Source of the DNA: Escherichia coli | GTDB lineage: Bacteria > Pseudomonadota > Gammaproteobacteria > Enterobacterales > Enterobacteriaceae | DNA length: 64,000 bases | Reading direction: 5' to 3' (one strand) | NCBI RefSeq assembly: GCF_044324875.1 | Contig: NZ_CP172185.1 | Made by a program: the position numbers and the translations under genes | The notes under the pieces: model-generated | Seen by the model: the letters and a program-made list of their open reading frames with translations, nothing else | What the model was told of the DNA's origin: nothing | Database searches by the model: none | Part shown: positions 1 through 64,000 of the stretch, one piece after another | Numbering within the stretch: position 1 is the stretch's first letter | How the letters are laid out: each line of letters opens with the position of its first letter

Positions 1-512
1 CGACTGTCGTCAGGAACCACAAAGCCGACGCCCGCTTCGGTAAAGTAGCGACCAACAATCTGGCTGGTTTTTGGCACCAGTACGCGGACAATACGCGCTT
101 CACGACGACCTTTACGGTCAGCACCCAGCGGCTGCGCCAGCACCTGATCGCCATGAATGCAGGTTTTCATCTGCTCGCTGGAGAGATACAAATCATCTTT
201 ACGCCCTTCAACCCGCAGAAAGCCGTAGCCATCACGGTGGCCAATAACGGTACCTTTCACCAGGTCGAGGCGTTCCGGCAGCGCATAGCACTGACGACGA
301 GTGAAGACCAGTTGACCATCGCGCTCCATCGCGCGCAAGCGGCGACGCAGGCCTTCAAGCTGCTCTTCGCCTTCAATGTGCAGTTCTACCGCCAGCTCAT
401 CACGGCTGGCCGGTTTTTCACGTTTGGTTAAATGTTCGAGGATAAATTCCCGACTAGGGATGGGATTCGCGTATTTTTCAGCTTCGCGTTCCTGGAAAGG
501 ATCTTGTGACAT
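1..512 (-). CDS. rnr: Ribonuclease R, N-terminal part (gene runs off the window start)
   Basis: Reverse complement from 512 reads ATG TCA CAA GAT CC = MSQDP..., open to the window edge; position downstream of nsrR-purA fits conserved synteny. Confidence 0.85.
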
Positions 513-550
513 CTCGGTTCCTCCGTTGTCATCTCTGATGAAGATTTTCG

Positions 551-976
551 TCACTCCACCAGCAATAATTTATAAAGCGGTTGATTCTCTTCAACCAAAT
601 CGGCAAGCGTGTAGTTATCAAGTTCCGTAAGAAAACTTTGCACGGCCTTAGAAAGCGCCTGTTTCAACCGACAGGCAGGTGTAATGTGGCAAAACTCACT
701 GCTGCAATTCACCAGCGATAAGGGCTCCAGCTCGCGCACCACATCACCAATACGTATCGCACTCGCCGGTTTACCCAGACGAATGCCGCCATTTTTTCCA
801 CGAACAGCAGTCACGTAGCCGGCACGACTAAGTTGATTGATTATTTTGACCATATGATTACGGGAGACGCCGTAGACGTCAGTCACTTCAGAAATACTGG
901 TCATCCGCCCTTCTGGCAATGACGCCATGTAGATCAGCGCACGTAATCCGTAATCAGTGAAACTCGTTAACTGCAC
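551..976 (-). CDS. nsrR: NO-sensing Rrf2-family transcriptional repressor NsrR
   Basis: 141-aa [26 protein letters not shown]... with Rrf2 HTH and Cys residues; synteny. Confidence 0.9.
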
Positions 977-1180
977 ATCAACCTCAAAAGGGAAATCGGG
1001 AAAAAATACATTTATATTGATGATAAACCAGCCACAAGCTGTGTCGCTAATTTATTTCAGTTCGGGGAAGGAAAAAAGCGAGGATTTAACACTGTGTCGG
1101 ATAGCGTAATGGCTTAACCGACACAGCAATGTATCACACTGTTAGCCCGGCAGGCAAAATATCTGCCAGGCGTACCAGAA

Positions 1181-2482
<1,302 letters not shown>

Positions 2483-2582
2483 TCAAAATCACCGTTTGCT
2501 TAAAAATGGATTCTACCATCGCTTTTTCAGAGTTACAGCACTTTTTGCACTCAAAAATGACCTCGATCAGTCTGTTTTTTGT

Positions 2583-2780
2583 TCAGCCAATCGTTTTCCT
2601 CAACATGTAGTAGACCACAACGCCCGCAACCACAAGTCCACCGCCAAAACGACGTAAAATATTATCGGGCAAATTGGTCATCGCAGAGATCATCTTCTTC
2701 CATGCCTTCGGGTAAAGCATCGGCCCTAAACCTTCCAGTACCAAAACCAGGGCAAGCGCCAGCCAGATTGTCGAATTCAT
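2583..2780 (-). CDS. yjeT: Small inner-membrane protein YjeT (DUF2065)
   Basis: 65-aa hydrophobic ORF between hflC and purA. Confidence 0.75.
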   Translation of the reverse strand: MNSTIWLALALVLVLEGLGPMLYPKAWKKMISAMTNLPDNILRRFGGGLVVAGVVVYYMLRKTIG

Positions 2781-2861
2781 TCATTATCCTTATAGAAAAA
2801 GAAAACCACCGACATCCCTGAGGATGCGGTGGCTTTATTGACCTGTACCGCAGTCGTTATA

Positions 2862-3866
2862 TTAACGCGTTGCGGAAGTCGGCGTCTTCATGTAGCGGAA
2901 GAAATCGCTGTCCGGGCTCATGACCATCACGTCCTGATTGCCAGAGAAGCTGTTCTCATAAGCACGCAGGCTACGGATGAATGCGTAGAAGTCCGGATCT
3001 TTACTGAATGCATCAGCAAACAGTTTGGCTGCTTCGGCATCGCCTTCACCACGCATGATGCGGCCCTGACGCTCAGCTTCTGCCAGCGTTCTGGTCACTT
3101 CATAGTCGGCAGTCGCGCGCAGTTTTTCAGCTTCTTCCTGACCTTGTGAACGGTGACGACGCGCTACCGCTTCACGCTCGGCGCGCATACGGTTGTAGAT
3201 CGCTTCAGACACTTCGGTCGGCAGGTTGATCTGCTTGATACGCACATCGACAACTTCAATACCCAGCGCCGCCATACTGTTCGGGTTGATGACCGGAACT
3301 TTGCCCTTCGTCTCAGCCGTTACGCGCTCTGCCGCTTCGGCAATGGCGTTATCTGCCGCCGGGGTAGTAACTTCATCTTCTGTACCCGCAGAACCGGAGT
3401 TCAGCGCGTCACGTACTTCGAGGGTCAGACGACCACGGGAATCAGTGACGATATCTTTCACGTCCAGGCGACCAATTTCAGAACGCAGACGGTCAGAGAA
3501 CTTACGTTTCAACAGCACTTCCGCTTGCGAAATGTCGCCACCGCCCGTTGCCAGGTAGTAACGGCTGAAATCGCTGATGCGCCATTTGATGTAAGAGTCG
3601 ACGATCAGGTCTTTCTTCTCTTTGGTCACAAAGCGGTCGGCCTGGTTGTCCATGGTCTGAATACGTGCGTCGAGCATTTTCACCGTTTCAATGAACGGTA
3701 TCTTGAAATGCAGACCCGGCTCATAAACCAGAGGTTTGTTGTCATCGTCACGCAGTACCTTACCAAAACGCAGCGTAATACCGCGCTCACCTTCTTTGAC
3801 GACAAAGACAGACATGTAAAGCACTACCAGCACGATGATGATAATCGCGATAACTGACTTACGCAT
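2862..3866 (-). CDS. hflC: FtsH modulator HflC
   Basis: 334-aa ORF with N-terminal TM segment and SPFH/band-7 domain; directly downstream of hflK. Confidence 0.95.
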   Translation of the reverse strand: MRKSVIAIIIIVLVVLYMSVFVVKEGERGITLRFGKVLRDDDNKPLVYEPGLHFKIPFIETVKMLDARIQTMDNQADRFVTKEKKDLIVDSYIKWRISDFSRYYLATGGGDISQAEVLLKRKFSDRLRSEIGRLDVKDIVTDSRGRLTLEVRDALNSGSAGTEDEVTTPAADNAIAEAAERVTAETKGKVPVINPNSMAALGIEVVDVRIKQINLPTEVSEAIYNRMRAEREAVARRHRSQGQEEAEKLRATADYEVTRTLAEAERQGRIMRGEGDAEAAKLFADAFSKDPDFYAFIRSLRAYENSFSGNQDVMVMSPDSDFFRYMKTPTSATR

Positions 3867-3868
3867 CG

Positions 3869-5128
3869 TTATTCCCCCTGACGCTGGTAGTCGTTACGCT
3901 GCGCGTTGGCGCGGCGTTGGTCCATAATATCGCCCTGACTGGTGGACGACGTGTTGCTTGCTCCACTGGTTGTGGAGGAAGAGGCTGGCGGCAGACGCAG
4001 CAGATTGCTGGCACCGTTATCGCTCTTCGCCGCAGGGGCGTTACCACCTTTCAGCATCTGGTCTAACGGCAGAACCATCAGGTTGCCACCTTTGTCGTTA
4101 ACCAGCACTTTGCGGGTGTTACCCAACACTTTTTCCATCGTCTCGATATACAGACGCTCGCGAGTAATTTCCGGCGCAGCTTTATATTCCGGCAGAAGTT
4201 TAGCAAAGCGCGCCACTTCACCCTGAGCTTCCAGGATGGTCTGGGCCTTGTACGCACGTGCCTCTTCGAGGATACGTTGCGCCTGACCGTTCGCACGCGG
4301 CTGAACTTCGTTGGTATACGCTTCTGCTTCACGAATGTATTGCTGTTCGTTTTCACGCGCGGCAATCGCATCGTCAAACGCCGCTTTTACTTCTTCTGGC
4401 GGACGAGCTGCCTGGAAGTTGACGTCCAGCAGAGTGATGCCCATGTCATACGGACGAATCGTCTCTTCCAGTTCGCGCTGAGTATCGCTACGAATCACGG
4501 TACGACCTTCCGTCAGAATGCGGTCCATGGTGTATTTACCGATAACCCCGCGCAGGGCGCTGTCGGTAGCCTGACGCAGGCTGTCATCCGGGCTGGTCAC
4601 GCTATACAGATATTTTTCCGGATCGGTGACGCGGTACTGCACGTTCATCTCAACGCGCACTACGTTCTCGTCCGACGTCAGCATCACACCAGAAGCTGCC
4701 AGTTCACGCACGGCTTCCACGTTCACTGGTTTGACTTCGTCAATAAACGTCGGTTTCCAGTTCAAACCCGGCTCAACCAGATGGCTGAATTTACCAAAGC
4801 GTGTTACCACGCCGCGTTCGGCTTCTTTAATGGTATAGAAACCACTGGCCGCCCAGATAATGACAATCGCTGCCGCTGCGATGGTAACGACGCGACCGCC
4901 AAGCTGCGGGCGCGGGCCTTGCGATGAACTGCCACCGCCAGATCCGGTGCCTTTACCGCCGCCCAGACCACCGAGCTTTTTGCTCAGCTTGCGGAAGATA
5001 TCATCTAAATCAGGTGGCCCTTGATCGCGACCGCCTTTGTTTCCATTTCCCTCAGAGTTGCCGCCAGGTTTGCTGCTTCCCCACGGGTCGCGGTCTTGTC
5101 CGTTATTACCGGGCTGATTCCACGCCAT
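3869..5128 (-). CDS. hflK: FtsH modulator HflK
   Basis: 419-aa ORF with Gly-rich N-terminus and SPFH domain; hflX-hflK-hflC order. Confidence 0.95.
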   Translation of the reverse strand: MAWNQPGNNGQDRDPWGSSKPGGNSEGNGNKGGRDQGPPDLDDIFRKLSKKLGGLGGGKGTGSGGGSSSQGPRPQLGGRVVTIAAAAIVIIWAASGFYTIKEAERGVVTRFGKFSHLVEPGLNWKPTFIDEVKPVNVEAVRELAASGVMLTSDENVVRVEMNVQYRVTDPEKYLYSVTSPDDSLRQATDSALRGVIGKYTMDRILTEGRTVIRSDTQRELEETIRPYDMGITLLDVNFQAARPPEEVKAAFDDAIAARENEQQYIREAEAYTNEVQPRANGQAQRILEEARAYKAQTILEAQGEVARFAKLLPEYKAAPEITRERLYIETMEKVLGNTRKVLVNDKGGNLMVLPLDQMLKGGNAPAAKSDNGASNLLRLPPASSSTTSGASNTSSTSQGDIMDQRRANAQRNDYQRQGE

Positions 5129-5213
5129 GTTTGTGCTCCATATTTGTTATGCGGTGATCCCTGTTGTCTTTCGACGCCAGAGGATATGACTCCACGCTTC
5201 AGACGCTACGCCG

Positions 5214-6494
5214 TTAGATCAGGTAATCGATCAACGCCGGTTCTTGTTTACAGAGGCGACGCCAGTCAACGATCGGCATACGAACTTGCAGACTTACGCT
5301 GCCGTCCTCCTCCATCCACTCTTTTTCTATTGCCTGAAGCTGATAAAAACGACTTCTCAGACGCCCTTCCTGCGGTGGCAGACGCAATGTATGCTGCGCC
5401 ACCTCGCCGGAAAGCCGCTCCGTCAAAGCCTGAAAAAGCTGTGGTATCCCCGCTCCGGTCTGTGCGGAAAGCCAGACACGGATCGGTTTGTTCTCTTCGT
5501 CCCGATCAATACGCGGTTCGAAATCTTCCAGCATATCGATCTTGTTCATCACCAGCAGGGTTGGGATCTCGTGAGCGTCGATCTCTTCAAGAACCGTATT
5601 CACCGCTTCGATGTTTTCTTGTACACGTACATCCGCCGCATCAATGACGTGCAGCAGCAATGTGGCTTGCCGCGTCTCTTGTAACGTGGCTTTAAATGCC
5701 GCCACCAGATCGTGCGGCAGGTGGCGAATAAACCCTACGGTATCTGCCAACACGGTTTCACCGACATCCGCGACGTCAATACGCCGCAACGTCGGGTCGA
5801 GGGTGGCAAACAACTGGTCTGCCGCGTAGACCCGCGCTTCGGTGATGCGATTGAAAAGGGTAGATTTACCGGCGTTGGTATATCCCACCAGCGAAACAGT
5901 AGGAACGTCGGCTTTGATACGCGATTGCCGCCCCTGCTCACGCTGCTTTTCAACTCTTTCCAGGCGCGACTGTATCTGCACGATGCGATTACGCAACAAA
6001 CGACGGTCGGTTTCGAGCTGGGTTTCACCCGGACCACGCAAACCTATCCCGCCTTTCTGTCTTTCAAGGTGGGTCCAGCCACGCACCAGGCGCGTAGCCA
6101 GATGGCGCAGCTGCGCCAGCTCAACCTGCAACTTACCCTCATGGGTACGCGCACGTTGGGCGAAAATATCTAAAATAAGGCCGGTGCGGTCGATAACACG
6201 ACACTCGCACAAACGCTCCAGGTTACGCTCTTGCGCCGGGCTCAGGGCATGGTCAAAAAGAACGACCGAAGCACCCGTCGCTTTGACAGCTTCCGCAATT
6301 TCAACTGCTTTACCTTCACCTACAAAATACTTTGGGTGCGGCGCTTTACGGCTACCGGTAATCACCTGCAATGCTTCGACACCGGCGGAAGAGACCAGAG
6401 ATTCAAACTCCTGGAGGTCTTCCATATCTTTGTCTTGCGTAAAATAGATGTGTACCAGTACCGCCTGCTCACCAGCATCATAACGGTCAAACAA
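5214..6494 (-). CDS. hflX: Ribosome-associated GTPase HflX
   Basis: 426-aa ORF with G1 motif GYTNAGKST and G3 DTVGF. Confidence 0.95.
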
Positions 6495-6550
6495 GCGTAT
6501 AACCCTCTAAATAGATCAGCGGGGAACGCAGGATCGCTGGCTCCCCGTGT

Positions 6551-6890
<340 letters not shown>

Positions 6891-6963
6891 TTATATGCTT
6901 ATTTGTACTTTGAACCTTTCGATTCTGAAAAAATTGCGCACGATACGTCTCAATTGTACACAT

Positions 6964-7914
6964 TCAGCCTGCGATAGCACCAACAACCTGTAATACTTCG
7001 TCACGCGCTTGTTCTGGTTTTTCACTGTCAAGCCAGTGAACCCCTTCCCAACCACGCAGCCAGGTTATCTGCCGCTTCGCCAACTGTCTCGTGGCGCAAA
7101 CACCTCGATAAACCATTTCATCGTATGAGATTTCGCCTTCAAGGTAAGACCACATCTGGCGATAACCCACGCAACGAATGGAAGGCAAGTCCGTATGCAA
7201 ATCTCCTCGGGCAAAAAGCGCCCGGACTTCTGCTTCAAAACCTGAAGCCAACATCTGATGAAAACGCTGCTCAATTCGTTGATGGAGCAGTTCACGGCTC
7301 GCCGGGGCGATGGCGAACTGATGCACCTGATACGGTAGAGCGTCTCCTGACGTTTGCGTCAGTTCCGTTAAAGTTTTACCCGAAATGAAAAAAACTTCCA
7401 GTGCCCGGGAAAGCCTTTGTGGATCATTTGGATGAATCCTTGCTGCCGCAACCGGATCGATCTCCTGAAGTTGACGATGCAATGACTCCCAACCTTGCTC
7501 TGCCGCCTGTTGCTCAATTCTGGCCCGCACTTCCGGGTCTGCCGACGGTAGCGGCGACAACCCTTCCAGCAATGCCTTGAAATACAACATCGTACCGCCC
7601 ACTAACAGTGGGATCCGCCCCGCCGCGGTGATATCGGCCATTTCCGCCAGCGCATCGCGGCGAAAATCAGCAGCCGAGTAAGCCTGCGACGGATCGCGAA
7701 TATCCAGCAATCGGTGCGGCGCGGCGAGTAACTCTTCAGCGTTCGGCTTCGCCGTCCCGATATCCATCCCTTTGTAAATAAGGGCAGAATCAACGCTTAT
7801 CAACTCTACTGGTAAAATTTTACGCAGCTCAATGGCTAACGCCGTTTTACCGGAGGCCGTCGGCCCCATCAAAAAAATCGCCTTAGGCAGGCTCGCCTTA
7901 CTGATATCACTCAT
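6964..7914 (-). CDS. miaA: tRNA dimethylallyltransferase
   Basis: 316-aa ORF with P-loop GPTASGKT; overlaps mutL 3' end by 8 bp. Confidence 0.95.
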
Positions 7915-9757
7915 CTTTCAGGGCTTTTATCGCCGGATGTAAATCAACAGATTGTAACAGACCACCCGGCGGCGTTTTCACAAGTTGCGGACATAACCGT
8001 TCCACGTCCGCCAGCAGGGTTATGGCCTGCGCCATTGACCACTGCGCATGTTCGCTCATCAGATTTCGTGCAATCCACTGCGCAATATTGCCAGGTTCGA
8101 ATACGGACTGCTTCGCCAGGTAGCCTATCAGTTCAGGAATCAAGATTTGTAAATTTTGTTGGCGTAAGGGTAAAGGCACGGCCCTGATGGTCACATGCTG
8201 CGCATCGGACTGGAAATCAATACCCAATTCCGCCAGGGCAGACTGCGCTTTTTCTAATGCCGATTTTTCTTCGCCAGAAACTTTTAGCCGCAGCGGAATC
8301 AGCAACGGCTGGGCGCAAACTGGCGCTTCACCCGGCGTCAGTTGCGCCTGACGCAGCCAACGTTCTGCCACTGACAAGGCTAAAAGTGAAATGTTGCCGT
8401 CGCGCTCCAGCAACGCACAGTCGGAATGGACGATAGTCAGTACCCGACCAAAACTCTGACTGTTCGCCGCAAGTGCAGATTCCTGCGGTTCTGGCGCTTT
8501 TGGTTTTTGCATCGGCGCGGGCGTTTGCAAAAGCTGGCGATACACTTCACCTTGCTGTTTCTGGTAGCCTGGCTGCGCATTCGGCCAGGGGGCAGCCGGA
8601 CGACTGCCTGAGGCGGGCGCAGGAGAGTAGCGCGGAGCTACCGGCTCACGAGCTGCCGGTTCAGCAAAATGATTGCGCCCCGCCGCCACGCGGTTTTCCG
8701 GGATGGCGCGCGGTGCAGGTTGTGGTTCATCGTCCAGCGGCAGCGGCGTTTCCAGTTGCTGTTGTAGCACGCTCAGCACGCCCTGATAGATAAAATCATG
8801 CACCAGACGCGACTGATGGAAACGCACTTCGTGTTTGGCAGGGTGCACGTTGACGTCCACCTGATGTGGGTCGATCTCCAGATACAGCACAAATGCCGGT
8901 TGCTGATCGGCCCCCAGTTTGTCTTCACAGGCCTGGCGGATCGCGTGATTGATCAGGCGATCGCGCATCATGCGACCATTCACATAGCAATACTGAATTT
9001 CCGCCAGTGCGGGCGTGGTGTGATTCGGATCTGCCACCCAGCCGCGCAGCGTAAGATCGCCGTGTTGCCATTCAATCGCCAGCGCTTGTTCGAGAAAAGC
9101 GGTACCGCAAATCGCGCCTAAGCGCCGTTCTTTTTGCCCGCCTTCCGGCACTGCGCGGTACTGACGCACAATTTTACCGTTATGCGACAGGTTGATCGTG
9201 ACGTCGAAACGCGCCAGCGCAATGCGGCGGATGATCTCATCAATGTGGTTAAATTCGGTTTTCTCGGTGCGCAGGAATTTGCGCCGCGCCGGGGTGTTGT
9301 AGAACAGATCCAGCACCTCCAGCGTCGTTCCCACAGGATGCGCCGCCGGTTTTACCGTCACGTCCATATCGCGCCCTTCGGCATAGGCCTGCCAGGCTTC
9401 CTGCTGTTCTGCGGTACGTGAAGTGAGCGTCAGGCGGGAAACCGAACTGATACTCGCCAGCGCCTCACCGCGAAAGCCCAGGCTGATAATGGCTTCGAGA
9501 TCGTCCAGAGAGGCGATTTTACTGGTGGCATGACGAGCCAGCGCCAGCGCCAGCTCATCTTTTTTGATACCGCAGCCGTTATCACGAATGCGGATAAGTT
9601 TCGCCCCACCGCGTTCGATATCAATATCGATACGCGTCGCACCTGCATCGAGGCTGTTTTCCACCAGTTCTTTGACTACCGACGCAGGTCGCTCGACCAC
9701 CTCACCTGCGGCAATCTGGTTCGCCAGTTGTGGCGGTAAGACCTGAATTGGCATCAA
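7907..9757 (-). CDS. mutL: DNA mismatch repair protein MutL
   Basis: 616-aa [42 protein letters not shown]... (GHKL ATPase N-terminus). Confidence 0.95.
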
Positions 9758-9763
9758 TAATCC

Positions 9764-11101
9764 TTAGTTTGGCAGCGTGCGATCTGGCGTCGTCACCGTA
9801 CTGGCCGTTTGTGCCGCTGCACCCTGCGGCGCAGATTGCATCGGATGCGCAAGGAAATAATTGCGCAGGCCTTTGTAAATGGCTTCTGCCAGCTGTTGTT
9901 GGTAATCGTCGCTCGCCAGCAAACGTTCTTCGCTGTTGTTGCTGATAAAACCGGTTTCGACCAGTACTGATGGGATATCCGGCGAACGCAGAACGCCAAG
10001 GCTGGCGTGTTCTGGTCGACGTTTATGTATTTCGCCAATGCGTTGCAACTGGCTGATCATACTGGTCGCTACATCATACCCTACACGCTGGGAATGACCG
10101 AACTGTAAATCCAGCACCGCCTGGCTTAAATAGGGGTCAGACTGACTGTTCGCCAGCACATCGCCCGCTCCGCCCAATAGCTCCGACTGTTTCTCATGCT
10201 GTTCCAGCCAGCTTGCCATCTCGCTGTTTGCACGACGGTTAGAGAGCACCCATACGGAAGCGCCAGTCGCACTGCGGTTTGGTGCGGCATCAGCGTGAAT
10301 CGACACGAGGAAATTGGCGTTTTGCTTACGTGCCACATCGCTGCGCCCCATCACCGAAATAAAGTAATCCCCATCACGAGTTAAAACGCCTTTAAACATC
10401 GGATCGTCATTGAGCAAGGTACGTAATTTACGCGCAATGGCGATGGTGACATTTTTCTCCCGCGTACCGCCGGGGCCGATAGCGCCAGGATCCTGACCGC
10501 CGTGTCCGGCATCAATAGCGATGATAATTTTATCGCCAGTGTTAGCCGTCGCGCGCGCTGCCGGACGCGTTACCGTATTACTGCTGATAACCCCCGTAGT
10601 GCGGTTACTTTCGGTTTTAAACGGATTGCGCGCCGGTTCGCTGACGCGCGGTGCGACAACCGCAGGTGTTTCAACGCGTTTCGCAACCACGGGCGGCGGA
10701 GGAGGCGGTGGCGGCGCATCGGCGTTAATCGTAAAGACGACAGTGTAATTGCTGCCATTCTGCCGCTTCACCGCTTCGGTTTTACCATTTTCGGTAAGAT
10801 CGACCACCAGCCGTAGCGTTTGTGCATCTTTAGGCGTTCCAGAGCGAATCGCCTTCACCAGATTATTGCCGCTGAACAACAACGGCAGTCCCTGAATCAC
10901 GCCCGTTTGTTTGATATCGAGCGCCACGGTGCGTTTGCTTTGATGGCTAAACGCATAATCAGGATCGCCAATAAAACTCAACGTTATCCGCGCCTGTTGG
11001 TTGCCGTTAGAAACCTGAATATCAGAGAGCGTCGCGGCACCCACCTGCGCGCACAGCAGCAGCAACGTCGCTACCAACCAATTTCTGATGCGATACATCA
11101 T
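9764..11101 (-). CDS. amiB: N-acetylmuramoyl-L-alanine amidase AmiB
   Basis: ORF with signal peptide [22 protein letters not shown] and amidase_3 domain; start set at MMYRIRN (445 aa), not the upstream in-frame Met. Confidence 0.9.
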
Positions 11102-11119
11102 CCCGCCACCTTTCAAAGG

Positions 11120-13098
<1,979 letters not shown>

Positions 13099-13100
<2 letters not shown>

Positions 13101-14238
13101 GTCAGAGCCCCTCGATCTCAATCAGTTAGCGCAAAAAATTAAACAGTGGGGGCTGGAACTGGGCTTTCAGCAGGTAGGTATTACCGATACCGATCTCAGC
13201 GAGTCCGAGCCCAAACTGCAAGCATGGCTGGACAAACAATACCACGGAGAAATGGACTGGATGGCGCGTCACGGTATGCTGCGCGCTCGCCCCCATGAGT
13301 TATTGCCCGGTACGCTGCGCGTGATCAGCGTGCGGATGAATTACCTTCCTGCTAACGCCGCATTTGCCAGCACGCTGAAAAACCCTAAGCTCGGCTATGT
13401 GAGCCGTTATGCGCTGGGCCGTGACTATCACAAACTTCTGCGCAACCGACTCAAAAAGCTGGGCGAGATGATTCAGCAACATTGTGTTTCGCTGAATTTT
13501 AGACCGTTTGTCGATTCTGCGCCTATTCTCGAGCGCCCGTTAGCTGAAAAAGCTGGGCTCGGCTGGACAGGTAAGCACTCACTTATCCTCAATCGCGAGG
13601 CCGGTTCATTCTTCTTTTTAGGCGAATTGCTGGTCGATATTCCGCTGCCCGTGGATCAACCAGTCGAGGAAGGATGCGGTAAATGCGTGGCCTGTATGAC
13701 GATTTGCCCGACCGGAGCCATCGTCGAGCCATATACCGTCGATGCTCGCCGCTGTATCTCTTATCTCACCATCGAACTGGAGGGGGCGATCCCGGAAGAG
13801 TTGCGACCGTTAATGGGAAACCGTATTTACGGTTGCGATGACTGCCAGCTTATCTGCCCGTGGAATCGCTATTCGCAACTCACTACAGAAGACGATTTCA
13901 GCCCGCGTAAGCCGCTACACGCACCGGAACTCATTGAGTTATTCGCCTGGAGTGAAGAGAAGTTTTTAAAAGTCACGGAAGGTTCGGCGATTCGCCGTAT
14001 AGGTCACCTGCGTTGGCTGCGTAATATCGCCGTAGCATTAGGCAATGCCCCCTGGGATGAAACGATTTTGACAGCGCTGGAAAGTCGTAAAGGTGAGCAC
14101 CCACTTCTCGATGAGCACATAGCGTGGGCGATTGCGCAGCAAATCGAGAGGCGAAATGCGTGCGTGGTCGAAGTGCAATTACCGAAAAAACAGCGTCTGG
14201 TTCGGGTGATTGAAAAAGGGTTACCGCGTGACGCCTGA
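13099..14238 (+). CDS. queG: Epoxyqueuosine reductase QueG
   Basis: ORF with 4Fe-4S Cys cluster motifs (CGKCVACMTICP, CDDCQLICPWN); start at ATG 13099 (MSEPLDLNQ...). Confidence 0.9.
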
Positions 14239-14507
14239 TTCATCCACAGCTTGTGAATAAAAATAAAAACACATTGCAATTCAAGACGAATAAAATCGTC
14301 AAGTGATCGACTCGACAAAACGGAATCTTAATTTTCAACCTATATATCAATAAGTTAAAAAAATACTATTCACCGTGCGAAGTTTCTTTGAAATTAAGAT
14401 TACGGCCTGAGGCTGTGGATAACTCTGTTTACAAGAGTTTGTCAGAGACAACAAAAACCAGCAATAACGCATTGCGTCGCTGTGGATATTTTATTGAGAG
14501 AAGAATT

Positions 14508-14583
<76 letters not shown>

Positions 14584-14618
14584 TTGGGTGGTCTGTGCTT
14601 TACAGCACTTTCAAATTT

Positions 14619-14694
<76 letters not shown>

Positions 14695-14851
14695 TTAATC
14701 TTCGTCTTTCGAACCGCTACTGCCTTGGCTGCCTTCACTCACCTTAGTCACTTACTTTTGTAAGCTCCCAAGGATTCGTTCAGTTGCCGCCTTGTCGCAA
14801 TTCGAAATACTGCGATTGGGTGGTCTGTGCTTTGCAGCACTTTTCAAATTT

Positions 14852-14927
<76 letters not shown>

Positions 14928-14976
14928 GTACTACTTAATTTTGCTTTCGTAATTTTCGCATTTCTGCGTCGTTACG

Positions 14977-15030
14977 GGAGGCGCATTATACGAGAAATCT
15001 TTCCCTCTGCAACCCCCCTAAAAAATTTTT
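14977..15030 (-). promoter_or_regulatory. Putative sigma70 promoter of the tRNA-Gly cluster with GC-rich discriminator
   Basis: Minus strand reads TTGCAG (15007-15012), 16-nt spacer, TATAAT (14985-14990), then GCGCCTCCC; A/T-rich tract upstream (15018-15040). Confidence 0.5.
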
Positions 15031-15137
15031 TTTGAGTTTTTATCTCAAATGCTGAAATTATCAGCAAGACGTTCAATTTAGCGTCAAAATCACGCCGCCG
15101 CAAGTGGATTCCGGCGCTTACGTGACCAGGAAAAATT

Positions 15138-15683
15138 TTACAGCTTGATAAAATGCTCGCGATAGTAAGCCAGTTCTGCCACCGACTCACGGATATCATC
15201 CATCGCCTGATGCGTCCCCTGCTTGGTAAAACCATCAAGAATTTCCGGCTTCCAGCGGCGCGCCAGCTCTTTCAGCGTGCTGACATCGAGATAACGGTAG
15301 TGGAAGTAGGCTTCCAGCTCCGGCATGTATTTAAACAGGAAGCGACGATCCTGGCCGATGCTGTTACCGCAAATCGGCGATTTTCCCGCAGGCACCCACT
15401 GTTTTAAGAATTCGAGCGTTGCCAGTTCAGCTTCACGATCGCCCATTGTGCTCGCTTTCACGCGCTCCACCAGCCCGCTGGCGGTATGGGTGCGCACGTT
15501 CCAGTCATCCATCAGCGCCAGCTGTTCATCAGACTGGTGTACTGCAATGGTCGGCCCTTCTGCCAGAATATTCAGGTTGGCATCGGTCACCAGCGTGGCA
15601 ATCTCAATAATGCGATCGCGCTCGGGATCCAGACCGGTCATCTCAAGATCGATCCAAATCAGGTTGTTTTCATTGGCACTCAT
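15138..15683 (-). CDS. orn: Oligoribonuclease
   Basis: 181-aa reading [27 protein letters not shown]... (DEDDh exonuclease); start at ATG 15683, not the longer in-frame extension. Confidence 0.92.
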
Positions 15684-15777
15684 GCTATTTTCCACCCATT
15701 CACAGTGACTATATTGATCCACAATTGCGTGTATCATAGATGTTTTGCCCATCAGGGGCGACCAGGAGTCTGTACGA

Positions 15778-16830
15778 TTGAGTAAAAATAAACTCTCCAA
15801 AGGCCAGCAGCGCCGCGTGAACGCCAATCACCAGCGTCGTCTTAAAACGTCTAAGGAGAAGCCCGACTACGACGACAATCTGTTTGACGAGCCTGATGAA
15901 GGTATCGTCATCAGCCGCTTTGGTATGCACGCTGATGTGGAATCCGCCGATGGCGACGTTCACCGCTGCAATATTCGCCGTACCATCCGTTCACTGGTGA
16001 CCGGCGACCGCGTAGTCTGGCGTCCGGGTAAACCGGCGGCGGAAGGCGTAAATGTCAAAGGGATCGTGGAAGCGGTGCATGAGCGCACCTCGGTGTTGAC
16101 GCGTCCGGATTTCTACGACGGCGTGAAACCTATTGCCGCCAACATCGACCAGATTGTCATTGTCTCCGCCATTTTGCCGGAGCTGTCGCTCAATATTATC
16201 GACCGTTACCTGGTGGCCTGCGAAACCTTGCAGATTGAGCCGATTATTGTGCTCAACAAGATAGACCTGCTGGACGACGAAGGTATGGAGTTCGTCAACG
16301 AGCAGATGGATATCTACCGCAATATCGGTTATCGCGTATTGATGGTTTCCAGCCATACTCAGGATGGGCTGAAACCGCTGGAAGAGGCGTTGACCGGGCG
16401 CATCAGCATTTTTGCCGGGCAGTCTGGCGTCGGTAAATCCAGCCTGCTGAACGCGTTGCTGGGGCTGCAAAAAGAGATCCTGACCAACGATGTCTCTGAC
16501 AACTCGGGTCTCGGTCAGCACACCACGACCGCCGCTCGGCTGTATCACTTCCCGCACGGCGGTGATGTGATTGACTCCCCAGGAGTGCGTGAGTTCGGCC
16601 TCTGGCACCTGGAGCCGGAACAAATCACTCAGGGCTTTGTCGAATTCCATGACTACTTAGGTCTGTGTAAATATCGCGATTGCAAACACGATACCGATCC
16701 GGGCTGCGCTATCCGGGAAGCGGTTGAGGAAGGAAAAATCGCGGAAACCCGTTTCGAAAACTATCACCGTATTCTGGAAAGCATGGCGCAGGTAAAAACG
16801 CGTAAAAACTTTTCTGATACGGATGACTGA
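15778..16830 (+). CDS. rsgA: Ribosome small-subunit biogenesis GTPase RsgA
   Basis: ORF with G motifs ([14 protein letters not shown]) and C-terminal zinc-finger Cys/His; start placed at TTG 15778 for a 350-aa product. Confidence 0.9.
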
Positions 16831-16926
16831 CAATTAAGCTAACCGTCGTTAGAATCGTCCCCTTTTTTTCAGGATCCGGCATGTAGGCCGGATCAGGAAC
16901 GACAAAACAATGGCCTGGAGGCTACC

Positions 16927-17895
16927 TTGTTAAATTCATTTAAACTTTCGCTACAGTACATTCTGCCGAAACTATGGCTTACTCGCCTGGCGGGTTGGGG
17001 CGCAAGCAAGCGGGCAGGATGGCTGACAAAACTGGTTATCGATCTGTTCGTTAAATACTACAAGGTCGACATGAAAGAGGCGCAAAAGCCGGATACCGCC
17101 AGCTACCGCACCTTTAACGAATTCTTTGTCCGTCCGCTGCGTGACGAAGTACGCCCAATCGATACCGATCCGAATGTACTGGTTATGCCTGCCGATGGCG
17201 TTATCAGCCAGTTGGGTAAAATCGAAGAAGATAAAATCCTGCAAGCCAAAGGCCACAACTACAGCCTCGAAGCCCTGCTGGCAGGCAACTATCTGATGGC
17301 GGACCTGTTCCGCAACGGTACGTTTGTGACCACTTACCTCTCCCCGCGTGACTACCACCGCGTACACATGCCGTGCAACGGTATTCTGCGTGAGATGATC
17401 TACGTGCCAGGCGATCTCTTCTCCGTTAACCATCTCACCGCTCAGAACGTGCCGAATCTGTTTGCCCGTAACGAACGCGTGATCTGCCTGTTCGATACCG
17501 AATTTGGCCCGATGGCGCAGATTCTGGTCGGTGCGACGATTGTAGGCAGCATTGAGACGGTCTGGGCGGGCACCATTACGCCGCCGCGCGAAGGCATCAT
17601 CAAGCGCTGGACCTGGCCTGCCGGGGAAAACGACGGTTCTGTGGCACTGCTGAAAGGCCAGGAAATGGGTCGCTTTAAACTCGGTTCCACCGTTATCAAC
17701 CTGTTTGCACCGGGTAAAGTGAATCTGGTTGAGCAACTGGAAAGCCTGTCTGTTACGAAAATTGGCCAGCCGCTGGCAGTATCTACCGAAACCTTTGTTA
17801 CGCCAGACGCTGAACCCGCCCCGCTTTCTGCTGAAGAGATCGAAGCAGAACACGACGCCAGCCCATTGGTTGACGATAAAAAAGACCAGGTCTAA
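16927..17895 (+). CDS. psd: Phosphatidylserine decarboxylase proenzyme
   Basis: 322-aa [27 protein letters not shown]... with the LGST self-cleavage motif; apparent non-ATG (TTG) start. Confidence 0.93.
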
Positions 17896-17916
17896 TCCAT
17901 CAAAGGAAACGCTGAC

Positions 17917-20900
17917 GTGCGCCTGATTATCACTTTTCTGATGGCCTGGTGCCTCAGTTGGGGGGCGTACGCCGCGACGGCCCCCGATAGCAAACAAATC
18001 TCACAAGAACTGGAGCAGGCAAAAGCGGCGAAACCCGCGCAACCGGAAGTCGTAGAGGCGCTCCAGTCTGCCTTAAATGCGCTTGAGGAACGGAAAGGTT
18101 CCCTTGAGCGCATCAAGCAATATCAAGAAGTCATTGATAATTATCCGAAACTCTCCGCTACTCTGCGCGCGCAATTAAACAACATGCGTGACGAGCCGCG
18201 CAGCGTGTCACCGGGAATGTCTACCGACGCGCTGAATCAGGAAATTCTCCAGGTCAGCAGCCAGTTGCTGGATAAAAGCCGTCAGGCCCAGCAAGAGCAG
18301 GAACGCGCCCGCGAGATTGCCGATTCGCTGAATCAACTGCCGCAACAGCAAACCGATGCCCGCCGTCAGTTAAATGAAATCGAGCGCCGCCTGGGGACGC
18401 TTACCGGCAATTCCCCGCTCAATCAGGCACAAAATTTCGCGTTGCAGTCTGACTCCGCACGCCTGAAAGCGCTCGTCGATGAACTGGAACTGGCGCAGCT
18501 GTCCGCCAATAACCGCCAGGAATTAGCGCGCTTACGCTCAGAGCTGGCGGAAAAAGAGAGCCAGCAACTGGATGCGTATTTGCAGGCCTTACGTAATCAG
18601 TTGAACAGCCAACGTCAGCTTGAGGCGGAGCGGGCGCTGGAAAGTACCGAATTGCTGGCAGAAAACAGCGCCGATTTGCCGAAAGACATCGTCGCGCAAT
18701 TCAAAATTAACCGCGAACTATCAGCGGCGCTGAATCAACAGGCGCAGCGGATGGATCTCGTTGCCTCGCAACAGCGTCAGGCTGCCAGCCAGACGTTACA
18801 GGTCCGGCAAGCGTTGAATACGCTGCGTGAACAGTCGCAATGGCTGGGATCGTCCAATCTGCTCGGCGAAGCGTTGCGGGCGCAGGTGGCACGGCTGCCG
18901 GAAATGCCAAAACCACAACAGCTTGATACCGAAATGGCGCAGTTGCGTGTGCAACGGTTACGTTATGAGGATCTGCTTAATAAACAGCCGCAGCTACGGC
19001 AAATCCATCAGGCCGACGGTCAGCCGCTGACCGCCGAGCAAAACCGTATTCTGGAAGCACAGCTACGCACTCAGCGTGAGTTGCTGAACTCATTGTTGCA
19101 GGGTGGAGACACGCTACTACTGGAACTGACCAAGCTGAAAGTCTCCAACGGGCAACTGGAGGATGCGCTGAAAGAGGTGAATGAAGCGACGCACCGCTAT
19201 CTGTTCTGGACCTCTGACGTGCGCCCGATGACCATCGCCTGGCCGCTGGAAATCGCCCAGGATCTGCGTCGTCTCATTTCGCTGGACACCTTCAGTCAGT
19301 TGGGCAAAGCCAGTGTGATGATGCTGACCAGTAAAGAGACAATTTTACCGCTGTTTGGCGCGTTGATTCTGGTCGGTTGCAGTATTTACTCACGCCGCTA
19401 TTTCACCCGTTTTCTTGAACGTTCGGCGGCGAAAGTCGGCAAAGTGACTCAGGATCACTTCTGGCTGACGTTACGCACTCTTTTCTGGTCGATTCTCGTC
19501 GCGTCACCGCTACCGGTGCTGTGGATGACGCTGGGTTACGGCTTGCGCGAGGCGTGGCCTTATCCGCTGGCGGTCGCGATTGGTGATGGCGTAACGGCCA
19601 CCGTGCCGCTGCTGTGGGTAGTGATGATTTGCGCCACCTTTGCCCGCCCGAACGGCTTGTTTATCGCTCATTTTGGCTGGCCGCGCGAACGGGTTTCCCG
19701 TGGGATGCGCTACTACCTGATGAGCATCGGGCTTATTGTGCCGCTGATTATGGCGCTGATGATGTTCGATAACCTCGACGACCGTGAATTCTCCGGTTCG
19801 CTGGGACGGCTTTGCTTTATCCTCATTTGCGGTGCGCTGGCGGTGGTCACTCTCAGTCTGAAAAAGGCCGGGATCCCGCTGTATCTCAACAAAGAAGGCA
19901 GCGGTGACAACATTACCAACCATATGCTGTGGAACATGATGATTGGCGCACCGCTGGTTGCCATTCTGGCGTCGGCGGTGGGTTATCTGGCAACGGCGCA
20001 GGCGCTGTTAGCGAGGCTTGAAACCTCGGTTGCCATCTGGTTTTTGCTACTGGTGGTTTATCACGTTATCCGCCGCTGGATGCTGATCCAACGCCGCAGG
20101 CTGGCGTTTGACCGGGCGAAGCATCGCCGGGCAGAGATGTTAGCGCAACGTGCGCGTGGCGAAGAGGAAGCACATCATCACAGTAGCCCGGAAGGGGCAA
20201 TTGAAGTCGATGAAAGCGAAGTCGATCTCGATGCCATCAGTGCGCAGTCCTTGCGGCTGGTGCGCTCAATTTTGATGTTGATCGCCCTGCTTTCGGTCAT
20301 TGTGCTGTGGTCAGAAATCCATTCCGCTTTCGGCTTCCTCGAAAATATTTCGCTGTGGGATGTCACCTCCACGGTACAGGGCGTAGAAAGTCTGGAGCCG
20401 ATTACCCTCGGTGCGGTGCTGATTGCCATTCTGGTGTTTATCATCACCACGCAGCTGGTGCGCAACCTGCCCGCGCTGCTGGAACTGGCGATTTTGCAGC
20501 ACCTGGATTTAACGCCGGGTACAGGTTACGCCATCACCACCATCACCAAATATCTGCTGATGCTGATTGGCGGGCTGGTCGGCTTCTCAATGATTGGTAT
20601 TGAGTGGTCGAAATTGCAGTGGCTGGTCGCCGCGCTCGGTGTTGGTCTCGGTTTTGGTTTGCAGGAAATTTTCGCCAACTTTATCTCTGGCCTGATCATC
20701 CTGTTCGAAAAACCGATTCGCATTGGCGATACGGTAACGATCCGCGATCTTACTGGTAGCGTGACGAAAATTAACACCCGCGCCACCACCATCAGCGACT
20801 GGGACCGTAAAGAGATAATCGTGCCGAACAAGGCGTTTATTACCGAGCAGTTTATCAACTGGTCGCTCTCTGACTCGGTCACGCGCGTGGTGTTGACGAT

Positions 20901-21240
20901 TCCGGCCCCTGCCGATGCCAACAGTGAAGAAGTGACGGAAATCCTGCTCACCGCAGCGCGTCGCTGCTCGCTGGTGATCGACAACCCGGCACCGGAAGTC
21001 TTCCTGGTGGATCTGCAACAGGGGATTCAGATTTTCGAGCTGCGTATTTACGCCGCTGAGATGGGTCACCGTATGCCGCTACGCCATGAGATCCACCAGC
21101 TAATTCTGGCAGGCTTCCATGCCCACGGTATCGATATGCCATTCCCGCCCTTCCAGATGCGTCTGGAAAGCCTGAATGGTAAACAAACGGGGAGAACATT
21201 AACTTCTGCGGGCAAAGGTCGTCAGGCGGGAAGTTTGTAA
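17917..21240 (+). CDS. mscM: Miniconductance mechanosensitive channel MscM
   Basis: 1107-aa ORF: signal peptide, long coiled-coil periplasmic region, multiple TM helices and C-terminal MscS-like domain; GTG start. Confidence 0.93.
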   Translation: MRLIITFLMAWCLSWGAYAATAPDSKQISQELEQAKAAKPAQPEVVEALQSALNALEERKGSLERIKQYQEVIDNYPKLSATLRAQLNNMRDEPRSVSPGMSTDALNQEILQVSSQLLDKSRQAQQEQERAREIADSLNQLPQQQTDARRQLNEIERRLGTLTGNSPLNQAQNFALQSDSARLKALVDELELAQLSANNRQELARLRSELAEKESQQLDAYLQALRNQLNSQRQLEAERALESTELLAENSADLPKDIVAQFKINRELSAALNQQAQRMDLVASQQRQAASQTLQVRQALNTLREQSQWLGSSNLLGEALRAQVARLPEMPKPQQLDTEMAQLRVQRLRYEDLLNKQPQLRQIHQADGQPLTAEQNRILEAQLRTQRELLNSLLQGGDTLLLELTKLKVSNGQLEDALKEVNEATHRYLFWTSDVRPMTIAWPLEIAQDLRRLISLDTFSQLGKASVMMLTSKETILPLFGALILVGCSIYSRRYFTRFLERSAAKVGKVTQDHFWLTLRTLFWSILVASPLPVLWMTLGYGLREAWPYPLAVAIGDGVTATVPLLWVVMICATFARPNGLFIAHFGWPRERVSRGMRYYLMSIGLIVPLIMALMMFDNLDDREFSGSLGRLCFILICGALAVVTLSLKKAGIPLYLNKEGSGDNITNHMLWNMMIGAPLVAILASAVGYLATAQALLARLETSVAIWFLLLVVYHVIRRWMLIQRRRLAFDRAKHRRAEMLAQRARGEEEAHHHSSPEGAIEVDESEVDLDAISAQSLRLVRSILMLIALLSVIVLWSEIHSAFGFLENISLWDVTSTVQGVESLEPITLGAVLIAILVFIITTQLVRNLPALLELAILQHLDLTPGTGYAITTITKYLLMLIGGLVGFSMIGIEWSKLQWLVAALGVGLGFGLQEIFANFISGLIILFEKPIRIGDTVTIRDLTGSVTKINTRATTISDWDRKEIIVPNKAFITEQFINWSLSDSVTRVVLTIPAPADANSEEVTEILLTAARRCSLVIDNPAPEVFLVDLQQGIQIFELRIYAAEMGHRMPLRHEIHQLILAGFHAHGIDMPFPPFQMRLESLNGKQTGRTLTSAGKGRQAGSL

Positions 21241-21268
21241 GGTTTTGTGCCGGATGAACCCATCCGGC

Positions 21269-21583
21269 TCACAAACAAAACTGATAGCGCAGAAAAAACT
21301 GCCACAGCCAGTAGCCGAAAATAGCCAGCGCGGTGGCGTACATAAACCAGCCGCGTTTTTTTCGCCACAAAGCGAACCAGAGAAAAGGGAAAAAGAGCGG
21401 TAACGTCATTATCACACCGACATCGCGAGTATCGTCATCTTCGAGATACATCAAAACATCACAGACGTTGTTAATCCCGCGTCCATCAATCATCCACTCT
21501 TTGTCCAGCGCGGAGGTAATGGTTATCCAGAGGAACGCCACAATGAACCAGATGCAGCACAAGACAAACATGCGCGCACTCAT
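21269..21583 (-). CDS. yjeO: Inner-membrane protein YjeO
   Basis: 104-aa hydrophobic ORF; synteny between mscM and yjeM. Confidence 0.75.
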   Translation of the reverse strand: MSARMFVLCCIWFIVAFLWITITSALDKEWMIDGRGINNVCDVLMYLEDDDTRDVGVIMTLPLFFPFLWFALWRKKRGWFMYATALAIFGYWLWQFFLRYQFCL

Positions 21584-21680
21584 GAGATAACCCGTAGTTT
21601 AATTTCGCTATAGCACATACGAAATCCCACTAATTCCCTGTCATTGCGCCCTATCGTCAGACAGACGATAGGGCATCGGG

Positions 21681-23183
21681 TTATTCCACCACCCACTGCG
21701 GATTTTTTGCCACTCTGCTGCAATAGTTCTGGTAAATCGCCATCGCTAACAGCGAGAAGAAGACAGGGCCGCCAATCATCCACAATGTGCTGTCCCAGTC
21801 TCCGGCTTCAACCACAGGTTGAATGATGGTGAAGACGTTCGCAAATGTCACAACCAGTACGACAACCACCGTCGCAATCATTGCCGACATACGCGTTTTG
21901 AAAATCACAAACGGTCTGTCGAGATCCTGACGTGCTTTAAAGAATGGGAAAGCCAGCGCGAGGAACAAGTAAGGAAGCGTCATAGACACGTTCGCCATCA
22001 GAGTCAGTTTGTTAAAGAACGCCGATGCGGTGCCACCGCCAAACGAAACCAGAAGAATGAAGATAGTAACCAACCCGCACTGCATCCACATGGCGATAGA
22101 AGGCATACCCATCGTATTCAGGCGCGTCATCGGTTCCGGCCACAACGCTTTCGGCGTTCCCTGGATGATGGCTTTCAGCGGTGAATAGCAAAGCGTAAAG
22201 AACGCACCGGTATAAGCGAGGAACATCGAAAGCCCGGTAATACGCGCAAACCATACGCCCAGCGACAATGACGCTTCTGGTGACAAATGCAGTGCGTTAC
22301 CCAGCGTCACCCCGAGGCTCTTCATCAGCACATAGGTAATATTGCCGAGGTTAACGGAACCATTACTTAATACCTGCTGCCAGTTTGTGCTGACGCCCCA
22401 TAAAAATATTGCCAGCGAATAACCGATTGAAATAACAATAGCGGCAAAAACAATACCTTTGGCAAAGTTCTTTTCTGGATTTTCCGTTTTATCGACCAGA
22501 CCACCAACCGCTTCAATTCCGCCATAGGCAAAAATAGCAAATACCACAAACGATAGCATTGCCAGACCGGACTGATAACCTGGATTCGGTGATGCAAGGA
22601 AATTAATATCCTGCGCGAAATGCCCACCATTTAATAACAAAATAGTAATGCTTACTAACAGCAATACTAAATTCAGACACATTACTGCAATACCGCCCAC
22701 CGCAGTAATGCGGGCAATTTTATTAATCCCTTTTGAAGCAACGACGGTGACCAGAATCATCCATGCCACTGCCAGCAGACCAACCACCTGCGTAGGCTCC
22801 AGTCCGGCAATATGCCAGTGCTGGGTCATGTCGCTACCATAGAGGAATGTTGAGAACGGTACCCAAACTTTCGCGGAGGTACTCACCATCCAGATGATAT
22901 AAGAGGAAAACCACATAAACGTACCAATGAAGGCAAAACGTGGTCCGACACTATTATTCATCCAGGAATAGATACCGCCTTCTTCTTTGCGATAAGCAGC
23001 TCCCATTTCAGCCATCATTAAGGCGAATGGAATAAAGAATAACAATGCAGAAAATATATAAAAGGGAATCGCACTATAACCCATTAAGTAATAAGCCGAT
23101 GGGCTATTGGCAAATCCAAATACGGAAGTAAAGATCATCAATATGAGTCCTATCAGACTCATCTTTTTTATCGTGTGAGGCAT
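21681..23183 (-). CDS. yjeM: APC-superfamily inner-membrane transporter YjeM
   Basis: 500-aa polytopic membrane protein from MPHTIKKMSLIGLILMIF...; start at ATG 23183. Confidence 0.88.
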   Translation of the reverse strand: MPHTIKKMSLIGLILMIFTSVFGFANSPSAYYLMGYSAIPFYIFSALLFFIPFALMMAEMGAAYRKEEGGIYSWMNNSVGPRFAFIGTFMWFSSYIIWMVSTSAKVWVPFSTFLYGSDMTQHWHIAGLEPTQVVGLLAVAWMILVTVVASKGINKIARITAVGGIAVMCLNLVLLLVSITILLLNGGHFAQDINFLASPNPGYQSGLAMLSFVVFAIFAYGGIEAVGGLVDKTENPEKNFAKGIVFAAIVISIGYSLAIFLWGVSTNWQQVLSNGSVNLGNITYVLMKSLGVTLGNALHLSPEASLSLGVWFARITGLSMFLAYTGAFFTLCYSPLKAIIQGTPKALWPEPMTRLNTMGMPSIAMWMQCGLVTIFILLVSFGGGTASAFFNKLTLMANVSMTLPYLFLALAFPFFKARQDLDRPFVIFKTRMSAMIATVVVVLVVTFANVFTIIQPVVEAGDWDSTLWMIGGPVFFSLLAMAIYQNYCSRVAKNPQWVVE

Positions 23184-23401
23184 GAAACCATCCTTCATTT
23201 CAGCGCGTGTATAAAACGCGCCCACTGAACTGCACTGCCCAACATTGAGCGGGCAGCGTAAAAACCAATACAGAATTGATACCTGGATGATATCAAATAT
23301 CCAGTCTTAAATTGTGGCCTTTGGCGGAAAAATGAAAACATATGCTACAGAATGGCGCTTATCACGCCATTCTTCGCGGTTAATTCAGTAATTTTTCAGA
23401 A

Positions 23402-24379
23402 TTATGCCCGGTCAACGCTAAAGGCGATGACTTCAGCCAGTGTCTCCGCGCCCAGCGCCAACATCACCAGACGATCAACACCTAATGCCACGCCGGAACA
23501 GTCAGGCATACCGACTTTCAAGGCTTCAATCAGATTCTGGTCAATGGGGTGCTGCGGCAAACCGCGCGCCGCGCGCTTACGGTTATCTTGTTCAAAGCGT
23601 TGTTGCTGCTCACGGGCATCCGTCAATTCATGGAAACCATTCGCCAGCTCAATACCTTTATAATAAACCTCAAAGCGTTCAGCGACCCGATGATCTTCGG
23701 TACTGATTTGCGCCAGTGATGCCTGGCTGGCTGGAAAGTGATACACAAAGGTCGGTTTTTCTTTGCCAATATTTGGCTCTACGCCAAAGGTAAACAGCAA
23801 TTGTAGCAACGTGTCGCGGTCTTCTTCGGTATCAGCAACGTTGCTTAAATCCAGTTTCGCTGCCACTTCCCGCAGTTGCGTTTTGTCGGCAGAGAGCGGG
23901 TCAATTTCCAGATAACGCAAGAAAGCTTGTTGATAAGAAAGGCTTTCTGCTGCCGGGCAGTCCAGCACTTGTTGTAAGAGATCGTCCACCTCGTTCATCA
24001 ACCGGTACATATCATAGTGCGGTCGATACCACTCAAGCATAGTGAACTCAGGGTTGTGATAACGCCCCATCTCTTCATTACGGAAGCTGCGGCACAGCTG
24101 GAATACCGGCCCACAACCGGCAACCAGCAGGCGCTTCATATGGTATTCCGGGCTGGTCATTAACCAGAGATTCATCCCCTGCGAATGCCCGGGGCCAACG
24201 AAACGTGTCTCAAACGGGACCAAATGAATATCGGTTACCGTCGCCTGGCTCATACAAGGCGTCTCCACCTCCAGCACTCCACGATCGGCAAAGAAACGAC
24301 GGATCTCCGCCATAATCGCCGCGCGTTTTAATAAGTTAGGAATGGATGCGCTCGGCTGCCAGGATGCCGTTTCGCTCAT
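23402..24379 (-). CDS. epmA: EF-P lysine-lysyltransferase EpmA
   Basis: 325-aa class-II aaRS-like catalytic domain starting [41 protein letters not shown]... Confidence 0.93.
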
Positions 24380-24557
24380 AGTTAAATCTCCAGTTTTTGA
24401 CAAGGGCACGAAGTCTACTCGCAACGCGACGGCGAGACAAATTTTACGCAGGAATCAAACAAGGGTGGGCTGTGACTAAAAAAAGCACGATCTGATGGTT
24501 TAGTAATTAAATTAATCATCTTCAGTGATAATTTAGCCCTCTTGCGCACTAAAAAAA

Positions 24558-24571
24558 TCGATCTCGTCAAA
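24558..24571 (+). promoter_or_regulatory. Putative FNR site of the frdABCD promoter
   Basis: TCGAT-CTCG-TCAAA dyad about 40 bp upstream of a TATACT-like -10 (24593-24598); frd is a classical FNR-activated operon. Confidence 0.5.
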
Positions 24572-24703
24572 TTTCAGACTTATCCATCAGACTATACTGT
24601 TGTACCTATAAAGGAGCAGTGGAATAGCGTTCGCAGACCGTAACTTTCAGGCACTTACCCTGAAGTACGGGGCTGTGGGATAAAAACAATCTGGAGGAAT
24701 GTC

Positions 24704-26504
24704 GTGCAAACCTTTCAAGCCGATCTTGCCATTGTAGGCGCCGGTGGCGCGGGATTACGTGCTGCAATTGCTGCCGCGCAGGCAAATCCAAATGCAAAAA
24801 TCGCACTAATCTCAAAAGTATACCCGATGCGTAGCCATACCGTTGCTGCAGAAGGGGGCTCCGCCGCTGTCGCGCAGGATCATGACAGCTTCGAATATCA
24901 CTTTCACGATACAGTAGCGGGTGGCGACTGGTTGTGTGAGCAGGATGTCGTGGATTATTTCGTCCACCACTGCCCAACCGAAATGACCCAACTGGAACTG
25001 TGGGGGTGCCCATGGAGCCGTCGCCCGGATGGTAGCGTCAACGTACGTCGCTTCGGCGGCATGAAAATCGAGCGTACCTGGTTCGCCGCCGATAAGACCG
25101 GCTTCCATATGCTGCACACGCTGTTCCAGACCTCTCTGCAATTCCCGCAGATCCAGCGTTTTGACGAACATTTCGTGCTGGATATTCTGGTTGATGATGG
25201 TCATGTTCGCGGCCTGGTAGCAATGAACATGATGGAAGGCACGCTGGTGCAGATCCGTGCTAACGCGGTCGTTATGGCTACCGGCGGTGCGGGTCGCGTT
25301 TATCGTTACAACACCAACGGCGGCATCGTTACCGGTGACGGTATGGGTATGGCGCTAAGCCACGGCGTTCCGCTGCGTGACATGGAATTCGTTCAGTATC
25401 ACCCAACCGGTCTGCCAGGTTCCGGTATCCTGATGACCGAAGGCTGCCGCGGTGAAGGCGGTATTCTGGTCAACAAAAATGGCTACCGTTATCTGCAAGA
25501 TTACGGCATGGGCCCGGAAACTCCGCTGGGCGAGCCGAAAAACAAATATATGGAACTGGGTCCACGCGACAAAGTTTCTCAGGCCTTCTGGCACGAATGG
25601 CGTAAAGGCAACACCATCTCCACGCCGCGTGGCGATGTGGTTTATCTCGACCTGCGTCACCTCGGCGAGAAAAAACTGCATGAACGTCTGCCGTTCATCT
25701 GCGAACTGGCGAAAGCGTACGTTGGCGTCGATCCGGTTAAAGAACCGATTCCGGTACGTCCGACCGCACACTACACCATGGGCGGTATCGAAACCGATCA
25801 GAACTGTGAAACCCGCATTAAAGGTCTGTTCGCCGTGGGTGAATGTTCCTCTGTTGGTCTACACGGTGCAAACCGTCTGGGCTCCAACTCCCTGGCGGAA
25901 CTGGTGGTCTTCGGCCGTCTGGCCGGTGAACAAGCGACAGAGCGTGCAGCAACTGCCGGTAATGGCAACGAAGCGGCAATTGAAGCGCAGGCAGCTGGCG
26001 TTGAACAACGTCTGAAAGATCTGGTTAACCAGGATGGCGGCGAAAACTGGGCGAAGATCCGCGACGAAATGGGCCTGGCTATGGAAGAAGGTTGCGGTAT
26101 CTACCGTACGCCGGAACTGATGCAGAAAACCATCGACAAGCTGGCAGAGCTGCAGGAACGCTTCAAGCGCGTGCGCATCACTGACACTTCCAGCGTGTTC
26201 AACACCGACCTGCTCTACACCATTGAACTGGGCCACGGTCTGAACGTTGCTGAATGTATGGCGCACTCCGCAATGGCACGTAAAGAGTCCCGCGGCGCAC
26301 ACCAGCGTCTGGACGAAGGTTGCACCGAGCGTGACGACGTCAACTTCCTCAAACACACCCTCGCCTTCCGCGATGCTGATGGCACGACTCGCCTGGAGTA
26401 CAGCGACGTGAAAATTACTACGCTGCCGCCAGCTAAACGTGTTTACGGTGGCGAAGCGGATGCAGCCGATAAGGCGGAAGCAGCCAATAAGAAGGAGAAG
26501 GCGA

Positions 26505-26512
<8 letters not shown>
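24704..26512 (+). CDS. frdA: Fumarate reductase flavoprotein subunit
   Basis: 602-aa ORF, GTG start, FAD motif [15 protein letters not shown] and covalent-FAD His region. Confidence 0.97.
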
Positions 26513-27645
<1,133 letters not shown>

Positions 27646-27655
27646 GGAGCCTGAG

Positions 27656-29211
<1,556 letters not shown>

Positions 29212-29299
29212 AATTTCATCGGGTCCGAATTTTTGGACCTTTTCTCCGCTTTTCCTTGCTGTCATCTACACTTAGAAAAAAACCAGTAAGGAAACATTT

Positions 29300-29833
29300 A
29301 TGCGCCTGCTCCCTCTCGTTGCCGCAGCGACAGCTGCATTTCTGGTCGTTGCCTGCAGTTCTCCTACGCCGCCCCGTGGCGTGACAGTAGTGAATAATTT
29401 CGATGCTAAACGCTATCTCGGTACCTGGTATGAGATTGCCCGTTTTGATCACCGCTTTGAACGTGGACTGGAAAAAGTCACCGCAACATACAGCCTGCGG
29501 GATGACGGCGGCCTGAATGTCATTAATAAAGGCTATAACCCTGACAGAGAAATGTGGCAGCAGAGTGAAGGGAAAGCGTACTTTACCGGCGCACCAACTC
29601 GCGCTGCGCTGAAAGTGTCATTCTTTGGTCCTTTCTATGGCGGTTATAACGTTATTGCACTCGATCGGGAATACCGCCATGCGCTGGTTTGCGGCCCGGA
29701 CCGCGACTACCTGTGGATACTCTCCCGCACGCCAACCATTTCTGACGAAGTGAAACAGGAGATGCTGGCAGTCGCGACCCGGGAAGGGTTTGATGTCAGT
29801 AAGTTTATTTGGGTACAGCAGCCCGGTAGTTAG
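29300..29833 (+). CDS. blc: Outer-membrane lipocalin Blc
   Basis: 177-aa ORF with lipobox (LVVACSS) and lipocalin motifs GTWYEIAR. Confidence 0.93.
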
Positions 29834-30147
29834 TGAGTGCTGAGTTTCAGACCAATAATCCCCAATACGATTAACGCCAGACTCGCCAGGCGCATCGGGT
29901 TAGCGGACTCGCCGAGCAGCACAATGCCGGTGATGGCCGCGCCGACTGCGCCAATACCCGTCCACACGGCATAAGCCGTCCCTACTGGTAACGATTTCAT
30001 CGCCCAGGCAAGTAGCGCCATACTGACAATCATCGCCGTCACAGTAATAACACTTGGCGTCAAACGACTAAAGCCGTGGGTATATTTCAGGCCAACGGCC
30101 CATACCACTTCCAGCAGACCAGCAATAACTAAGATAATCCAGGACAT
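29830..30147 (-). CDS. gdx: SMR-family guanidinium exporter Gdx (SugE)
   Basis: 105-aa reading [26 protein letters not shown]...; start at ATG 30147. Confidence 0.92.
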
Positions 30148-30321
30148 ATCAGGCTCCGGAGAATTGGGGCCGTCCCCGGTGAAAAGAGGCGTTTGCAGGT
30201 CGTCCTGCAAAGCTGATGGTTGAACGGATATTTTGCCAGGTGGCAGGGGAATTTCAACTATTACCTTTGTGACTATCGCAAAAAAACAAACGGCACGACA
30301 TAACTGTCGTACCGTTATTGC

Positions 30322-30468
30322 TTACTGCTGCGCTTTCGTTGCTGCGCCAGAAATCGCGTTACCGCCATCAGAAATGTCTTCACCAACGCCACGCGTGGTG
30401 TTGCAGGCAGTTAATACTGTTGAAAGCACCAGAACAGAAAAGATCGCTGCAATTGTCTTCTTCACCAT
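30322..30468 (-). CDS. ecnB: Entericidin B lipoprotein
   Basis: 48-aa [51 protein letters not shown]; absent from the supplied ORF track because it is short. Confidence 0.9.
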
Positions 30469-30578
30469 AACGTCTTCCTTTTAGGTAATGTTATTTATGT
30501 TTGCCTATAGCAAATTAATAATAGACAACATCACCAAAAATGATGGAAATCTGATGATTTTTCGGAAGAGAAGAAAAA

Positions 30579-30704
30579 TTAGCTGGCAGCGCGGGAGATG
30601 GAATTACCGAGATGTTTAATGTCTTCACCGAAACCGCGAGCGGTGTTACAGCCCGTGAGCAGCGCACTGGCAAGCAAAACAAGAACGATAAGGCGTTTCA
30701 TCAT
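30579..30704 (-). CDS. ecnA: Entericidin A lipoprotein
   Basis: 41-aa ORF MMKRLIVLVLLASALLTGCNTARGFGEDIKHLGNSISRAAS; paralogue of ecnB in tandem. Confidence 0.9.
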   Translation of the reverse strand: MMKRLIVLVLLASALLTGCNTARGFGEDIKHLGNSISRAAS

Positions 30705-30755
30705 CTCTGGCCTGAATAAGTGATGGTGCAGCCTGCAGGCCGCACCACAACCGCA

Positions 30756-31322
30756 TTACTTCACGCGAGAGACGTATTCACCAGAGCGGGTATCCACTTT
30801 GATGACTTCGCCGATCTGCACGAACAGCGGAACTTTAACCACAGCGCCAGTAGACAGGGTAGCTGGTTTGCCGCCAGTACCTGCGGTATCACCTTTCAGG
30901 CCCGGATCGGTATCAACGATTTCCAGTTCAACGAAGTTCGGCGGAGTAACGGAGATCGGCTGACCATTCCACAGAGTTACGATACACTCTGCCTGATCAA
31001 GCAGCCATTTCGCGTTGTCGCCAATTGCTTTTGCGTCAGCAGACAGCTGCTCGAAAGTTTCGTTGTTCATGAAGTGCCAGAACTCACCGTCGTTGTACAG
31101 GTAAGTCAGGTTCATATCGACAACATCAGCGCCTTCAGCGGAATCAGTAGATTTGAAGGTTTTTTCTACGCGAGTACCGGTCAGCAGACGACGCAGTTTA
31201 ACGCGAGCAAATGCCTGGCCTTTACCCGGTTTTACGAATTCACTCGCTTCAACCGCGTAAGGTTCGCCGTCTAACATGATTTTAAGACCAGCACGAAAAT
31301 CGTTGCTATAGTACGTTGCCAT
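30756..31322 (-). CDS. efp: Elongation factor P
   Basis: 188-aa [52 protein letters not shown]... Confidence 0.97.
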
Positions 31323-31363
31323 AAGGCCCTCTGAAATTTGTTAATTGGTAGCTAAGCCACAAA

Positions 31364-32392
31364 ATGGCGCATATTGTAACCCTAAATACCCCATCCAGAG
31401 AAGATTGGTTAACGCAACTTGCCGATGTTGTGACCGATCCTGATGAACTTCTGCGTCTTTTGAATATAGACGCGGACGAAAAACTGTTGGCCGGACGCAG
31501 CGCCAAAAAGCTTTTTGCCCTGCGTGTGCCCCGCTCATTTATCGATCGCATGGAGAAAGGCAATCCGGACGATCCTCTTTTGCGTCAGGTACTTACCTCG
31601 CAAGATGAGTTTGTCGTCGCGCCCGGATTCTCCACCGACCCACTGGAAGAACAGCACAGCGTAGTGCCTGGTTTGTTGCATAAATACCACAACCGGGCGC
31701 TTTTGCTGGTCAAAGGCGGCTGCGCGGTAAATTGCCGCTATTGCTTCCGTCGTCACTTCCCCTATGCCGAAAATCAGGGCAACAAGCGTAACTGGCAGAC
31801 TGCACTTGAGTATGTTGCTGCGCATCCGGAACTGGACGAGATGATTTTCTCCGGCGGCGATCCGCTGATGGCGAAAGATCACGAGCTGGACTGGTTGCTC
31901 ACACAACTGGAAGCCATCCCGCATATCAAACGTCTGCGGATTCACAGCCGTCTGCCGATTGTGATCCCGGCACGCATCACAGATGCGCTGGTTGAACGCT
32001 TTTCACATTCTACGCTGCAAATCTTGCTGGTGAATCACATCAACCATGCCAATGAGGTAGATGAAACATTCCGTCAGGCGATGGCTAAGTTGCGCCGGGT
32101 AGGCGTTACTTTGCTCAACCAGAGCGTTCTGTTACGTGGCGTGAACGATAGCGCACAAACGCTGGCAAACCTGAGTAATGCGTTGTTCGATGCCGGCGTG
32201 ATGCCGTATTACCTGCATGTGCTCGATAAGGTACAGGGCGCGGCGCATTTTATGGTGAGTGATGACGAAGCACGGCAGATTATGCGTGAGTTGCTGACAC
32301 TGGTGTCGGGATATCTGGTGCCTAAACTGGCGCGAGAAATTGGCGGCGAACCCAGCAAAACGCCGCTGGATCTCCAGCTACGCCAGCAGTAA
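31364..32392 (+). CDS. epmB: EF-P beta-lysylation enzyme EpmB (lysine 2,3-aminomutase-like radical SAM)
   Basis: 342-aa ORF with radical-SAM motif CAVNCRYCFRR. Confidence 0.95.
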   Translation: MAHIVTLNTPSREDWLTQLADVVTDPDELLRLLNIDADEKLLAGRSAKKLFALRVPRSFIDRMEKGNPDDPLLRQVLTSQDEFVVAPGFSTDPLEEQHSVVPGLLHKYHNRALLLVKGGCAVNCRYCFRRHFPYAENQGNKRNWQTALEYVAAHPELDEMIFSGGDPLMAKDHELDWLLTQLEAIPHIKRLRIHSRLPIVIPARITDALVERFSHSTLQILLVNHINHANEVDETFRQAMAKLRRVGVTLLNQSVLLRGVNDSAQTLANLSNALFDAGVMPYYLHVLDKVQGAAHFMVSDDEARQIMRELLTLVSGYLVPKLAREIGGEPSKTPLDLQLRQQ

Positions 32393-32626
32393 CTGATTAA
32401 ACAGGGAAGTTTAATCTTTGCACGTTGCATAACCTTTAATTATTCATATACATTGCTGTTATTACTTTTTATATAACCAACACCAATAATTAACCTTTCT
32501 TTTCTGTTTATATAGAGTGAGCACGGCTATTTATGTTATTTTAACAACTATTACTACCAAGCCCATTTATCTGGCTTATAAATTAAAATTAATGATTTAA
32601 TTGAGAAATGGTTAGGGAGAACCTAC

Positions 32627-33496
32627 ATGGCCATAAGCATCAAGGGTGTTAATACCGGTGTTATTCGCAAGAGTAATAATTTCATTGCACTGGCGCTGAA
32701 AATTAAAGAGCCTCGCAATAAAGAATCGTTGTTCTTTCTGTCTGTCATGGAACTGCGCGACCTTCTGATTGCGCTGGAAAGCCGTCTGCATCAAAAGCAT
32801 AAACTGGATGCTGCTGCACGCCTTCAGTATGAGCAAGCTCGCGATAAAGTCATTAAGAAAATGGCAGAAAATATCCCAGAAATTCTGGTTGATGAGCTTA
32901 AAAATGCCGATATTAATCGTCGGGTTAACACGCTGGAACTTACCGATAATCAGGGTGAAAATCTTACCTTCGTATTAACGCTACATGACGGTAGCAAATG
33001 TGAGTTAGTCATCAATGAATTGCAGATTGAAATGCTGGCGCGAGCAATCATTCATGCAATTAATAATGCGGAAATGCGTGAACTGGCATTACGTATTACC
33101 TCACTGTTAGATTTCCTGCCGTTATACGACGTTGACTGCCAGGACAATGGCAATCTGGAATATGACACCTATTCCCAACCGGAATGGAAACATAACTTGT
33201 TCAACCATTATCTGGCGGTGCTTTACCGCTTTAAAGATGAAAGTGGCAAAGAACAATTTAGCGGCGCAGTGGTGAAAACGCGTGAAGCAACGCCGGGTAA
33301 AGAAGTGGAGGCGATCACCCGCCGAATGCTTGATTTCAGCCCCCGACTGAAAAAACTCGCGGGTGTGCCATGTCAGGTCTATGTTCGCACCGTAGCGGCA
33401 AATAACGCCCAACCGCTAACCCAGGATCAATGCTTACGCGCGCTGCATCACTTACGTGTTCAATCCACCAGCAAAACTGCACCACAGGCGAAATAA
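32627..33496 (+). CDS. yjeJ: Uncharacterised protein YjeJ
   Basis: 289-aa ORF in the conserved position between epmB and yjeI; preceded by a strongly A/T-rich region. Confidence 0.75.
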   Translation: MAISIKGVNTGVIRKSNNFIALALKIKEPRNKESLFFLSVMELRDLLIALESRLHQKHKLDAAARLQYEQARDKVIKKMAENIPEILVDELKNADINRRVNTLELTDNQGENLTFVLTLHDGSKCELVINELQIEMLARAIIHAINNAEMRELALRITSLLDFLPLYDVDCQDNGNLEYDTYSQPEWKHNLFNHYLAVLYRFKDESGKEQFSGAVVKTREATPGKEVEAITRRMLDFSPRLKKLAGVPCQVYVRTVAANNAQPLTQDQCLRALHHLRVQSTSKTAPQAK

Positions 33497-33545
33497 TCCC
33501 ATCTGTTTTACTACGAGGCTGGAAGTATCCAGCCTCTGGATCCCA

Positions 33546-33899
33546 TCAGTTCGGGCACTTATATACCTGGCCGATAATCTGGCTATCCGTCGGGACAAAA
33601 CTGGACAACATCCCCTGCGACGGGCTGCTGATGCCATAAATCACGTTACCGCCCATTGCAGCCGCCTGGTTGCGCAGATCGTTTGCTGCGCCGCGCATAG
33701 AACCGCCCTCTTCACCGTGTTGCCCGGAAAGCCAGTTGCTTTGCTTACCTGTCGCAGTACCAATCAGCTGGCACTCTGCGCCTGGCTGCTCGTCCACAAT
33801 GCGTACACTCTGACCGGCAGCACTCAATTCGTTGCTGGAGCTACAACCCGCCATCAGTAGCGCGGCACCGACAATCCCTGCTAAGTATTTTACGTGCAT
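33546..33899 (-). CDS. yjeI: Lipoprotein YjeI (DUF4156-like)
   Basis: 117-aa reading MHVKYLAGIVGAALLMAGCSS... (lipobox); start at ATG 33899. Confidence 0.8.
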   Translation of the reverse strand: MHVKYLAGIVGAALLMAGCSSSNELSAAGQSVRIVDEQPGAECQLIGTATGKQSNWLSGQHGEEGGSMRGAANDLRNQAAAMGGNVIYGISSPSQGMLSSFVPTDSQIIGQVYKCPN

Positions 33900-33974
33900 G
33901 TTATTCCCCATAATCAATGAGCTGGACGCCACTCGCGTCGTCCGTGTCTGAATCTTATACTAGAAAGATGACCA

Positions 33975-34012
33975 AAAGAAAAACCCCCAGACATTTCTGC
34001 CCGGGGGTTTGT
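33975..34012 (-). terminator. Putative groESL terminator hairpin
   Basis: Imperfect C5/G5 stem-loop flanked by T-runs on both strands, just downstream of the groL stop. Confidence 0.4.
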
Positions 34013-34036
34013 TTATTTCTGCGAGGTGCAGGGCAA

Positions 34037-35695
<1,659 letters not shown>

Positions 35696-35726
35696 TTAAA
35701 TTCGTATGTTCAGTGTCGTGCGCGGA

Positions 35727-36071
<345 letters not shown>

Positions 36072-36097
36072 TTACGTGGTTTCCCGGCTGGTGACCA

Positions 36098-36135
36098 GAG
36101 AAATGGGGATGAGGCTTCGCCCCTTCAAGGGGGAA
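36098..36135 (-). promoter_or_regulatory. Sigma32 heat-shock promoter of groESL
   Basis: Minus strand reads CCCCCTTGAA (-35, 36124-36129) and CCCCATTTC (-10, 36101-36108) with 15-nt spacing, matching the sigma32 consensus. Confidence 0.8.
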
Positions 36136-36295
36136 AAAGAAAAAAAATCCTGATCAGCACAAAATCGGGTGAAAACCCTGATTCACCTCACATTTCATCG
36201 CAATTTCTTCATCACCGGCATAAGCGAATCTGATTGTGCTACCATCGAAAATCTACGCAGTTGCCCATAATTTGGGCGCAATCGGACATCAACCC

Positions 36296-37552
36296 ATGAG
36301 TGGACTCAAACAAGAACTGGGGCTGGCACAGGGCATTGGCCTGCTATCGACGTCATTATTAGGCACCGGCGTGTTTGCCGTTCCTGCGTTAGCTGCACTG
36401 GTAGCAGGCAATAACAGCCTGTGGGCGTGGCCCGTTTTGATTATCTTAGTGTTCCCGATTGCGATTGTGTTTGCGATTCTGGGTCGCCACTATCCCAGCG
36501 CAGGCGGCGTCGCGCACTTCGTCGGTATGGCGTTTGGTTCGCGGCTTGAGCGAGTCACCGGCTGGCTGTTTTTATCAGTCATTCCCGTGGGTTTGCCTGC
36601 CGCACTACAAATTGCAGCCGGATTCGGCCAGGCAATGTTTGGCTGGCATAGCTGGCAACTGTTGTTGGCAGAACTCGGTACGCTGGCGCTGGTGTGGTAT
36701 ATCGGTACTCGCGGTGCTAGTTCCAGTGCTAATCTACAAACAGTTATTGCCGGACTTATCGTCGCGCTGATTGTCGCTATCTGGTGGGCGGGCGATATCA
36801 AACCTGCGAATATCCCCTTCCCTGCACCTGGTAATATCGAACTTACCGGGTTATTTGCTGCGTTATCAGTGATGTTCTGGTGCTTTGTCGGTCTGGAGGC
36901 ATTTGCCCATCTTGCCTCGGAATTTAAAAATCCAGAGCGTGATTTTCCTCGTGCTTTGATGATTGGTCTGCTGCTGGCAGGATTAGTCTACTGGGGCTGT
37001 ACGGTAGTCGTCTTACACTTCGACGCCTATGGTGAACAAATGGCGGCAGCAGCATCGCTTCCAAAAATTGTAGTGCAACTGTTCGGTGTAGGAGCGTTAT
37101 GGATTGCCTGCGTGATTGGCTATCTGGCCTGCTTTGCCAGTCTCAACATTTATATACAGAGCTTCGCCCGCCTGGTCTGGTCGCAGGCGCAACATAATCC
37201 TGACCACTACCTGGCACGCCTCTCTTCTCGTCATATCCCGAATAATGCCCTCAATGCGGTGCTCGGCTGCTGCGTGGTGAGCACGTTGGTGATTCATGCT
37301 TTAGGGATCAATCTGGACGCACTTATCATCTATGCCAATGGCATCTTTATTATGATTTATCTGTTATGCATGCTGGCAGGCTGTAAATTATTGCAAGGTC
37401 GTTATCGACTACTGGCGGTGGTTGGCGGGCTGTTATGCGTTCTGTTACTGGCAATGGTCGGCTGGAAAAGTCTCTATGCGCTGATCATGCTGGCGGGGTT
37501 ATGGCTGTTTCTGCCAAAACGAAAAACGCCGGAAAATGGCATAACCACATAA
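36296..37552 (+). CDS. yjeH: APC-family L-methionine/branched-chain amino acid exporter YjeH
   Basis: 418-aa polytopic membrane protein from MSGLKQELGLAQGIGLLSTSLLGTGVFAVPALAAL...; start at ATG 36296. Confidence 0.9.
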   Translation: MSGLKQELGLAQGIGLLSTSLLGTGVFAVPALAALVAGNNSLWAWPVLIILVFPIAIVFAILGRHYPSAGGVAHFVGMAFGSRLERVTGWLFLSVIPVGLPAALQIAAGFGQAMFGWHSWQLLLAELGTLALVWYIGTRGASSSANLQTVIAGLIVALIVAIWWAGDIKPANIPFPAPGNIELTGLFAALSVMFWCFVGLEAFAHLASEFKNPERDFPRALMIGLLLAGLVYWGCTVVVLHFDAYGEQMAAAASLPKIVVQLFGVGALWIACVIGYLACFASLNIYIQSFARLVWSQAQHNPDHYLARLSSRHIPNNALNAVLGCCVVSTLVIHALGINLDALIIYANGIFIMIYLLCMLAGCKLLQGRYRLLAVVGGLLCVLLLAMVGWKSLYALIMLAGLWLFLPKRKTPENGITT

Positions 37553-37567
37553 TCCGGCGTTTTGGCA

Positions 37568-38044
37568 TTAATCCTGGCGATCGTCTTTATGATCAAGGCG
37601 GTCGCGGTCATCATCCTTTCGCTGGTACTCACCATCAAAAGTATTACCGCCACCGGTCCCGGCGCTAAAACCGCCGCCTGGCATGCGAGAAAAGCGCAAA
37701 TGCGGCATCAACTTCACTGTCAGATGCTTTTGCACCGGCGGTAATAAAAGCAGAAGACCGAGGAAGTCGGTGAAAAAGCCCGGTAATAAAAGCAGCAAAC
37801 CGGCAATGATCAGCGAAACACTTTTAATCATCTCCGCCGCTGGGTTTTCACCTGCCGCCATTTTTTGCTGCATCAGCACGAAATTCTTAAAGCCCTGGTT
37901 GCGTACCAGTGACATACCGATAACTGACGTGAATATAACCAGCACGAGGGTCAGCAATACCCCCAATACATGGGCAACCTGAATAAAGATTGAAATCTCA
38001 ATATAGACATAAAGGAAAATGGCAATAAAAGGTAACCAGCGCAA
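37568..38044 (-). CDS. fxsA: Inner-membrane protein FxsA
   Basis: 158-aa ORF MRWLPFIAIFLYVYIEISIFIQVAHVLGVLLTLV... Confidence 0.9.
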   Translation of the reverse strand: MRWLPFIAIFLYVYIEISIFIQVAHVLGVLLTLVLVIFTSVIGMSLVRNQGFKNFVLMQQKMAAGENPAAEMIKSVSLIIAGLLLLLPGFFTDFLGLLLLLPPVQKHLTVKLMPHLRFSRMPGGGFSAGTGGGNTFDGEYQRKDDDRDRLDHKDDRQD

Positions 38045-38380
38045 AGGTTTCTCCTGTAATAGCAGCCGGTTAACCCCGGCTACCTGAATGGGTTGCGAAT
38101 CGCGTTCAGCTTATATTGTGGTCATTAGCAAAATTTCAAGATGTTTGCGCAACTATTTTTGGTAGTAATCCCAAAGCGGTGATCTATTTCACAAATTAAT
38201 AATTAAGGGGTAAAAACCGGCACTTAAAGTGATCCAGATTACGGTAGAAATCCTCAAGCAGCATATGATCTCGGGTATTCGGTCGATGCAGGGGATAATC
38301 GTCGGTCGAAAAACATTCGAAACCACATATATTCTGTGTGTTTAAAGCAAATCATTGGCAGCTTGAAAAAGAAGGTTCAC

Positions 38381-39817
38381 ATGTCAAACAACATTCGTAT
38401 CGAAGAAGATCTGTTGGGTACCAGGGAAGTTCCAGCTGATGCCTACTATGGTGTTCACACTCTGAGAGCGATTGAAAACTTCTATATCAGCAACAACAAA
38501 ATCAGTGATATTCCTGAATTTGTTCGCGGTATGGTAATGGTTAAAAAAGCCGCAGCTATGGCAAACAAAGAGCTGCAAACCATTCCTAAAAGTGTAGCGA
38601 ATGCCATCATTGCCGCATGTGATGAAGTCCTGAACAACGGAAAATGCATGGATCAGTTCCCGGTAGACGTCTACCAGGGCGGCGCAGGTACTTCCGTAAA
38701 CATGAACACCAACGAAGTGCTGGCCAATATCGGTCTGGAACTGATGGGTCACCAGAAAGGTGAATATCAGTACCTGAACCCGAACGACCATGTTAACAAA
38801 TGTCAGTCCACTAACGACGCCTACCCGACCGGTTTCCGTATCGCAGTTTACTCTTCCCTGATTAAGCTGGTAGATGCGATTAACCAACTGCGTGAAGGCT
38901 TTGAACGTAAAGCTGTCGAATTCCAGGACATCCTGAAAATGGGTCGTACCCAGCTGCAGGACGCAGTACCGATGACCCTCGGTCAGGAATTCCGCGCTTT
39001 CAGCATCCTGCTGAAAGAAGAAGTGAAAAACATCCAACGTACCGCTGAACTGCTGCTGGAAGTTAACCTTGGCGCAACAGCAATCGGTACTGGTCTGAAC
39101 ACGCCGAAAGAGTACTCTCCGCTGGCAGTGAAAAAACTGGCTGAAGTCACTGGCTTCCCATGCGTACCGGCTGAAGACCTGATCGAAGCGACCTCTGACT
39201 GCGGCGCTTATGTAATGGTTCACGGCGCGCTGAAACGCCTGGCTGTGAAGATGTCCAAAATCTGTAACGACCTGCGCTTGCTCTCTTCTGGCCCACGTGC
39301 CGGCCTGAACGAGATCAACCTGCCGGAACTGCAGGCGGGCTCTTCCATCATGCCAGCTAAAGTAAACCCGGTTGTTCCGGAAGTGGTTAACCAGGTATGC
39401 TTCAAAGTCATCGGTAACGACACCACTGTTACCATGGCAGCAGAAGCAGGTCAGCTGCAGTTGAACGTTATGGAGCCGGTCATTGGCCAGGCCATGTTTG
39501 AATCCGTTCACATTCTGACCAACGCTTGCTACAACCTGCTGGAAAAATGCATTAACGGCATCACTGCTAACAAAGAAGTGTGCGAAGGTTACGTTTACAA
39601 CTCTATCGGTATCGTTACTTACTTGAACCCGTTCATCGGTCACCACAACGGTGACATCGTGGGTAAAATCTGTGCCGAAACCGGTAAGAGTGTACGTGAA
39701 GTCGTTCTGGAACGCGGTCTGTTGACTGAAGCGGAACTTGACGATATTTTCTCCGTACAGAATCTGATGCACCCGGCTTACAAAGCAAAACGCTATACTG
39801 ATGAAAGCGAACAGTAA
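38381..39817 (+). CDS. aspA: Aspartate ammonia-lyase
   Basis: 478-aa reading [34 protein letters not shown]... with the fumarase/aspartase signature [12 protein letters not shown]. Confidence 0.97.
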
Positions 39818-39841
39818 TCGTACAGGGTAGTACAAATAGAG

Positions 39842-39869
39842 AAGGCACGTCAGATGACGTGCCTTTTTT
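39842..39869 (+). terminator. aspA intrinsic terminator
   Basis: AAGGCACGTC-AGAT-GACGTGCCTT perfect 10-bp stem followed by TTTTTC. Confidence 0.85.
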
Positions 39870-39934
39870 CTTGTGAGCAGTAACTTAAAAATAACAATCT
39901 AATATCAACTTGTTAAAAAACAAGGAAGGCTAAT

Positions 39935-41236
39935 ATGCTAGTTGTAGAACTCATCATAGTTTTGCTGGCGATCTTCTTGGGCGCCAGATTGGGGGGAATA
40001 GGTATTGGTTTTGCAGGCGGATTGGGGGTGCTGGTTCTTGCCGCTATTGGCGTTAAACCCGGTAACATCCCGTTCGATGTCATTTCCATTATCATGGCGG
40101 TTATCGCCGCTATTTCTGCCATGCAGGTTGCTGGCGGTCTGGACTATCTGGTTCATCAGACAGAAAAGCTGCTGCGCCGTAACCCGAAATACATCACGAT
40201 CCTCGCACCGATCGTGACCTATTTCCTGACAATCTTTGCTGGTACTGGCAACATCTCTCTGGCGACACTGCCAGTTATCGCTGAAGTTGCGAAGGAACAA
40301 GGCGTTAAACCTTGCCGTCCGCTGTCTACTGCAGTGGTATCCGCGCAGATTGCGATCACCGCATCGCCAATCTCAGCAGCAGTGGTTTACATGTCTTCCG
40401 TGATGGAAGGTCATGGCATCAGCTACCTCCATCTGCTCTCCGTGGTCATCCCGTCCACCCTGCTGGCGGTTCTGGTGATGTCCTTCCTGGTCACTATGCT
40501 GTTCAACTCCAAACTCTCTGACGATCCGATTTATCGCAAGCGTCTGGAAGAAGGCCTGGTTGAACTGCGCGGTGAAAAGCAGATTGAAATCAAATCCGGT
40601 GCAAAAACGTCCGTCTGGCTATTCCTGCTGGGCGTAGTTGGCGTGGTTATCTATGCAATCATCAACAGCCCAAGCATGGGTCTGGTTGAAAAACCGCTGA
40701 TGAACACCACCAACGCAATCCTGATCATCATGCTCAGCGTTGCAACTCTGACCACCGTTATCTGTAAAGTCGATACCGACAACATCCTCAACTCCAGCAC
40801 CTTCAAAGCAGGTATGAGCGCCTGTATTTGTATCCTGGGTGTTGCGTGGCTGGGCGATACTTTCGTTTCCAACAACATCGACTGGATCAAAGATACCGCT
40901 GGTGAAGTGATTCAGGGTCATCCGTGGCTGCTGGCCGTCATCTTCTTCTTTGCTTCTGCTCTGCTGTACTCTCAGGCTGCAACCGCAAAAGCACTGATGC
41001 CGATGGCTCTGGCACTGAACGTTTCTCCGCTGACCGCTGTTGCTTCTTTCGCTGCGGTGTCTGGTCTGTTCATTCTGCCGACCTACCCGACGCTGGTTGC
41101 TGCGGTACAGATGGATGACACGGGTACTACCCGTATCGGTAAATTCGTCTTCAACCATCCGTTCTTCATCCCGGGTACTCTGGGTGTTGCCCTGGCCGTT
41201 TGCTTCGGCTTCGTGCTGGGTAGCTTCATGCTGTAA
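39935..41236 (+). CDS. dcuA: Anaerobic C4-dicarboxylate transporter DcuA
   Basis: 433-aa polytopic membrane protein MLVVELIIVLLAIFLGARLGGIGIGFAGGLGVLVLA...; adjacent to aspA. Confidence 0.95.
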   Translation: MLVVELIIVLLAIFLGARLGGIGIGFAGGLGVLVLAAIGVKPGNIPFDVISIIMAVIAAISAMQVAGGLDYLVHQTEKLLRRNPKYITILAPIVTYFLTIFAGTGNISLATLPVIAEVAKEQGVKPCRPLSTAVVSAQIAITASPISAAVVYMSSVMEGHGISYLHLLSVVIPSTLLAVLVMSFLVTMLFNSKLSDDPIYRKRLEEGLVELRGEKQIEIKSGAKTSVWLFLLGVVGVVIYAIINSPSMGLVEKPLMNTTNAILIIMLSVATLTTVICKVDTDNILNSSTFKAGMSACICILGVAWLGDTFVSNNIDWIKDTAGEVIQGHPWLLAVIFFFASALLYSQAATAKALMPMALALNVSPLTAVASFAAVSGLFILPTYPTLVAAVQMDDTGTTRIGKFVFNHPFFIPGTLGVALAVCFGFVLGSFML

Positions 41237-41351
41237 TGACCAATCGCGGGGCGTTCACGCCCCGCTTTCTTTCCCGCCGACTAACATCCTTCCCCCGTCC
41301 GTTGTATAGTGACCTCTCTCTTGCGGTTCCATCTGTTCTTGCGAGGTGTTT

Positions 41352-41690
41352 ATGCTTGATGAAAAAAGTTCGAATACCGCGTCTGTCGTGGTGCTATGTA
41401 CGGCACCGGATGAAGCGACAGCCCAGGATTTAGCCGCCAAAGTGCTGGCGGAAAAACTGGCGGCCTGCGCGACCTTGATCCCCGGCGCTACCTCTCTCTA
41501 TTACTGGGAAGGTAAGCTGGAGCAAGAATACGAAGTGCAGATGATTTTAAAAACTACCGTATCTCTCCAGCAGGCACTGCTGGAATGCCTGAAGTCTCAT
41601 CATCCATATCAAACCCCGGAACTTCTGGTTTTACCTGTTACACACGGAGACACAGATTACCTCTCATGGCTCAACGCATCTTTACGCTGA
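41352..41690 (+). CDS. cutA: Divalent-cation tolerance protein CutA
   Basis: 112-aa reading [45 protein letters not shown]... Confidence 0.92.
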
Positions 41691-43363
41691 TCCTGCTACT
41701 TTGCAGCACTTCCGTTTTTGCCGGATTATTCGACGCGCCGGGACGTTCACAATTTGTCCCCGCGGATCAAGCCTTTGCTTTTGATTTTCAGCAAAACCAA
41801 CATGACCTGAATCTGACCTGGCAGATCAAAGACGGTTACTACCTCTACCGTAAACAGATCCGCATTACGCCGGAACACGCGAAAATTGCCGACGTGCAGC
41901 TGCCGCAAGGCGTCTGGCATGAAGATGAGTTTTACGGCAAAAGCGAGATTTACCGCGATCGGCTGACGCTTCCCGTAGCCATCAACCAGGCGAGTGCGGG
42001 AGCGACGTTAACTGTCACCTACCAGGGCTGTGCTGATGCCGGTTTCTGTTATCCGCCAGAAACCAAAACCGTTCCGTTAAGCGAAGTGGTCGCCAACAAC
42101 GAAGCGTCACAGCCTGTGTCTGTTCCACAGCAAGAGCAGTCCACCGCGCAATTGCCCTTTTCCGCGCTCTGGGCGTTGTTGATCGGTATTGGTATCGCCT
42201 TTACGCCATGCGTGCTGCCAATGTACCCACTGATTTCTGGCATCGTGCTGGGTGGTAAACAGCGGCTCTCCACTGCCAGAGCATTGTTGCTGACCTTTAT
42301 TTATGTGCAGGGGATGGCGCTGACTTACACGGCACTGGGTCTGGTGGTTGCCGCCGCAGGGTTACAGTTCCAGGCGGCGCTACAGCACCCATACGTACTC
42401 ATTGGCCTCGCTATCGTCTTTACCTTGCTGGCGATGTCAATGTTTGGCTTGTTTACTCTGCAACTCCCCTCTTCGCTGCAAACACGTCTCACGCTGATGA
42501 GCAATCGCCAACAGGGCGGCTCACCTGGCGGTGTGTTTGTTATGGGGGCGATTGCCGGACTGATCTGTTCACCATGCACCACCGCACCGCTTAGCGCGAT
42601 TCTGCTGTATATCGCCCAAAGCGGGAACATGTTGCTGGGGGGCGGCACGCTTTATCTCTATGCGTTGGGCATGGGCCTGCCGCTGATGCTAATAACCGTC
42701 TTTGGTAACCGCCTGCTGCCGAAAAGCGGCCCGTGGATGGAACAAGTCAAAACCGCGTTTGGTTTTGTGATCCTCGCACTGCCGGTCTTCCTGCTGGAGC
42801 GAGTGATTGGTGATATATGGGGATTACGCTTGTGGTCGGCGCTTGGTGTCGCATTCTTTGGCTGGGCCTTTATCACCAGCCTACAGGCCAAACGCGGCTG
42901 GATGCGCGTGGTGCAAATAATCCTGCTGGCAGCAGCATTGGTTAGCGTGCGCCCACTTCAGGATTGGGCATTTGGTGCGACGCATACCGCGCAAACTCAG
43001 ACGCATCTCAACTTTACACAAATCAAAACGGTAGATGAGTTAAATCAGGCGCTCGTTGAAGCCAAAGGCAAACCGGTGATGTTAGATCTCTATGCCGACT
43101 GGTGCGTCGCCTGTAAAGAGTTTGAGAAATACACCTTCAGCGACCCGCAGGTGCAAAAAGCGTTAGCAGACACGGTATTACTTCAGGCCAACGTCACTGC
43201 CAACGACGCACAAGATGTGGCGCTGTTAAAGCATCTTAATGTCCTTGGCCTACCGACAATTCTCTTTTTTGACGGACAAGGCCAGGAGCATCCACAAGCA
43301 CGCGTCACGGGCTTTATGGATGCTGAAACCTTCAGCGCACATTTGCGCGATCGCCAACCGTGA
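41666..43363 (+). CDS. dsbD: Thiol:disulfide interchange protein DsbD
   Basis: 565-aa reading from [19 protein letters not shown] with periplasmic alpha-domain Cys pair, TM core and C-terminal thioredoxin CVAC motif; overlaps cutA end. Confidence 0.95.
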
Positions 43364-43399
43364 ACGACACTTGCAGTGGGAAAGACGGAGGAAAATAGC

Positions 43400-43975
43400 G
43401 TGCAACGTGAAGATGTACTGGGAGAAGCCCTGAAATTATTAGAATTACAAGGGATTGCCAACACCACGCTGGAGATGGTTGCTGAACGTGTGGATTATCC
43501 ACTGGACGAGCTGCGCCGCTTCTGGCCAGACAAAGAGGCAATCCTCTACGATGCGCTGCGTTATCTTAGCCAACAGATAGATGTCTGGCGTCGTCAGCTG
43601 ATGCTGGACGAAACGCAAACCGCCGAACAAAAGCTGCTGGCACGTTATCAGGCGTTATCGGAGTGCGTTAAAAACAACCGCTATCCGGGCTGTCTGTTTA
43701 TCGCTGCCTGTACGTTTTATCCCGATCCTGGCCACCCTATTCATCAACTGGCCGATCAGCAAAAAAGCGCGGCCTACGATTTCACCCACGAACTGTTAAC
43801 CACGCTGGAAGTTGACGATCCGGCGATGGTAGCAAAGCAGATGGAACTGGTGCTGGAAGGCTGTTTAAGCCGAATGCTGGTGAATCGCAGCCAGGCGGAT
43901 GTCGACACCGCACATCGGCTGGCAGAAGATATCCTGCGCTTCGCTCGCTGCCGCCAGGGTGGCGCACTGACCTGA
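43400..43975 (+). CDS. yjdC: TetR-family transcriptional regulator YjdC
   Basis: About 191-aa ORF with N-terminal HTH; start placed at GTG 43400 (the ORF track's 43376 start is also possible). Confidence 0.8.
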
Positions 43976-44081
43976 CAGAAACACAGAAAAGAAGCGATTT
44001 GCCGCAATCTTAAGCAGTTGAATCGCTTTTACTGAAATTAGGTTGACGAGATGTGCAGATTACGGTTTAATGCGCCCCGTT

Positions 44082-44157
44082 GCCCGGATAGCTCAGTCGG
44101 TAGAGCAGGGGATTGAAAATCCCCGTGTCCTTGGTTCGATTCCGAGTCCGGGCACCA
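44082..44157 (+). tRNA. pheU: tRNA-Phe (GAA)
   Basis: Exact 76-nt GCCCGGATAGCTCAGTCGGTAGAGCAGGGGATTGAAAATCCCCGTGTCCTTGGTTCGATTCCGAGTCCGGGCACCA. Confidence 0.97.
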
Positions 44158-44167
44158 AATTCATATA

Positions 44168-44196
44168 AACGGACCTCCACGGAGGTCCGTTTTTCG
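44168..44196 (+). terminator. pheU terminator hairpin
   Basis: CGGACCTCC-AC-GGAGGTCCG inverted repeat followed by TTTTTCGTTT directly after the tRNA. Confidence 0.7.
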
Positions 44197-44354
44197 TTTC
44201 AGGACGCCACGATTTAAGCGTCCTGCCGCCAAATCAATTCTACCGAACTCAACCAGACTCCCCCCACATCAACCCCATTGTGTGGGTATAATTGCGGGTA
44301 TACCCCAGTTCGACAGAATTTGTACCCTCTTTAACGCATTCAGAAGGCTGAACT

Positions 44355-45617
44355 ATGGCACTGACTGACGCAAAAATCCGGGCTGCAAAGCACACTGACA
44401 AGGCTTATAAACTCACTGACGGGGCTGGCATGTTCCTGCTGGTACATCCTAATGGTTCCCGTTACTGGCGTCTCCGTTATCGCATTCTGGGTAAGGAGAA
44501 AACTCTGGCACTTGGTGTATACCCGGAGGTTTCTCTCTCCGAAGCTCGTACAAAACGGGATGAGGCCCGAAAACTGATTTCGGAGGGGATTGACCCTTGC
44601 GAACAGAAAAGAGCTAAAAAAGTAGTCCCTGATTTACAACTCTCTTTTGAACATATTGCACGACGCTGGCATGCCAGTAATAAACAATGGGCACAATCAC
44701 ACAGCGATAAGGTACTCAAAAGCCTCGAAACACACGTTTTCCCCTTTATCGGCAACCGGAACATCACAACACTCAATACCCCGGACCTGCTTATCCCTGT
44801 TCGTGCTGCAGAAGCTAAACAAATTTATGAAATCGCCAGTCGTCTGCAGCAAAGAATATCTGCTGTAATGCGTTATGCCGTACAGTCTGGCATCATCAGA
44901 TATAATCCTGCTCTGGATATGGCTGGCGCATTGACCTCTGTAAAACGACAGCATCGCCCCGCTCTTGATCTTTCACGTCTGCCTGAACTTCTGTCGCGTA
45001 TTAACAGTTATAAAGGTCAGCCTGTCACCCGGCTTGCTGTTATGCTGAATTTACTGGTTTTTATTCGCTCCAGTGAACTCAGATATGCCCGCTGGGCTGA
45101 AATTGATATTGACAATTCAATGTGGACTATTCCAGCCGAACGCAAACCTCTGCCAGGGGTAAAATTCTCACACCGGGGCTCCAAGATGCGAACACCACAT
45201 CTTGTGCCACTCAGCAAACAGGCTGTAGCCATACTGACAGAACTTCAGACATGGGCTGGTGAAAATGGTCTGATCTTTACGGGAGCACATGACCCGCGTA
45301 AACCAATCAGTGAAAATACCGTAAATAAGGCCCTCAGAGTGATGGGGTATGACACAACCAAGGAAGTCTGTGGCCATGGATTCCGGGCGATGGCGTGCAG
45401 TGCATTGATTGAATCAGGTTTGTGGTCCCGCGATGCTGTGGAACGTCAGATGAGCCATCAGGAGCGTAATGGTGTACGTGCTGCGTATATCCATAAAGCA
45501 GAACATCTGGAAGAACGTCGACTGATGCTACAGTGGTGGGCAGATTTTCTGGATGCGAACAGAGATAAGGGTATCAGCCCGTTTGAATATGCAAAGATTA
45601 ACAATCCATTAAAATAG
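44355..45617 (+). CDS. P4-type tyrosine integrase
   Basis: 420-aa ORF; N-terminus MALTDAKIRAAKHTDKAYKLTDGAGMFLLVHPNGSRYWRLRYR (phage-integrase arm domain); C-terminus with HGFRAMACS and RAAYIH (R..H..R..Y catalytic signature); sits about 200 bp from the tRNA. Confidence 0.9.
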   Translation: MALTDAKIRAAKHTDKAYKLTDGAGMFLLVHPNGSRYWRLRYRILGKEKTLALGVYPEVSLSEARTKRDEARKLISEGIDPCEQKRAKKVVPDLQLSFEHIARRWHASNKQWAQSHSDKVLKSLETHVFPFIGNRNITTLNTPDLLIPVRAAEAKQIYEIASRLQQRISAVMRYAVQSGIIRYNPALDMAGALTSVKRQHRPALDLSRLPELLSRINSYKGQPVTRLAVMLNLLVFIRSSELRYARWAEIDIDNSMWTIPAERKPLPGVKFSHRGSKMRTPHLVPLSKQAVAILTELQTWAGENGLIFTGAHDPRKPISENTVNKALRVMGYDTTKEVCGHGFRAMACSALIESGLWSRDAVERQMSHQERNGVRAAYIHKAEHLEERRLMLQWWADFLDANRDKGISPFEYAKINNPLK

Positions 45618-45620
45618 TAA

Positions 45621-45650
45621 GCAGTCCGGGCTGATTGCCCGGACTGCTTT
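45621..45650 (+). terminator. Hairpin terminator after the integrase gene
   Basis: GCAGTCCGGG-CTGATTG-CCCGGACTGC stem-loop followed by TTTAACTGATTATTTTTC. Confidence 0.55.
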
Positions 45651-46068
45651 AACTGATTATTTTTCTTTGTAAATGATGACGAAGATTGATGTTCTGGCAA
45701 GTTACTCCGGCTTCCATTAAAGTCCCTTCGTCATGTTCTTCAGGCTATTTATGACTGTGATTAGCACCAGGAATATCTGGTTTCCATGAGAGCAGGTAAT
45801 AACCCCCGGTGTTTTCGGCTGTTCTGGTATCCTTGTCCAACGCAGGCAGTCATTATAAACGGTAAAAAATGTATTCACTGTTATGAAATCAATAGTCCTG
45901 ACGTACTGTTGAATGTGCTTGCGTTCTGAACCTTGTACAACCAGTACATTTGATACCGAATTATAAGCAAAACATTGCATCCAACTTTTTCAATATGGAC
46001 AATAGTTGTCCATATGGTGGTTTTATATTCGATAAATCAATGGATTTCATTGAGTCATAGGACTGGTA

Positions 46069-49000
46069 ATGGATGAAAATGCTTTAGGGTTTGCCTCATA
46101 CTGGCGCAACTCGCTTGCGGACGCTGAGTCAGGAAAGGGCAGTTTTGAACGGAAAGACGCCAAAAATTTCACTCACTGGCATGGGATAGCGGCGGGACGT
46201 CTTGACGAAGCGATTGTCAGTAAATTTTTTAAGGGAGAAAAAGACGATGTCGAAACGGTCGATGTCATCTTGCGCCCAAAAGTTTATTTCCGGTTACTGC
46301 AGCATGGTAAGGACCGTTCTGCAGGTGCGCCTGATATTGTTACCCCGATAGTGACGCCAGCCTTGCTAAGCCGTGAGGGTTTTTTATATCCGACGCCAGC
46401 GACCTCCATTCCCAGAGACCTGCTTGAACCTTTGCCAAAAGGAGCATTTTCGATTGGTGAGATTGGGCAGTATGACAAATACAAGACGACCCATACCACG
46501 TTCTCTATCAACTTTGATGACAGCGTTGATAAGACTGCCGAAACGGATGAAGAACGGGAAGAACGATATGCAGCCTTGCAGCAGGAGTGGCGTCAATATC
46601 TGGATGATTCAGAGAGGCTGCTGAAGAACGTTGCCGGCGACTGGATTAAAAATCCTGAGCAATATGAACTCGCTGAGCACGGTTATATTGTTAAAACGGC
46701 GCAATCTGGCGGTGCCAGTTTCCATATCCTTTCTCTTTATGATCACCTGCTTGTTTGCAATAAGGATGTGCCGCTCTTCAATCGATTCGCCTCGCGAGAG
46801 GTTCATGCTGCAGAGTCTTTGCTGGCCCCTGGAGCAAAATTCAGCGACAGGCTTGGACACTCCGGAGATAAGTTTCCGCTGGCAAAGGCTCAGCGCGATG
46901 CCTTAAGCCATTTTCTGGATGCTAAACATGGCGATATCCTTGCTGTTAATGGCCCTCCTGGAACCGGAAAAACCACGCTGGTGCTTTCTATCATCGCCAC
47001 GCAGTGGGCCAGAGCGGCTCTCGAAAAATCTGAGCCTCCGGTTATTATCGCGACTTCAACGAATAACCAGGCTGTAACGAACATTATTGAGGCATTCGGG
47101 AAAGACTTTTCGCAAGGTTCAGGTGCGATGGCCGGGCGATGGTTGCCAGAGCTGAAAAGCTTCGGCGCTTATTTTCCCTCAGGCAGCCGTAAAGCTGAAG
47201 CAGCCAAAAAATATCAAACTGAAGATTTCTTCAACCAGGTTGAGTCAAAAGAGTATGTAGAAGATGCACTGCTGTTTTATCTGGAAAAGGCTAAGGCAGC
47301 CTTTCCTGAAAAAGAGTGTTCATCCCCTGAAAAGGTCATTGAACTCCTGCATGGTCAGTTGGCAGCAAAATCCGAGCAACTGATAAGACTGAACGCAACA
47401 TGGCAAAAGTTAAGCCAGATTCGGGCTGCGCGTGAGCTTATTGCTAATGATATTGAGCAATATCTCAATAATTTAAATAAATTACTTTCCGGACAAGAAC
47501 AAAAAATCACTCTACTGAAGAGTGCTAAAACGGAATGGAAAAAATATCGCGCCGGTGAATCACTGATCTATTCATTATTTTCCTGGCTTCCGGCGGTTCG
47601 CAGTAAGCGACAGTACCAAATACAGCTGTTTCTCGAAGATAAATTAGGTGCGCTGATTGCAGGAAATCAATGGTCTGATCCTGAAACTATCGAACGTAAT
47701 ATTGATGGGCTGCTCAATTCCGCTGAGCGCGAGCAAACAACATACCGGCAGCAGATTGACTCCGCCCATGAAATCATTCTTAAAGAACAGCAGGCGGTTC
47801 AGGAGTGGCAGAGACTGGCTCTTGATTTAGGGTATGAGGGCGACGAGGAACTGAGCTTCTCACAGGCCGATGAACTGGCTGATACGCAGATTCGCTTCCC
47901 TGCATTTTTACTGACGACTCACTACTGGGAAGGTCGTTGGCTGATGGATATGGCCAGCATTGATGATCTGCAGGAAGAGAAGAAGAAAAAAGGCGCTAAA
48001 GGGGTAACCGCCCGTTGGCAACGTCGAATGAAACTCACTCCATGTGTGGTGATGACATGCTATATGCTGCCCGGCAATATGCAGATAAGTGAGCACAAAG
48101 GACAGCGTAAATTCGAGAAAAGTTATTTGTATGATTTTGCCGATTTACTCATTGTCGATGAAGCCGGGCAGGTGCTTCCTGAAGTGGCTGCTGCCTCGTT
48201 TGCATTAGCTAAGAAGGCATTAGTGATTGGCGATACGGAGCAGATCCCGCCAATATGGAGTATTGCTCCTGCGATTGATATCGGTAACATGCTGGCGGAA
48301 AAAATTCTGTCTGGCAGTACGCAAGAAGAGATTACCGAGAAATATACGGCAATCGCAGACCTTGGTAAAAGTGCCGCATCTGGCAGCGTTATGAAAATAG
48401 CGCAGTTTGCTTCGCGCTATCAATATGATCCCGAACTGGCTCGTGGTATGTACCTATATGAACACCGCCGGTGCTACGACAATATTATTGGATACTGTAA
48501 TACGCTCTGCTATCACGGTAAGTTGTTGCCTAAAAGAGGGCGTGAAGAGAGCAATTTAATGCCCGCAATGGGGTATCTCCATATTGATGGTAAAGGAGAG
48601 CTGGCAAGTAGTGGAAGTCGATATAATTTGCTTGAGGCTGAAACGATAGCGGTCTGGTTGGCAGAGAACCAGCAAAATATTGAAGCGCATTACGGTAAAT
48701 CGCTTCATGAAGTTGTCGGTATTGTGACGCCTTTTAGCGCTCAGGTATCCACTATCAAACAGGTGCTGGGCAAACAAGGTATCAGTACAGGCACGAATGA
48801 AAAGTCGCTCACAGTGGGCACCGTGCACTCTCTTCAGGGAGCGGAAAGAGCGATTGTGATATTCTCGCCAGTCTATTCAAAACATGAAGACGGCGGGTTT
48901 ATTGATAGCGATAACAGCATGCTGAATGTTGCAGTCTCCCGTGCGAAGGACAGTTTTCTGGTCTTCGGCGATATGGACCTGTTTGAGGTCCAGCCAGCCT

Positions 49001-49584
49001 CATCGCCACGGGGATTACTGGCAAAATACCTCTTTGAGTCAGAGAAGAATGCGCTCTCTTTTGATTATAAAGAGCGTAAGGATTTAAAAACCGCCGGGAC
49101 CAAAATCTACACACTTCATGGTGTGGAGCAACATGATAATTTCCTGAATCAGACATTTGAAAATACCAGTAAACACATCACGATAGTTTCTCCATGGCTG
49201 ACCTGGCAAAGGCTGGAGCAAACCGGTTTTCTTGATTCCATGATTGCGGCGTGTTCACGTGGAATTAACGTCACGATAGTCACTGACAGAAGCTACAACA
49301 CTGAACATAATGATTTTGAGAAGCGAAAAGAGAAGCAGCAGAACTTTAAAGCGGCGCTGGAGAAACTGAATGCGCTGGGTATTGCTACAAAGCTGGTAAA
49401 CCGTGTTCATAGCAAAATTGTTATTGGTGATGATGGTTTGCTGTGCGTGGGATCGTTCAACTGGTTTAGTGCGACACGGGAAGCGCGATATGAACGATAC
49501 GATACATCAATGGTTTATTGCGGTGATAACCTGAAGGGTGAGATTGAGGCTATTTATAATAGTCTTGAGAGGCGGCAGGTTTAG
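46069..49584 (+). CDS. Upf1-like SF1 helicase fused to a C-terminal PLD-family (single HKD) nuclease domain; candidate anti-phage defence protein with Mokosh type II-like architecture
   Basis: 1171-aa ORF. Walker [10 protein letters not shown] (aa 295-303, nt 46951-46977); Walker [10 protein letters not shown] (nt 48145-48171); helicase motifs [19 protein letters not shown] and [16 protein letters not shown] (nt 48814-48972); C-terminal HSKIVIGDD...GSFNW = H-x-K-x4-D...GSxN (nt 49408-49464). Located beside the island integrase. Confidence 0.8.
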
Positions 49585-49600
49585 AGCAGGAATGGTGAGT

Positions 49601-49637
49601 AGCCATCTTACCGATCGTTTTCGAGCGTAAGATGGCT
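49601..49637. other. 11-bp perfect inverted repeat between the convergent helicase-PLD and sulfatase-family genes
   Basis: AGCCATCTTAC ... GTAAGATGGCT with 15-nt loop; no adjacent T-run, so terminator function is uncertain. Confidence 0.35.
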
Positions 49638-49692
49638 GAATGGAATGGCTATTATTGCACAGTCCTTAATTATAACATTCATACCGACATGA

Positions 49693-51192
49693 TTATCTTC
49701 TGCCCGGAAGAATCAGAGGCTGTGGTTTCAGACTGTCTGCCGGTACATTCCTGTCTCCGTTAAAAACAATAACGGGTTCATTATCTTCGTCTGTCAGCGG
49801 ATTGAATGGCGGTATATTTTCAGTACGAATGCCGGTCAGCCACTGAAAAATACCTGCGAAATGACGGGCACTGATTTTTCTGCTGACGGACTGATGAGAC
49901 GTGATGTCACTGGCGGTAATAATCAGGGGAACGCTGTAGCCTCCTTGTATATGGCCATCATGATGAACAGGATTAGCACTGTCGCTGACCGACAGACCAT
50001 GGTCAGAAAAGTAAAGCATGGCAAAATGACGGGAGTGCCGGCGAAGGATACCATCAAGCTGACCGAGAAAGTTATCCAGTTTACTGATGCTGGCGAGGTA
50101 ACAGGCAATCTTTCGGGGATACTGCTCCAGGTAATGATTCGGCCAGGAGTTAAGTCGGTCACACGGATTCGGATGAGAGCCAATCATGTGCAGGAATATC
50201 ACCTTCGGAGAGGATTTATCCGCCAGTGCACGTTCTGTTTCCTGTAACAACAACATGTCATCCGTTTTACGGGAAGCAAAGCTGCCTTTCTTGAGGAAAA
50301 CGGTATGCTCCGCATCAGAAGCAATAACAGAGATGCGTGTATCATGCTCCCCCAGTTTTCCCTGATTGGATATCCACCATGTGCTGTATCCTGCTTTTGC
50401 TGCCAGCGCCACCACGTTGTTGCCGGAGTCAGGGTTCTGCTCATAGTCATAAATCAGTGTCCGGCTCAGGGAAGGTACGGTACTGGCTGCTGCCGATGTA
50501 TAGCCGTCAATAAATAAACCGGGAGCCGTATTCAGCCATGGTGTGGTTGGCACGGGATAGCCATATACCGACATATAATCCCTGCGCACACTCTCACCAG
50601 TAACGATAACAATCGTGTCATACAACGGTGTTCCCGGCAGGATTTTCCAGTTGTCAGCCCCGTGCTGACTCAGTTGTTTATAACGCTGCATTTCACGCAA
50701 TGTGTCAGTTGTTCCCACAACAATTCCTTTAACCATCCGCAACGGCCAGCTGTTTACAGAGCATAATACGAACAGCAGCAGTGCCAGCCAGTTACGGTGA
50801 CCGCGGTGGTGTGTCCGCCAGAAAATCACCATGAATACCAGAATCGCGGCACTGACCAGAAAATGATAAACAGGAATCATCCCGGTAAACTCTGCAGCCT
50901 CATCAGCCGTGGTCTGCAGCAACGCGACAATAAAACTGTTGTTGATTTTACCGTACGTCATACCCGCAGGCGCATACAGTGCACAACAGAACAGAAATAA
51001 CAGCGTTGTAATGGATGTGAGGGTATTTCTGTGTGCAAGGAGCAGAAGGAGAAACAGAAGCAGCACATTTCCTGTGGCATTCTTCTCAGTGTATCCGCAT
51101 GCAATTGTGGTTATCACAGAAATAACAAAAAAGAATAAAAACAATAAAATCCGGGGTGTGTCGCCCGGACAAAACAGTTTTCTGATATTCAT
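49693..51192 (-). CDS. Sulfatase-family inner-membrane protein (phosphoethanolamine-transferase-like)
   Basis: 499-aa ORF; N-terminal ~130 aa strongly hydrophobic (multiple TM helices), C-terminal domain with VTGESVRRDY and HMIGSHPNP motifs resembling EptA/OpgE/LtaS-type transferases. Confidence 0.7.
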   Translation of the reverse strand: MNIRKLFCPGDTPRILLFLFFFVISVITTIACGYTEKNATGNVLLLFLLLLLAHRNTLTSITTLLFLFCCALYAPAGMTYGKINNSFIVALLQTTADEAAEFTGMIPVYHFLVSAAILVFMVIFWRTHHRGHRNWLALLLFVLCSVNSWPLRMVKGIVVGTTDTLREMQRYKQLSQHGADNWKILPGTPLYDTIVIVTGESVRRDYMSVYGYPVPTTPWLNTAPGLFIDGYTSAAASTVPSLSRTLIYDYEQNPDSGNNVVALAAKAGYSTWWISNQGKLGEHDTRISVIASDAEHTVFLKKGSFASRKTDDMLLLQETERALADKSSPKVIFLHMIGSHPNPCDRLNSWPNHYLEQYPRKIACYLASISKLDNFLGQLDGILRRHSRHFAMLYFSDHGLSVSDSANPVHHDGHIQGGYSVPLIITASDITSHQSVSRKISARHFAGIFQWLTGIRTENIPPFNPLTDEDNEPVIVFNGDRNVPADSLKPQPLILPGRR

Positions 51193-51373
51193 CGGAGTAT
51201 ATCGACAACATTATTATGAAGAGAACAGGATAATAAAAATCAGAAATTATCTGTAAAACAGATAACAGACAACCCTGCAGCAATAGACTGCAGGGTGTTT
51301 CTGTTTAATTGCAGAAGATATACAATTATATTAATTACAGAATATTCGTGATTATCTCTCGGGAACAGTGTTG

Positions 51374-52114
51374 TCAGAAGTTATAAGTCACACCAAGCAT
51401 GATGTCATGACTTTTAACATCAACTTCTGACTTATATTTATCGCCCCACTCGTCCTTGTAACTCACACTGCTGTCACCTGCATCAAGATAGCGATAGCTG
51501 AGGTCCAGAGCGATATCCGGGGTTACGTCATAGCGGACACCCGCGCCAAGGTTCCATGCGAAGTTGTCAGCAGAGCCTGAACGTGACAACGATTCGCGAC
51601 CACTGCTTCCGTACTCATAATCCCAGGTACTGATACCGGTTGTTTTCTGGTGAATTCTGGCGTAGCCAATCCCTGCAGATATCCAAGGTGTGAATGCGCT
51701 GTCATTCCGGAAGTCATAGTACGCATTCAGCATTAGTGTGTTGACTGACACCTCATTCTTCAGGTCATCACGCCAGTAACCACCTGACCAACTGTCTTTA
51801 TCTACGTTATACTTCGAATCAGCTTTTCCACGAGCGTAAAACTCCAGTTCTGTACGAACCGGAATACTGAACTGCGGATAAAAATCATAACCAGCCGCGA
51901 TACCACCACTGAATACCGTATCATGGTCATCGCCGCCTTTATACTTTGACGTTTCTTCCTCATCTCCTGACAGGAAACGCTGGTCTGAAAGTGACACCAC
52001 AGAGGTACCGGCTTTACCGGTCAGATAAAAACCGCTTTTACCTTCCTCAGCACCTGCATTTGCTGCAAATACACAGGCTGCGGCCACCACTGAAACAGCA
52101 AAAACCTTTTTCAT
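51374..52114 (-). CDS. Outer-membrane beta-barrel protein (Opa/Ail/OmpA-like)
   Basis: 246-aa ORF with signal peptide MKKVFAVSVVAAACVFAANAGA, alternating amphipathic strands rich in Y/G/D, and C-terminal ...GVTYNF (terminal Phe typical of OM beta-barrels). Confidence 0.7.
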   Translation of the reverse strand: MKKVFAVSVVAAACVFAANAGAEEGKSGFYLTGKAGTSVVSLSDQRFLSGDEEETSKYKGGDDHDTVFSGGIAAGYDFYPQFSIPVRTELEFYARGKADSKYNVDKDSWSGGYWRDDLKNEVSVNTLMLNAYYDFRNDSAFTPWISAGIGYARIHQKTTGISTWDYEYGSSGRESLSRSGSADNFAWNLGAGVRYDVTPDIALDLSYRYLDAGDSSVSYKDEWGDKYKSEVDVKSHDIMLGVTYNF

Positions 52115-52190
52115 TTCAATTATCTCCGTTATTGCTCCGTTGCTGCAAGCAGTACTCAGTGCATTTTAAAACCCGCCATGCTATAGCCTC

Positions 52191-52235
52191 AATCGAATAA
52201 AATCGATCGAATCGATCGATGATATCGATCGTCAT
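52191..52235. repeat. ATCGA(T)-rich low-complexity tract with overlapping ATCGAT palindromes
   Basis: AATCGAATAAAATCGATCGAATCGATCGATGATATCGATCG about 80 bp upstream of the OMP start codon. Confidence 0.6.
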
Positions 52236-52601
52236 TAACCAGAAATTTTTATCGTATTCAGTCAGCACAGACACAACAAATGCATGCCATGCAGGCAGCC
52301 ATGCCCCGTCGCGACAGATGGTAGCAGTGGGCTGGCGAAGAGCAGAATTAATAAAATTTGTTTATTCTGTCAGGAGATAAGGTGTCACCTGTTCATGAAC
52401 ACAATTAAGGAAGAGACATACATGAGCTGACTGGCAGTCCAGAGTGCATGCGGTTACAAGCCGGAAAGGTGAACCGGTATAACCAGTGAGCAGAGTTTGT
52501 GAAGGGGGGATATAAAAAAGCCCACTGCATGGCTGCGGGTAAAGAGTCAGTTATTTCCGGCGTTTTTCAAGGTAGTTGTCGCCTGATGTAATAAAATTAC
52601 G

Positions 52602-52960
52602 TTATGCCGCTTCTTTTTCTGGATTCAGATAAACTGCCTGAATGAGTTCCCAGTCACGCAACTGTTTGCTCCAGCGCTCAGGATGACGCTTGCGAGCTTC
52701 GCGATAAACTTTTTTTCTGGCTTCCAGTATTTGTGCATCAATTCCGCGATGGCGTTCATCCGGAGTAACATACTTAATACCGCTGTGCTTGTGTTCCAGG
52801 TTGTACCATTACGTGAACTTGCTTAACCAACTTCTGGCTTCATCTATGGTTCGAAAACCATTCTCCGGCCACCATGAACAATACTTAATCGTCCGGAAGA
52901 GCGATTCGGAATAAAGAAGTGTTACTGGCAGTTCTTTCATCGCATCAGTGAAAACCAGCA
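52602..52960 (-). pseudogene. Transposase C-terminal remnant (DDE integrase-core type, IS3-like), interrupted by a stop codon
   Basis: Minus-strand translation ...SLFRTIKY...WPENGFRTIDEARSWLSKFT*WYNLEHKHSGIKYVTPDERHRGIDAQILEARKKVYREARKRHPERWS...; no N-terminal part present. Confidence 0.5.
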
Positions 52961-52969
52961 GGGCACTGC

Positions 52970-53391
52970 TCACCAGAGCAACACAGGAAAGTGAACCCGA
53001 ACAAAAGTTCCTGTACCATTTTCTCCCAGCAGACGTGAGGCTTGTTCCAGTGACGCTGGTATACGTCCCAGCCGGACATCAAGTGCGCCGATGGCTATTG
53101 CCTGAAATCGCATCGTACAGCAAATCACCAACAGGACACCGACAGACATTAAAGGTAACCCCCTGTAATCCAGTAGTTCCGCCAGCCAGCGGTCATTTAG
53201 GGAGTCAGAAAACCAATCGCCAGAATCGTGCCCGGAAAGGCATAACCCAGCGACGCCCCTCTCATCACACCGCGCCTGAACAGTGGCATAGCGTTGAGGA
53301 ATTCCGGGCATTCCAGACTACGAGCAGACTGACAAAAATTACGACAAAGCGTTGAAGGAAGCCAGCGCGCGGACTGACAGGACTTTACCAT
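52970..53391 (-). pseudogene. ABC-transporter permease remnant (frameshifted fragments)
   Basis: Two overlapping minus-strand ORFs with permease-type motifs (...AMPLFRRGVMRGASLGYAFPGTILAIGFL...; ...LEQASRLLGENGTGTFVRVHFPVLLW); no intact gene. Confidence 0.4.
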
Positions 53392-53440
53392 AAAAACACA
53401 GGCTAACCGCGCCTGCGTTTTTAATGACGGATAAACAGAA

Positions 53441-55420
53441 TCAGGTGCCGATTATGCCGCCGTCGGCTTTTACGATAACGACAGTTGAGGAGCGCGGACG
53501 ACCAGCCTTATCGCCGTCAGGCCAGCTTGATACTGCCGTCGGATGCTGCGGATCGCTAAGCCCTTCGCTTGGCTCGCCAGGGTGCTGGATGTTAATAAAC
53601 AGCGTCCGGTTATCCGGAGTGAACGCGATGCCGGTGATTTCGCAGCCGCGCGGGCCGGTCAGGAAGCGGCGGAACTCATTGGTACCGGGGATCGTCGCCA
53701 CCATCTGGTTGTTGCCCATGCCTTTGTAATCTTTACTATTGATGGTTGATGACGACACGTCGGTCTGGATCCATAGCACGCCGCGGTGATCGAAGCTCAG
53801 GCCATCGGCGCTGCCGAATTCCGCCCCCTTCATGCTGCCTTTGGTTTCCGGTTTGTCCGTATCGGTGCGACCGCCCATCACAAGAATATCCCAGGCAAAC
53901 TGCAGCGCGGTCGGGTCACCGTTATGCTCCAACCAGTGAATGATGTGGCCGTAAACGTTTTTGGCGCGCGGGTTGGCCGCATCCACTGGCGCTTTTCCTT
54001 CCTTACCGCGATCGCTGTTGTTGGTGAGCGTGCAGTAAACGCTGCCGGCGTGATATGGATCGACCGCAATCCACTCCGGGCGGTCCATTTTAGTGGCCCC
54101 CACGGCGTCTGCCGCCAGACGGGTTTTAATCAACAGGTCGCCCTGGTTTTCAAACCCTTTACTGGCGTCGAGCCCATTTTGTCCGAACACCAGCGGTAGC
54201 CACTCGCCTTTGCCGTCGTCGTTAAATTTCGCCACGTACAGAGTGCCTTTTTCCAGCAGGTGCATGTTGGCTTTGCGATCCTGCGGGTTGAATTTTCCTT
54301 CCGAGACAAATTTATATATGTATTCGAATTTCTGGTCATCGCCCATATAGACCACAACGCGGTTATCCGGGGCAATTGTCACCGCTGCGCCTTCGTGTTT
54401 GATGCGACCAAGCGCGGTGTGCTTGCGCGGCACTGAATGCGGATCGTATGGATCGATTTCCACCACCCAGCCGAAGCGGTTCGGCTCGTTCGGCGTGGCG
54501 TCGACGCTGAACCTTTTATCCACTTCGTTCCAGCGGTAAGAGTCGTCGCTCCCGCTGATACCGTAACGTTTTTCCAGCGGGTTCATCTCTGCTTTTTTTA
54601 CGAAAATATCGGACCAGTTCTCTTCACACGTCAGATAGGTGCCCCACGGCGTAAATCCGTTGGCACAGTTCTGCATGGTGCCGAGAATGATTTCGCCTTT
54701 CGGATCGTCAACTGTTTGCATCAGTGGGTTATGCAGCGCCGGACCGGTGATTTTCATCGGCGTGTTAACGGTGATGCGGCGTGCGAAAGATGACGGGCGC
54801 ACCACTTCCCAGCCCAGGGGCACTTTTTTTACTTCAATGACCGACACGCCCATCGCGTTCTGGCCTTTAAGAGCTTTATCGGCGCTCCAGTTGGCATCGC
54901 CATCTTTAAACAGTAGACCGTTATCGATGTATTCATGGTTTATGGCAAGCAGGCCGTGATCGGAGCTGTTCCCGCCCTGCGGCAGGCTAAACCACGCCAT
55001 GCCGTCGTGGTGCATCCCGGCCTGCGCCGCCTGTTCTTCCGTGGTGTTGCTACCGTCGGTTTTAAAAACCGGCAGATTTCCGGCAATCCCGGTGGCGTCG
55101 CCCCATTTGTAGAAGGGCTTCGCGATGTATCCTTCCGGCACGATAACGGTATCTTCCGTGGAAACCGGCAGGCTGGTGAAACCGAGCGTCGTCGCTTTGC
55201 CGAGGTTACCGCTTGCTTTGGAGACCACTTTCGCCAGCGCGTTTTCCTGTTTCAGCAGAAATGGGAACGCTGCCGCGGCACCGGCGACCGTGCCGGCCTG
55301 TAACAGACGGCGGCGTGACAAATAAACTTCCGCCACCTGCGAAAACGCGCGGTTATCGCTCGGGTTACTGATTTCTTCACTATGCTCACGTTTGAATAAA
55401 GTTTTTAACGGTCTGCCCAT
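53441..55420 (-). CDS. PhoX-family phosphatase (DUF839) with Tat-type signal peptide
   Basis: 659-aa ORF; N-terminus ...SRRRLLQAGTVAGAAAAFPFL (twin-arginine-like); body matches the beta-propeller PhoX/DUF839 pattern. Confidence 0.75.
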   Translation of the reverse strand: MGRPLKTLFKREHSEEISNPSDNRAFSQVAEVYLSRRRLLQAGTVAGAAAAFPFLLKQENALAKVVSKASGNLGKATTLGFTSLPVSTEDTVIVPEGYIAKPFYKWGDATGIAGNLPVFKTDGSNTTEEQAAQAGMHHDGMAWFSLPQGGNSSDHGLLAINHEYIDNGLLFKDGDANWSADKALKGQNAMGVSVIEVKKVPLGWEVVRPSSFARRITVNTPMKITGPALHNPLMQTVDDPKGEIILGTMQNCANGFTPWGTYLTCEENWSDIFVKKAEMNPLEKRYGISGSDDSYRWNEVDKRFSVDATPNEPNRFGWVVEIDPYDPHSVPRKHTALGRIKHEGAAVTIAPDNRVVVYMGDDQKFEYIYKFVSEGKFNPQDRKANMHLLEKGTLYVAKFNDDGKGEWLPLVFGQNGLDASKGFENQGDLLIKTRLAADAVGATKMDRPEWIAVDPYHAGSVYCTLTNNSDRGKEGKAPVDAANPRAKNVYGHIIHWLEHNGDPTALQFAWDILVMGGRTDTDKPETKGSMKGAEFGSADGLSFDHRGVLWIQTDVSSSTINSKDYKGMGNNQMVATIPGTNEFRRFLTGPRGCEITGIAFTPDNRTLFINIQHPGEPSEGLSDPQHPTAVSSWPDGDKAGRPRSSTVVIVKADGGIIGT

Positions 55421-55842
55421 TGCGGTTTCCTTTCAAAAAATCGATTTCAAGGGGAATCATTTTTATGCACGTGAGTCTACGGAAAGATTGTTACGGAAAT
55501 ATAACAATTGTCATAAAAAACCGGCGATAAAATCATCTATGGTCGGGACGCGGTTTCAGGTATGATGTGAGGCTAGAATTCTGAACGCTCTCTTTTGTTG
55601 AGCATATATGGACGTCCCGGGTGAGGCAAGTACTGGTTCGATGCGGTTTGCGACCATATATCCGGCGTCGTTAGTAGGTTCAATGACCTGCGCCATGATG
55701 TTATCCGGGCCCTGTTTCCTAATCACTACACCGGTATTTGATTACCCAGGTCAACTTCAGACTGTTACAGGGGCGGTAGCCGTTATCTCATCAGTGAATG
55801 TAAACTCAGTTAAAAATATTTTCTATAACTTACTGTTTTTCT

Positions 55843-56026
55843 TTAATTCATCACAACGGCCTTCTGCATATTAAAATCAATACTATCGCTCAAAACACGC
55901 CAGATGATTCTTGTCAGCTTATTCGCCAGCGCACCAGTGGTTTTCAGGAACCCTCGACGGGCTTCCATCCTTTGCAGACAAATACTCAGACTGTCAGTGA
56001 GCTTTTTCACACAGCGCATTACAGAC
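55843..56026 (-). pseudogene. Transposase-like C-terminal fragment (family uncertain), cut by the IS911-like end
   Basis: Short minus-strand ORF ...TGALANKLTRIIWRVLSDSIDFNMQ... abutting the IS911-like terminal repeat at 56027. Confidence 0.3.
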
Positions 56027-56440
56027 TGAAATGGCACACTGAATTTGGTCACCTGAACAGAGGTGATATGCTCACCTCAGAACAAGACTGGTGCCCTAAT
56101 GAAAAAAAGAAATTTTAGCGCAGAGTTTAAACGCTAATCCGCCCAACTGGTTGTTGACCAGAACTATACGGTGGCAGATGCCGCCAAAGCTATGGATATC
56201 GGCCTTTCCACAATGACAAGATGGGTCAAACAACTGCGTGATGAGCGTCAGGGCAAAACACTAAAAGCCTCTCCGATGACACCAGAACAAATCGAAATAC
56301 GTGAGCTGAGGAAAAAGCTACAACGCATTGAAATGGAGAATGAAATATTAAAAAGGCTACTGCACTCTTGATGTCAGCCTCCCTGAACAGTTCTCTATAA
56401 TAGGGAAACTCAGGACACGTTATCCTTTGGTCACTCTCTG
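56027..56440 (+). mobile_element. IS911-like (IS3 family) left-end fragment with inactivated orfA
   Basis: Terminal repeat TGAAATGGCACACTGAATTTGGTCACCTGAACAG at 56027; orfA from ATG 56099 reads MKKRNFSAEFKR* (in-frame TAA), then ...[29 protein letters not shown]...IEMENEILK; right boundary approximate. Confidence 0.7.
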
Positions 56441-57310
56441 TGTAGTGGATCGGTAATTCAGGACACCTCATTTTCACTGTTAATGTTAAAAAGTGAAAAT
56501 GAGGTGATGCATGATCAAAACTCGTCGGACTAAACGTACCTTTTCCCCGGAGTTCAAGCTTGAAGCTATCGAACAGGTGGTTAAATACCAGCGTGATGTC
56601 AGAGAAGTCGCGCTGGCACTCGAGCTCAACCCTGACCATTTGCGTAAATAGATACGGTTGTATAAGCAGGAACTTCAGGGTATTGAGCCCGCTGGTAATG
56701 CTATTACTCCTGAACAACGCTAAATTAAGCAGCTTAAAGCGCAGATAAAGCGCCCTGAGATGGAAAAAGAAATACTAAAGCAGGCTGCCGTGCTGATGAG
56801 CGAAATCCCCGGGGAAACTGTCGCGCTAATCACACAGCTGAAAGCAAAGTGGCCAGTGCGGGTTCTTTGTCATTTATTCGGTATTCACCGTAGCATTTAT
56901 TACGCGCAGGTGAAGCGTCCTGTTAATGTGCAAAGAATTGAATTACGAAGTCGGGTGAGGGCTGTCCATGCTCTCAGTCGTGGCGCAGTCGGTAGCCGGG
57001 CAATCAGTCAGATGTTGCGCCATAGTGGCGTTGATGCAGGTCGGTGGCTGGCACGACGACTGATGCGGGAATGCGGGCTGACAAGTCGACAGCCAGTTAA
57101 ACATCACTACCGGGTAAACGAAGACAAAAGTCCGCCATTGCCAAATTTACTGAACCGGCAATTTCACCCCGCCGCACCAAACCGCGTCTGGTGCGGCAAC
57201 ATCAGTTTTATTCGCCTGCAGGACAAATGGTGTTATCTCGCACTCGTTGTTGATTTATATTCACGGCGGATTATCGGTTCAGCCCTCTCATTAACCGCTG
57301 ATGCTGAGTT
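56441..57310 (+). mobile_element. Second IS3-family element fragment (orfA and 5' part of orfB), truncated by the IS66 insertion
   Basis: orfA from ATG 56511 (MIKTRRTKRTFSPEFKLEAIEQVVKYQRDVREVALALELNPDHLRK*), orfB-like ORF 56760-57314 (...RVWCGNISFIRLQDKWCYLALVVDLYSRRIIG...) ending at the IS66 end; left boundary approximate. Confidence 0.6.
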
Positions 57311-57347
57311 GTAAGCGTACAGCGAGGGCCGTATTGACGGGGATGTG

Positions 57348-58886
57348 TTATTCAGCTGGCAGTGCTATGCGCCACGGAAGCAGTTCGCTGACCCGGTTGA
57401 CCGGCCAGTCTGCTATGACGCCAAGCACATGGCGAAGGTAGCTTTCTGGATCCACGTCATTCAGTTTGCACGTCCCTATCAGGCTGTACAGTAGCGCTCC
57501 CCGCTCACCACCATGGCCAGAGCCGAAGAACAGGAAGTTTTTACGACCCAGACTTACCGCCCGCAGGGCATTTTCAGCGATGTTGTTGTCGATTTCCACC
57601 CAGCCATCGTTCGCATAGTACGTCAGTGCCGGCCACTGGTTAAGTGCGTACGCGAACGCCTTCGCCAACTCTGAGTGTCGCGACAGGGTCTTCATCTTTT
57701 CACGCAACCAGCTTTCCAGGGATTTCAACAGCGGTTTCGTTTTTCGCTGACGTTCAGCAAGCCGCTGCTCTGCCGGCATTCCCCTTATATCCGCCTCTAT
57801 GGCGTACAACTGACCGATCTGCTCCAGGGCTTCTTCCGTCAGTGCTGACGGGATGCGGACGTGCACATCGTGGATCTTTCGGCGGGCATGAGCCCAGCAG
57901 GCAGCTTCCGTTATCCCACCATTGCGATACAGCTCGTTGAACCCGGCGTACGCATCCGCTTGCAGCACACCGCTGAAGCAAGCAAGATGAGTCTGCGGAT
58001 GGATGCCTTTTCTGTCCGGGCTGTAAGCGAACCACACTGCAGGTGCCAACGCTGACCCGGCATTGCGGTCATCACGAACATACGCCCACAACCGCCCGGT
58101 CTTCGTCTTCTTATTACCCGGCATCAGTACCTGGACCGGGGTATCATCGGCATGGAGTTTGCCGTCAGTCATGACATAGCCATGAAGCGCCTCTTCCAGC
58201 GGAGACAGCAGCCGGCAGCATGCATCCACCCAGCCCGACAGCAGTGAACGGCTCAGCTCCACACCTTGCCGGCCGTATATTTCTGACTGGCGATACAGCG
58301 GGGTGTGCTCTGCATACTTCGAGGTCAGCACGCGGGCCAGCAGCCCCGGTCCGGCGATACCCCGCTCGATGGGCCGCGAAGGTGCAGGTGCCTGCACGAT
58401 GGCATCGCACTGAGTACAGGCATGTTTTTCCCGTACCGTCCGGATAACCCGGAAGGCGCTACGCATCAACTCCAGCTGTTCGGCGGTATCCTCGCCCAGA
58501 TAGCTCAGTGAACCGCCGCAGTTCGGGCAGCACGGCGCCGCAGGCAACAGTCGCTTTTCGTCACGGGGTAGTGATTCAGGGAACGGCTTACGGATGCGGG
58601 TCTGACGCAACGGACGCTGTACTGCCGGGTCATACACCCTACCAGTCAGCGTATCGCTCTCTTTCTGAAGCCGGTTCAGATCGGCTTCCATTTGTGCGAT
58701 ACGGCGGGAGACTTTTTCGGAACGACTGCCGAAGTTCATCCGGCGGAGTTTATCCAGCTGCGCCTGCAGATGGTCTATTTCGCGCTCCCGGTTGCTCAGC
58801 TTTTCCTGCAGGGCGTGGATCAGCGCTTCCTGTTCGGCCAGGCGCTGTTTCAGCAGGAAGATGTCGTCAGAAGAGATGTCGTTCAT
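57348..58886 (-). CDS. IS66-family transposase TnpC
   Basis: 512-aa ORF with N-terminal leucine-zipper/coiled-coil ([24 protein letters not shown]), Cys-rich zinc-finger region (CPNCGG...CTQCD) and DDE core. Confidence 0.88.
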
Positions 58887-58935
58887 AAGCCCGTATTTTA
58901 CCGGGCTTATTCTGTGACAACCAGGATAAAGAGAT

Positions 58936-59283
58936 TTACAGCATGGTCAGGGAGGTCAGCAGCCGCTTAGGCTGTCGCCAGTCGATACCTTCCAGCAGCA
59001 TCGCCAGCTGCGCCTGTGTAAGGAACACTTTGCCATCACGGGCTGACGGCCAGGCGAAGCGCCCACGCTCCAGCCGTTTGGTCAGGAGGCACAGTCCGTC
59101 ACCGGTGGACCACAGCAGTTTAACCTGACTGCCGCTGCGGCCCCGGAAAATGAAAACATGGCCGGACATGGGATCGTCTTTCAGCGCCGTCTGTACTTTC
59201 GCAGCCAGGCCGTTGAAGCCATTTCTCATATCGGTGATACCGGCAACCAGCCAAATTTTGGTCCCGGAAGGTAAAGGGATCAT
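58936..59283 (-). CDS. IS66 accessory protein TnpB (orf2)
   Basis: 115-aa [34 protein letters not shown]... Confidence 0.85.
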
Positions 59284-59681
59284 CGCTTCAGTTCCTGTAT
59301 CAGCAGAGTCAGGAGCTTTTCGCTGACATTGCCATTGAAGCGGAGCGTCCCGTGCCGGAACGTTACCTCACAGCTGATACTGAGGGTTTCCGGGTCCTCT
59401 GCGAGCGATTCTGGCTGTTCGGCAGCTGCATCGAGAGTCACAGGAAGTAGCTGGGGGCTCTCTGAAGAAGGTAATAGCAGCTTTCCCTCGCGCCATTGTT
59501 GTCGCCATTTGAACAACAGATTGGCGTTAATGCCATTTTCAAGAGCAAGTTTTGAGATGGATATCCCGGGTTCACAGGAGGCAGCAACGAGCTGCTGTTT
59601 AAATTCGGGAGGATAATTAGGGCAGCCTTTTCGCCTGCCGGGAGTCACATTTTTCTGCATATCTGACACTTTGGTTCCCAC
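59280..59681 (-). CDS. IS66 accessory protein TnpA (orf1)
   Basis: 133-aa ORF; 4-bp overlap with tnpB. Confidence 0.8.
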   Translation of the reverse strand: MGTKVSDMQKNVTPGRRKGCPNYPPEFKQQLVAASCEPGISISKLALENGINANLLFKWRQQWREGKLLLPSSESPQLLPVTLDAAAEQPESLAEDPETLSISCEVTFRHGTLRFNGNVSEKLLTLLIQELKR

Positions 59682-59752
59682 TACTTATTTGGTGGACACC
59701 ACTTTGTCTAATTCGTCAGATTCTGACCAGACGGTTCAGGCTGTACGCTTAC

Positions 59753-61833
59753 GCCTGACCGGTGTCTCTGGTGACATATTCCGGAGCTCCGGAGAGAGTA
59801 AAGGTAACGCGATCATCGGCAGAAGCATCTCCATACTGCAGATGCCCGTCGTTGGGGATCATGGCCAGTTTGCCGTAATAGCGATACACATTGTATTCAT
59901 CCTGTGTATAGCCAAAGAAGGACTGATTATTCAGTTGTGAACCCGACAGGCTGACAAACTCGCTGGCAAGAAGATGACTTCCCGTATTATCCAGTTTGTT
60001 CGCGTCAATCAGCAGATTATTACCGGCCGAAATTCTGGCATCCCCCCCTGTTGCACCAACATCGACGCGTGTTGTGCCAGTCAGAAATTTCCGGGTGGCT
60101 CCCTTTTCAGTCGGAACGGCCCATGCCTCAAAACCACCACCGGCAGTACCGCTCCAGGACTTCACATAATATCCCCATCCATTTTCACCTAAATCGCCCA
60201 CTCTGACTGAAACAGAATTTACACCATCAGGTACTGCGACATTCTCAACCGGAATGTATGATTTTGTCTCATTTATACCCTCCCGCTGATTCAGTAAATG
60301 TCCGGTTCTGATGGTGATATCACCGCGGGTGGTTTCGATATTCCCGGAGGTATTAATCACTTCAGCATTCGCGGCACCACTGACATCTTTCTGCATCACC
60401 AGGCTGTAACCCGCCAGCATATCGCCGTGATGGTTCCGGATGGTGCTGGCAAACAGCGAGAGGTTATTGCCCGCATACAACAGTGCGGTGTTAATGACTG
60501 CCCCGGCGACCGTTAACACCAGACTACCCGTCGTGCCGGTAAAACCGTCGAGAGTGATATCTCCCCTGCTGGTCAGGCTGACGTCCCCGCCTGCCTGCAG
60601 GCTGCCGCTGGCATTCATCGCAATCCCGCTGCCGCTCAGTGCCGTGGTGCCGTTGCCGGCGGTCAACTGGCCATTGTTGGTCAGCCTGCCTGCAGCATTC
60701 AGCGTGATACCGTTGCCCTGCAATGTGGCGCCATTGGTAATATCACCCTGGCTGCTGACGGAGAGTTGTTTATTCGCGGCGATAACGCCCTGTGCGGTCA
60801 AACCACGTGTGAGCTTCAGCGTCAGGTTACCGAGTGCAACCAGCTGGCCCGCGCCGCTGAGCGAGACCATTTCAGCAAGCATATCACCGCCGCTGAACAC
60901 CTTCCCGCCGGCGTTGTTCAGGCTGTTCCCTTTTATTGTCAGGCCCTGATTACCCAGCAGCGTGCCGCTGTTGGTGATGGTCTGCGTGTTGACGTTCAGT
61001 TGTGCAGCCTGGAACAGGCCACGGTTGGTCAGACTGTTACCTGTGAGCGTTGCCTGATTCGCCGCCATCACAGTGCCATTACCGGCAAGCTTCGCCACGT
61101 TCAGCAGCAGGTCAGTGGCCTGTAGCCAGCCACTGCCACTGTAGTCCGGCGTGGTGAACGTCAGCTCACCGCCGGAAAGAATCTTGCCACTGTTGTGGGC
61201 CTGCGTTGCCGCGCTGAGCGTGGTTTTACCGTTGCCCTGAATGGTGCCGTCATTAGTCAGCACAGGTGCAGAAAGCGCTGATACGTTCTGACTGAGAAGC
61301 ACACCGCTGGTCTGGTTGGTCAGGGCATTCAGCAATGTAAGAGTCAGCCCGCTGTCGCCCTGCACACGACCTGAGTTGGTCAGCGAACTGGCGGTGATTC
61401 GGTTATCCGCCCCCTGAAGCTGCCCACTATTGCTGATGTCTCTGGCGTTGACGTTTAATGTACCGCCTGTCAGCATTTTACCGTGCTGTTGCAGATTACC
61501 ACTGAGTGTCACATTCAGGCTGTTAACACCACTGATTTCGCCACCGTTGCTGAGCGAATCACCATTCACTTCCAGCGTCTTCGCGCTGATTAATCCCTTG
61601 TTACCCAGCACTTTCCCGGTAAGGCGGGCATCGCCCAGGGCGGTAATTTTGCTGCCGGTGGCAGCAATAACATCGCCACTCAGGGTCAGAGCCAACTCCA
61701 GCGCACTCTGAACAGCACCGCTGCTGGTCAGGCTGCTGGCATCCAGAGTAATGTTCTGCCCCTGAATCCGGCCGCTGTTGGTCACATCTCCTGCGCTCAG
61801 CGTCAGCGAGTTCTGGCTCGATCCGCGCACCAC
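59753..61833 (-). pseudogene. Internal fragment of a filamentous-haemagglutinin / CdiA-like two-partner-secretion exoprotein
   Basis: 694-aa minus-strand ORF made of degenerate repeats (...LTNSGRVQG..., ...LNNAGGKVFSGGDM..., ...GNSLTNRGLFQAAQLNVN...); no TPS secretion domain; reading frame terminates inside the IS66 terminal repeat. Confidence 0.7.
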
Positions 61834-61872
61834 TTATCCCGAACTGCGTCAGCAGTTGATCGGAGGTACACC

Positions 61873-62424
61873 ATGAAACGCATTCTGACCCGTGGCCTGG
61901 CGCTGCTGATGCTGATGCTCGCCGGCTGCAGCATCGAGGTCACCGAGTACCGGCAGCAGCAGCCCGCCCTCGACATCTTCCACTATTTTCAGGGTCGAAC
62001 CGAGGCGTGGGGGATGGTGCAGGATCGCCGCGGTAAACAGCTGCGCCGCTTCCATGTAGCGATCGATGGCGACGTCGTCGGCGACACCCTGACGCTCCAT
62101 GAGCGCTTTGTCTATGACGATGGCGAGAAACAGCAGCGGGTGTGGCGCATTCGCCGCACCGGCGATAACCATTATCAGGGCACCGCCGGGGATATCGAAG
62201 GCGTGGCCAGCGGCCAGGCGGCAGGCAATGCCTTTCACTGGCGCTACAGCATGAACGTCGAGGCCAGCGGCAGCCGGTGGCTGCTGCACTTTGACGACTG
62301 GATGTTCCTGCAGGACGGCAGCCATTTGTTTAACAAAACCGAGATGAAGAAATTCGGCATTACGGTGGCCACCGTGACCCTTTTCTTTACCCGAACCACA
62401 GCAGAAGAGAGGACAGCGCCATGA
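61873..62424 (+). CDS. Putative lipoprotein
   Basis: 183-aa ORF with signal peptide and lipobox MKRILTRGLALLMLMLAGCS; stop overlaps the next gene's start (ATGA); high-GC codon usage. Confidence 0.65.
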   Translation: MKRILTRGLALLMLMLAGCSIEVTEYRQQQPALDIFHYFQGRTEAWGMVQDRRGKQLRRFHVAIDGDVVGDTLTLHERFVYDDGEKQQRVWRIRRTGDNHYQGTAGDIEGVASGQAAGNAFHWRYSMNVEASGSRWLLHFDDWMFLQDGSHLFNKTEMKKFGITVATVTLFFTRTTAEERTAP

Positions 62425-63380
62425 ACACGCAACCTGTCATTGGGATCAGCGGATGTTTAACCGGCTCAGCCGTGCGATTCGACGGCGGGCATAAGCGTAT
62501 GGGCTTTGTGATGGATGAGCTCGCGCAGTGGGTGGCGTTTAAGCCCGTCTGCCCGGAGATGGCGATCGGCCTGCCCGTTCCCCGCCCGGCGCTCCGGCTG
62601 GTGCAGACCCCGGTCGGGGAGATCCGCATGCGCTTCAGCCACGCCCCGCACGAGGATGTGACGGAGAAGATGGCCGATTTCGCCAACGCCCATCTGGCAA
62701 CCCTGGGCGAGCTGTCGGGCTTTATCGTCTGCGCCAAATCGCCGATCTGCGGGATGGAGCGCGTGCGGCTGTATGATGAAAAAGGCAATCGCGGGCGTAA
62801 GGAAGGCGTGGGGCTGTTTACCGGCGCCCTGATGGCGCGCTACCCGTGGCTTCCGGTGGAAGAGGATGGCCGGCTGCACGATCCGCTGCTGCGGGAGAAT
62901 TTTGTCGAGCGCGTCTTCGCCCTGCATGAACTCAACGCCCTGCGCGCCCGCGGCCTGACCCGCCACGGCCTGCTGGCCTTTCACAGCCGCTACAAGCTGC
63001 AGCTGCTGGCTCACCACCAGGCGGGCTACCGCGAGATCGGCCCCTTCGTCGCCTCGCTGCATGAATGGGAGGATCTGGAGGCTTTCTTCGAGGTCTATCG
63101 CGAAAAGCTGATGGCGATCCTCAAGCGGCCCGCCTCTCGGAAAAACCACACCAACGTGCTGATGCATATTCAGGGTTATTTCCGCGACCAGCTGAACAGC
63201 CGCCAGCGCGGCGAGCTGCGGGAGGTGATCCTCAACTATCGCGCCGGGCTGCTGCCGATCCTCGCGCCGCTGACGCTGCTTAAGCACTATCTGGCCGAGT
63301 ATCCGGATCGCTACCTGCAGGCGCAGAACTATTTTGACCCCTACCCGCAGGATCTTGCCCTGCGCCTGACGGTGAACTGA
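62421..63380 (+). CDS. YbgA-like protein (DUF523 plus DUF1722-type)
   Basis: 319-aa ORF MNTQPVIGISGCLTGSAVRFDGGHKRMGFVMDELAQWVAFKPVCPEMAIGLP...; high GC and Leu/Arg/Ala-rich composition. Confidence 0.6.
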   Translation: MNTQPVIGISGCLTGSAVRFDGGHKRMGFVMDELAQWVAFKPVCPEMAIGLPVPRPALRLVQTPVGEIRMRFSHAPHEDVTEKMADFANAHLATLGELSGFIVCAKSPICGMERVRLYDEKGNRGRKEGVGLFTGALMARYPWLPVEEDGRLHDPLLRENFVERVFALHELNALRARGLTRHGLLAFHSRYKLQLLAHHQAGYREIGPFVASLHEWEDLEAFFEVYREKLMAILKRPASRKNHTNVLMHIQGYFRDQLNSRQRGELREVILNYRAGLLPILAPLTLLKHYLAEYPDRYLQAQNYFDPYPQDLALRLTVN

Positions 63381-63395
63381 GGGAACCTGGGCCAG

Positions 63396-63616
63396 CTGCC
63401 CGGCGGCGCTGCGCTTGCGCGGGCCTGGGAGGGGATCCCGCAGGCCTCCTCAGGAACGTAGGCCGGATAAGGCATTTATGCCGCCATCCGGCACAACCAC
63501 AGGTATGGAGCTTGAAGTGTCCTGCCCGGCGGCGCTGCGCCTGCCGGGCCTGGGGGGTATCCCGCAGGCCTCCTCAGAAACGTAGGCCGGATAAGGCATG
63601 TATGCCGCCATCCGGC
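63396..63616. repeat. Two tandem ~97-bp REP/BIME-type palindromic repeat units
   Basis: Units 63396-63492 and 63522-63616, about 90% identical, each containing TAGGCCGGATAAGGCAT(T/G)TATGCCGCCATCCGGCA. Confidence 0.8.
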
Positions 63617-63692
63617 ATAAATGGAGCGCACCAGTCGTAGCCCGGCTAAGCGTAGCGCCAGCCGGGAACGCTCCTTCGACAACGCTATCGCA

Positions 63693-64000
63693 TCAGAACC
63701 ACGCCTCAAACATCCCGCCGACGTTCAGCGAATCCAGCTGCTGGTCTTTGGTGCCGTTGACCTTAGCGGTATGCTCGTTGTCCACCTGACCGCCGGTCAC
63801 GTAGAAGCGCAGCATCGGACGGAACTCCGGCCCCATGCCGATGGCGATGTTCTGCGACAGCGTCAGCTTCCAGCCGTGGTTATCCCCGCCCTGGTCGTAG
63901 TCCACGCGCTGGTAGCCCGCTTCCAGCCAGGTGGAGTGCACGTCGTTCCAGAAGTACATCGGCCGCACGATGGCACCGTAGTTTTTGCGGTTGTCGGTAT
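63693..64000 (-). CDS. LamB-family sugar porin, C-terminal part (gene runs off the window end)
   Basis: Minus-strand ORF ending ...DSLNVGGMFEAWF*, resembling maltoporin-type C-termini; frame open to the window edge. Confidence 0.55.
   Translation of the reverse strand, partial: TDNRKNYGAIVRPMYFWNDVHSTWLEAGYQRVDYDQGGDNHGWKLTLSQNIAIGMGPEFRPMLRFYVTGGQVDNEHTAKVNGTKDQQLDSLNVGGMFEAWF

Follow-up and report, generated by a model that had tools for sequence, protein, structure and literature searches.

The locus examined here lies in a 64,000-nucleotide stretch of Escherichia coli DNA (the window) and consists of two real E. coli pathogenicity-island genes that are already catalogued, one for a Hek/Hra adhesin and one for a YjgX/'PEAX' transferase. 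Very probably, the two form an island-head cassette in which a Hek/Hra adhesin and a YjgX-type enzyme of the phosphoethanolamine (PEtN) transferase family are co-inherited, each probably with its own transcription signals. The genes are as follows.

51374..52114, minus strand: hek/hra-type heat-resistant agglutinin gene (open reading frame, 246 aa), upstream gene of the pair
49693..51192, minus strand: yjgX/'peaX'-type PEtN-transferase-family gene (open reading frame, 499 aa, inner-membrane protein), downstream gene

Both genes are intact in the window and are separated by a gap of 181 bp. The first-pass annotation had described two head-to-tail frames on the minus strand; the coordinates match, and in E. 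coli chromosomes with 100% identity the NCBI pipeline calls the same two CDS, as 'outer membrane protein' and 'phosphoethanolamine transferase'.

The upstream gene encodes an outer membrane protein (OMP) matching Pfam OMP_b-brl (PF13505, 7.6e-22), with a hydrophobic signal-like segment at residues 1–22 and the C-terminal end ...TYNF. The AF2 model (pLDDT 88) has eight long strands, and Foldseek matches it to NspA, OmpA-TM, Ail, and OmpX. The protein is thus predicted to form an eight-stranded outer-membrane barrel with long surface loops. It shares 96% amino acid identity with the OMP of the UTI89 leuX island (the Hek locus) and 63% with the genuine Tia of ETEC H10407. Similarity to Hek and Tia, the eight-stranded barrel, the signal peptide, and the C-terminal aromatic residue place it in the Hra/Tia/Hek family, an assignment based on comparison with the H10407 Tia and UTI89 Hek-locus sequences. 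Database labels were useless for naming, as the automatic names 'Tia', 'Hek', 'porin', and 'OmpW' are mixed across alleles. The protein had been called an 'Opa/Ail-like' barrel; the barrel holds, whereas Opa/Ail proper has to be replaced by the Hek/Hra/Tia family. Hek is listed for the leuX pathogenicity islands of UTI89, RS218, and 536 (review PMC7545054). Both Hek and Tia bind heparan-sulphate proteoglycans (HSPG), and Hek also acts as an autoagglutinin (PMC2553418). Relatives of the window protein are reported to show heat-resistant haemagglutination, autoaggregation, and HSPG-dependent adhesion/invasion (PMC2553418, PMC5539235). The predicted surface loops would correspond to those through which characterised members of the family agglutinate erythrocytes, autoaggregate, and adhere or invade via these proteoglycans. 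Given that the UTI89 Hek-locus protein is 96% identical, we infer that the window allele may be an adhesin as well.

The downstream gene encodes a protein with a Pfam Sulfatase domain (PF00884, 1.6e-36), a weak match to EptA_B_N (9.6e-5), and five hydrophobic segments within residues 1–155. Its AF2 model (pLDDT 90) matches EcEptC and full-length MCR-1 (9nww) and NmEptA (5fgn) in Foldseek, the best solved structure in the PDB being the periplasmic domain of E. coli EptC (1.2e-17). The GES, ST, H..GSH, and SDHG motifs align to those of EptC and MCR-1 (GET, TST, HxxGxH, and SDHG). E200, T238, H335, H340, D397, and H398 are invariant across 54 homologues, and the catalytic residues are those that we take to be equivalent to E246, T285, H395, D465, and H466 of MCR-1. 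A PEtN transferase is expected to have an N-terminal domain of about five transmembrane segments, a periplasmic sulfatase-fold domain, a catalytic Thr, and Glu/Asp/His metal ligands; all of these are found. The enzyme would be anchored in the inner membrane by five transmembrane helices, with the Thr nucleophile and the Glu, Asp, and His metal ligands located in a periplasmic domain of the alkaline-phosphatase/sulfatase fold. Most likely, it moves PEtN from phosphatidylethanolamine onto a periplasm-facing glycan, the LPS core and the osmoregulated periplasmic glucans (OPG) being the two leading candidate acceptors. A literature search found no biochemical data or experiment for any YjgX-type protein.

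Compared with its K-12 paralogues, the transferase scores 237 bits with OpgE, 105 with YhbX, 94 with EptC, 55 with EptB, and 45 with EptA. OpgE is both the closest K-12 paralogue and the closest characterised relative, with 31% identity over 493 aa, membrane domain included. The profile comparison placed the protein in the PEtN-transferase superfamily but below the cut-off of every curated NCBIfam model. PRK10649, the CptA/EptC model, reaches 106.9 of the 404 bits required and the CptA domain model 82 of 900; the EptA models reach 56.7 of 561 and 38.5 of 660, EptB 49.6 of 493, and none of the MCR models exceeds 34.5 bits where about 1250 are needed. The NCBIfam matches included no OpgE model. 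CptA/EptC ranked top in NCBIfam and was rejected as the closest relative, as OpgE is far ahead in the direct paralogue comparison. Membership of EptC/CptA was rejected on the missed cut-offs, and that of EptA/MCR both on the missed cut-offs and because a published carrier strain is colistin-susceptible (PMC6408774). The original label 'EptA/OpgE-like' therefore survives in its OpgE half and not in its EptA half. Orthology with OpgE was likewise rejected, given the 31% identity and the location in a tRNA-Phe island rather than at the ompX-opgE-mntS locus. In K-12 the gene survives as the truncated pseudogene yjgX (b4575), of which the window copy is the intact form, with 91.7% nucleotide identity. 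The same gene has been published as 'PEAX' in O157:H7 NADC 6564 (PMC6408774) and as 'putative opgE' in ExPEC pap islands (PMC8946752). The K-12 yjgX mutant was discarded as a functional clue; a defensin screen reports it as a false positive (PMC4808223), and the gene in K-12 is a pseudogene.

It is possible, if rather doubtful, that the enzyme is a second OpgE, transferring PEtN onto osmoregulated periplasmic glucans so as to supplement or replace the chromosomal OpgE and being unrelated to both LPS and the adhesin. The next characterised paralogue is far behind OpgE (105 bits at most), OpgE is the OPG PEtN transferase as established by OPG mass spectrometry (PMC3818809), and the label 'putative opgE' is already in use (PMC8946752). 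However, 31% identity is well under the orthologue level and so low that substrate specificity cannot be carried over, and E. coli already has an opgE. Homologues from 10 Acinetobacter species (32–37% identity) are equally similar to the window enzyme (252 bits); they score 252–259 bits with the YjgX clade and 183–184 bits with OpgE. Their genes directly follow ilvE and have deacetylase and glycosyltransferase genes around them; in A. baumannii, the LOS outer-core locus occupies this position (PMC4172580). This contextual hint for the acceptor comes from homologues at about 33% identity. Lipid A modification of the EptA/MCR type, conferring resistance to cationic peptides or polymyxin, is the most improbable role considered. 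The superfamily, fold, and catalytic residues are common to MCR-1, EptA, and the window enzyme, and some homologues are automatically annotated 'lipid A phosphoethanolamine transferase'. The similarity to EptA and to the MCR models is nonetheless very weak (45 bits, and at most 34.5 against about 1250), and the carrier strain O157 NADC 6564 is susceptible, its colistin MIC of 0.66 versus 0.41 µg/mL not differing significantly (PMC6408774).

The genes lie near the head of an island. Strain EC21Z-147 has an identical region and was used for annotation. The features between the tRNA and the cassette are the following.

44082..44157, plus strand: tRNA-Phe (ARAGORN; EC21Z-147 annotation), at the pheU position after dsbD-dicD, integration site of the island
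44355..45617, plus strand: P4-type tyrosine integrase at the island head (NCBIfam PRK09692 domain, 4.3e-74; annotated tyrosine recombinase)
46069..49584, plus strand: MkoC, helicase-PLD protein of the Mokosh type II defence system (PADLOC MkoC, 1694 bits, residues 1–1169)

The first-pass annotation had placed the pair directly after a defence candidate, and this neighbour of 1171 aa indeed matches MkoC end to end; it is 98% identical to the UTI89 leuX copy. The slot between integrase and cassette is variable, holding MkoC here and a TPR (SisA-like) gene or nothing in other islands. The slots on both sides of the cassette vary, while both cassette genes stay. A search of the window for an att direct repeat that would delimit a mini-island beyond the OMP gene found none. 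We interpret hek-yjgX as a probable conserved cassette at the head of E. coli tRNA-linked genomic islands, here at pheU.

The defence neighbourhood would fit the idea of the first-pass annotation, which saw possible envelope-modification cargo that could alter phage receptors or serum resistance. In this reading, the pair would be phage-receptor or exclusion cargo, the enzyme altering the LPS core and/or the barrel altering the surface such that phage adsorption or recognition by conjugative pili is blocked. Besides MkoC in the window, the cassette adjoins TerB, ATPase, and DEAD-helicase genes in other islands, and a published dnd/dpt island carries it too (PMC6408774). E. coli conjugative plasmids encode a homologue with 52% identity in their transfer region, not far from a gene for an exclusion determinant. 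Yet PADLOC has no match for either the OMP or the transferase, and the search for phage-borne homologues gave no close ones, only distant arylsulfatase-like matches. Genes for pap fimbriae, ato genes, or IS genes adjoin the cassette just as often (PMC5539235). Since defence genes, too, gather close to the integrase, that position would explain the neighbourhood with no need for a shared function, and we consider an exclusion role quite improbable.

The conserved-cassette reading draws on the linkage of the two genes. Among 5426 complete E. coli genomes, the full-length transferase gene is present in 1450 and the transferase-OMP junction in 1458, these being separate counts and not a genome-by-genome overlap. 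Such numbers put the two genes themselves far beyond chance; hek and yjgX are nearly always inherited together. The pair is found at pheV, pheU, and leuX with differing flanks, and is kept in Salmonella-type and metagenome islands in which the enzyme has 57–58% and the OMP 52–53% identity. The proviso in the first-pass annotation that the two might never occur together elsewhere is thus answered by near-universal pairing in E. coli and by the diverged Salmonella-type islands. Around distant transferase homologues, none of 73 loci has such an OMP nearby (tblastn and family HMM). The tia island of ETEC H10407 carries a PEtN transferase of another family, 65% identical to YhbX. We propose that the pair is co-inherited as a unit because it is a fixed backbone module of these islands.

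Linkage of this kind could also reflect a functional partnership, in which the enzyme serves the adhesin by adding PEtN to the surrounding LPS core or to the adhesin itself, so that the barrel is exposed, folded, or active in smooth strains; dependence of the adhesin on the enzyme would then keep the genes together. Protein-modifying PEtN transferases exist, namely, Neisseria PptA acting on pilin and Campylobacter EptC acting on FlgG, and would be precedents. The nearly one-to-one numbers of full-length enzyme genes and junctions, retention of the pair through about 45% sequence divergence, and persistence of both genes between variable flanking slots are consistent with a partnership, as is the YhbX-like transferase in the H10407 tia island. 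The related adhesin PagN is masked by LPS O antigen (PMC2553418). Against this, plasmid pHek6, known here by name and not by insert content, gives agglutination in K-12, which has no functional yjgX (PMC2553418), and the carrier strain shows no significant colistin shift (PMC6408774). The hairpin and promoter-like site between the genes (below) and the 0 of 73 distant loci also argue against it, and tight linkage can result simply from neighbouring genes being inherited together. Between islands with OMPs of only 63% identity, the enzyme is 97% conserved, which indicates that it does not track the variable loops of the adhesin. Overall, we regard a partnership as unlikely.

Own transcription signals for each gene are suggested by motifs in the intergenic region and upstream of the OMP gene.

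51230..51257, minus strand: promoter-like site TTTACA-16-TATTAT, some 38 nt before the transferase ATG
51272..51296, minus strand: stable stem-loop of 10 pairs, terminator-like or mRNA 3' stabiliser, just 3' of the OMP stop
52163..52192, minus strand: promoter-like site TTGAGG-18-TAAAAT (9/12 match), upstream of the OMP gene
52202..52231, minus strand: GATC-rich palindromic motif GATCGATnnnnTCGATCGATTCGATCGA with three GATC sites, close to the OMP promoter-like site on its upstream side

The stem-loop folds at −23.7 kcal/mol (z = −5.05 versus shuffles). Four E. coli versions of the cassette retain its stem, and Salmonella-type pairs have a different hairpin in the same place. The site upstream of the transferase is the best consensus match of the region (10/12) and, though a consensus match only, is largely conserved in E. 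coli variants. In the OMP promoter-like site, the core GGTTTTAAAAT is invariant in five hek/tia loci. The terminator and promoter calls are consensus matches, and the region holds just as many promoter-like sites as expected from shuffles. For known RNAs, the intergenic region gave only sub-threshold chance matches. An operon would have both genes on one strand with a short gap free of terminators and promoters; these genes share a strand, but their 181-bp gap contains the conserved hairpin and the predicted 10/12 site. This arrangement, a terminator-like hairpin after the OMP gene followed by a promoter-like site, suggests separate or attenuated transcription, with each gene probably having its own signals. 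As the tail of the stem-loop has only a moderate T content, transcription could read through and cover both genes.

The exact pattern of the GATC motif recurs upstream of the OMP gene in seven loci, including H10407 tia and UTI89 hek. A broader conjecture would make an OpgE-family transferase and a small eight-stranded barrel a recurrent functional pair (hek-yjgX and ompX-opgE), the enzyme decorating LPS core, glucan, or barrel and the upstream GATC cluster acting as a Dam-sensitive switch. We think this improbable; if true, PEtN decoration would control adhesin exposure or activity in smooth strains or alter phage or serum recognition.

As a known gene pair, the cassette is of modest interest. 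Hek/Hra is an ExPEC virulence marker in routine typing, so finding it again adds nothing. More interest attaches to the enzyme: about one-quarter of complete E. coli genomes have this intact PEtN-transferase paralogue with its full catalytic set, encoded nearly always beside the adhesin gene. Were it to modify the LPS core or periplasmic glucans, many pathogenic lineages could be affected in surface charge, in how far the adhesin is exposed, and in sensitivity to phages or serum. An enzyme active in this way could also confound GWAS signals now credited to neighbouring pap genes.

One of the closest known systems is the YjgX/PEAX/'putative opgE' group, whose members have 91–100% nucleotide identity to the window gene and belong to the same gene family. 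Their loci show the same pairing with an adhesin gene beside an integrase (PMC6408774, PMC8946752, PMC6174562). K-12 differs in that yjgX is truncated and the OMP gene is lost. OpgE (YbiP) resembles the window enzyme over its full length, in both the membrane and the catalytic domains. K-12 opgE also adjoins the gene of a small eight-stranded OMP, ompX, as the window gene adjoins hek, but ompX and opgE face each other, in contrast to the tandem hek and yjgX, and opgE has the core context dps-rhtA-ompX-opgE-mntS whereas the window gene is island-borne. EptC/CptA, EptA/MCR, and EptB have the fold and catalytic residues in common with the window enzyme, which at 499 aa is shorter than the LPS PEtN transferases (547–577 aa). 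The OMP shares its length class and predicted long-looped eight-stranded barrel with Hek, Hra1, Hes, Tia, and Hra2 (PagN in Salmonella), and, as at the Hek and Tia loci, its gene lies in an island after a tRNA-linked integrase. Compared with UTI89 Hek, it has ten substitutions, several of them in the signal peptide, and the window copy, located at pheU, has IS and pseudogene debris after it instead of a pap operon.

The adjacent transferase and outer-membrane protein genes singled out in the first-pass annotation are two intact ORFs on the minus strand, exactly where it had placed them. The gene order of the identical region in EC21Z-147 (dsbD, dicD, tRNA-Phe, tyrosine integrase, a 1171-aa 'AAA domain' protein, phosphoethanolamine transferase, outer membrane protein, IS and pseudogene debris, PhoX gene) and the tRNA-Phe called by ARAGORN show that the pair heads an island integrated at pheU. 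The window is E. coli chromosome, and many complete genomes of the species match positions 49500-52400 with 100% identity. The G+C content is 0.48 in the pair/island stretch and 0.52 in the remaining window.

14508-14927, minus strand: three tRNA-Gly(GCC) genes in tandem, core-chromosome part of the window
44082-44157: tRNA-Phe (ARAGORN)
46069-49584, plus strand: MkoC (Mokosh type II), helicase-PLD, 1171 aa, full-length
49693-51192, minus strand: enzyme gene, intact ORF, 499 aa, downstream member of the pair, 181 bp from the OMP gene
51374-52114, minus strand: OMP gene, intact ORF, 246 aa, upstream member of the pair
Within 52600-59000: IS3-family transposase fragment
Within 52600-59000: iron ABC permease fragment
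Within 52600-59000: further IS3 fragments
53441-55420, minus strand: intact PhoX-family gene, 659 aa
57348-58886: IS66/ISEc8 element
59749-61833, minus strand: 694-aa ORF; the stretch is G+C-rich (0.56-0.63) and has short internal repeats
63396-63620: REP-like element of about 78 nt, present twice in tandem

Along its whole length the 1171-aa neighbour fits PADLOC's MkoC profile (1694 bits), so its earlier label as a defence candidate was right. It shares 98% identity with the copy heading the UTI89 leuX island and occupies a variable slot with the integrase on one side and the cassette on the other. Downstream of the cassette, 52600-59000 is a decayed part of the island.

In the enzyme Pfam detects Sulfatase (1.6e-36) and, weakly, EptA_B_N. 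Its NCBIfam scores for phosphoethanolamine (PEtN) transferase models all fall far below the curated cut-offs (CptA 106.9 vs 404, EptA 56.7 vs 561, EptB 49.6 vs 493). The top rank of CptA is an artefact of no OpgE model being returned. Among the K-12 paralogues, OpgE scores 237 bits (31% identity over 493 residues), followed by YhbX (105), EptC (94), EptB (55) and EptA (45); the closest characterised relative is thus OpgE, which transfers PEtN to osmoregulated periplasmic glucans (PMC3818809), and the 'OpgE-like' label holds. The nearest solved structure by sequence is the periplasmic domain of E. coli EptC (1.2e-17). The motifs GES, ST, H..GSH and SDHG line up with EptC and MCR-1; in a 54-sequence alignment E200, T238, D312, H335, H340, D397 and H398 are invariant and H411 nearly so. 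Hydropathy gives five membrane segments, all within residues 1-155. The AlphaFold model (pLDDT 90) matches EcEptC (9e-19) and, over the full length, MCR-1 (9nww) and NmEptA (5fgn). The K-12 pseudogene yjgX, truncated at leuX with IS2 and intB adjoining, shares 91.7% nucleotide identity with the enzyme gene, which is its intact form.

The chemistry is likely to be PEtN transfer to a periplasm-facing glycan. Two indirect lines differ in direction on the acceptor. If the enzyme resembles OpgE, its closest characterised relative, the acceptor would be periplasmic glucans, on which OpgE acts. The other line points to an LPS/LOS core-type glycan: homologues of 32-37% identity in ten Acinetobacter species (loci L028-L038, L059 and L060) lie directly after glnE-ilvE, beside polysaccharide-deacetylase, GT4 and GT2 genes, and score better with the YjgX clade (252-259 bits) than with OpgE (183-184). 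In A. baumannii this position is the lipooligosaccharide outer-core locus, although the described OC loci list no such homologue (PMC4172580). The substrate of this very widespread, catalytically intact OpgE paralogue, whose gene is nearly always found beside a Hek/Tia-family adhesin gene, is the one point of mild interest.

The OMP matches OMP_b-brl (7.6e-22) and, more weakly, the OmpA-membrane and Opacity families. Its N-terminus is hydrophobic and its last residues are ...TYNF. The predicted barrel is seen in the AlphaFold model as eight long strands (pLDDT 88, built on 43 homologues), which match the small barrels NspA, OmpA-TM, Ail and OmpX. Automatic database names for the family conflict ('Tia', 'Hek', 'porin', 'OmpW'), and for this reason reference loci were fetched. 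The product of the genuine tia of ETEC H10407 is of the same family but only 63% identical; closer (96%) is the OMP heading the leuX island of UTI89. A review (PMC7545054) names Hek among the cargo of this island, and likewise for the leuX PAIs in RS218 and 536. By homology, the OMP is assigned as a Hek/Hra-type heat-resistant agglutinin. This family, with four loops and eight membrane strands, mediates haemagglutination, autoaggregation and heparan-sulphate-proteoglycan-dependent adhesion and invasion (PMC2553418, PMC5539235). Across E. coli the OMP alleles form a near-continuum from 52 to 99% identity.

Of 5426 complete E. coli genomes, 1450 hold the enzyme gene at full length (at least 80% coverage) and 1458 cover at least 80% of a 581-bp junction probe (enzyme 5' end, intergenic region, OMP 3' end). 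Compared as totals over all genomes, these near-equal figures suggest that an intact enzyme gene is hardly ever found without its OMP neighbour. In about 1460 other genomes only the truncated K-12-type remnant of yjgX is present. The pair occurs at pheV, pheU and leuX with differing neighbours: MkoC, a SisA-like TPR gene or nothing on the integrase side, and pap operons, TerB/ATPase/DEAD-helicase genes or IS debris on the other. Between the window and the ExPEC XM island the enzymes are 97% identical and the OMPs 63% (Hek-type vs Tia-type); OMP alleles appear to be exchanged inside a conserved frame. Diverged pairs on one Salmonella and two metagenome contigs (enzyme 57-58%, OMP 52-53% identical) keep the enzyme after the OMP in unchanged orientation with a gap of about 210 bp. 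The association ends beyond the E. coli/Salmonella-type clade. No such OMP lies near a 52%-identical homologue in an E. coli conjugative plasmid transfer region, near homologues of 36-50% identity in Erwinia, Enterobacter, Pantoea and Aquitalea, or at any of 73 loci of 24-40% identity found by scanning 100,044 species genomes (tblastn and family HMM).

The plasmid homologue (511 aa; L005:5001-6536 on an E. coli plasmid contig, also the plasmid matches H121 and H122) is flanked by nuc/DUF2569 genes on one side and hok-like and exclusion-determinant genes on the other. It recurs at 90% identity or more in about 110 plasmid records and might alter an LPS receptor.

Consensus-level terminator and promoter signals lie between the two genes and upstream of the OMP gene.

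51257-51230, minus strand: promoter-like TTTACA-16-TATTAT, after the hairpin and about 38 nt upstream of the enzyme ATG
51296-51272, minus strand: hairpin after the OMP stop codon, 25 bases, perfect stem, -23.7 kcal/mol, z = -5
52202-52231, minus strand: GATC-rich palindrome GATCGATnnnnTCGATCGATTCGATCGA, three Dam (GATC) sites in 28 bp
L003:10703-10730, L015:47369-47396, L017:7471-7498 and L019:8850-8877 (comparison loci): further copies of the palindrome

The intergenic hairpin is kept in four E. coli versions of the cassette, and Salmonella-type pairs have a different hairpin at the same position. These signals suggest a terminator or attenuator belonging to the OMP gene and a separate promoter for the enzyme, with read-through possible. 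Upstream of the OMP gene is a conserved promoter-like site containing TAAAAT, with the palindrome just upstream of it. The palindrome is conserved at hek-type and tia loci, including H10407 tia and UTI89 hek, and may serve regulation or phase variation in a methylation-sensitive way; a limited literature search found no report of this. In UTI89-type islands (L019:8339-8707, L016:7629-7997) a hypothetical 122-aa ORF separates the GATC motif from hek. The window lacks this ORF, which is why homology breaks off about 20 bp ahead of the OMP start codon.

A dedicated enzyme-adhesin partnership would account for the near-perfect linkage and for retention of the pair through about 45% divergence, and the related adhesin PagN is masked by O antigen (PMC2553418). 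We nevertheless consider it improbable. Neighbours in a backbone module co-inherit by default, the two genes likely have separate transcription signals, and the enzyme does not co-vary with the adhesin loops. Moreover, Hek encoded on plasmid pHek6, whatever else the insert may carry, confers agglutination on E. coli K-12 (PMC2553418), which lacks a functional yjgX. The family calls of the first-pass annotation were roughly right, while its proposed role in phage-receptor change and serum resistance is unsupported.

The hek-yjgX pair is already known as a pathogenicity-island gene pair. The enzyme gene appears as 'PEAX', with an adhesin gene adjoining, on a 39-kb element of O157:H7 NADC 6564, where the change in colistin MIC was not significant (PMC6408774); as 'putative opgE' in a GWAS of bloodstream infection, where it lies close to pap and integrase genes (PMC8946752); and as 'YjgX or YhbX' at every analysed pheU, pheV and selC site in LEE-negative STEC (PMC6174562). 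In the LAA island it is flanked by sisA and hes, and all were deleted together in a 2026 study (PMC13340028). The prototype tia island of ETEC H10407 at selC (L015:40080-47279) runs integrase, IS3, SisA-like TPR, YhbX-like PEtN-transferase, leoABC, tia. Its transferase (28% identical to the enzyme, 65% to YhbX) comes from another family; it takes the corresponding position, with leoABC between it and tia. In the K-12 core genome (NC_000913.3 850450-852597, L093) opgE directly adjoins ompX, which encodes a small 8-stranded barrel; this neighbourhood parallels the hek-yjgX pairing, although ompX and opgE are convergent, and the parallel may be coincidence or ordinary synteny.

Follow-up and report, generated by a model that had tools for sequence, protein, structure and literature searches.

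The ATCGAT/GATC array at positions 52191-52235 of an Escherichia coli sequence lies directly upstream of the gene for an outer-membrane adhesin of the Hra/Tia family, and we propose, with a probability of roughly 0.55, that it is a Dam-methylation-sensitive OxyR operator giving epigenetic phase variation of this adhesin. The array contains a triad of GATC sites and a perfect palindrome, it has the geometry of an operator next to a promoter and is similar to known operators, it is deeply conserved and constant in length, and alleles that have lost GATC sites occur in nature. That OxyR would be the protein bound at the array is judged from sequence similarity. That methylation would block the binding of OxyR, and that expression would be bistable, is argued by analogy with switches already described.

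Results

Structure and position of the array

The array, which has no strand of its own, had been noticed in a preliminary description of the window, that is, of the whole 64,000-nucleotide stretch of DNA analyzed here. We re-located it in the sequence and found the letters quoted there on the + strand at 52191-52231. The description of an ATCGA(T)-based cluster upstream of the outer-membrane protein (OMP) gene proved accurate: four copies of ATCGAT lie within 28 bp (starting at 52202, 52211, 52215 and 52224), while the remaining 64 kb holds 17 other copies, and no cluster of four copies within 22 bp appeared in 300 first-order Markov simulations of the window. The distance of about 80 bp given for it agrees with our measurement, the array beginning 77 bp from the ATG, and its irregularity is reflected in the fact that TRF reports imperfect arrays alone. 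On the basis of the simulation and of the deep conservation described below, we rejected chance low complexity as the origin of the array.

Three GATC (Dam) sites lie in the array within 26 bp, with spacings of 9 and 13 bp: GATC1 at 52205-52208, GATC2 at 52214-52217 and GATC3 at 52227-52230, or about −50, −59 and −72 from the predicted transcription start. This triad is located 91-116 bp upstream of the OMP ATG, adjoins the predicted −35 hexamer and falls inside OxyR-type half-sites. A three-GATC cluster as such is not rare, and was present in 31% of the simulated windows. Because it is statistically ordinary, the argument for a switch rests on context and conservation. The window's only other cluster of three GATCs within 22 bp is found at 8939-8959.

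The invariant core of the element is a perfect 19-bp palindrome, ATCGATCGA-A-TCGATCGAT, at 52202-52220 with its centre at 52211. It is the window's only perfect 9+1+9 palindrome, and two GATCs are placed symmetrically inside it. A scan for terminators flagged a hairpin at 52220-52202; this is merely the palindrome, located upstream of the promoter, and we rejected it as a terminator. In addition, a small conserved block, TTATCG, occurs at 52249-52254, about 20 bp past GATC3.

The adhesin gene and its surroundings

The presumed regulated gene is encoded on the − strand at 51374-52114, within an E. coli island. Its product, an outer-membrane adhesin of 246 aa belonging to the Hra/Hek/Tia family, matched the Pfam family OMP_b-brl (PF13505) at 5.9e-22. 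The locus is 100% identical to that of E. coli EC21Z-147 (NZ_CP101210), and related genes were found in 1393 of the 5426 complete E. coli genomes; more distant members of the family are annotated as Tia by RefSeq. The OMP gene is followed by a terminator-like hairpin (51296-51272) and then by a phosphoethanolamine transferase gene (49693-51192, −). Because this hairpin and a separate promoter-like site precede the transferase gene, co-transcription of the two genes is unlikely, and the regulated unit probably consists of the OMP gene only. The same transferase gene follows the Hra/Tia-family OMP at most loci (noted at L003-L006, L023 and L028). Also near the adhesin locus, positions 46069-49584 (+) encode a protein of 1171 aa, in which an SF1 helicase (AAA_11/AAA_12) is fused to a C-terminal PLD-family nuclease and which looks like a defence-type protein.

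To the right of the array the island is decayed. No intact gene is present between 52240 and 53440, where RefSeq has an iron ABC permease pseudogene fragment, followed by PhoX and IS remnants. A small + strand ORF at 52219-52380 was dismissed, as it is not conserved in tia-type loci. We also considered a relic agn43-type promoter firing rightwards (+), an idea based on the resemblance of the region to the −10, operator and leader of agn43 and on a weak IS102 match. Conservation to the right of the array fades within about 25 bp, and this candidate was rejected; since the genes to its right change from locus to locus, we assign the element to the minus-strand gene on its left.

Predicted promoter

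Within 52000-52700, a promoter scan predicted only one sigma-70-like site, at 52192-52163 on the − strand. It consists of the −35 hexamer TTGAGG (52187-52192) and the −10 hexamer TAAAAT (52163-52168), separated by an 18-nt spacer, and it places the predicted transcription start near 52156.

Similarity to OxyR/Dam operators

Switches of the agn43, gtr and opvAB class have OxyR half-sites that match ATAGnTnnnAnCTAT at 7-10/10 and are paired at N7 or N17. The array contains two half-sites, at 52202-52216 and 52215-52229, that both score 8/10. The second is the 15-mer within a GATC-bracketed OxyR-type half-site, GATCGATGATATCGATC (52214-52230), which is the window's only exact match to GATCGNTNNNANCGATC; about 0.13 matches would be expected even with one mismatch allowed. 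In other words, a pair of GATCs 13 bp apart brackets a half-site (GATCGnTnnnAnCGATC), exactly so at 52214-52230 and with one mismatch in tia-type alleles (GATCGACAAAATCGATC). The same GATC-bracketed form is found in GATC-II/III of K-12 agn43 (GATCGTTTATATCGATC) and in the OxyR(A) and OxyR(C) sites of P22 gtr (GATCGGTAACAACGATC and GATCGCTTGTATCGATC, respectively). Elsewhere in the window, the sequence GATCGGTATCAACGATT at 30905-30921 differs from this signature by one mismatch.

We also scored the array for complete OxyR sites in two spacings. In the N7 register, a 37-bp OxyR-type motif at 52193-52229 matches the consensus at 13/20 positions and is centred on the same position as the palindrome. 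The best N7 score in the array is 14/20, joint top of the window, and the agn43 operator itself scores 14/20 at N7 by a count on the K-12 sequence; 24 scored positions on both strands of the window reach 13/20. In the N17 register, a candidate promoter-proximal half-site, ATAGCCTCAATCGAA (52183-52197, 7/10), which overlaps the predicted −35, is paired with 52215-52229, and the resulting composite at 52183-52229 scores 15/20 against the Toledano consensus and is the window's sole site scoring at least 15. Across alleles the OxyR consensus scores are moderate, at 12-16/20, and in tia-type alleles the promoter-proximal or outer quarter-sites are both weak and little conserved. Because ATCGAT is both periodic and self-complementary, several registers fit, and consensus scores alone are not decisive.

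Positions 52193-52231 align with the K-12 agn43 operator without gaps at 29 of 39 positions, and the best of 100 simulated windows reached 25. The sole Rfam match in the region was IS102/IsrC, which covers the agn43 leader including the operator; at 19.7 bits (E 0.37) this match is weak and falls well below the gathering score, so that we take it as a hint only.

LysR-type transcriptional regulators (LTTRs) act from a recognition site together with an activation site, and the half-site centres of the array, at about −66, −44 and −34 from the predicted start, match this layout. The N7 register, from about −37 to −73, suggests the classic OxyR/LTTR activation position, and the N17 register, in overlapping the predicted −35, suggests repression. 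These two registers point opposite ways, and either state of the array could be the ON state.

We also compared the array with another Dam-dependent type of switch, in which two GATC boxes lie 102 bp apart in Lrp sites and a PapI-like co-regulator takes part. The GATC spacings of 9 and 13 bp do not agree with this Pap-type Lrp/Dam arrangement. For the pap GATC box and the Lrp core, the window holds 841 and 1255 positions, respectively, that match at least as well as the best in the array, which is thus unremarkable in this respect, and scans with CRP, Lrp and pap-box motifs gave no notable matches at the array.

Conservation and distribution

A homologous upstream region was found in 1745 of the 5426 complete E. 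coli genomes. These upstream regions sort into several classes whose flanks diverge, and two blocks remain fixed: the predicted −10, which every paralogue has in its upstream region (conservation 0.93), and positions 52202-52231, the core of the array (0.89-0.96). The core motif TCGATCGAATCGATCGA..A.ATCGATC is maintained from one setting to the next, as is the 9/13 GATC spacing, and the intact motif is located upstream of hra-type genes, of tia (PapRG-04-4 and KMS2005) and of other members of the family (Sanji, BEC1 and M19). Strains in which the array is intact include EC21Z-147, APEC BEN2908 and ABU 83972. The inner 17 bp of the palindrome (52203-52219) are identical in 11 aligned short three-GATC sequences, with FEX669, at 52204, as the sole exception.

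At hek-type loci (L006, L022 and L027), the core lies about 140 bp upstream of an unrelated gene of 122 aa that precedes the OMP gene. A relic tia 5′UTR at these loci suggests that the promoter cassette was captured by recombination. This arrangement is found at 1732-2270 of L006, 786-1325 of L022 and 491-1029 of L027, and the 122-aa gene in it has no annotated function and no Pfam match.

The cassette is not confined to E. coli or to the OMP family. In Yokenella regensburgei ATCC 49455 (L019, 4739-4830), an identical 28-nt GATC core accompanied by a −10-like box precedes, by about 130 bp, unrelated coding sequence for secreted proteins, namely two small ORFs of 154 aa and 120 aa that have signal peptides and match no Pfam family. 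A scan of species-representative genomes with the 28-nt core returned Yokenella and two E. coli-like contaminant contigs alone. The latter are L017, a 454-bp contig labelled Mesorhizobium caraganae (coverage 0.76), and L018, labelled as a Bacteroidetes MAG. Both are E. coli-type sequence, one with a P24-type cassette and the other with a tia-like OMP and a transferase gene, and they probably represent contamination or misbinning in public assemblies.

Natural variants

Substitutions among near-identical alleles are few, and they fall in the Dam sites: GATC1 is changed to TATC (CGAT to CTAT) in 29 genomes (for example strain 26561), and GATC2 is changed to GATA (ATCG to ATAG) in class B alleles (for example CP8-3 and 181.1), which occur in roughly 40 genomes as estimated from identity bands. 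In one lineage, comprising 75 genomes, all three GATCs are lost; strain 720632 has a GATC-free allele. E. coli LH50-c (NZ_CP100500.1) carries two hra upstream copies, at 947472-947577 and 4965711-4965816, and they differ in that GATC1 is intact in one and TATC in the other. At position 52182, just outside the candidate ATAG half-site, the window has T and the other sampled hra-type alleles have G (GCTATAG versus GCGATAG).

With the CTAT and ATAG changes, the loss of a Dam site coincides in each case with the gain of an OxyR consensus element. The consensus-creating substitutions are, however, all G:C to T:A transversions in ATCGAT and could reflect mutational bias instead of selection. Because any G:C to T:A change inside ATCGAT yields ATAG or CTAT, this bias confounds a formal test of ‘consensus-improving’ substitutions, and such a test was abandoned.

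A second kind of variation concerns spacing. Long-form tia alleles (JSMCR1 and TL-14) carry a 9-bp insertion with a fourth GATC exactly at the centre of both the palindrome and the 37-bp motif. Their GATC spacing is 9/9/13, and two 8/10 half-sites are placed at N16 (16/20), near the N17 of gtr and opvAB. Such a central insertion would be tolerable for a flexible tetramer and not for a simple dimer on a palindrome. It amounts to one extra helical turn, which is also what separates the N7 from the N17 spacing of OxyR, and the array (9/13) from agn43 (19/13).

Discussion

Alternative explanations

The strictest conservation coincides with the 19-bp palindrome and its two symmetric GATCs, not with the full OxyR motif, and the OxyR consensus scores are moderate. 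The main alternative that this raises is that the operator is Dam-sensitive but serves another regulator in place of OxyR, either an LTTR such as HdfR (Salmonella std) or an island-encoded factor, bound to TCGATCGA-N-TCGATCGA. The switch would then follow the same epigenetic logic with a different protein. The GATCs could even be incidental to a TCGATCGA palindrome read by some other protein. Further Dam-sensitive regulators, such as HdfR and Fur, are known (PMC6735912, PMC3145626). Nevertheless, we consider this explanation unlikely. The array is specifically similar to three proven OxyR/Dam operators, the central 9-bp insertion would break a simple dimer site and fits the two spacing modes of OxyR, and the natural substitutions yield ATAG and CTAT, which are OxyR consensus elements.

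A static promoter element whose GATCs are always fully methylated is a still less likely explanation. Such an element might be a SeqA cluster, an upstream promoter element or a plain oxidative-stress operator. GATC1 and GATC3 share a helix face at a distance of 22 bp, an arrangement favourable to SeqA; many GATC clusters are no switches, as the frequency of three-GATC clusters in simulated windows illustrates; and peroxide induction is the usual role of OxyR sites so placed. However, a static element leaves unexplained why the half-sites have the suboptimal CGAT/ATCG form that makes Dam sites, and why common natural alleles have specifically lost single GATCs. The resemblance, moreover, is to phase-variable OxyR operators in particular.

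We regard as quite improbable a Fur-plus-Dam switch like that of the sci1 T6SS promoter in EAEC, in which a Fur box would overlap GATC3. In hra-type alleles, the sequence GATATCGATCGTCATTAAC (52221-52239) matches the 19-bp Fur box at 14/19 positions, which is the window maximum, shared by five positions, and sci1 offers a precedent (PMC3145626). In contrast, tia-type, long-form and Yokenella alleles score 9-12/19 while the GATC triad is invariant, and lineages differ in what follows GATC3 on the right.

The preliminary description had suggested phase variation of the OMP by slipped-strand mispairing, or repeated binding sites. Phase variation and repeated binding sites are still plausible, but slippage as the mechanism is not supported. 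TRF reported on the array a 9-mer in 2.1 copies, a 4-mer with 79% matches and 20% indels, and a 13-mer in 2.3 copies, none of which is a perfect multi-copy tandem repeat of a short unit. Comparison of tract length across genomes, the constancy of which the preliminary description had itself named as evidence against its proposal, showed no variation: in about 110 E. coli genomes with this upstream allele family, all full-length matches among those listed are exactly 106 bp for the 106-bp query, and no length polymorphism among related strains was seen in them. The 9/13 GATC spacing is likewise the same in Yokenella and in front of paralogues whose products share only 60% identity. Length changes are limited to old lineages, namely a 4-bp deletion in the GATC-free lineage and the 9-bp insertion in some tia alleles; the variation seen otherwise consists of point substitutions in GATC sites. 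Thus, although the array resembles a short tandem array with its 2.1 copies of a 9-mer, and old paralogue lineages contain either 2 or 3 of the 9-bp units, one lineage having the 4-bp deletion, a contingency locus in which changes in repeat number alter promoter strength is almost certainly not the explanation, because tract length is constant and the repeat is imperfect, very short and upstream of the predicted −35, outside the promoter spacer and the ORF, and because the extra unit of the long-form alleles has diverged (TGTGATCAT), as expected of an old event and not of ongoing slippage.

The proposed switch

Based on these comparisons, we propose that the array is a cis-regulatory operator in which a triad of Dam sites is set within OxyR-type (LysR-family) half-sites directly adjoining the predicted −35 of the adhesin gene on its upstream side. 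On the model of agn43, P22 gtr and opvAB, OxyR and Dam would compete for the array after replication. If OxyR bound first, the GATCs would be shielded from methylation; if Dam acted first, OxyR would be excluded from the methylated array. Each state would be self-perpetuating and inherited, so that a clonal population would split into adhesin-ON and adhesin-OFF cells. In the gtr system, methylation of GATC abolishes OxyR binding (PMC2909390). The N17 spacing is the extended spacing of reduced OxyR, as opposed to the canonical N7 motif (PMC2909390, PMC4856963). In opvAB, half-sites that bear GATC cannot be perfect consensus, and moving them closer to it locks the switch ON (PMC4856963). Promoters of this type are also described as showing natural variation that is structured (PMC12902445).

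The OxyR/Dam type of switch is well known, and its extension to the Hra/Hek/Tia/Hes family appears to be unreported. A search of the searchable full-text literature, outside which subscription-only papers lie, returned nothing relevant on Hra/Hek/Tia/Hes or adhesin/invasin genes in connection with Dam, OxyR, GATC or phase variation, and recent reviews name agn43, gtr, opvAB and pap alone. To our knowledge, proven OxyR/Dam switches are few, namely agn43, gtr, opvAB and phage Mu mom.

A broader proposal, for which we would put the odds a little short of even, is that the Hra/Hek/Tia/Hes adhesin-invasins constitute a previously unrecognised Dam/OxyR phase-variation regulon carried on a portable promoter cassette in roughly one-third of complete E. 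coli genomes. If this is true, the cassette has also been put to use in front of unrelated genes, as in the hek-type arrangement and in Yokenella. It would then exist in two spacing isoforms, one with GATC spacing 9/13 and N7 and the other with 9/9/13 and N16, which could favour different conformations of OxyR. In addition, common ‘locked’ alleles would have arisen from single substitutions that remove a Dam site and perfect an OxyR element.

In ExPEC, APEC, ETEC, EAEC and LEE-negative STEC, the proteins Hra1, Hek, Tia and Hes act as adhesins, invasins and autoaggregation factors (PMC5539235, PMC8286834). If their expression is bistable, this could help to explain variable or absent phenotypes in laboratory assays, and it would imply heterogeneity of the immune-evasion type in a family considered as antigens. 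It would also mean that a second autoaggregation system follows the epigenetic logic of antigen 43. Moreover, the alleles would then form a natural series for the tuning of a switch, comprising the intact triad, the loss of each single GATC, the GATC-free form and the four-GATC form. The prediction derives from sequence, and it is specific and concerns a widely distributed element; existing strains and long-read methylation calls would allow a direct test.

Comparison with known systems

Simple-sequence-repeat contingency loci, such as those in the promoters of Neisseria and Haemophilus OMP genes, share with the array a short repeat near the promoter of a surface-protein gene. In contrast to them, the array has neither a perfect multi-copy repeat nor length polymorphism, and it lies outside the promoter spacer.

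The array closely resembles the agn43 (flu) operator, in which three GATCs also lie in an OxyR-type site and with which the ungapped alignment is 29/39. GATC-II and GATC-III of agn43 align exactly with GATC2 and GATC3 of the array, and the same 13-bp pair brackets ATCGnTnnnAnCGAT. The product of agn43 is likewise an autoaggregating surface adhesin carried on islands (PMC8286834). However, agn43 has its operator downstream of the transcription start, where OxyR is a repressor only, whereas the array is inverted with respect to its gene and is located upstream of the predicted −35. The distance from the first to the second GATC is 19 bp in agn43 and 9 bp in the array, or one helical turn less. 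The proteins also differ, agn43 encoding an autotransporter and the array's gene an 8-strand-type beta-barrel.

The gtr operators of P22 and Salmonella resemble the array in that GATC pairs 13 bp apart bracket OxyR half-sites of 8/10. Their sites lie upstream of the −35 and overlap it, and OxyR activates or represses depending on which half-sites are occupied. The gtr operator comprises three half-sites at N17 and four GATCs in two pairs over about 80 bp, whereas the array has three GATCs in 26 bp and overlapping registers.

Salmonella opvAB also has its operator upstream of the −35, with the proximal GATC near −50 (GATC4 of opvAB is at −49.5). It differs in having four half-sites and four GATCs over about 130 bp, and it has no homology to the array beyond the motif. 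Like the array, opvAB has GATC-bearing half-sites that fall below the consensus, and natural alleles of its promoter vary at recurrent positions.

Follow-up and report, generated by a model that had tools for sequence, protein, structure and literature searches.

PhoX is a phosphate-scavenging enzyme that is produced under phosphate deficiency. Its cofactor is an Fe3+/Ca2+ oxo-bridged centre in which a cysteine thiolate ligates Fe3+, and the proteins of the family are exported by the Tat system, for which a rationale has also been given (PMC4223295). The PhoX of Pseudomonas fluorescens Pf0-1, represented by the structures 3zwu, 4a9v and 4alf, is the closest described relative of the protein treated here. 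As for the expression of such genes, PhoB-activated promoters hold the box at a strict distance from the core promoter elements (PMC10294691). ArcA likewise recognizes direct repeats, with the consensus TGTTA and a spacing of 11 bp; the icdA site contains TGTTA, TGTAA and TGTCA (PMC4173790). We found no experimental work on the PhoX of Escherichia coli or other enterobacteria, including the regulation of phoX, in the searchable literature.

In this study, we analysed a 64,000-nucleotide stretch of the E. coli contig NZ_CP172185.1 (hereafter the window), which carries a phoX gene. We read the locus as a horizontally acquired module encoding a Tat-exported PhoX, the promoter of which would be activated by phosphorylated PhoB (PhoB~P) at low phosphate, and assign a probability of about 60% to this reading as a whole.

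A full-length PhoX with a predicted Tat signal

53441-55420, minus strand: phoX CDS taken from the ORF list, intact, ATG start, 659 aa
55232-55420, minus strand: predicted Tat signal peptide, residues 1-63 (TIGR01409 and ortholog conservation)

The product of the 659-aa ORF is a full-length PhoX-type (iron/calcium) alkaline phosphatase, with its activity predicted by homology. A preliminary description of this DNA had recognized a PhoX/DUF839 pattern, which is borne out by the Pfam search: PF05787 (PhoX, formerly DUF839) matched at E=6e-166 and 554 bits against a cutoff of 24, and the match was nearly complete, residues 80-615 of the ORF corresponding to positions 2-515 of the 515 in the profile. 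The top PDB match was 3zwu (E=9e-168), with 50.1% identity in an alignment of 569 residues that begins at residue 70 and extends to the C-terminus. The nearest structure is thus that of a characterised phosphomonoesterase, P. fluorescens PhoX, and not of a different DUF839 subgroup. C252 of the ORF pairs with chain position 179 (in QNCANG) of 3zwu, which we take to be the residue number of the Fe3+ cysteine ligand in P. fluorescens PhoX, and this cysteine was invariant in the 12 orthologs aligned. The protein is identical to RefSeq WP_029400569.1 (present in L001), the two genes differing by 2 synonymous nucleotides. Comparison with the ortholog at a native enterobacterial locus (L082) gave a dN/dS of 0.06, indicating that phoX is under purifying selection.

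The N-terminus, which had been described as twin-arginine-like, indeed carries a Tat export signal, with Tat dependence predicted by homology. The twin-arginine region SRRRLLQAGTVAGAAAAF occupies residues 35-52, with the core motif S35-R-R-R-L-L-Q41, and is followed by an h-region (AGTVAGAAAAFPFLL, residues 42-56), a basic residue (K57) and an AxA site (A61-L62-A63), ahead of K64, where cleavage is predicted by inspection alone. TIGR01409 scored 17.8 bits, above its cutoff of 16.7; the Pfam TAT_signal profile gave 16.7 bits, under its cutoff of 22.7. Among the 12 orthologs, S35, R36 and R37 were invariant, and A61 and A63 were at least 90% conserved. Both this protein and P. fluorescens PhoX have an N-terminal twin-arginine signal, but the signal region is longer here, about 63 residues, including a 34-aa extension ahead of the twin-arginine motif that is conserved in the same 12 orthologs.

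By homology, the product would be a phosphomonoesterase with an Fe3+/Ca2+ oxo-bridged cofactor; it would acquire both its fold and its iron in the cytoplasm before export by Tat. In the periplasm, it would free phosphate from organic monoesters as a zinc-independent alternative to PhoA. E. coli K-12 depends on this zinc enzyme, PhoA.

A transferred module in a pheU island

44082-45617, plus strand: island anchor, comprising tRNA-Phe (pheU, 44082-44157, ARAGORN) and a P4-type tyrosine integrase gene (44355-45617)
52887-53345, minus strand: non-functional remnant of a pseudogene annotated as 'iron ABC transporter permease' (in RefSeq, for the identical region of L001)
53346-55520, minus strand: transferred phoX module of promoter, gene and terminator (blastn against L082)
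53392-53422, minus strand: intrinsic terminator, hairpin and U-tract after the phoX stop codon (terminator scan and fold)

The preliminary description had placed phoX on an island and suggested horizontal acquisition. Both claims hold, given (i) the tRNA-Phe gene, (ii) the adjacent integrase, which bears the Pfam domains Arm-DNA-bind_3, Phage_int_M and Phage_integrase, (iii) homology to L082 that is limited to the module and (iv) the patchy distribution of the gene described below. In blastn, the module shared 92.06% identity over 2,180 bases with the native locus of L082, a Cronobacter-like enterobacterium, and the homology ended at both edges. The orthologs of Enterobacteriaceae used in this study (the Cronobacter-like L082, Franconibacter, Siccibacter, Enterobacter, Klebsiella, Buttiauxella and Atlantibacter) are chromosomal; they show 73-96% amino acid identity to the window copy and have the same N-terminus, promoter box and -10 hexamer. 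Unlike the native gene, which in L082 follows iol genes and an MFS transporter gene, the copy studied here is confined to a 2.2-kb module in a tRNA island.

The module is flanked by the debris of insertion sequences (IS) and ABC transporter genes. The permease scrap abuts it directly, and the ORFs of this scrap had no Pfam match. In strain PK8261, a fuller, decayed iron ABC transporter operon follows phoX. We considered such a transporter as a native partner of phoX that provides the cofactor iron, and rejected it, as a tblastn search of the PK8261 copy against 81 phoX loci returned generic ATPase matches only. The layout of the island is the same in the RefSeq strain EC21Z-147. The pheU island may reach past the window, within which no second copy of the tRNA 3' end was found at up to 3 mismatches. 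The terminator (fold -19.2 kcal/mol, z=-3.5) is also conserved in L082, and Rfam gave no match within 52000-57000. The region is best described as a compact, horizontally acquired phoX module set amid the IS debris of the pheU island, in which the gene and terminator are accompanied by 100 bp of promoter from the native locus.

The phoX promoter

55508-55517, plus strand: half Pho box of the preliminary description, TTGTCATAAA, which repeats the distal half site in inverted orientation and lies outside the functional unit
55489-55506, minus strand: bipartite direct repeat TGTTAT-ATTTC-CGTAAC-A (PhoB and ArcA matrices, ortholog conservation)
55474-55479, minus strand: -10 hexamer TAGACT, following the 18-mer at a distance of 9 nt
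55428-55432, minus strand: Shine-Dalgarno sequence AAGGA, 7 nt ahead of the ATG, its AGGAA core conserved in orthologs

The preliminary description proposed PhoB control on the basis of one half of a Pho box at 55508-55517. The string TTGTCATAAA is present there, 88-97 nt upstream of the ATG, and agrees with CTGTCATAWA at 9 of 10 bases. It is very improbable, however, that this string is a PhoB contact conferring phosphate control. It lies antiparallel to the minus-strand phoX, with no partner half site, and the best 18-mer containing it scored 4.2 bits with the PhoB matrix, rank 179 in the window. As a match to the motif it is no better than chance, since the window holds 4 copies of CTGTCATAWA with at most one mismatch where shuffling predicts 5.04, and 75 of 100 shuffles contain at least 4. 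The string was missing from every ortholog promoter aligned, and arises through a derived, E. coli-specific SNP; the alleles of BEN2908 and SLK172 read TTGTTAT there, and the equivalent sequence of L082 is different again from these two. The strict spacing from box to core promoter in PhoB-activated promoters (PMC10294691) also argues against it.

No full bipartite box had been noticed, and this is correct as far as consensus searches go: the 18-bp Pho-box consensus with up to 3 mismatches has no match anywhere in the window. A degenerate bipartite element adjoining TTGTCATAAA on the other strand was overlooked; it departs from the consensus at 5 positions. This direct repeat, TGTTATATTTCCGTAACA, runs from 55506 to 55489 on the gene strand with a period of 11 bp; it (TGTTATATTTC CGTAACA) sits in the -35 region and resembles a Pho box and also an ArcA box. 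A matrix derived from 59 E. coli PhoB ChIP-seq sites (PMC10294691 Table 1) gave the element 11.25 bits, which places it sixth among 127,966 positions in the window and at about the 19th percentile of real PhoB sites. The score is within the range of such sites, as phoE and phnC gave 10.6 and 13.1 bits, respectively. No further Pho-box candidate was detected by this matrix upstream of phoX.

The element is conserved well beyond E. coli. The aligned box was found in 39 of 40 enterobacterial phoX promoters, the window counted, and the homologous element was the best coding-strand match to the PhoB matrix in 38 of the 39 orthologs (9.7-15.2 bits, median 14.2). Conservation sets in abruptly at the first base of the element and spans the two repeats, each with its 3' A-tract, and the -10 hexamer, of which T28, A29 and T33 are near-invariant among the 40 promoters. 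We also scanned 40 distant orthologs with 60-70% identity from Pasteurellaceae, Wohlfahrtiimonas, Ignatzschineria, Neisseriaceae and Chromobacteriaceae. Nearly all of them have a canonical TGTCAT-N5-TGTCAT of 14-22 bits at the same position, with a TAnnnT hexamer 9 nt after the canonical box.

Two positions of the window element stand out. Position 4 of the distal repeat is T (TGTTA), neither C nor A; this T is invariant in the orthologs and occurs in none of the 59 PhoB ChIP-seq sites. In the promoter-proximal repeat, an ancestral T has become C in the window (CGTAAC), while the native enterobacterial phoX has TGTAAC and BEN2908 has CTGTAAC. The derived CGTAAC is predicted to be bound more weakly than the allele of BEN2908 or of the donor lineage, and this weaker box is the majority allele in E. 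coli. A proximal repeat that begins with C is found in 9 of the 59 real PhoB sites, including those of phoE and phnC.

Several other readings of the element were rejected. A palindromic operator, TGTTAtA-N4-TGTAACA, is out because the 3' A-tract is conserved with no mirrored T-tract upstream of position 1. The classical phnC box (CTGTTAGTCAC) does not provide a precedent for TGTTA, because in MG1655 the 11-bp register phases AGTCAC, not TGTTAG, with the ChIP-defined site. The consensus sites of PhoP, CpxR, OmpR, RstA, CusR/HprR and GntR either matched more poorly or had the wrong spacing.

Probable PhoB and possible ArcA control at the same 18 bp

We regard PhoB control of phoX as likely, with binding predicted from the element and its setting. 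No acceptable -35 hexamer was seen in the phoX promoter by inspection. As in the pstS, phoA, phoE and phnC promoters, a coding-strand repeat with an 11-bp period replaces the -35 and, in the register of the 18-mer, precedes the -10 by 9 nt; the spacing from 18-mer to hexamer equals that of MG1655 phoA (TATAGT) and pstS (TATTTT) as read from the sequence. Transcription would thus start from a promoter without a -35, where PhoB~P bound to the repeat would activate phoX under phosphate limitation. Since this geometry is that of PhoB-activated promoters, and the matrix score falls inside the range of ChIP-seq sites, activation by PhoB~P is the most likely mechanism. The site differs from E. coli PhoB-activated promoters in that its distal repeat is TGTTA in place of TGTCA or TGTAA, it is a single box, and it is a candidate site only. 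Of the original hypothesis of PhoB control, the broader idea gains support from the conserved 55489-55506, while the half-box evidence fails; the site is atypical and equally compatible with ArcA.

The latter point raises the possibility of dual control, in which PhoB~P activates the promoter and ArcA~P competes for the same 18 bp at low oxygen or with reduced quinones, shutting it. If so, phoX expression would need phosphate starvation and aerobic conditions jointly. We hold this as a tentative alternative. TGTTA-N6-TGTAA fits the ArcA direct repeats (PMC4173790), and the element shares repeat sequences and spacing with ArcA boxes such as that of icdA, with comparable matrix scores. When scored with an ArcA matrix derived from 115 boxes (Park 2013 Table S3), the orthologs ranged over 11-20 bits (median 16.7, against 15.9 for known boxes), the Klebsiella element reaching the 93rd percentile, whereas the canonical pstS and phoA boxes scored about -1. 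The invariant T4, the one column that divides the two readings, favours ArcA; columns 6, 15 and 17 favour PhoB, a mixture expected of selection by both proteins. On the other hand, the ArcA matrix readily gives high scores to A/T-rich direct repeats, and the window allele reached only 12.2 bits (rank 8), the 16th percentile of known boxes. Both phoX repeats end in a pyrimidine like PhoB sites and mostly unlike ArcA sites, which prefer A. The element also differs from ArcA boxes in its activator position at a promoter without a -35, and its equivalents in distant orthologs are not ArcA-like. Pasteurellaceae also possess ArcA, and their phoX orthologs retain canonical TGTCAT boxes despite it. 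We found no experimental link between ArcA and phoX in the literature, and an ArcA regulon study covering Klebsiella, Citrobacter and Serratia makes no mention of it in its supplements.

A stronger version, that the element is an operator for ArcA (or another OmpR-family protein) only and that phoX lies outside PhoB control in Enterobacteriaceae and on the island, appears unlikely. T4, seen in 0 of 59 PhoB sites, and ortholog scores that equal or exceed the median of real ArcA boxes speak for it. Nevertheless, a promoter with no usable -35 (by inspection) requires an activator exactly at the position of the element, and ArcA is chiefly a repressor (PMC4173790). The element fits PhoB in 17 of 18 columns, reaching about 20 bits without column 4, and no second Pho-box candidate exists upstream. 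Canonical Pho boxes occupy the homologous position in distant orthologs, and PhoX is an enzyme of phosphate deficiency (PMC4223295).

Under dual control, it is attractive to speculate that, in Enterobacteriaceae, the replacement of C by an invariant T at distal position 4 made an ancestral, canonical Pho box responsive to two paralogous response regulators, with activation by PhoB and competing repression by ArcA, and that the island imported this switch, later weakened in the majority allele. We consider this scenario, too, possible rather than probable.

Distribution and fate of phoX in E. coli

phoX was carried by 98 of 5,426 complete E. coli genomes (1.8%), many of the carriers coming from poultry and human extraintestinal sources. 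The reference list of the BEN2908 genome paper includes a paper on V. cholerae PhoX.

These figures bear on whether the gene is of use to its host. phoX could be intact but effectively silent cargo: the module would be a recent import, the island around it would be decaying, and the T-to-C SNP would have weakened the phoX promoter. The input of phoX into phosphate nutrition would then be small because PhoA is present. Consistent with this, IS and pseudogene debris lies on both sides of the module, the gene is rare in the genomes above, scraps of phoX are dispersed over other E. coli chromosomes and plasmids, and the majority allele has the weaker box. We nevertheless judge silent cargo to be rather doubtful, as the ORF, Shine-Dalgarno sequence, promoter and terminator are all intact, and no frameshift was found in the 7 phoX copies with annotation that were inspected, on chromosomes and one plasmid. 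The module is now present at several locations, which suggests that phoX is retained.

Implications

For E. coli, the preferred reading of a PhoB-activated, Tat-exported PhoX means that about 2% of sequenced strains add an iron/calcium PhoX with what appears to be its own phosphate-responsive promoter. If dual control applies, this iron-dependent, Tat-exported phosphatase would be produced solely under phosphate scarcity combined with aerobic respiration. For the search for regulatory sites, the locus illustrates that consensus-string searches allowing up to 3 mismatches can overlook conserved boxes. A single 18-bp element that fits both the PhoB and the ArcA matrices is a compact test case for how sites are shared or partitioned among closely related OmpR-family regulators. 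PhoX itself would involve no new mechanism, and would be a modest accessory fitness trait of its carriers, serving phosphate scavenging when zinc is limiting.

Identity and predicted export of the island PhoX

The phoX ORF of the island (53441..55420, minus strand; 659 aa, ATG start) encodes a protein labelled 'PhoX family protein' in RefSeq. The Pfam domain PhoX (PF05787) covers residues 80-615 (E=6e-166; 554 bits, threshold 24), and the closest solved structure, the Pseudomonas fluorescens PhoX alkaline phosphatase 3zwu (E=9e-168), aligns from residue 70 to the C-terminus with 50.1% identity over 569 positions; the PhoX/DUF839 phosphatase identity proposed in the preliminary description is upheld by both comparisons. 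C252, unchanged in 12 of 12 aligned orthologs, corresponds to the QNCANG cysteine of 3zwu (chain position 179), which we take to be the Fe3+ thiolate ligand. Enzymes of the PhoX family act as phosphomonoesterases and contain two Fe3+, three Ca2+ and a bridging oxo group; their Fe3+ is thiolate-ligated, and they are exported via Tat, probably to allow iron insertion in the cytoplasm (PMC4223295). Judged from its sequence, the island protein groups with the characterised phosphatases and not with a divergent, non-phosphatase DUF839 subgroup. The dN/dS between the island phoX and its closest native-locus relative is 0.06.

The twin-arginine-like N-terminus noticed earlier is indeed present at residues 35-52 (SRRRLLQAGTVAGAAAAF); it passes the NCBIfam twin-arginine model (17.8 bits, threshold 16.7) and falls below the threshold of Pfam's shorter Tat model (16.7 bits, threshold 22.7). 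In an alignment with enterobacterial and Neisseriaceae orthologs, S35, R36 and R37 are invariant and A61 and A63 are conserved at 90% or more. By inspection, the predicted signal ends at A61-L62-A63, with a basic K57 in its c-region. The annotated start is supported by the conservation of the 34 residues preceding the RR motif and by the ATG or GTG at the aligned start of the orthologs; a Shine-Dalgarno sequence (AAGGA) lies 7 nt 5' of the ATG. The consensus of residues 1-34 (55319-55420), MxRPLKxLFKxEHSDEISNxSxNPxFSxV, is kept from Enterobacteriaceae to Neisseriaceae. Such conservation is unusual in the n-region of a signal peptide, and makes the predicted signal ~63 residues long; the extension might allow docking of a chaperone for Tat proofreading or cofactor insertion.

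Island context and other phoX copies

The gene order in the window is aspA-dcuA-cutA-dsbD-yjdC-tRNA-Phe, an integrase, a 1171-aa helicase/PLD protein, a phosphoethanolamine transferase, an outer-membrane beta-barrel protein, a permease pseudogene scrap and phoX, followed by IS3 and IS66 debris. The 1171-aa protein (46069-49584) has an AAA_11/AAA_12 superfamily-1 helicase joined to a PLD-type nuclease domain at its C-terminus, an architecture reminiscent of anti-phage defence proteins. On the 5' side of phoX, a 69-aa ORF without a Pfam match (55843-56052, minus strand) resembles by eye the C-terminus of an IS110-type transposase, and IS3-family fragments and an ISEc8 (IS66-like) element occupy 56147-58886. 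At 62000-64000, where a gene encodes DUF1722 and 2-thiouracil desulfurase domains, the GC content climbs to 63%, high for E. coli. The 3' end of tRNA-Phe is not repeated anywhere in the 64-kb window, so the distal limit of the island is undefined here.

Of 5,426 complete E. coli genomes, 98 contain full-length phoX at 99% identity or more; chickens and humans are the source of many of these. The nearest protein cluster (96%) is labelled Cronobacter universalis, followed by Franconibacter (81%) and Enterobacter/Klebsiella (76-79%). On the native contig of the closest relative, phoX lies between iol genes with an MFS transporter upstream and a met-type ABC transporter downstream. Its homology to the window (92% nucleotide identity) is confined to 55520..53346, indicating that E. 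coli holds a 2.2-kb module made of 100 bp of promoter, phoX and 95 bp with a terminator hairpin (-19.2 kcal/mol, z=-3.5).

Other copies were also observed. On plasmid pJNE25-005_2 (L085, 3268-7683), IS3 copies flank a phoX that is 6% diverged in nucleotides from the window, along with a gene annotated 'esterase-like activity of phytase family protein'; the two genes could form a mobile phosphate-scavenging pair. An IS3 end, at the equivalent of window position 55504, removes the distal half of the bipartite promoter box. A second copy of phoX is present in some genomes, in an ICE-like region near iha (PK8261 chromosome, L090, 4561-9001). After it comes a decayed 'iron ABC transporter' operon (permease/ATPase/binding protein), of which the window retains the permease scrap only (52887-53345); no such transporter adjoins phoX in the native loci. 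A phoX scrap of ~112-140 bp (window 54447-54558, inside phoX; L087, another E. coli record, 2473-2613), 91-93% identical, occurs in ~390 other E. coli records, BL21-type chromosomes and many plasmids among them, annotated as incomplete 'alkaline phosphatase' amid IS30 and toxin-antitoxin debris. Evidently, phoX DNA has passed repeatedly through the mobile-element junkyards of E. coli.

A conserved bipartite element in the phoX promoter

We collected 80 loci that encode relatives, and for 38 enterobacterial orthologs the 250-bp upstream region was aligned with that of the window. These regions were unalignable but for one block (consensus TGTTATAAAAnTGTAAYAAA, a 3-nt gap, TTCT-TAnACT-G), exactly at whose first T the information content per column rises from <0.4 to 1.2-2.0 bits. 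The block spans two 11-bp units (TGTTATAAAAn / TGTAAYAAAnn) and a -10 hexamer with T, A and the final T near-invariant.

Elements upstream of phoX in the window
55506..55489, minus strand: TGTTATATTTCCGTAACA, the bipartite box (distal and proximal repeats)
55479..55474, minus strand: TAGACT, 9 nt downstream of the box
55508-55517, plus strand: TTGTCATAAA, the half Pho box proposed earlier

No reasonable -35 hexamer was seen by inspection of this promoter. The layout is that of PhoB-activated promoters, and is the same, as read from sequence, in MG1655 phoA (TGTCATAAAGTTGTCACG, 9 nt, TATAGT) and pstS (TTACATATAACTGTCACC, 9 nt, TATTTT), whose last hexamers are the -10 elements.

On a PhoB position weight matrix (59 sites; Table 1 of an E. 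coli PhoB ChIP-seq study, PMC10294691), the box scored 11.25 bits, ranking 6 of 127,966 positions on both strands and falling within the span of leave-one-out scores for genuine sites (4.9-23.8 bits, median 14.5; phoE 10.6, phnC 13.1); ~0.007 matches this good are expected across the ~150 positions of the gene strand that precede the ATG. The aligned element was the top coding-strand match in 38 of 39 orthologs (9.7-15.2 bits, median 14.2), 50-68 nt before the start codon. Distant orthologs of the same PhoX subfamily (60-70% identity; Pasteurellaceae, Wohlfahrtiimonas, Ignatzschineria, Neisseriaceae, Chromobacteriaceae and Moraxella) have canonical TGTCAT-N5-TGTCAT boxes (14-22 bits) 50-100 nt before the start, many with a TAnnnT hexamer exactly 9 nt past the box (in Ursidibacter, TGTCATCAAACTGTCACA, then TTCCCTTGA, then TAAACT). 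In 39 of the 40 loci scanned, no more than 9% of 200-nt stretches drawn at random from that locus scored as well, and in 38 of them <4% did. By position, the enterobacterial element is therefore homologous to an ordinary Pho box. [quoted passage not shown] We found no publications on enterobacterial PhoX regulation in the searchable literature.

The half Pho box itself is a real string, but being on the plus strand it runs antiparallel to the gene supposedly under its control. In the 64-kb window, CTGTCATAWA is matched 4 times when one mismatch is allowed, fewer than the 5.04 matches that dinucleotide shuffles predict, so the string has no statistical weight; the half site contributes to PhoB-matrix matches of at most 4.2 bits (rank 179 in the window). 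We therefore discard it as evidence for PhoB; the proposed PhoB control finds better ground in the adjacent conserved bipartite site. As in the preliminary description, no full box was found: even with three mismatches allowed, the 18-bp consensus has no match in the window.

PhoB or ArcA

Every ortholog has T at position 4 of the distal repeat, a position that is C in 42 of the 59 PhoB sites, A in the other 17 and T in none. The ArcA repeat consensus is TGTTA with 11-bp spacing, the natural icdA site reading TGTTA, TGTAA, TGTCA (PMC4173790). On an ArcA matrix (115 boxes; Park et al. 2013, Table S3), the enterobacterial phoX elements scored 11-20 bits (median 16.7, against 15.9 for the training sites), with Klebsiella at 20.0 bits (93rd percentile) and the window's allele at 12.2 bits (rank 8 in the window); the canonical pstS and phoA boxes scored about -1. 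Compared column by column, ArcA is favoured at position 4 alone, and PhoB at positions 6 (pyrimidine), 15 (A) and 17 (pyrimidine); minus position 4, the element would be a roughly 20-bit Pho box. The top ArcA-matrix match of the window, TTGTTATTTTTAAGTTAC (17.6 bits; 39880-39897, minus strand), lies on the strand opposite to dcuA, 38 nt before its start codon (39935).

Computation does not separate control by PhoB only, by PhoB plus ArcA and by ArcA only. We rank them in this order because a promoter lacking a -35 hexamer needs an activator at the position of the box, canonical Pho boxes occupy homologous positions elsewhere, and no second Pho-box candidate lies upstream of phoX. We thus favour PhoB only, with a probability of roughly 0.6; joint control with ArcA seems rather unlikely, and ArcA acting by itself improbable.

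Three phoX promoter alleles were found in E. coli.

Promoter alleles of phoX in E. coli (minus-strand sequence at 55508-55517; proximal repeat of the box)
Window (majority): ATGACAA; CCGTAAC
Strain SLK172: ATAACAA; CCGTAAC
Strain BEN2908: ATAACAA; CTGTAAC

The majority class, in which the SLK172-type allele is included, comprises 74 of 98 genomes (at least 99% over a 140-bp upstream query). The G behind the plus-strand TTGTCAT at 55508-55517 is E. coli-specific, and in BEN2908 this stretch forms a perfect palindrome, ATAACAATTGTTAT, an inverted copy of the distal half site. CTGTAAC is also found in the native relative and the plasmid copy, so the C of the window is derived. This base lowers the PhoB-matrix score by 2.3 bits and the ArcA-matrix score by 2.6, and 9 of the 59 genuine PhoB sites, including phoE and phnC, have C there; the window allele is probably weakened rather than dead. 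Affinity falls when T is changed to C in the TGTCA tract, and lower-affinity boxes lead to a later onset of induction (Gao and Stock, PMC4447250).

The island phoX is an ordinary, already annotated gene, correctly recognised in the preliminary description; its sole mildly unusual feature is a promoter box that is equally PhoB-like and ArcA-like.

Follow-up and report, generated by a model that had tools for sequence, protein, structure and literature searches.

What is the row of insertion sequences (ISs) at the edge of this Escherichia coli genomic island made of, and did its members arrive by inserting one into another? We analyzed the locus within a 64,000-nucleotide stretch of contig NZ_CP172185.1 (hereafter, the window). 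A sequence-only reading had proposed at least three successive insertions at one spot, with junctions at 56027, 56441, 57310/57311 and 59752. Each of these junctions proved exact, and together they separate four distinct IS elements spanning 55598-59752: an IS110-family stub, an IS911-like stub, an ISKpn37 stub and a complete ISEc8 (Table 1). The proposed order also stands, as do the description of the three left stubs as dead and that of the IS66-family member as complete. Element names rest on the PGAP labels of the best-matching copies, not on ISfinder assignment. Exact names and junctions are thereby given to a locus auto-annotated merely as "transposase, frameshifted". An Rfam scan of 55300-60000 (E ≤ 1) returned no matches.

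Table 1 Features of the insertion-sequence cluster, in window coordinates.
Feature	Position	Strand	Remark
IS110-family 3′ remnant	55598-56026	-	429 bp; transposase end and non-coding end
IS110-family 3′ non-coding end	55842-55598	-	245 bp
IS110-family transposase, last 60 codons	56025-55846	-	stop codon 55845-55843
IS911-like 5′ remnant, nt 1-414	56027-56440	+	IS3 family; left inverted repeat at 56027
IS911-like orfA	56099-56371	+	in-frame TAA 56135-56137
ISKpn37 isoform 5′ remnant, nt 1-870 of 1253	56441-57310	+	left inverted repeat TGTAGTGGATCGG
ISKpn37-stub orfA	start 56511	+	in-frame stops 56649-56651 and 56721-56723
ISEc8 left flank	57303-57310		GCTGAGTT; approximately ISKpn37 nt 863-870
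Complete ISEc8 (IS66 family)	57311-59752	-	2442 bp
ISEc8 terminal inverted repeats	57311-57323 and 59740-59752	-	GTAAGCGTACAGC, 13/13
ISEc8 tnpC	57348-58886	-	
ISEc8 tnpB	58936-59283	-	
ISEc8 tnpA	59280-59660	-	to 59681 from upstream GTG
Internal cdiA fragment, both ends cut	59753-61834	-	adjoins ISEc8 right end

The leftmost stub encodes a peptide that is 86.7% identical over 60 amino acids (tblastn, E 2e-26) to a transposase annotated as IS110 family on the Klebsiella aerogenes plasmid pYD-K10_1. The NCBIfam model NF033542 matches this peptide at profile positions 304-340 of 343 (E 3.6e-4), a match that falls short of the whole-protein cut-off, as expected with a 60-aa piece. At the nucleotide level, the pYD-K10_1 element and the stub share 93.5% identity over 429 gapless bp; this likeness spans the final 181 nt of the gene and the 245-nt 3′ end, and the flanks of the two copies diverge at the same base. 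A transposase remnant had been correctly recognized here from the sequence, with its family and strand left unstated and its non-coding tail missed: the remnant reaches left beyond the stop codon of the open reading frame (55843-55845) as far as 55598. In comparison with the pYD-K10_1 element, the window keeps the last 429 bp only, and the catalytic N-terminal part is gone. The N-terminal DEDD catalytic domain and Transposase_20 are both absent, Pfam gives no match in the fragment, and none of the remaining parts of the element is found elsewhere in the window. A guide-RNA remnant in the 3′ non-coding end was considered and dropped, as the RNA fold is no better than those of shuffled sequences (z = +0.89).

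Alignment to a PGAP-named IS911 bears out the proposal that the transposase fragment is ended at 56027 by an IS911-type left end, which reads TGAAATGG in the window and TGAAGTGG in IS911. The segment from there to 56440 is 93.3% identical (387/415, gapless) to the IS911 of strain YJ4; further copies named IS911 give 93.2-93.5% identity, and ISEc52 gives 88.6%. It has the same left inverted repeat and orfA as IS911, is collinear with it over 414 nt, and contains a Pfam HTH_Tnp_1 match. Unlike IS911, it carries a nonsense codon at position 13 and is cut at nt 414, about 23 codons into orfB, without an intact orfAB. The in-frame TAA previously noted in orfA is real: from 56099 the frame reads MKKRNFSAEFKR, then TAA, where IS911 has GAA. 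Isoforms in ISfinder practice usually share at least 95% nucleotide identity; with an identity below this level, the TAA and the truncation, "IS911-like" is therefore the right label.

From 56441 onward, a different IS3-family element begins, again as had been read from the sequence. Its left end matches ISKpn37: starting from TGTAGTGG, the segment is 97.1% identical over 871 aligned positions to the PGAP-named ISKpn37 on R. planticola pRpNDM-1, so that the stub combines at least 95% nucleotide identity with the characteristic left end. Its orfB fragment is 94.6% identical in amino acid sequence to ISKpn37 and only about 42% identical to the orfB of IS911 and of ISEc52, which establishes that 56027-57310 holds two elements rather than one. 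An NCBIfam IS3-family model matches the stub (E 5e-44), and Pfam identifies HTH_21 and positions 2-48 of the 102-position rve profile, placing the cut within the integrase-core domain. The right end of ISKpn37 was not found in the window, and neither was a complete orfAB or a 3-bp duplication; the 3′ part of ISKpn37 reads GGCGTTATGG... ISKpn37 has already been reported as a common element of E. coli pheU islands (PMC8386418).

The complete IS66-family element anticipated from 57311 is ISEc8, with tnpA, tnpB and tnpC all intact. Its three open reading frames are uninterrupted and contain DDE_Tnp_IS66 (PF03050, E 9e-107), zf-IS66, LZ_Tnp_IS66, TnpB_IS66 and HTH_Tnp_1 domains (Pfam accessions PF01527, PF05717, PF03050, PF13005, PF13007 and PF13817). 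The ends of the element start with GTAAGCG, and the inverted repeats agree at 13/13 positions at the tips and at 23/40 overall. Over its 2442 bp, the window copy is 100.000% identical to that of strain B771, with zero differences, and it is 99.7% identical to the copy in ES1; PGAP names the transposases of both strains ISEc8 family. This copy is presumably still mobile. It shares the length, the tnpA, tnpB and tnpC domains and the termini of ISEc8, and differs in having no 8-bp target-site duplication and in its flanks, which come from unrelated genes.

IS66-family members generate an 8-bp target duplication (PMC3281130, Table 2). In the window, the sequence left of ISEc8 is GCTGAGTT and that on the right is GCCTGACC, and a search for target-site duplications at all junctions found none. 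Right of ISEc8 lies not ISKpn37 orfB but an internal fragment of cdiA, which encodes a contact-dependent inhibition toxin, and the joint falls exactly at the final base of ISEc8. This fragment has a Pfam Fil_haemagg match and is 98.3% identical to a stretch within the 9711-bp cdiA of strain N1 (nt 14001-16081 of locus L006, approximately codons 872-1565). The last event at this copy of ISEc8 is thus not insertion into ISKpn37, and the missing duplication reflects later rearrangement rather than non-membership in the IS66 family.

These flanks bear directly on the idea that the locus records three clean, nested insertions and nothing further. The intact outer end of each interrupting element does lie exactly at the break, and ISEc8 is able to insert cleanly into ISKpn37: in CU42ET-1 it interrupts a different copy of ISKpn37 and is flanked by a perfect 8-bp duplication, AGGTGTTC. 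Against this, at each of the window's three junctions the interrupted element fails to resume beyond its interrupter, and the 3′ part of ISKpn37, the 3′ part of the IS911-like element and the 5′ part of the IS110-family element do not follow on the right in nested order. The unrelated flanks of ISEc8 and the missing duplication contradict the nested account outright for the ISEc8 step, and 114 bp is gone at ISEc8 in B771-type genomes. We therefore consider purely nested insertion extremely improbable. The earlier claim of three successive insertions at one spot holds for the distinctness and order of the elements and fails for simple nesting. Taken together, the absence of any resuming host element or target-site duplication, the cdiA flank and the 114-bp loss in B771-type genomes point to insertions combined with deletions precise to an IS end, with recombination, or with both.

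We counted the junctions over 5426 complete E. coli genomes. The ISKpn37/ISEc8 left junction occurs in a form identical to the window's in 37 of them. On the right, 11/5426 carry the B771-type junction, in which ISEc8 is followed by ISKpn37 nt 983-1253, so that ISKpn37 resumes minus 114 bp; five of the 5426 have the window-type ISEc8/cdiA junction; and BEN2908 shows a third right flank behind the same left junction. Since one left junction is thus found with at least three different right flanks across other genomes, the suggestion that the spot is a rearrangement hotspot is upheld. The right-hand cargo differs by type, comprising a cdiA remnant with sugar-use genes, a serine-protease autotransporter, or other IS66 remnants. 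In B771, the candidate 3-bp duplication of ISKpn37 does not match (CTG versus ACT), and no significant alignment to a continuation of IS911 follows the right end of ISKpn37. With no recognizable IS911 beyond ISKpn37 in the B771 type, ISKpn37 may have inserted into the IS911-like element or may have been brought next to it by a deletion.

None of the 5426 complete genomes combines exactly the two junctions seen in the window, so that change between the window and ES1 types may have run either way. This absence, together with an ISEc8 sequence of B771 type beside a right flank of ES1 type, is also what an assembly artefact would produce, had the wrong flanks of two ISEc8 copies (one in ISKpn37, one beside cdiA) been joined across the 2.4-kb repeat. 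We consider such an artefact very unlikely. Four complete genomes contain the ISKpn37 stub, ISEc8 and the cdiA fragment arranged and oriented as in the window, the sole differences being a 37-bp deletion and 7 SNPs within the IS, which means that the architecture is real in nature. Of the five genomes that have the cdiA junction, four lack the 37 bp in question directly at the left end of ISEc8.

How, then, did ISEc8 come to adjoin cdiA? A single ISEc8-mediated adjacent deletion into a cdiA downstream in the same island, without any homologous exchange and with the window type as direct ancestor of the ES1 and I2 types, would account for a joint that is exact to the IS end and has no duplication. 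It also fits the two or three other end-precise deletions that flank the ISEc8 lineage, which removed 37 bp in the ES1 type and a total of 114 bp in the B771 type; counting the loss that joined cdiA and taking the 114 bp as one or two steps, at least three independent deletions in this lineage start exactly at an IS end. The reciprocal or parental junction, cdiA next to the ISEc8 left end, is likewise found in 0/5426 genomes when sought as the left part of cdiA followed by GCCTGACC and the ISEc8 left end. The divergence between the window and ES1 speaks against this scenario: there are 27 differences over the 6716 bp up to the right end of ISEc8 and 2 over the 4248 bp beyond it (Fisher p = 1.7e-4). 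This step of about 9-fold at the ISEc8 right end indicates that the two sides have had different histories. Moreover, B771-type islands have no cdiA downstream of ISEc8, and the deletion would need intramolecular transposition, of which we know of no demonstration for IS66-family elements. Overall, a single adjacent deletion is a lesser possibility, to be kept in view rather than preferred.

The reading that we find most probable by a good measure is a decayed four-IS cluster closing an island block, in which ISEc8 transposed and its flanks were later exchanged by homologous recombination. Every left element breaks off at the very point where the next one begins with its intact outer end, which fits an arrival order of the IS110-family element, the IS911-like element, ISKpn37 and finally ISEc8, although the junctions of the window retain no duplication to prove it. 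All three interrupted elements have since lost their far halves. ISEc8 would first have sat within ISKpn37, a state kept, less 114 bp, in B771-type genomes. Its joint with cdiA must, we infer, have been made by the transposase, either through simple insertion or through an intramolecular transposition in which the DNA in between was removed. The present pair of flanks is best accounted for by later homologous exchange between related islands, via ISEc8 and a shared 10-kb block. We infer exchange from the divergence step and from strain I2, whose chimeric IS66 element is ISEc8 from nt ~1035 to 2442 and derives from another family member over nt 1-1030. The parent state needed for this exchange, a simple insertion of ISEc8 in cdiA, occurs in 0/5426 genomes.

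The transposition chemistry of IS66-family elements is poorly characterized. A broader proposal, that these elements frequently undergo intramolecular transposition and, separately, that the 10-kb block serves as a crossover for origin-spanning inversions that create hybrid pheU/selC islands, as the layout of B771 (tRNA-Phe ... setC) would suggest, seems to us unlikely. In the favored reading of transposition followed by exchange, the three stubs would be functionless and the effect of the cluster structural, with ISEc8 acting as a portable homology patch and as an active end that reshuffles the right-hand module of the island.

The cluster closes a conserved block of ~10 kb that includes genes for a phosphoethanolamine transferase and an outer-membrane protein, an ABC-permease pseudogene and phoX. 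In the window, tRNA-Phe (pheU) lies at 44082-44157, followed by an integrase open reading frame at 44355, and three tRNA-Gly(GCC) genes lie 30 kb upstream. Full collinearity with ES1 at selC was considered and rejected: the window lies at pheU, as tRNA-Phe and glyVXY show, and what it has in common with ES1 is limited to 49.7-64 kb. The block stands behind three different tRNA/integrase modules, tRNA-Phe in the window, tRNA-Sec in ES1 and tRNA-Leu in BEN2908, and the version ending in ISEc8 is inverted in orientation between pheU and selC.

IS clusters at the module boundaries of tRNA-associated pathogenicity and genomic islands likewise place IS remnants between conserved and variable blocks; compared with these, the window is a typical example and shows nothing unusual. 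The locus is an ordinary pile-up of known E. coli IS elements at the edge of a genomic island: all of its elements are already known, and most of it is annotated in dozens of public genomes. It offers no new kind of element or mechanism, and is useful for comparing island variants and interpreting assemblies. ISEc8, the sole element here that is still live, lies at the seam where the right-hand cargo of the island varies between strains, and it marks where that part was exchanged or deleted.

An insertion-sequence (IS) cluster lies on the E. coli chromosome, about 11.5 kb inside an island and directly downstream of phoX. A sequence-only reading had described it as nested insertions at 55843-59752, beginning with a transposase fragment and with junctions at 56027, 56441 and 57310. 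Element alignments show that all of these junctions are exact. The transposase fragment is also present, but the cluster starts at 55598, since the reading left out a 245-bp 3' non-coding tail that belongs to this IS110-family remnant. A Pfam search of the remnant's 69-aa minus-strand ORF gave no match. Of this ORF, 60 codons are genuine; they share 86.7% identity (E 2e-26) with the C-terminal end of a K. aerogenes plasmid protein annotated as an IS110 family transposase, and they match positions 304-340 of the 343-position NCBIfam profile NF033542. The DNA match stops at the identical base in the window and K. aerogenes plasmid contexts, marking the true right end of the element. An Rfam search of the 3' non-coding end gave no match, and RNA folding of this end revealed nothing unusual. 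Separately, over 800 F-type plasmids keep 157 bp of it (window 55603-55759) without annotation and with 86% identity; in these plasmids the piece adjoins an IS3-family fragment (for example, plasmid locus L011).

Features of the island and its IS cluster (window coordinates)
Feature	Position	Details
tRNA-Gly(GCC) genes	at 14.5 kb	n=3
tRNA-Phe	44082-44157	
Integrase ORF	44355-45617	downstream of tRNA-Phe
1171-aa ORF	46069-49584	directly after island integrase; RefSeq label only AAA domain-containing protein
Shared block	49693-59752	phosphoethanolamine transferase, outer-membrane protein, ABC-permease pseudogene, phoX, IS cluster
phoX	53441-55420	divergently oriented; Pfam PhoX E 6e-166
IS110-family 3' remnant	56026 down to 55598	minus strand; 429 bp; DNA match 93.5% to K. 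aerogenes plasmid element
IS911-like 5' stub	56027-56440	nt 1-414 of IS911 (YJ4); 93.3% identity, gap-free
ISKpn37 5' stub	56441-57310	97.1% identity to nt 1-870 of 1253-bp ISKpn37 (R. planticola pRpNDM-1)
ISEc8 (IS66 family)	57311-59752	2442 bp; perfect 13-bp tips; tnpA, tnpB, tnpC intact
cdiA internal fragment	59753-61834	98.3% identity to strain N1 cdiA, roughly codons 872-1565 of 3236; truncated at both ends

The PGAP-named IS911 of YJ4 aligns from its first base at 56027 (TGAAGTGG in YJ4, TGAAATGG in the window); identity of the stub to other named IS911 copies is 93.2-93.5%, and to ISEc52 88.6%. The in-frame TAA reported in orfA is real: from the start at 56099 the frame reads MKKRNFSAEFKR-TAA, where IS911 has GAA. 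A different IS3-family element begins at 56441 (TGTAGTGGATCGG). Its orfB fragment shares 94.6% amino acid identity with ISKpn37 and only about 42% with IS911 and ISEc52, so 56027-57310 comprises two elements and not one contiguous element. Two in-frame stops (56649 and 56721) interrupt this stub, which breaks off within the rve domain; a 3-bp GGC duplication borders the pRpNDM-1 copy of ISKpn37.

The fourth element was correctly recognized as a complete IS66-family element, with every IS66-family Pfam domain found. The copy in strain B771, with a transposase that PGAP labels as ISEc8 family, matches it at 100% identity. The family norm for target duplication is 8 bp (PMC3281130, Table 2), and no 8-bp duplication surrounds the window copy (left octamer GCTGAGTT, right octamer GCCTGACC); this ISEc8 is not a simple insertion. 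Clean insertion of ISEc8 into ISKpn37 does occur, as shown by a perfect 8-bp duplication (AGGTGTTC) around ISEc8 in a separate ISKpn37 copy beside a histidine-kinase gene in CU42ET-1. UTI89 has the same context, which has been described for pheU islands (PMC8386418). Each stub stops where the next element begins with its outer end intact, which fits arrival of the IS110-family element first, followed by the IS911-like element, ISKpn37 and ISEc8, an order we can only infer since the far halves and duplications have all been lost.

Across 5426 complete E. coli genomes, the left junction of ISEc8 with ISKpn37 (57310/57311) is unchanged in 37 and the right junction with cdiA (59752/59753) is found in only five; none has the exact pair, for which an assembly mis-join is a minor alternative explanation. 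The ISEc8/cdiA joint is base-precise and thus a transposase product, which could have formed by simple insertion or an intramolecular event; a hypothetical parent with ISEc8 simply inserted in cdiA was found in none of the 5426 genomes. In four of the five right-junction genomes (ES1, ST38, GF43 and A65EC), another 37 bp of ISKpn37 are missing immediately next to the left end of ISEc8. In the B771 type (11 genomes), ISKpn37 nt 983-1253 and then a serine-protease autotransporter gene come after ISEc8; there is no duplication, and 114 bp of ISKpn37 are gone. BEN2908 shares the left junction and has a third kind of right flank, which consists of other IS66 remnants. Adjacent deletion alone is a serious rival explanation of the window arrangement. 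The current flanks are nevertheless best explained by a later exchange, which would have run through ISEc8 or the shared block, as supported by a chimeric element and a step in divergence.

The chimera occurs in the fifth right-junction genome, I2 (locus L004, 6630-9073), adjoining an IS256 fragment. Its ISEc8 portion, nt ~1035-2442, covers tnpA, tnpB and 5' tnpC and has the ES1 haplotype; the first ~1030 nt come from a different, diverged family member, which is direct evidence for recombination within IS66-family copies. The window differs from B771 at 8 positions in 10,253 bp, none in ISEc8. Against ES1, the 6716 bp that end at the right end of ISEc8 hold 27 differences and the 4248 bp past it hold 2 (Fisher p = 1.7e-4), and ES1 and I2 have their SNPs in common both in the cdiA flank and in the right-hand portion of ISEc8; together these indicate separate histories left and right of the ISEc8 right end. 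The orphan cdiA fragment itself retains 694 codons with haemagglutinin repeats, without cdiB, toxin tip or cdiI, and its right end adjoins a DUF3833/YbgA gene pair, a break at which no IS is present.

The sequence-only observation was correct and careful, and the locus is ordinary. None of the four elements is of a new kind; existing PGAP annotation of dozens of genomes covers the IS911-like, ISKpn37-like and ISEc8 parts, leaving the IS110-family remnant unannotated. IS clusters are commonplace at island module seams. The recurrent end-precise deletions around one ISEc8 lineage are mildly interesting.

On the K-12 map, the spacing of the tRNA-Gly and tRNA-Phe genes identifies the island site as pheU. 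The ~10-kb shared block is 98-99.9% identical among islands and stands behind three tRNA/integrase modules: tRNA-Phe (window, B771, strain 135), tRNA-Sec (ES1) and tRNA-Leu (BEN2908). ISEc8 forms its right edge, and the left edge falls at the transferase gene's stop codon. In B771 (L005 and L002, compared with ES1 locus L017), the tRNA-Phe island terminates at rhuM'-setC-yicL-nlpA, the core genes normally adjoining selC. This layout suggests a large inversion that spans the origin and has its end points in the pheU and selC islands. The window's source genome may carry a similar hybrid island, whose B771-like end would lie beyond the window's last base at 64000; a part that the duplicated block may play in large inversions is also mildly interesting.

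Follow-up and report, generated by a model that had tools for sequence, protein, structure and literature searches.

A complete ISEc8 element between two island arms

The window analyzed here, a 64,000-nucleotide stretch of Escherichia coli contig NZ_CP172185.1, contains a complete ISEc8 element (IS66 family) of 2442 bp at positions 57311 to 59752, with all of its genes on the minus strand. The assignment rests on domain content and on identity to a copy in E. coli B771, named 'IS66-like element ISEc8 family' in RefSeq, from which it has no differences across the full 2442 bp; copies in C311 and EC98 that are flanked by duplications differ from it at 10 to 16 positions. The ends form a pair of 22-nt terminal inverted repeats (tnpC-proximal, 57311 to 57332; tnpA-proximal, 59731 to 59752) with 82% complementarity, perfect over the outer 13 nt (GTAAGCGTACAGC), and they start GTAAGCG as is characteristic of IS66/ISEc8. 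The intact 512-aa DDE transposase gene tnpC (57348 to 58886) matches PF03050 (E = 9e-107) and NF033517 (457 bits, cut-off 180), and its product also has PF13007, PF13005, and PF13817 (LZ, zf-IS66, and IS66_C), the domain content of an IS66-type transposase. The accessory genes characteristic of the family, tnpB (58936 to 59283, 115 aa; PF05717, NF033819) and tnpA (59280 to 59681, 133 aa from a GTG start; PF01527, NF047595), overlap by 4 bp and both lie upstream of tnpC; RefSeq annotates tnpA in identical copies as 126 aa. The element looks transposition-competent, and there are no further IS66 copies or fragments within the window.

To the left is an IS3-family remnant (56147 to 57310, plus strand), recognized by ORF and profile comparison as orfA fragments plus an orfB fragment. 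The orfB reading frame runs from 56760 to 57314, with its TAA stop provided by the IS terminus, and codes for HTH_21 and the first half of rve, only positions 2 to 48 of 102, short of a complete DDE core. It aligns to positions 73 to 259 of 369 in NF033516 at 151 bits (cut-off 160), and these domain and profile matches confirm the identification of the left flank as IS3-family orfB in an earlier note on this DNA. The gene is cut short by ISEc8: in genome L030, orfB continues uninterrupted across the 8 bp that abut the element in the window, and L007 has a 95%-identical uninterrupted copy.

This remnant closes the left arm of a genomic island anchored at a tRNA-Phe gene (44082 to 44157, plus strand; pheU context), and positions 46400 to 59753 of the window align colinearly, 99.93% identical, to the pheU island of B771. 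The conserved left arm, comprising genes for a phosphoethanolamine transferase, an OMP, and PhoX as well as the IS3 remnant, occurs at pheU, selC, leuX, and other sites, and ISEc8 is a long-standing resident of the orfB remnant at its end. In the B771-type arrangement, the closest to ancestral, ISEc8 has IS3 orfB on either side, followed by a SPATE autotransporter protease gene; the element there also has no target duplication, and 113 bp of orfB are absent.

The right flank is an internal fragment of cdiA

To the right of ISEc8 lies a 2082-bp segment (59753 to 61834, minus strand) with a Fil_haemagg match and 97.8 to 98.3% nucleotide identity to annotated cdiA genes. The earlier note had called this a generic adhesin fragment; the FHA-type beta-helical repeats are indeed present (PF05594, E = 1.6e-11; TIGR01731), but they belong to cdiA, and the segment comes from the interior of the gene, about nt 2614 to 4694 of the 9711-nt cdiA of strain N1. 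Its 694-aa ORF has no match to the TPS domain (PF05860), and cdiB, the TPS domain, the PT-VENN motif, the C-terminal toxin domain, and cdiI are all absent from the window; the PT-VENN/toxin end and cdiI are present with the uninterrupted genes of L022, N1, and L038. The closest known system is the cdiBAI locus of E. coli whose cdiA has an Endonuclease_NS_2 toxin and is paired with a YezG-like CdiI: the FHA-repeat region is 98% identical, but only that internal stretch of cdiA is kept in the window. Judged by its sequence, the fragment is a dead, non-functional remnant.

The uninterrupted counterpart is informative about what was lost. In the cdiA genes of L005 and L022, CTCTCAGA runs unbroken into GCCTGACC, the octamer that abuts the right end of ISEc8 in the window. 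L022 has the same 5′-truncated cdiA, continuous across GCCTGACC and followed by cdiA-CT, cdiI, an integrase gene, and leuX, such that cdiI and about 5.0 kb of 3′-terminal cdiA, with the toxin domain, occupy the position that ISEc8 holds in the window. This supports the earlier proposal that the rearrangement removed the 3′ end of the gene; the 5′ end was lost through a separate, IS-free event.

Beyond the fragment, DUF3833 and YbgA-family genes identified by profile matches (61873 to 63380, plus strand) begin a right arm of 63% GC, which continues with a porin gene, xylA, and further genes. This arm travels together with the cdiA fragment and belongs to an island other than that of the left arm; in L022 it retains the cdiA 3′ end, cdiI, its own integrase, and leuX.

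The missing target-site duplication

The 8-bp flanks of the element differ as described earlier, with GCTGAGTT on the left (57303 to 57310) and GCCTGACC on the right (59753 to 59760). T immediately precedes the left end and G immediately follows the right end, and therefore a direct repeat of any length is impossible at the true ends of ISEc8; we looked for one and found none. All five of the other full-length 2442-bp ISEc8 copies sampled, which lie at unrelated loci, are bounded at these termini by perfect 8-bp duplications (TATTTTTT, AGCTGACC, GGATCAAT, GAAGATGA, and GCTTCGTC); the only sampled copy without one is an internally deleted form of 2289 bp. The 8-bp rule is based on this sampling together with general knowledge. 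Because the five duplicated copies share the termini of the window element, the missing duplication is a real departure from the ISEc8 norm.

The departure does not bear on what the element is. The window copy shares with ISEc8 of E. coli its 2442-bp length, the tnpA-tnpB-tnpC order, the 4-bp overlap, and the GTAAGCG ends, and differs from other copies in lacking the duplication, which is missing because its two flanks derive from different loci. A duplication marks an insertion event, not an element, and membership in ISEc8 stands.

The two junctions are separately distributed and inherited

Among 5426 complete RefSeq E. coli genomes, the left junction is present in 37 and the right junction in five, with no overlap, so the exact pair seen in the window occurs in none of them. 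The left junction pairs elsewhere with other right flanks, having at least three partners (GGCGTTAT in 11 genomes, TGACGAAC, and GCCTGACC), and the right junction pairs with other left flanks. At least three further assemblies in GenBank nonetheless have both junctions around a 2442-bp ISEc8: L017 (GCA_974498385.1), L021 (GCA_044068535.1), and L023 (GCA_900450445.1), of which L021 also has the left arm of the window. A derivative with a 37-bp deletion (ES1-type) is present in at least six assemblies; its loss is flush with the ISEc8 end opposite the one at which B771-type genomes lost 113 bp. Since the junction pair recurs in at least three other assemblies, it is real and inherited, and is neither an assembly error nor a recent event.

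Another right-hand partner of the resident copy, the BEN2908-type junction, is also found on a distinct ISEc8 remnant in 124 genomes, and strain 135 carries both parental junction types.

IS-body alleles

Recombination within IS66-family bodies is demonstrated at this junction by a clean chimera carried by I2, which has the same left flank as element X of strain 201609; its bases 1 to 1038 match element X, and its bases 1032 to 2435 match the ISEc8 allele of ES1. ES1-type copies have a different IS allele at seven sites with unchanged flanks. The IS of window-type genomes is not chimeric and shows no difference from the B771 resident copy up to and including 59395, the last informative site. 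Our initial reading, that B771-type and ES1-type parents had recombined to give the window by a crossover within the final 357 bp of the IS, was withdrawn because L024, in which the 37-bp deletion accompanies a window-like IS allele, and the window-type L017, L021, and L023 allow the window type equally to precede the ES1 type.

Searches for parents and reciprocal products

The earlier note had suggested comparing relatives that carry uninterrupted IS3 and adhesin genes, and these were found in matching island contexts for both (L030 and L022, respectively). Its other suggestion, to look for ISEc8 copies carrying the reciprocal flank halves, yielded none in the window, the 5426 genomes, 72,556 plasmids, or the JGI metagenomes. 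A composite of the cdiA 3′ side, GCCTGACC, and an ISEc8 end is absent from all 5426 E. coli genomes and all 72,556 plasmids, and an exact 28-mer of this partner junction has no match in the JGI metagenomes, nor does a 30-mer of the right junction. No E. coli genome of the 5426 has an ISEc8 end followed by GCTGAGTT and continuing IS3 orfB, and a cdiA::ISEc8 parent flanked on both sides by GCCTGACC was not found in the same collections. A search with the CdiI protein for tandem islands returned only the standard cdiBAI and type I restriction-modification contexts.

Three junctions would be diagnostic. CTCAGAGCCTGACC joined to GTAAGCGTACAGCG is that of the supposed second ISEc8 copy in cdiA, and its presence would favor recombination between two copies; GCTGTACGCTTAC joined to GCTGAGTTGGTGTG is that of the original IS3 duplication; and the tnpC-proximal end joined to AGTTACTCTGGCGTTAT would identify the original end of the resident copy.

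Origin of the hybrid-flank copy

An IS copy with hybrid flanks is the classical mark of inter-copy recombination or of IS-adjacent deletion. The window resembles classical cases in having a single intact IS with mismatched flanks, each of which occurs beside a different partner in other genomes, and in that empty sites are known for both targets; it differs in that the second parental copy and the reciprocal product have not been recovered. The element is very probably the seam of an old rearrangement, made by one or the other ISEc8-anchored route, and not a simple insertion, much as first proposed; junctions with other partners and the uninterrupted targets support this. A simple insertion whose duplication had decayed, or was not 8 bp, is scarcely credible: nothing speaks for it beyond the two matching bases (GC) that start each octamer, and it is refuted by the empty sites, the flanks coming from unrelated genes, each found uninterrupted in other genomes, as well as by the differing bases at termini validated by the five duplicated copies. 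A mis-join across the 2.4-kb repeat of a B771-type pheU island and an ES1-type island could account for the absence of the exact combination from the complete genomes, but it is highly improbable and effectively refuted by the three independent assemblies that share both junctions.

For the route itself, the explanation we favor, at about even strength, is homologous recombination between two ISEc8 copies. A second copy would have inserted into cdiA at GCCTGACC and recombined with the IS3-resident copy, fusing two island arms. One side would have lost the remaining IS3 orfB and the SPATE arm, and the other the integrase side together with cdiI and the 3′ end of cdiA, so that a cdiA arm from a different island took the place of the element's original right flank. 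In genomes of the window lineage, the 5′-truncated cdiA meets the tnpA-proximal end at about position 4694. Consistent with such an exchange are the absence here of a duplication that is perfect in all five other full-length copies, the empty sites in L030 and L022, the separate distribution of the two junctions, the inheritance of the pair, and the multicopy state of ISEc8 (median 2, up to 22 places per genome). IS-body recombination has been seen at the same junction, in the I2 chimera and the ES1-type allele swap, and the BEN2908-type junction, with strain 135, provides a precedent at the same copy. Against it, neither the cdiA::ISEc8 parent nor the reciprocal junction was recovered, the window-type IS is not chimeric, and the end-flush losses of 113 bp and 37 bp are not readily explained by it and point to transposase.

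Those losses, two further end-flush deletions at the same copy, argue instead for a one-step transposase event, which we consider a credible though somewhat doubtful alternative. Here the IS3-resident ISEc8 would have attacked GCCTGACC in cdiA without a second copy ever being present, either within its own molecule, by intramolecular transposition or adjacent deletion, or on a second molecule, by a cointegrate-type fusion, joining its tnpA-proximal end straight to cdiA and discarding the intervening DNA. It accords with the absence of the two-copy parent and partner junction from all collections searched and with the non-chimeric IS, and GCCTGACC is similar to the bona fide ISEc8 target AGCTGACC. 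However, in none of the genomes did we find cdiA downstream of the resident copy within one island; the B771-type and BEN2908-type arms lack it, and it is IS-body recombination that has been directly shown at this junction. To our knowledge the chemistry of IS66-family transposition is not established, and adjacent deletion is thus not a documented activity; a search of the literature on the IS66/ISEc8 mechanism found nothing directly usable.

Implications

The phenomenon is an ordinary, known kind of IS-anchored rearrangement scar and reveals no new kind of element or mechanism. It explains how a cdiA remnant came to adjoin an IS3 remnant, and is of use for annotation, in which the cdiA fragment should be marked as non-functional, and for bookkeeping of island evolution. 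The end-flush deletions are a mildly useful lead on how IS66-family elements move. We think it unlikely that transposase made all three end-flush losses (113 bp, 37 bp, and the cdiA join on the kilobase scale); if it did, this natural series would be evidence for intramolecular, one-ended (replicative-type) transposition by IS66-family elements. In E. coli, ISEc8 acts here as a fixed breakpoint for the exchange of island arms linked to tRNA genes (pheU, selC, and leuX).

ISEc8 in the window lacks a target-site duplication

The IS66-family element in the window is a bona fide ISEc8 of 2442 bp (57311-59752), bounded by 22-nt inverted repeats with 82% complementarity, which is perfect over the outer 13 nt (GTAAGCGTACAGC). 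It matches, base for base over its full length, an E. coli B771 element annotated in RefSeq as 'IS66-like element ISEc8 family', and codes on the minus strand for tnpA (59280-59681; HTH_Tnp_1 and NF047595), tnpB (58936-59283; PF05717), which overlaps tnpA by 4 bp, and a 512-aa tnpC (57348-58886) with DDE_Tnp_IS66 (E=9e-107), LZ, zinc-finger and C-terminal IS66 domains. There is no further IS66 sequence in the window. The terminal GTAA of the element provides a TAA stop to both truncated flanking ORFs (57312-57314 for the IS3 orfB; 59749-59751 for cdiA).

The octamers immediately outside the element, GCTGAGTT on the left and GCCTGACC on the right, differ as the earlier note claimed, and because the element is bordered by T on one side and G on the other, a direct repeat of any length, including the duplication of another size that the note had raised, is impossible. 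For comparison, six further ISEc8 copies were sampled from unrelated sites in E. coli genomes. The five of full length (2442 bp) are each flanked by a perfect 8-bp duplication at the same termini (TATTTTTT, AGCTGACC, GGATCAAT, GAAGATGA and GCTTCGTC), and the sixth, an internally deleted copy of 2289 bp, has none. This confirms the element boundaries and makes the missing duplication a real anomaly, the outcome of this copy's history and not a trait of ISEc8 or the IS66 family. One of the genuine duplications, AGCTGACC, resembles the right flank of the window element and has GCTGA in common with the left flank; in this small sample (loci L009, L011 and L013-L015) the likeness may point to a weak preference for certain targets.

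The flanks derive from separate loci

The left flank is the remnant of an IS3-family orfB, as had been proposed, its last ORF (56760-57314) retaining HTH_21 but no more than the first half of the rve core. The same PhoX gene and IS3 remnant are present without ISEc8 in a pheU island (L030), where the uninterrupted site reads ...GATGCTGAGTT/GGTGTGTAGG...(113 bp)...CTCT/GGCGTTATGGGG and a SPATE autotransporter protease gene comes next. Among the sites that carry the left arm (phosphoethanolamine transferase, OMP, PhoX and the IS3 remnant) are pheU (window, B771 and L030), selC (ES1) and leuX (BEN2908). A tandem array of three tRNA-Gly(GCC) genes at 14508-14927 fits the glyVXY region, part of the core chromosome that lies upstream of pheU.

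The right flank, described previously as an adhesin fragment, is indeed a fragment; it is, however, an internal remnant of the contact-dependent inhibition toxin gene cdiA and not of a generic adhesin. This FHA-repeat ORF (59753-61834, minus strand) has 97.8-98.3% DNA identity to annotated cdiA genes and spans about nt 2614-4694 of the 9711-nt gene when mapped onto strain N1, the first ~2.6 kb of the gene, TPS domain included, being absent. The predicted loss of the 3′ end is borne out, with ~5.0 kb missing, including PT-VENN and the Endonuclease_NS_2 toxin, together with the immunity gene cdiI. These are retained in L022, which has the same 5′-truncated cdiA beside DUF3833 and a right arm 98.7% identical to that of the window; here cdiA is uninterrupted across ...GGCTCTCAGA/GCCTGACCGGTG... 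and continues into the toxin domain, a YezG-like cdiI, an integrase and tRNA-Leu(CAA), that is, leuX. Comparison with uninterrupted relatives, which the earlier note had recommended, thus finds IS3 intact in L030 and cdiA intact in L022, so the two window flanks come from loci that are non-adjacent in these relatives.

At the 5′ boundary (61820-61873), the truncated cdiA meets a truncated hypothetical gene and DUF3833, adjoining a 63% GC block (DUF3833, YbgA), and no IS is present at this boundary. The same boundary occurs in L022 and is therefore older than the ISEc8 join. The final ~15 bp of the fragment before it already differ from intact cdiA. At 62000-64000 the GC content is 63%, whereas elsewhere in the island it is about 45-55%. 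Few E. coli strains have the DUF3833/YbgA/porin/xylA/GH43 arm (5 of 5426 complete genomes), and its source was probably another genus.

Distribution of the ISEc8 junctions

The left junction (IS3 remnant/ISEc8) occurs in 37 of 5426 complete RefSeq E. coli genomes and the right junction (ISEc8/cdiA fragment) in five (ES1, ST38, GF43, A65EC and I2); the two sets have zero overlap, and the window's combination is absent from these genomes. A DUF3833 protein look-up in a larger collection identified the exact GCTGAGTT/2442-bp ISEc8/GCCTGACC arrangement in three independent assemblies (L017, L021 and L023), of which L021 also has the left arm of the window, and a fourth locus (L024) with a 37-bp deletion together with a window-like IS allele. 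The three matching assemblies rule out an assembly artefact and indicate that the arrangement is inherited; the rearrangement is old and common to other strains. Given these four loci, there is no need to read the window as a recombinant of B771 and ES1 that crossed over within the final 357 bp of the IS, and this account was withdrawn.

Other forms join different sequences to the same resident ISEc8. In the B771-type (11 genomes), the left junction is paired with right flank GGCGTTAT, continuing into the rest of IS3 orfB minus exactly 113 bp that are present in L030, and this loss is flush with the tnpA-proximal ISEc8 end (13353/13354 in the B771 locus L001; near 8110 in L030). The resident copy thus lacks a target duplication even in this, its most ancestral form, where IS3 lies to either side. 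The BEN2908-type, in a leuX island, pairs the left junction with TGACGAAC where the window has GCCTGACC. The ES1-type has the right junction, with a left junction 37 bp deeper in IS3 (GCGGATTA/IS), the missing orfB segment being flush with the tnpC-proximal end (L003 21838-21875 versus window 57274-57310); its IS differs from that of the window at seven sites. A simple order would run from the window-type to the 37-bp deletion (L024), next to an IS converted to a second allele (ES1-type), and last to I2. The B771 island (L004; chromosome 3.83-3.88 Mb) starts at pheU (dicD, dsbD, cutA side) and has setC, yicL and nlpA at its other end, which form the selC flank, suggesting a large pheU-selC inversion via island sequences in this strain.

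Routes to the window arrangement

Non-matching flanks are a textbook mark of IS-mediated recombination or deletion, and the empty sites in L030 and L022 and the separate junction distributions favor such an event over simple insertion, as the earlier note had argued; that some ISEc8-anchored route, two-copy or one-step, was taken is very likely. Either would have exchanged the original right flank (the remainder of IS3 orfB plus the SPATE arm) for the arm with the cdiA fragment from an L022-like island, with the cdiA 3′ end, cdiI and the integrase side of that island lost at the junction.

We give even odds to a two-copy route, in which a second ISEc8 would have inserted at GCCTGACC, locally or independently, followed by homologous recombination between the copies. 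The IS66-family element of I2 is a clean chimera (L002 7759-10193; L048 from 3060): bases 1-1038 match another IS66-family element, seen in strain 201609 beside the same left flank, bases 1032-2435 match the ISEc8 allele of ES1, and the crossover lies within seven shared bases (1032-1038) of two source elements that are ~68% identical. This junction thus offers direct evidence of recombination within IS bodies. In 124 genomes the BEN2908-type right junction also stands alone, on an ISEc8 remnant; strain 135 has both parental junction types, and most strains are multicopy for ISEc8. The chimera, the remnant and the multicopy state all support recombination. A one-step transposase event, intramolecular or cointegrate-type, is somewhat less probable. 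In its favor, copy-to-copy recombination does not easily account for two deletions (113 bp and 37 bp) flush with the ends of the same copy, and the window-type IS is non-chimeric relative to the resident allele. Also in its favor, neither a second ISEc8 in cdiA nor a reciprocal junction, the halves of which the earlier note had proposed to seek beside other IS66 copies, was found among the 5426 complete E. coli genomes, 72,556 plasmids and JGI metagenomes.

The phenomenon itself is already known; its wider value lies only in the end-flush deletion series, as a hint of how IS66-family elements transpose.

Follow-up and report, generated by a model that had tools for sequence, protein, structure and literature searches.

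A family-typical leader hairpin over the orfA Shine-Dalgarno sequence of ISKpn37-like elements, apparently perfected by a template switch at one Escherichia coli locus

How does a perfect inverted repeat come to stand directly in front of a transposase gene, and does it have a function there? The question is raised by a stretch of 64,000 nucleotides from Escherichia coli (contig NZ_CP172185.1; here called the window), in which the first-pass annotation had recorded two 13-nt arms separated by 13 nt just upstream of orfA of an IS3-family element. The repeat exists as described, with CCTCATTTTCACT at 56466-56478, the spacer GTTAATGTTAAAA at 56479-56491 and AGTGAAAATGAGG at 56492-56504, and its real extent is 15 bp per arm (56464-56478 and 56492-56506), or 18 nt when one mismatch is allowed. 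On the plus strand the left arm CACCTCATTTTCACT (56464-56478) contains CACCTC, which pairs with the Shine-Dalgarno (SD) sequence GAGGTG (56501-56506) contained in the right arm AGTGAAAATGAGGTG (56492-56506); the left arm is referred to below as the anti-SD arm. The local order is ...GGACA, CCTCATTTTCACT, GTTAATGTTAAAA, AGTGAAAATGAGG, TGATGC, ATG. The ATG of orfA at 56511, which matches the annotated transposase CDS starts of intact copies, thus begins 6 nt past the 13-nt right arm, with the SD sequence 4 nt upstream of it. Perfect inverted repeats of at least 13 bp with a loop of at most 30 nt were expected 0.03 times per window from block shuffles (maximum 2 in 100 shuffles), and the palindrome is therefore not a product of chance.

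The sole other perfect 13-bp inverted repeat of the window, AAGCAGTCCGGGC tgatt GCCCGGACTGCTT at 45620-45650, is GC-rich, lies just after TAG and TAA stops and is followed a few bases on by a T-run. It looks like an ordinary intrinsic terminator.

To which DNA the palindrome belongs follows from the boundaries of the element. The left end was set by aligning the window with three intact plasmid copies in unrelated contexts (L001-L003, from Citrobacter, K. oxytoca and K. variicola). Similarity to the intact copies begins sharply at TGTAGTGGATC (window position 56441) and ends with ...GATCCACTACA. These copies are flanked by target duplications of 3-4 bp (ATC in L001, GAAC in L002, CGAG in L003), the duplication evidence coming from the intact copies only, and they have imperfect terminal inverted repeats with TG...CA ends: the left repeat (IRL) reads TGTAGTGGATC...GGACACC and the right repeat (IRR) GGTGTCC...GATCCACTACA, the two having TGTAGTGGATC....A(A/T)TCAGGACACC in common. 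In the window the IRL, TGTAGTGGATCGGTAATTCAGGACACC, occupies 56441-56467 (plus strand), and the left arm of the palindrome begins with CACC, the inner end of this repeat. The earlier suggestion that the palindrome is part of the terminal repeat was borne out in this sense: the left arm overlaps the inner end of the IRL, and the motif GGACACC is shared by IRL and IRR.

Over 871 nt the element is 97.1% identical to plasmid copies labeled "IS3-like element ISKpn37 family" by PGAP/RefSeq, whose matches start at 56441; the comparison was made with these PGAP-labeled copies. The palindrome occupies positions 24-66 of the element, wholly within it, and starts 23 bp from the junction (56440/56441) between the IS911-like fragment and the element, not at or near this junction as first annotated. 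That the junction created the palindrome, independently of the element, has accordingly next to no chance of being right. The perfect form is indeed known from one junction-bearing locus only, but the palindrome lies 23-65 bp inside the element, copies in unrelated surroundings agree in the first 29 and the last 15 bases of the region, and the alignments, with an imperfect version in all such copies, refute a junction origin. The first-pass annotation would have read absence from other copies as a sign that the palindrome is junction-derived. The perfect form is in fact absent from every other copy, and it is still not junction-derived, since it lies wholly inside the element and goes back to a local, apparently templated perfecting of an imperfect hairpin common to all copies.

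The window copy (56441-57311, plus strand) is the left 871 bp of an ISKpn37-like element, as delimited by alignment with intact copies. Its orfA remnant (56511-56831, plus strand) contains in-frame stops TAG (56649) and TAA (56721), which in translation replace W and E of the intact OrfA. The homology ends at 57311, where ISEc8 (IS66 family) begins on the minus strand (57312-59681, the latter being the start of the last ISEc8 ORF rather than a mapped far boundary), and most of orfB is missing. An IRR was looked for in the window and is absent, only the IRL being kept. With two stops in orfA, truncation by ISEc8 and no IRR, the copy is dead. Relatives are annotated in RefSeq as "IS3 family transposase, programmed frameshift", and the assignment of a frameshift to the ISKpn37-like element rests on this annotation and on the OrfA translation.

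The target into which the element inserted is an IS911-like fragment (56031-56440, plus strand), annotated as a frameshifted partial transposase. Its left end (56031-56110) has a small inverted repeat of its own, TCACCT-GAACAG-AGGTGA at 56049-56066, followed by GAGGTGATATG, a near-perfect SD sequence with an ATG that is out of frame with orfA; the fold of this IS911-like leader, calculated for comparison, was no better than those of shuffled sequences (z −0.68). Directly beyond ISEc8, at 59749-61833 on the minus strand, lies an ORF of 694 amino acids with repetitive, haemagglutinin/CdiA-like sequence, which the annotation of syntenic genomes gives as a pseudogene, a partial "beta strand repeat-containing protein"; the locus has the look of a genomic island in decay. 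E. coli LH50-c (L022) has at the same locus (4436-7100) ISEc8 in the opposite orientation, and after it a DDE-transposase remnant with no counterpart in the window (57312-59681). To judge by this arrangement, ISEc8 copies underwent inversion or recombined with one another once the IS3-family element had been split by the insertion.

What the other copies have in place of the palindrome was studied with left ends from 18 loci, to which left ends from viral contigs, 100,044 species-representative genomes and metagenomes were then added. The viral contigs, scanned with an OrfA alignment, yielded 6 loci, which were useful for subgroup B and too few for statistics. Every independent ISKpn37-type copy has the order CACCTC GAAATC CTGTT AATGTTAA AACAG TGAAAAT GAGGTG. 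This ancestral form, an imperfect hairpin, was present in all 15 of the independent ISKpn37-type copies sampled first, and was found on chromosomes and plasmids of E. coli and in Klebsiella, Raoultella, Citrobacter, Enterobacter, Serratia, Yersinia, Edwardsiella, Mangrovibacter, Buttiauxella, Erwinia and Dryocola. A 6-bp outer helix, to which a G.U pair is added, is followed by three A/A mismatches, then by two pairs and a bulged U, and finally by a 5-bp inner helix with an 8-nt loop.

Among 25 distinct left-end variants, which fall into four subgroups and come from more than 15 genera or species, 24 have the imperfect form, each with an outer anti-SD/SD helix of 5-6 bp, a mismatched middle and an inner helix of 5 bp; the middle is paired only in the variant of the window. 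Subgroups B (Y. pestis, Serratia sp. Ag1), C (Photorhabdus) and D (Pectobacterium, S. marcescens, an E. coli plasmid) have the same two helices with other middles and loops. The outer helix extends to 8-9 bp in subgroups B and D (ACCUCAAU/AUUGAGGU), and subgroup C and the E. coli pRHB34 relative (L011) have a mismatch within the anti-SD. The helices are nearly invariant, the invariance of the inner helix being partly built into the genome-collection scan, whose pattern fixed it. Only one change is two-sided, at the isolated pair 14-37 (T-A vs G-C). Covariation across the 25 variants is therefore uninformative, also because the outer helix consists of an inverted-repeat domain and an SD sequence that are each constrained independently.

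The hairpin is unchanged in relatives that have expanded to 4-9 or more copies per genome, namely in Serratia sp. Ag1 (L033-L041), Yersinia ruckeri (L057-L060) and Mangrovibacter phragmitis (L045-L048). Several of these copies sit at contig ends; they are presumably active.

How the imperfect hairpin became perfect can be read from the differences between the window and the other copies. Alignment of the 18 left ends showed that at 56470-56476 (plus strand) the tract ATTTTCA has replaced the ancestral GAAATC (G>A, AAA>TTT, +A). The left arm thereby acquired five changes within 8 nt, each of which creates a Watson-Crick pair, and over 16 nt the resulting arm CACCTCATTTTCACTG agrees at every position with the reverse complement of the ancestral right arm CAGTGAAAATGAGGTG. 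The closest intact copy differs from the window at 25 positions in 865 nt; when the differences were placed at random, five fell within 8 nt in 6 of 20,000 placements. A clustered multi-base change whose product exactly complements the other arm is the signature of quasipalindrome correction. We propose that during replication a single template switch across the quasipalindrome caused the central part of the left arm to be synthesized anew with the right arm as template, which would have converted GAAATC to ATTTTCA and left a near-perfect stem. The ancestral mismatched tract (a 3x3 mismatch plus a bulge) is flanked by perfect helices, 6-7 bp outside and 5 bp inside, which could have primed both the switch of the nascent strand and its return, and the ancestral segment is predicted to fold as single-stranded DNA (−7.9 kcal/mol, z −4.2).

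The alignment also placed a 1-nt deletion at 56491-56492 (plus strand; ancestral AAAACAG > AAAA-AG), for which the template switch does not account and which leaves G56479 unpaired. A separate event would have removed this C from the right arm, either before or after the switch. Loss of the C lowers the predicted single-strand stability, from −19.5 kcal/mol in the inferred intermediate to −15.7 kcal/mol in the window.

A search of 5,426 complete E. coli genomes found the derived arm in 41 records, every one of them on a chromosome and with 100% identity; the ancestral form is present in about 464 E. coli records. The junction between the IS911-like fragment and the element occurs in exactly 41 genomes, the same number as those carrying the derived arm. 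Four genomes that were inspected (L014, L020, L021 and L022) have the same PhoX / IS911 fragment / IS / ISEc8 locus with the same junction sequence, and three metagenome contigs with the derived arm have the identical junction. In 72,556 plasmids the best match was 96.3% over 319 nt. Four E. coli plasmid records at 95% identity were considered as intermediates and rejected, as they carry an unrelated point variant, AACATC.

The 5,426 complete E. coli genomes, the 72,556 plasmids and 241 million metagenome records contained neither a mobile copy with the derived arm nor a related donor nor an intermediate that still has the C; the metagenome records yielded the same locus only. This bears on whether the perfect arm was gained by recombination or gene conversion from a related element naturally carrying ATTTTCA. 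IS copies do recombine, the family is diverse, and the pattern used for the genome collection could not have matched such a donor. The changed tract, on the other hand, measures 7 nt, has identical sequence on either side and complements the neighbouring arm exactly, and together with the failure to find a donor this makes conversion a very improbable origin. As judged by comparison of the sequences, the perfect form is the product of a template switch and was derived once. Its distribution indicates a single origin followed by vertical inheritance. The copy either lacked function already or lost it later, so that no role of its own falls to the perfect form, which is just passed on at one chromosomal locus.

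If the perfect form is an accident of one locus, the question of function is one about the imperfect hairpin. In the predicted minimum free energy (MFE) structure of all four subgroups the SD sequence is paired, through the anti-SD/SD helix. For leaders starting at the end of the element, freeing the SD (GAGGU) is predicted to cost 6.2-14.1 kcal/mol (13.8 in the window, 8.5 in ISKpn37). For subgroups A and B none of 200 shuffles matched the local RNA fold (z −3.3 to −4.2), and for Pectobacterium hardly any did (z −3.05). In Photorhabdus (subgroup C) and in L011, both of which have the anti-SD mismatch, the local fold was not better than shuffles (z about −1). When 88 nt are folded, the ancestral structure does not stand out (z −1.4). 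An Rfam search with the hairpin gave only chance matches to a plant miRNA hairpin, far below threshold.

These predictions are consistent with a hairpin that holds down translation of orfA and orfAB by sequestering the SD: CACCUC and GAGGUG would pair the inner end of the IRL with the SD, GAAAUC would stand opposite UGAAAAU in the mismatched middle, and the inner helix CUGUU/AACAG would be closed by the 8-nt loop. Most likely the conserved imperfect hairpin limits orfA translation in this manner, as has been suggested for IS10 and IS50 and demonstrated for IS200. The first-pass annotation had thought of a structure limiting read-through into the transposase gene. This is plausible at the level of translation, the SD being in the stem, and not at the level of transcription.

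An intrinsic terminator that blocks transcription before the transposase gene was nevertheless worth considering, as the window version is a strong hairpin upstream of orfA (−23 kcal/mol over 53 nt) and as IS200 has a terminator at its left end (PMC4513863). But the stem is followed by GAUGCAUGAUCAAAAC, which is no U-tract, and there is no T-run after 56506; a terminator scan of the window and an intact copy found no terminator-like site at the hairpin; the stem is AU-rich in the middle and in its ancestral form interrupted; and the 3' arm of the supposed terminator is the SD itself, 4 nt from the ATG. We give this explanation only a very slim chance.

The palindrome could also act as DNA, as a site for OrfAB/OrfA or a host factor that binds as a dimer, or it could be an IRL domain beside an unrelated SD with incidental complementarity, the RNA hairpin then having no regulatory role. 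GGACACC is present in both IRL and IRR, the ends of IS3-family elements carry an inner protein-binding domain (PMC3219604), GAGGTGAT can be read as no more than an SD close to the consensus, covariation is not convincing, and subgroup C tolerates a mismatch in the anti-SD. Against this stands that complementarity to the SD reaches beyond the shared inverted repeat, through the left-specific CACC+TC and, in subgroups B and D, through AAT/ATT, which stretch it to 8-9 bp, and that the same two-helix architecture is the MFE structure in four subgroups with differing loops and middles. Nor does the IRR have a symmetric partner. We regard a purely DNA-level or incidental origin of the complementarity as unlikely.

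Sequestration of the SD would be selective if the element's own mRNA started downstream of the anti-SD arm. The loop and inner stem contain a candidate extended −10 element (TG-n-TAATGT), TGTTAATGT, at 56478-56486 on the plus strand, with a predicted start near 56493. Among the 25 variants of the four subgroups the sequence here is TGTTAAT(G/T)T, in which TG, TA and the final T are invariant and TGTTAAT and the next T invariant or nearly so. TGTTAA occurs in tandem (TGTTAA-TGTTAA) at 56478-56489, and TGTTAAT is kept across four IS subgroups that elsewhere differ by about 30%. Since structure alone does not explain this invariance, TGTTAAT is a candidate for an extended −10 promoter or for a protein site. 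The earlier annotation had linked the palindrome to a promoter: the loop does hold the sole plausible promoter element, the invariant TGnTAnnnT, but a strict scan for the sigma-70 consensus, in the window and one intact copy, found no promoter at the hairpin site.

If TGnTAnnnT is the native promoter, the mRNA would start near position 52 of the element (about 56493), inside the right arm. Opening of the SD in a leader starting there is predicted to cost 1.9-4.3 kcal/mol, such a hypothetical short leader still pairing the SD weakly with downstream codons. The element's own mRNA, lacking the 5' arm, would then escape the block, and transcripts that come in from neighbouring genes would form the hairpin and mask the SD. 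Because the consensus scan finds no promoter, a start near 56493 is only a guess, and the selectivity for outside transcripts is inferred from it. For a promoter at the circle junction, with −35 in the IRR and −10 in the IRL, no convincing pair was seen by eye; transcripts from such a promoter would also carry the hairpin, which is a point against selective read-through. The related IS2 has a weak extended −10 promoter just inside the IRL (PMC3219604).

Taken together, we think it probable that the palindrome is a family-typical leader stem-loop over the SD of orfA, that it was perfected once by a template switch and that its imperfect form most likely limits translation. The analysis fixes 56441 as the left end of the ISKpn37-like element, defines the leader hairpin that is conserved in this IS group and guards against mistaking a conspicuous perfect palindrome for an artefact of the junction, for a terminator or for a regulatory element of a new type. 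The leader hairpin of the ISKpn37 group appears to be undescribed; the papers that name ISKpn37 are, by their titles and abstracts, surveys of resistance and plasmid genomics. A further idea, to which we attach little probability, is that the transposase-binding inner domain of the IRL doubles as the anti-SD (CACCUC, identical to the 3' end of 16S rRNA), that template switching may harden such quasipalindromes and that the perfect stem helped to inactivate the window copy before its decay. If true, one short sequence would couple end recognition, promoter placement and translational insulation, and template switching could silence or tune an IS copy in a single step.

Davis, Simons and Kleckner are said to have put forward in 1985 for IS10, and Krebs/Schulz and Reznikoff for IS50, models of protection against activation by outside transcription, and the review of Mahillon and Chandler from 1998 reportedly lists repeats that sequester the ribosome binding site in several insertion sequences. 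The read-through-selective logic of IS10 and IS50 is that only transcripts starting upstream contain both arms. [quoted passage not shown] Unlike IS10 and IS50, which belong to the IS4 family, ISKpn37 is an IS3-family element, its 5' arm is supplied by the terminal repeat, at the inner end, and no antisense RNA is known. For both IS10 and IS50, structures that sequester the SD have been proposed (10.1101/2025.01.24.634351).

For IS200, toeprinting and mutagenesis showed that a stem-loop in the tnpA 5'-UTR sequesters the SD and represses translation (PMC4513863). There, too, an inverted repeat at the left end gives rise to an RNA hairpin that pairs the SD, a pairing that for ISKpn37 is predicted. 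The IS200 hairpin differs in being constitutive, as it sits in the element's own mRNA, and in being accompanied by a separate terminator hairpin and the antisense RNA art200, none of which is evident in ISKpn37. With the left ends of IS2 and IS911 the ISKpn37-like elements share TG...CA ends, duplications of 3-4 bp, orfA and orfB, with a programmed frameshift according to the annotation of relatives, and a candidate weak extended −10 inside the IRL. IS2 and IS911 have a weak P_IRL, a bipartite inverted repeat and a junction promoter (PMC3219604); the ISKpn37 promoter is a candidate only, its junction offering no −35/−10 pair that convinces by eye.

The perfecting of the stem belongs to a different field, in which Ripley reportedly described, in 1982, template-switch mutations associated with quasipalindromes. 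Such mutations are well studied in E. coli, at the thyA hotspot and with lacZ quasipalindrome reporters (PMC7202029), and template switching can create or perfect RNA hairpins (10.1101/2021.04.15.439925). The window case differs from the assayed mutations in being natural, fixed, located in a regulatory hairpin of an insertion sequence and deduced from comparative data, and in the accompanying 1-nt deletion. As in the known cases, a single change of several nucleotides appears to have perfected an imperfect repeat, the bases gained exactly complement the opposite arm, and perfect helices on either side would supply the switch points. The window copy would thus provide a clear case from nature of a quasipalindrome correction, five changes in extent, that became fixed in a bacterial lineage, and such clusters of changes can be misread as separate substitutions or as the outcome of selection on an RNA fold. 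The palindrome, though real and non-random, is ordinary: it combines a leader hairpin and a quasipalindrome correction, both of known kinds, and holds nothing outside them.

Follow-up and report, generated by a model that had tools for sequence, protein, structure and literature searches.

A 694-codon open frame beside ISEc8 in an Escherichia coli genomic island is probably an inactive remnant of a class III cdiA gene

The 694-codon open frame described here, found in a 64-kb stretch of Escherichia coli DNA (the window), is very probably the inactive residue left by the two-step decay of a class III cdiA gene within a tRNA-associated genomic island. The fragment amounts to about one fifth of cdiA and comes from the middle of the gene. 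Judged from its sequence, it appears to have lost every functional attribute of a contact-dependent inhibition (CDI) effector and to be cdiA by descent only.

Results

The open frame derives from the middle of a class III cdiA

A six-frame list of open reading frames places the frame on the minus strand at 59749..61833, with a GTG start; from the local base composition, the probability of a 694-codon open frame arising by chance is ~2e-13. In BLASTP the fragment aligns without gaps to WP_001680718.1, the 3236-aa CdiA of strain N1, and 674 of 689 residues agree (98% identity). Its DNA is 98.3% identical to annotated cdiA over the full length, and tblastn and blastn agree on this assignment. The N1 cdiA is flanked by cdiB, encoding ShlB/POTRA domains, and by a YezG-like cdiI. 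Since the TPS, FHA-2, PT-VENN and toxin domains of WP_001680718.1 all lie outside residues 877-1565 (Table 1), the fragment is internal and truncated at both ends. The original prediction had described it in just these terms, as an orphan internal piece of a large adhesin, and its position within a full-length CdiA is now located.

Table 1. Coordinates of the features discussed in the text (window positions, or residues of WP_001680718.1)
Feature	Position	Strand	Remarks
cdiA-derived pseudogene fragment	codons 59752..61818	-	689 codons, residues 877-1565 of WP_001680718.1
FHA-1 beta-helical repeat portion	60379..61818	-	codons ~6-485; PF05594, TIGR01731; GC 0.57-0.60
N-terminal ~2/3 of class III (Tsx-type) receptor-binding domain	59752..60378	-	cut at residue 1565
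Fortuitous start GTG GTG CGC GGA TCG (MVRGS)	61819..61833	-	from sequence, alignment and PGAP remnant
5' breakpoint, 8-bp microhomology TCTGGCTC	61812-61819		common to cdiA and the Klebsiella-derived block
ISEc8 (IS66 family)	57311..59752	-	2442 bp; 22-bp inverted repeats; tnpA, tnpB, tnpC
Klebsiella-derived block	61820..64000, runs past the window	+	DUF3833 61873-62424, YbgA 62421-63380, LamB-like porin 3' end
TPS in WP_001680718.1	residues 36-288
FHA-2 in WP_001680718.1	residues around 2377-2550
PT-VENN in WP_001680718.1	residues 2893-2942		VENN at 2936
Endonuclease_NS_2 toxin in WP_001680718.1	residues 3097-3221

Ruhe et al. 2017 (PMC5371414) include WP_001680718.1 in their Table S3 among the class III effectors, which use Tsx as receptor. 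The receptor-binding region of E. coli CdiA is situated between FHA-1 and FHA-2 (S1347-Y1636 in EC93, A1345-W1668 in EC536), and the class III polymorphisms of this region reach residue 1654 in STEC_O31 numbering (PMC5371414). N1 numbering equals STEC_O31 numbering plus 2, and the catalogued polymorphisms E1438 and E1494 are found at the expected places. In its receptor-binding part the fragment differs from WP_001680718.1 at only three residues, one of them being the catalogued D1481N. The fragment thus carries receptor-binding-region sequence of the CdiA-STEC_O31 type (class III), and sequence homology marks it as a descendant of cdiA. It is, on this basis, a relic of a CDI locus specifically and not of a generic FhaB/HecA adhesin. 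The original prediction had named a CDI or an adhesin locus as its source; the first half of that proposal stands and the second can be dropped.

The fragment retains FHA-1 repeats and part of the receptor-binding domain

The FHA-1 repeats are recognized by PF05594 (Fil_haemagg; Pfam, E=1.6e-11) in three stretches and by TIGR01731, the 20-residue FHA repeat model, at 21.4 bits for a cut-off of 18 (NCBIfam). The frame had been thought to consist only of degenerate haemagglutinin-type repeats, but its last ~210 residues (~30%) belong to the receptor-binding domain. The GC content of this part is 0.495, against 0.57-0.60 in the repeat part, and the drop at codon ~478 fits the published left boundary of the domain (EC93 S1347, EC536 A1345). 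Paralogous similarity to other FHA-1 stretches of CdiA ends at window position ~60379. From these two independent signals, GC and paralogy, the boundary between FHA-1 and the receptor-binding domain is placed at fragment codon ~478-485.

The receptor-binding domain is incomplete, with ~210 of its ~300 residues present; the cut residue, 1565 in N1, corresponds to 1563 in STEC_O31 numbering. Binding of Tsx by such a truncated domain is doubtful. A PDB sequence search with the fragment returned no match at E<=0.01. In Pfam, no TPS (PF05860), FHA-2 (PF13332), PT-VENN (PF04829) or toxin domain was detected in the fragment, unlike in the intact homologue, which bears out the earlier statement that the TPS, C-terminal toxin and pre-toxin regions are lacking. 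Beginning at residue 877, the fragment has neither the Sec signal nor the TPS transport domain, and its N-terminus (MVRGSSQNSLTLSAGD...), read directly from the sequence, contains no hydrophobic signal sequence.

The 5' junction fuses cdiA to a Klebsiella-derived block

The 5' breakpoint was determined in a four-way alignment of the window, the N1 cdiA, LH50-c and the plasmid p027_SK3a. The window tracks cdiA up to TCTGGCTC and, from the same octamer on, the DUF3833 block, in front of which LH50-c keeps the natural upstream gene. The cdiA-derived DNA is thus confined to 59753..61819. A compositional break had previously been placed near 61835-61850; the true junction is 15-35 bp away, and cdiA DNA ends at 61819, not at 61848. 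The composition shift at the junction is modest, from 0.555 to about 0.61. A BLAST match to cdiA that extends to 61834 was discarded, the alignment revealing chance similarity past the 8-bp microhomology.

The start of the frame lies on the far side of this junction. Its first five codons and the TAA that precedes them are read from the opposite strand of what is left, at the 3' end, of the gene normally found before DUF3833, and PGAP annotates the plus-strand remnant upstream of DUF3833 as 'hypothetical protein, missing N-terminus'. The GTG start and the first five codons are, therefore, an accident created by the 5' junction. The frame had been said to have no start context. Strictly, a fortuitous GTG is present, but it was made by the junction and directly follows an in-frame TAA; the GGGA upstream of it is only weak and badly spaced. 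Gene callers select the second GTG, at 61830, to yield a 693-aa product. An exact-protein look-up of the 694-aa frame gave no match, probably because of these 693-aa calls together with a private K/Q substitution in the window.

The Klebsiella-derived block is 96-97% identical to 97 Klebsiella records, with a GC content of 0.61-0.66. Its DUF3833 protein is a lipoprotein, and its YbgA carries DUF523/DUF1722. The block has taken the place of cdiB and the first 876 codons of cdiA.

Some further features of the block were observed. In sibling genomes it continues into xylA and into genes for an MFS transporter, GH43, an HNH protein and a restriction enzyme of ScoMcrA-like, phosphorothioate-dependent type. 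The intergenic stretch that separates ybgA from the porin gene contains, at 63396-63620, a ~100-bp unit in two direct copies, 82-88% identical and spaced by 124-126 bp, each built around a GCCGGATAAGGC REP-like core. On two E. coli plasmids (p027_SK3a, 7990-8010 of the locus), the Klebsiella block is joined to an IS903-like inverted repeat (...TTATTCAACAAAGCC) at a point only ~2 bp upstream of the cdiA/block microhomology of the window, which gives two independent breakpoints within 10 bp. This pairing may be a coincidence, or it may be the trace of an IS903-bounded transposon that brought the block.

ISEc8 forms the 3' junction

The element at the other end of the fragment, named 'IS66-like element ISEc8 family transposase' by PGAP, has the characters of ISEc8, namely a length of ~2.4 kb, inverted repeats starting with GTAAGCG and the gene order tnpA-tnpB-tnpC. 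The homology to cdiA stops at 59753, within the codon for Ala694, which takes GC from cdiA and G from ISEc8. The following TAA (59749-59751) belongs to ISEc8 and is situated inside its right 22-bp inverted repeat (59731-59752), so that the frame does stop, as originally proposed, in an IS66 terminal repeat.

No 8-bp target-site duplication accompanies the element, which is flanked by TGCTGAGT on the left and GCCTGACC on the right and does not, in this respect, look like a simple insertion. Since the flanks are not a duplication, ISEc8 joins two unrelated sequences. To the left lies a disrupted IS3-family transposase gene, an arrangement identical to that of strain B771, in which ISEc8 is followed by the rest of the IS3 element and a serine-protease autotransporter cluster. 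The reciprocal junction, composed of the 3' part of cdiA, GCCTGACC and the left end of ISEc8, occurs in none of 5426 complete genomes, which fits a deletion without proving one. On plasmids, no ISEc8/cdiA junction was found.

The ISEc8 copy of B771 is likewise devoid of a target-site duplication. The 37 bp adjacent to the left inverted repeat (57274-57310) are present in the window, in B771 and in three other assemblies and are missing from the selC-island copies of A65EC, ES1 and GF43. The loss of these 37 bp and the missing duplication in B771 suggest small IS-adjacent deletions.

The doubly truncated module is shared by several islands

The core part of the window is 99.5% identical to many E. 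coli chromosomes; it includes three tandem tRNA-Gly(GCC) genes at 14508-14927. A tRNA-Phe gene (44082-44157) marks the left end of the genomic island, which contains an integrase, an AAA protein, a phosphoethanolamine transferase, an OMP, PhoX and IS3 remnants. The region 44000-64000 as a whole is covered by no complete RefSeq E. coli genome, and collinearity with A65EC is limited to 52457-64000. The segment 59400-62500, which spans both junctions, matches five complete RefSeq chromosomes (A65EC, ES1, ST38, GF43 and I2) at 99.9-100% identity. These are independent genomes from different countries and hosts, and both junctions also recur in several other NCBI assemblies. In A65EC, ES1, GF43 and I2, PGAP marks the span of the fragment as an incomplete pseudogene, in the words 'beta strand repeat-containing protein; incomplete; missing N-terminus and C-terminus'. 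The DUF3833 protein recurs without change in 712 assembly blocks, and most of the long contigs read show the arrangement ISEc8-fragment-DUF3833.

The doubly truncated module resides at tRNA-Phe in the window and three other loci, at tRNA-Sec (selC) in A65EC, ES1, ST38 and GF43, and in a different context in I2. This variety of island sites points to spread by recombination among islands. In I2 (8066-13895 of the locus), ECs1377-family, HTH, YagK/YfjJ and H-NS genes lie to the left of ISEc8. These genes are normally upstream of cdiB, and an IS3 element interrupts them at the point where cdiB would start. They could hint at an origin of the fragment in situ, but they are only 90% identical to the N1 locus and in permuted order; the set may be the trace of a second, separately destroyed cdi locus.

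A longer remnant indicates the order of events

CP034843.1 carries the identical junction between codon 877 and DUF3833, with 98.7% identity across it and no ISEc8. There, at 2485-9962 of the locus, cdiA persists through the Endonuclease_NS_2 toxin and is followed by a YezG-like cdiI, beside an integrase and tRNA-Leu(CAA); three indels already split the cdiA remnant into frames of 911, 1239 and 261 aa. This remnant represents an earlier stage in the decay of the same cdiA. Since it possesses the 5' junction but lacks ISEc8, the 5' truncation is older than the 3' loss associated with ISEc8. ZYB39 was also considered as the ancestral state and was ruled out, its IS66-family element being on the 5' side and its breakpoints being others.

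Collectively, these comparisons can be assembled into a history of two losses. In the first step, which the comparison of loci shows directly, an illegitimate join at TCTGGCTC fused cdiA codon 877 to the Klebsiella-derived DUF3833-ybgA-porin block. Lost in this step were cdiB and the promoter, together with the first 876 codons of cdiA and thereby its signal peptide and TPS domain. In the second, an ISEc8-associated event set the right end of ISEc8 against codon 1565. The breakpoint of this step is read from the sequence and its mechanism we infer: ISEc8 could have deleted adjacent DNA through intramolecular transposition, or it could have inserted first, with two ISEc8 copies recombining later. 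The event removed the last third of the receptor-binding domain, the YP, FHA-2 and pre-toxin regions, the Endonuclease_NS_2 toxin and cdiI. The distal part of the FHA-1 filament and two-thirds of a Tsx-type receptor-binding domain are left over, and this relic is a passive passenger in the recombination of islands among pheU, selC and other sites.

Partner genes are missing and constraint appears relaxed

Searches by tblastn with CdiB and CdiI detected no other piece of cdiA, cdiB or cdiI in the 64-kb window; the fragment has no linked cdiB and cdiI. A query combining a unique anchor with cdiB matched the five sibling chromosomes at the anchor only, in one place each, so that no cdiB-like DNA is present in these five chromosomes. 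In A65EC there is no second copy of this cdiA region. Since export signal, CdiB partner, toxin and immunity gene are all lacking, the fragment cannot perform contact-dependent inhibition.

Variation in the fragment was counted in 21 loaded truncated copies, some loci being the same genome fetched twice. The copies differ at eight sites, seven nonsynonymous and one synonymous. By comparison, the fixed differences from the intact N1 allele number 32, of which 14 are nonsynonymous and 18 synonymous. The contrast (7:1 versus 14:18, Fisher p=0.046; neutral site ratio 2.95) relies on only eight polymorphic sites and, within the limits of this small sample, fits purifying selection that ended with the truncation. 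All 21 copies, whose divergence is at most 0.2%, keep the frame open; it remains so because the relic is young.

The same open frame is what would favour expression of the fragment from the junction-made GTG as a shortened protein, either an intracellular beta-helix or a decoy with a partial Tsx-binding domain. The 694 codons are intact in every copy, and gene callers do predict the 693-aa product. However, no promoter-like site was found upstream on the minus strand, and the poor setting of the GTG, behind a TAA and with a weak, misplaced GGGA, argues against translation. A product would have neither a signal peptide nor a TPS domain, no CdiB encoded in the sibling chromosomes and a receptor-binding domain without its last third. 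The excess of nonsynonymous polymorphism fits relaxed constraint, and the longer relative in CP034843.1 is already frameshifted. We consider such expression very unlikely.

A role as a silent cassette, modelled on orphan cdiA-CT/cdiI modules, would seem equally improbable. In this scheme the fragment would be kept as a donor of FHA-1 and class III receptor-binding sequence for recombination with an incoming or resident cdiA, and the domain is indeed preceded by 1.4 kb of conserved FHA-1 sequence. The homology is, however, one-sided, as the domain is cut and followed by ISEc8, which makes a domain-swapping double crossover impossible. Moreover, the sibling chromosomes offer no cdiA or cdiB as a partner, and there is no sign of selection for retention. 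There is thus little chance either that the frame is translated into a cytoplasmic or leaked beta-helix that alters the class III CDI susceptibility of its carrier, or that it acts as a one-sided donor reshaping an incoming cdiA; the sole support for these ideas in the sequence is that the frame is intact.

Two further possibilities can be practically discarded. Misassembly is frequent in repeat-rich genes and at IS elements, but an assembly or sequencing artefact hiding an intact gene is scarcely conceivable when identical junctions, both supported base by base, recur in five complete RefSeq chromosomes and further NCBI assemblies. Pfam and NCBIfam detect only the generic Fil_haemagg repeat family, as would be expected of a non-CDI filamentous haemagglutinin adhesin of the FhaB/HecA type, but such an origin has next to no probability given the near identity, in protein and DNA, to an annotated cdiA beside cdiB and cdiI and a closest protein catalogued as class III CdiA. 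An inactive remnant of class III cdiA is, consequently, the reading we retain.

Discussion

CdiA with its class III receptor-binding domain, ISEc8 and the decay that IS elements drive in island genes are already known, and PGAP flags the pseudogene. The value of the present case is therefore modest; it lies in a cleanly resolved, stepwise decay of a CDI locus in which an intermediate survives and both breakpoints are base-exact, the relic having reached islands at several tRNA sites. In annotation, the 693/694-aa 'protein' is not to be counted as an adhesin or as a CDI system, and at this locus carriers of the relic lack a cdiI gene.

With class III CdiA of the CdiA-STEC_O31 / WP_001385946.1 group, the fragment shares the FHA-1 repeats and the Tsx-type sequence, including E1438, E1494 and N1481. 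It differs from its closest allele, WP_001680718.1, in that it keeps only residues 877-1565 of 3236 and has no adjacent cdiB or cdiI.

Orphan cdiA-CT/cdiI modules consist of a toxin-encoding CT and its cognate immunity gene, usually with a stretch of pre-toxin homology. Like the fragment, they are promoterless, 5'-truncated pieces of cdiA in genomic islands. The fragment is not such a module: no VENN motif, toxin or cdiI is present in it or in the window.

ZYB39 (NZ_CP098234.1) also carries a cdiA pseudogene abutted by an IS66-family element. There, unlike in the window, the IS lies at the 5' side, and most of cdiA (8.2 kb) and orphan modules remain. A further relative is the remnant of CP034843.1, located in the leuX island, which has the same 5' junction and, unlike the window, keeps codons 1566 to the end and cdiI.
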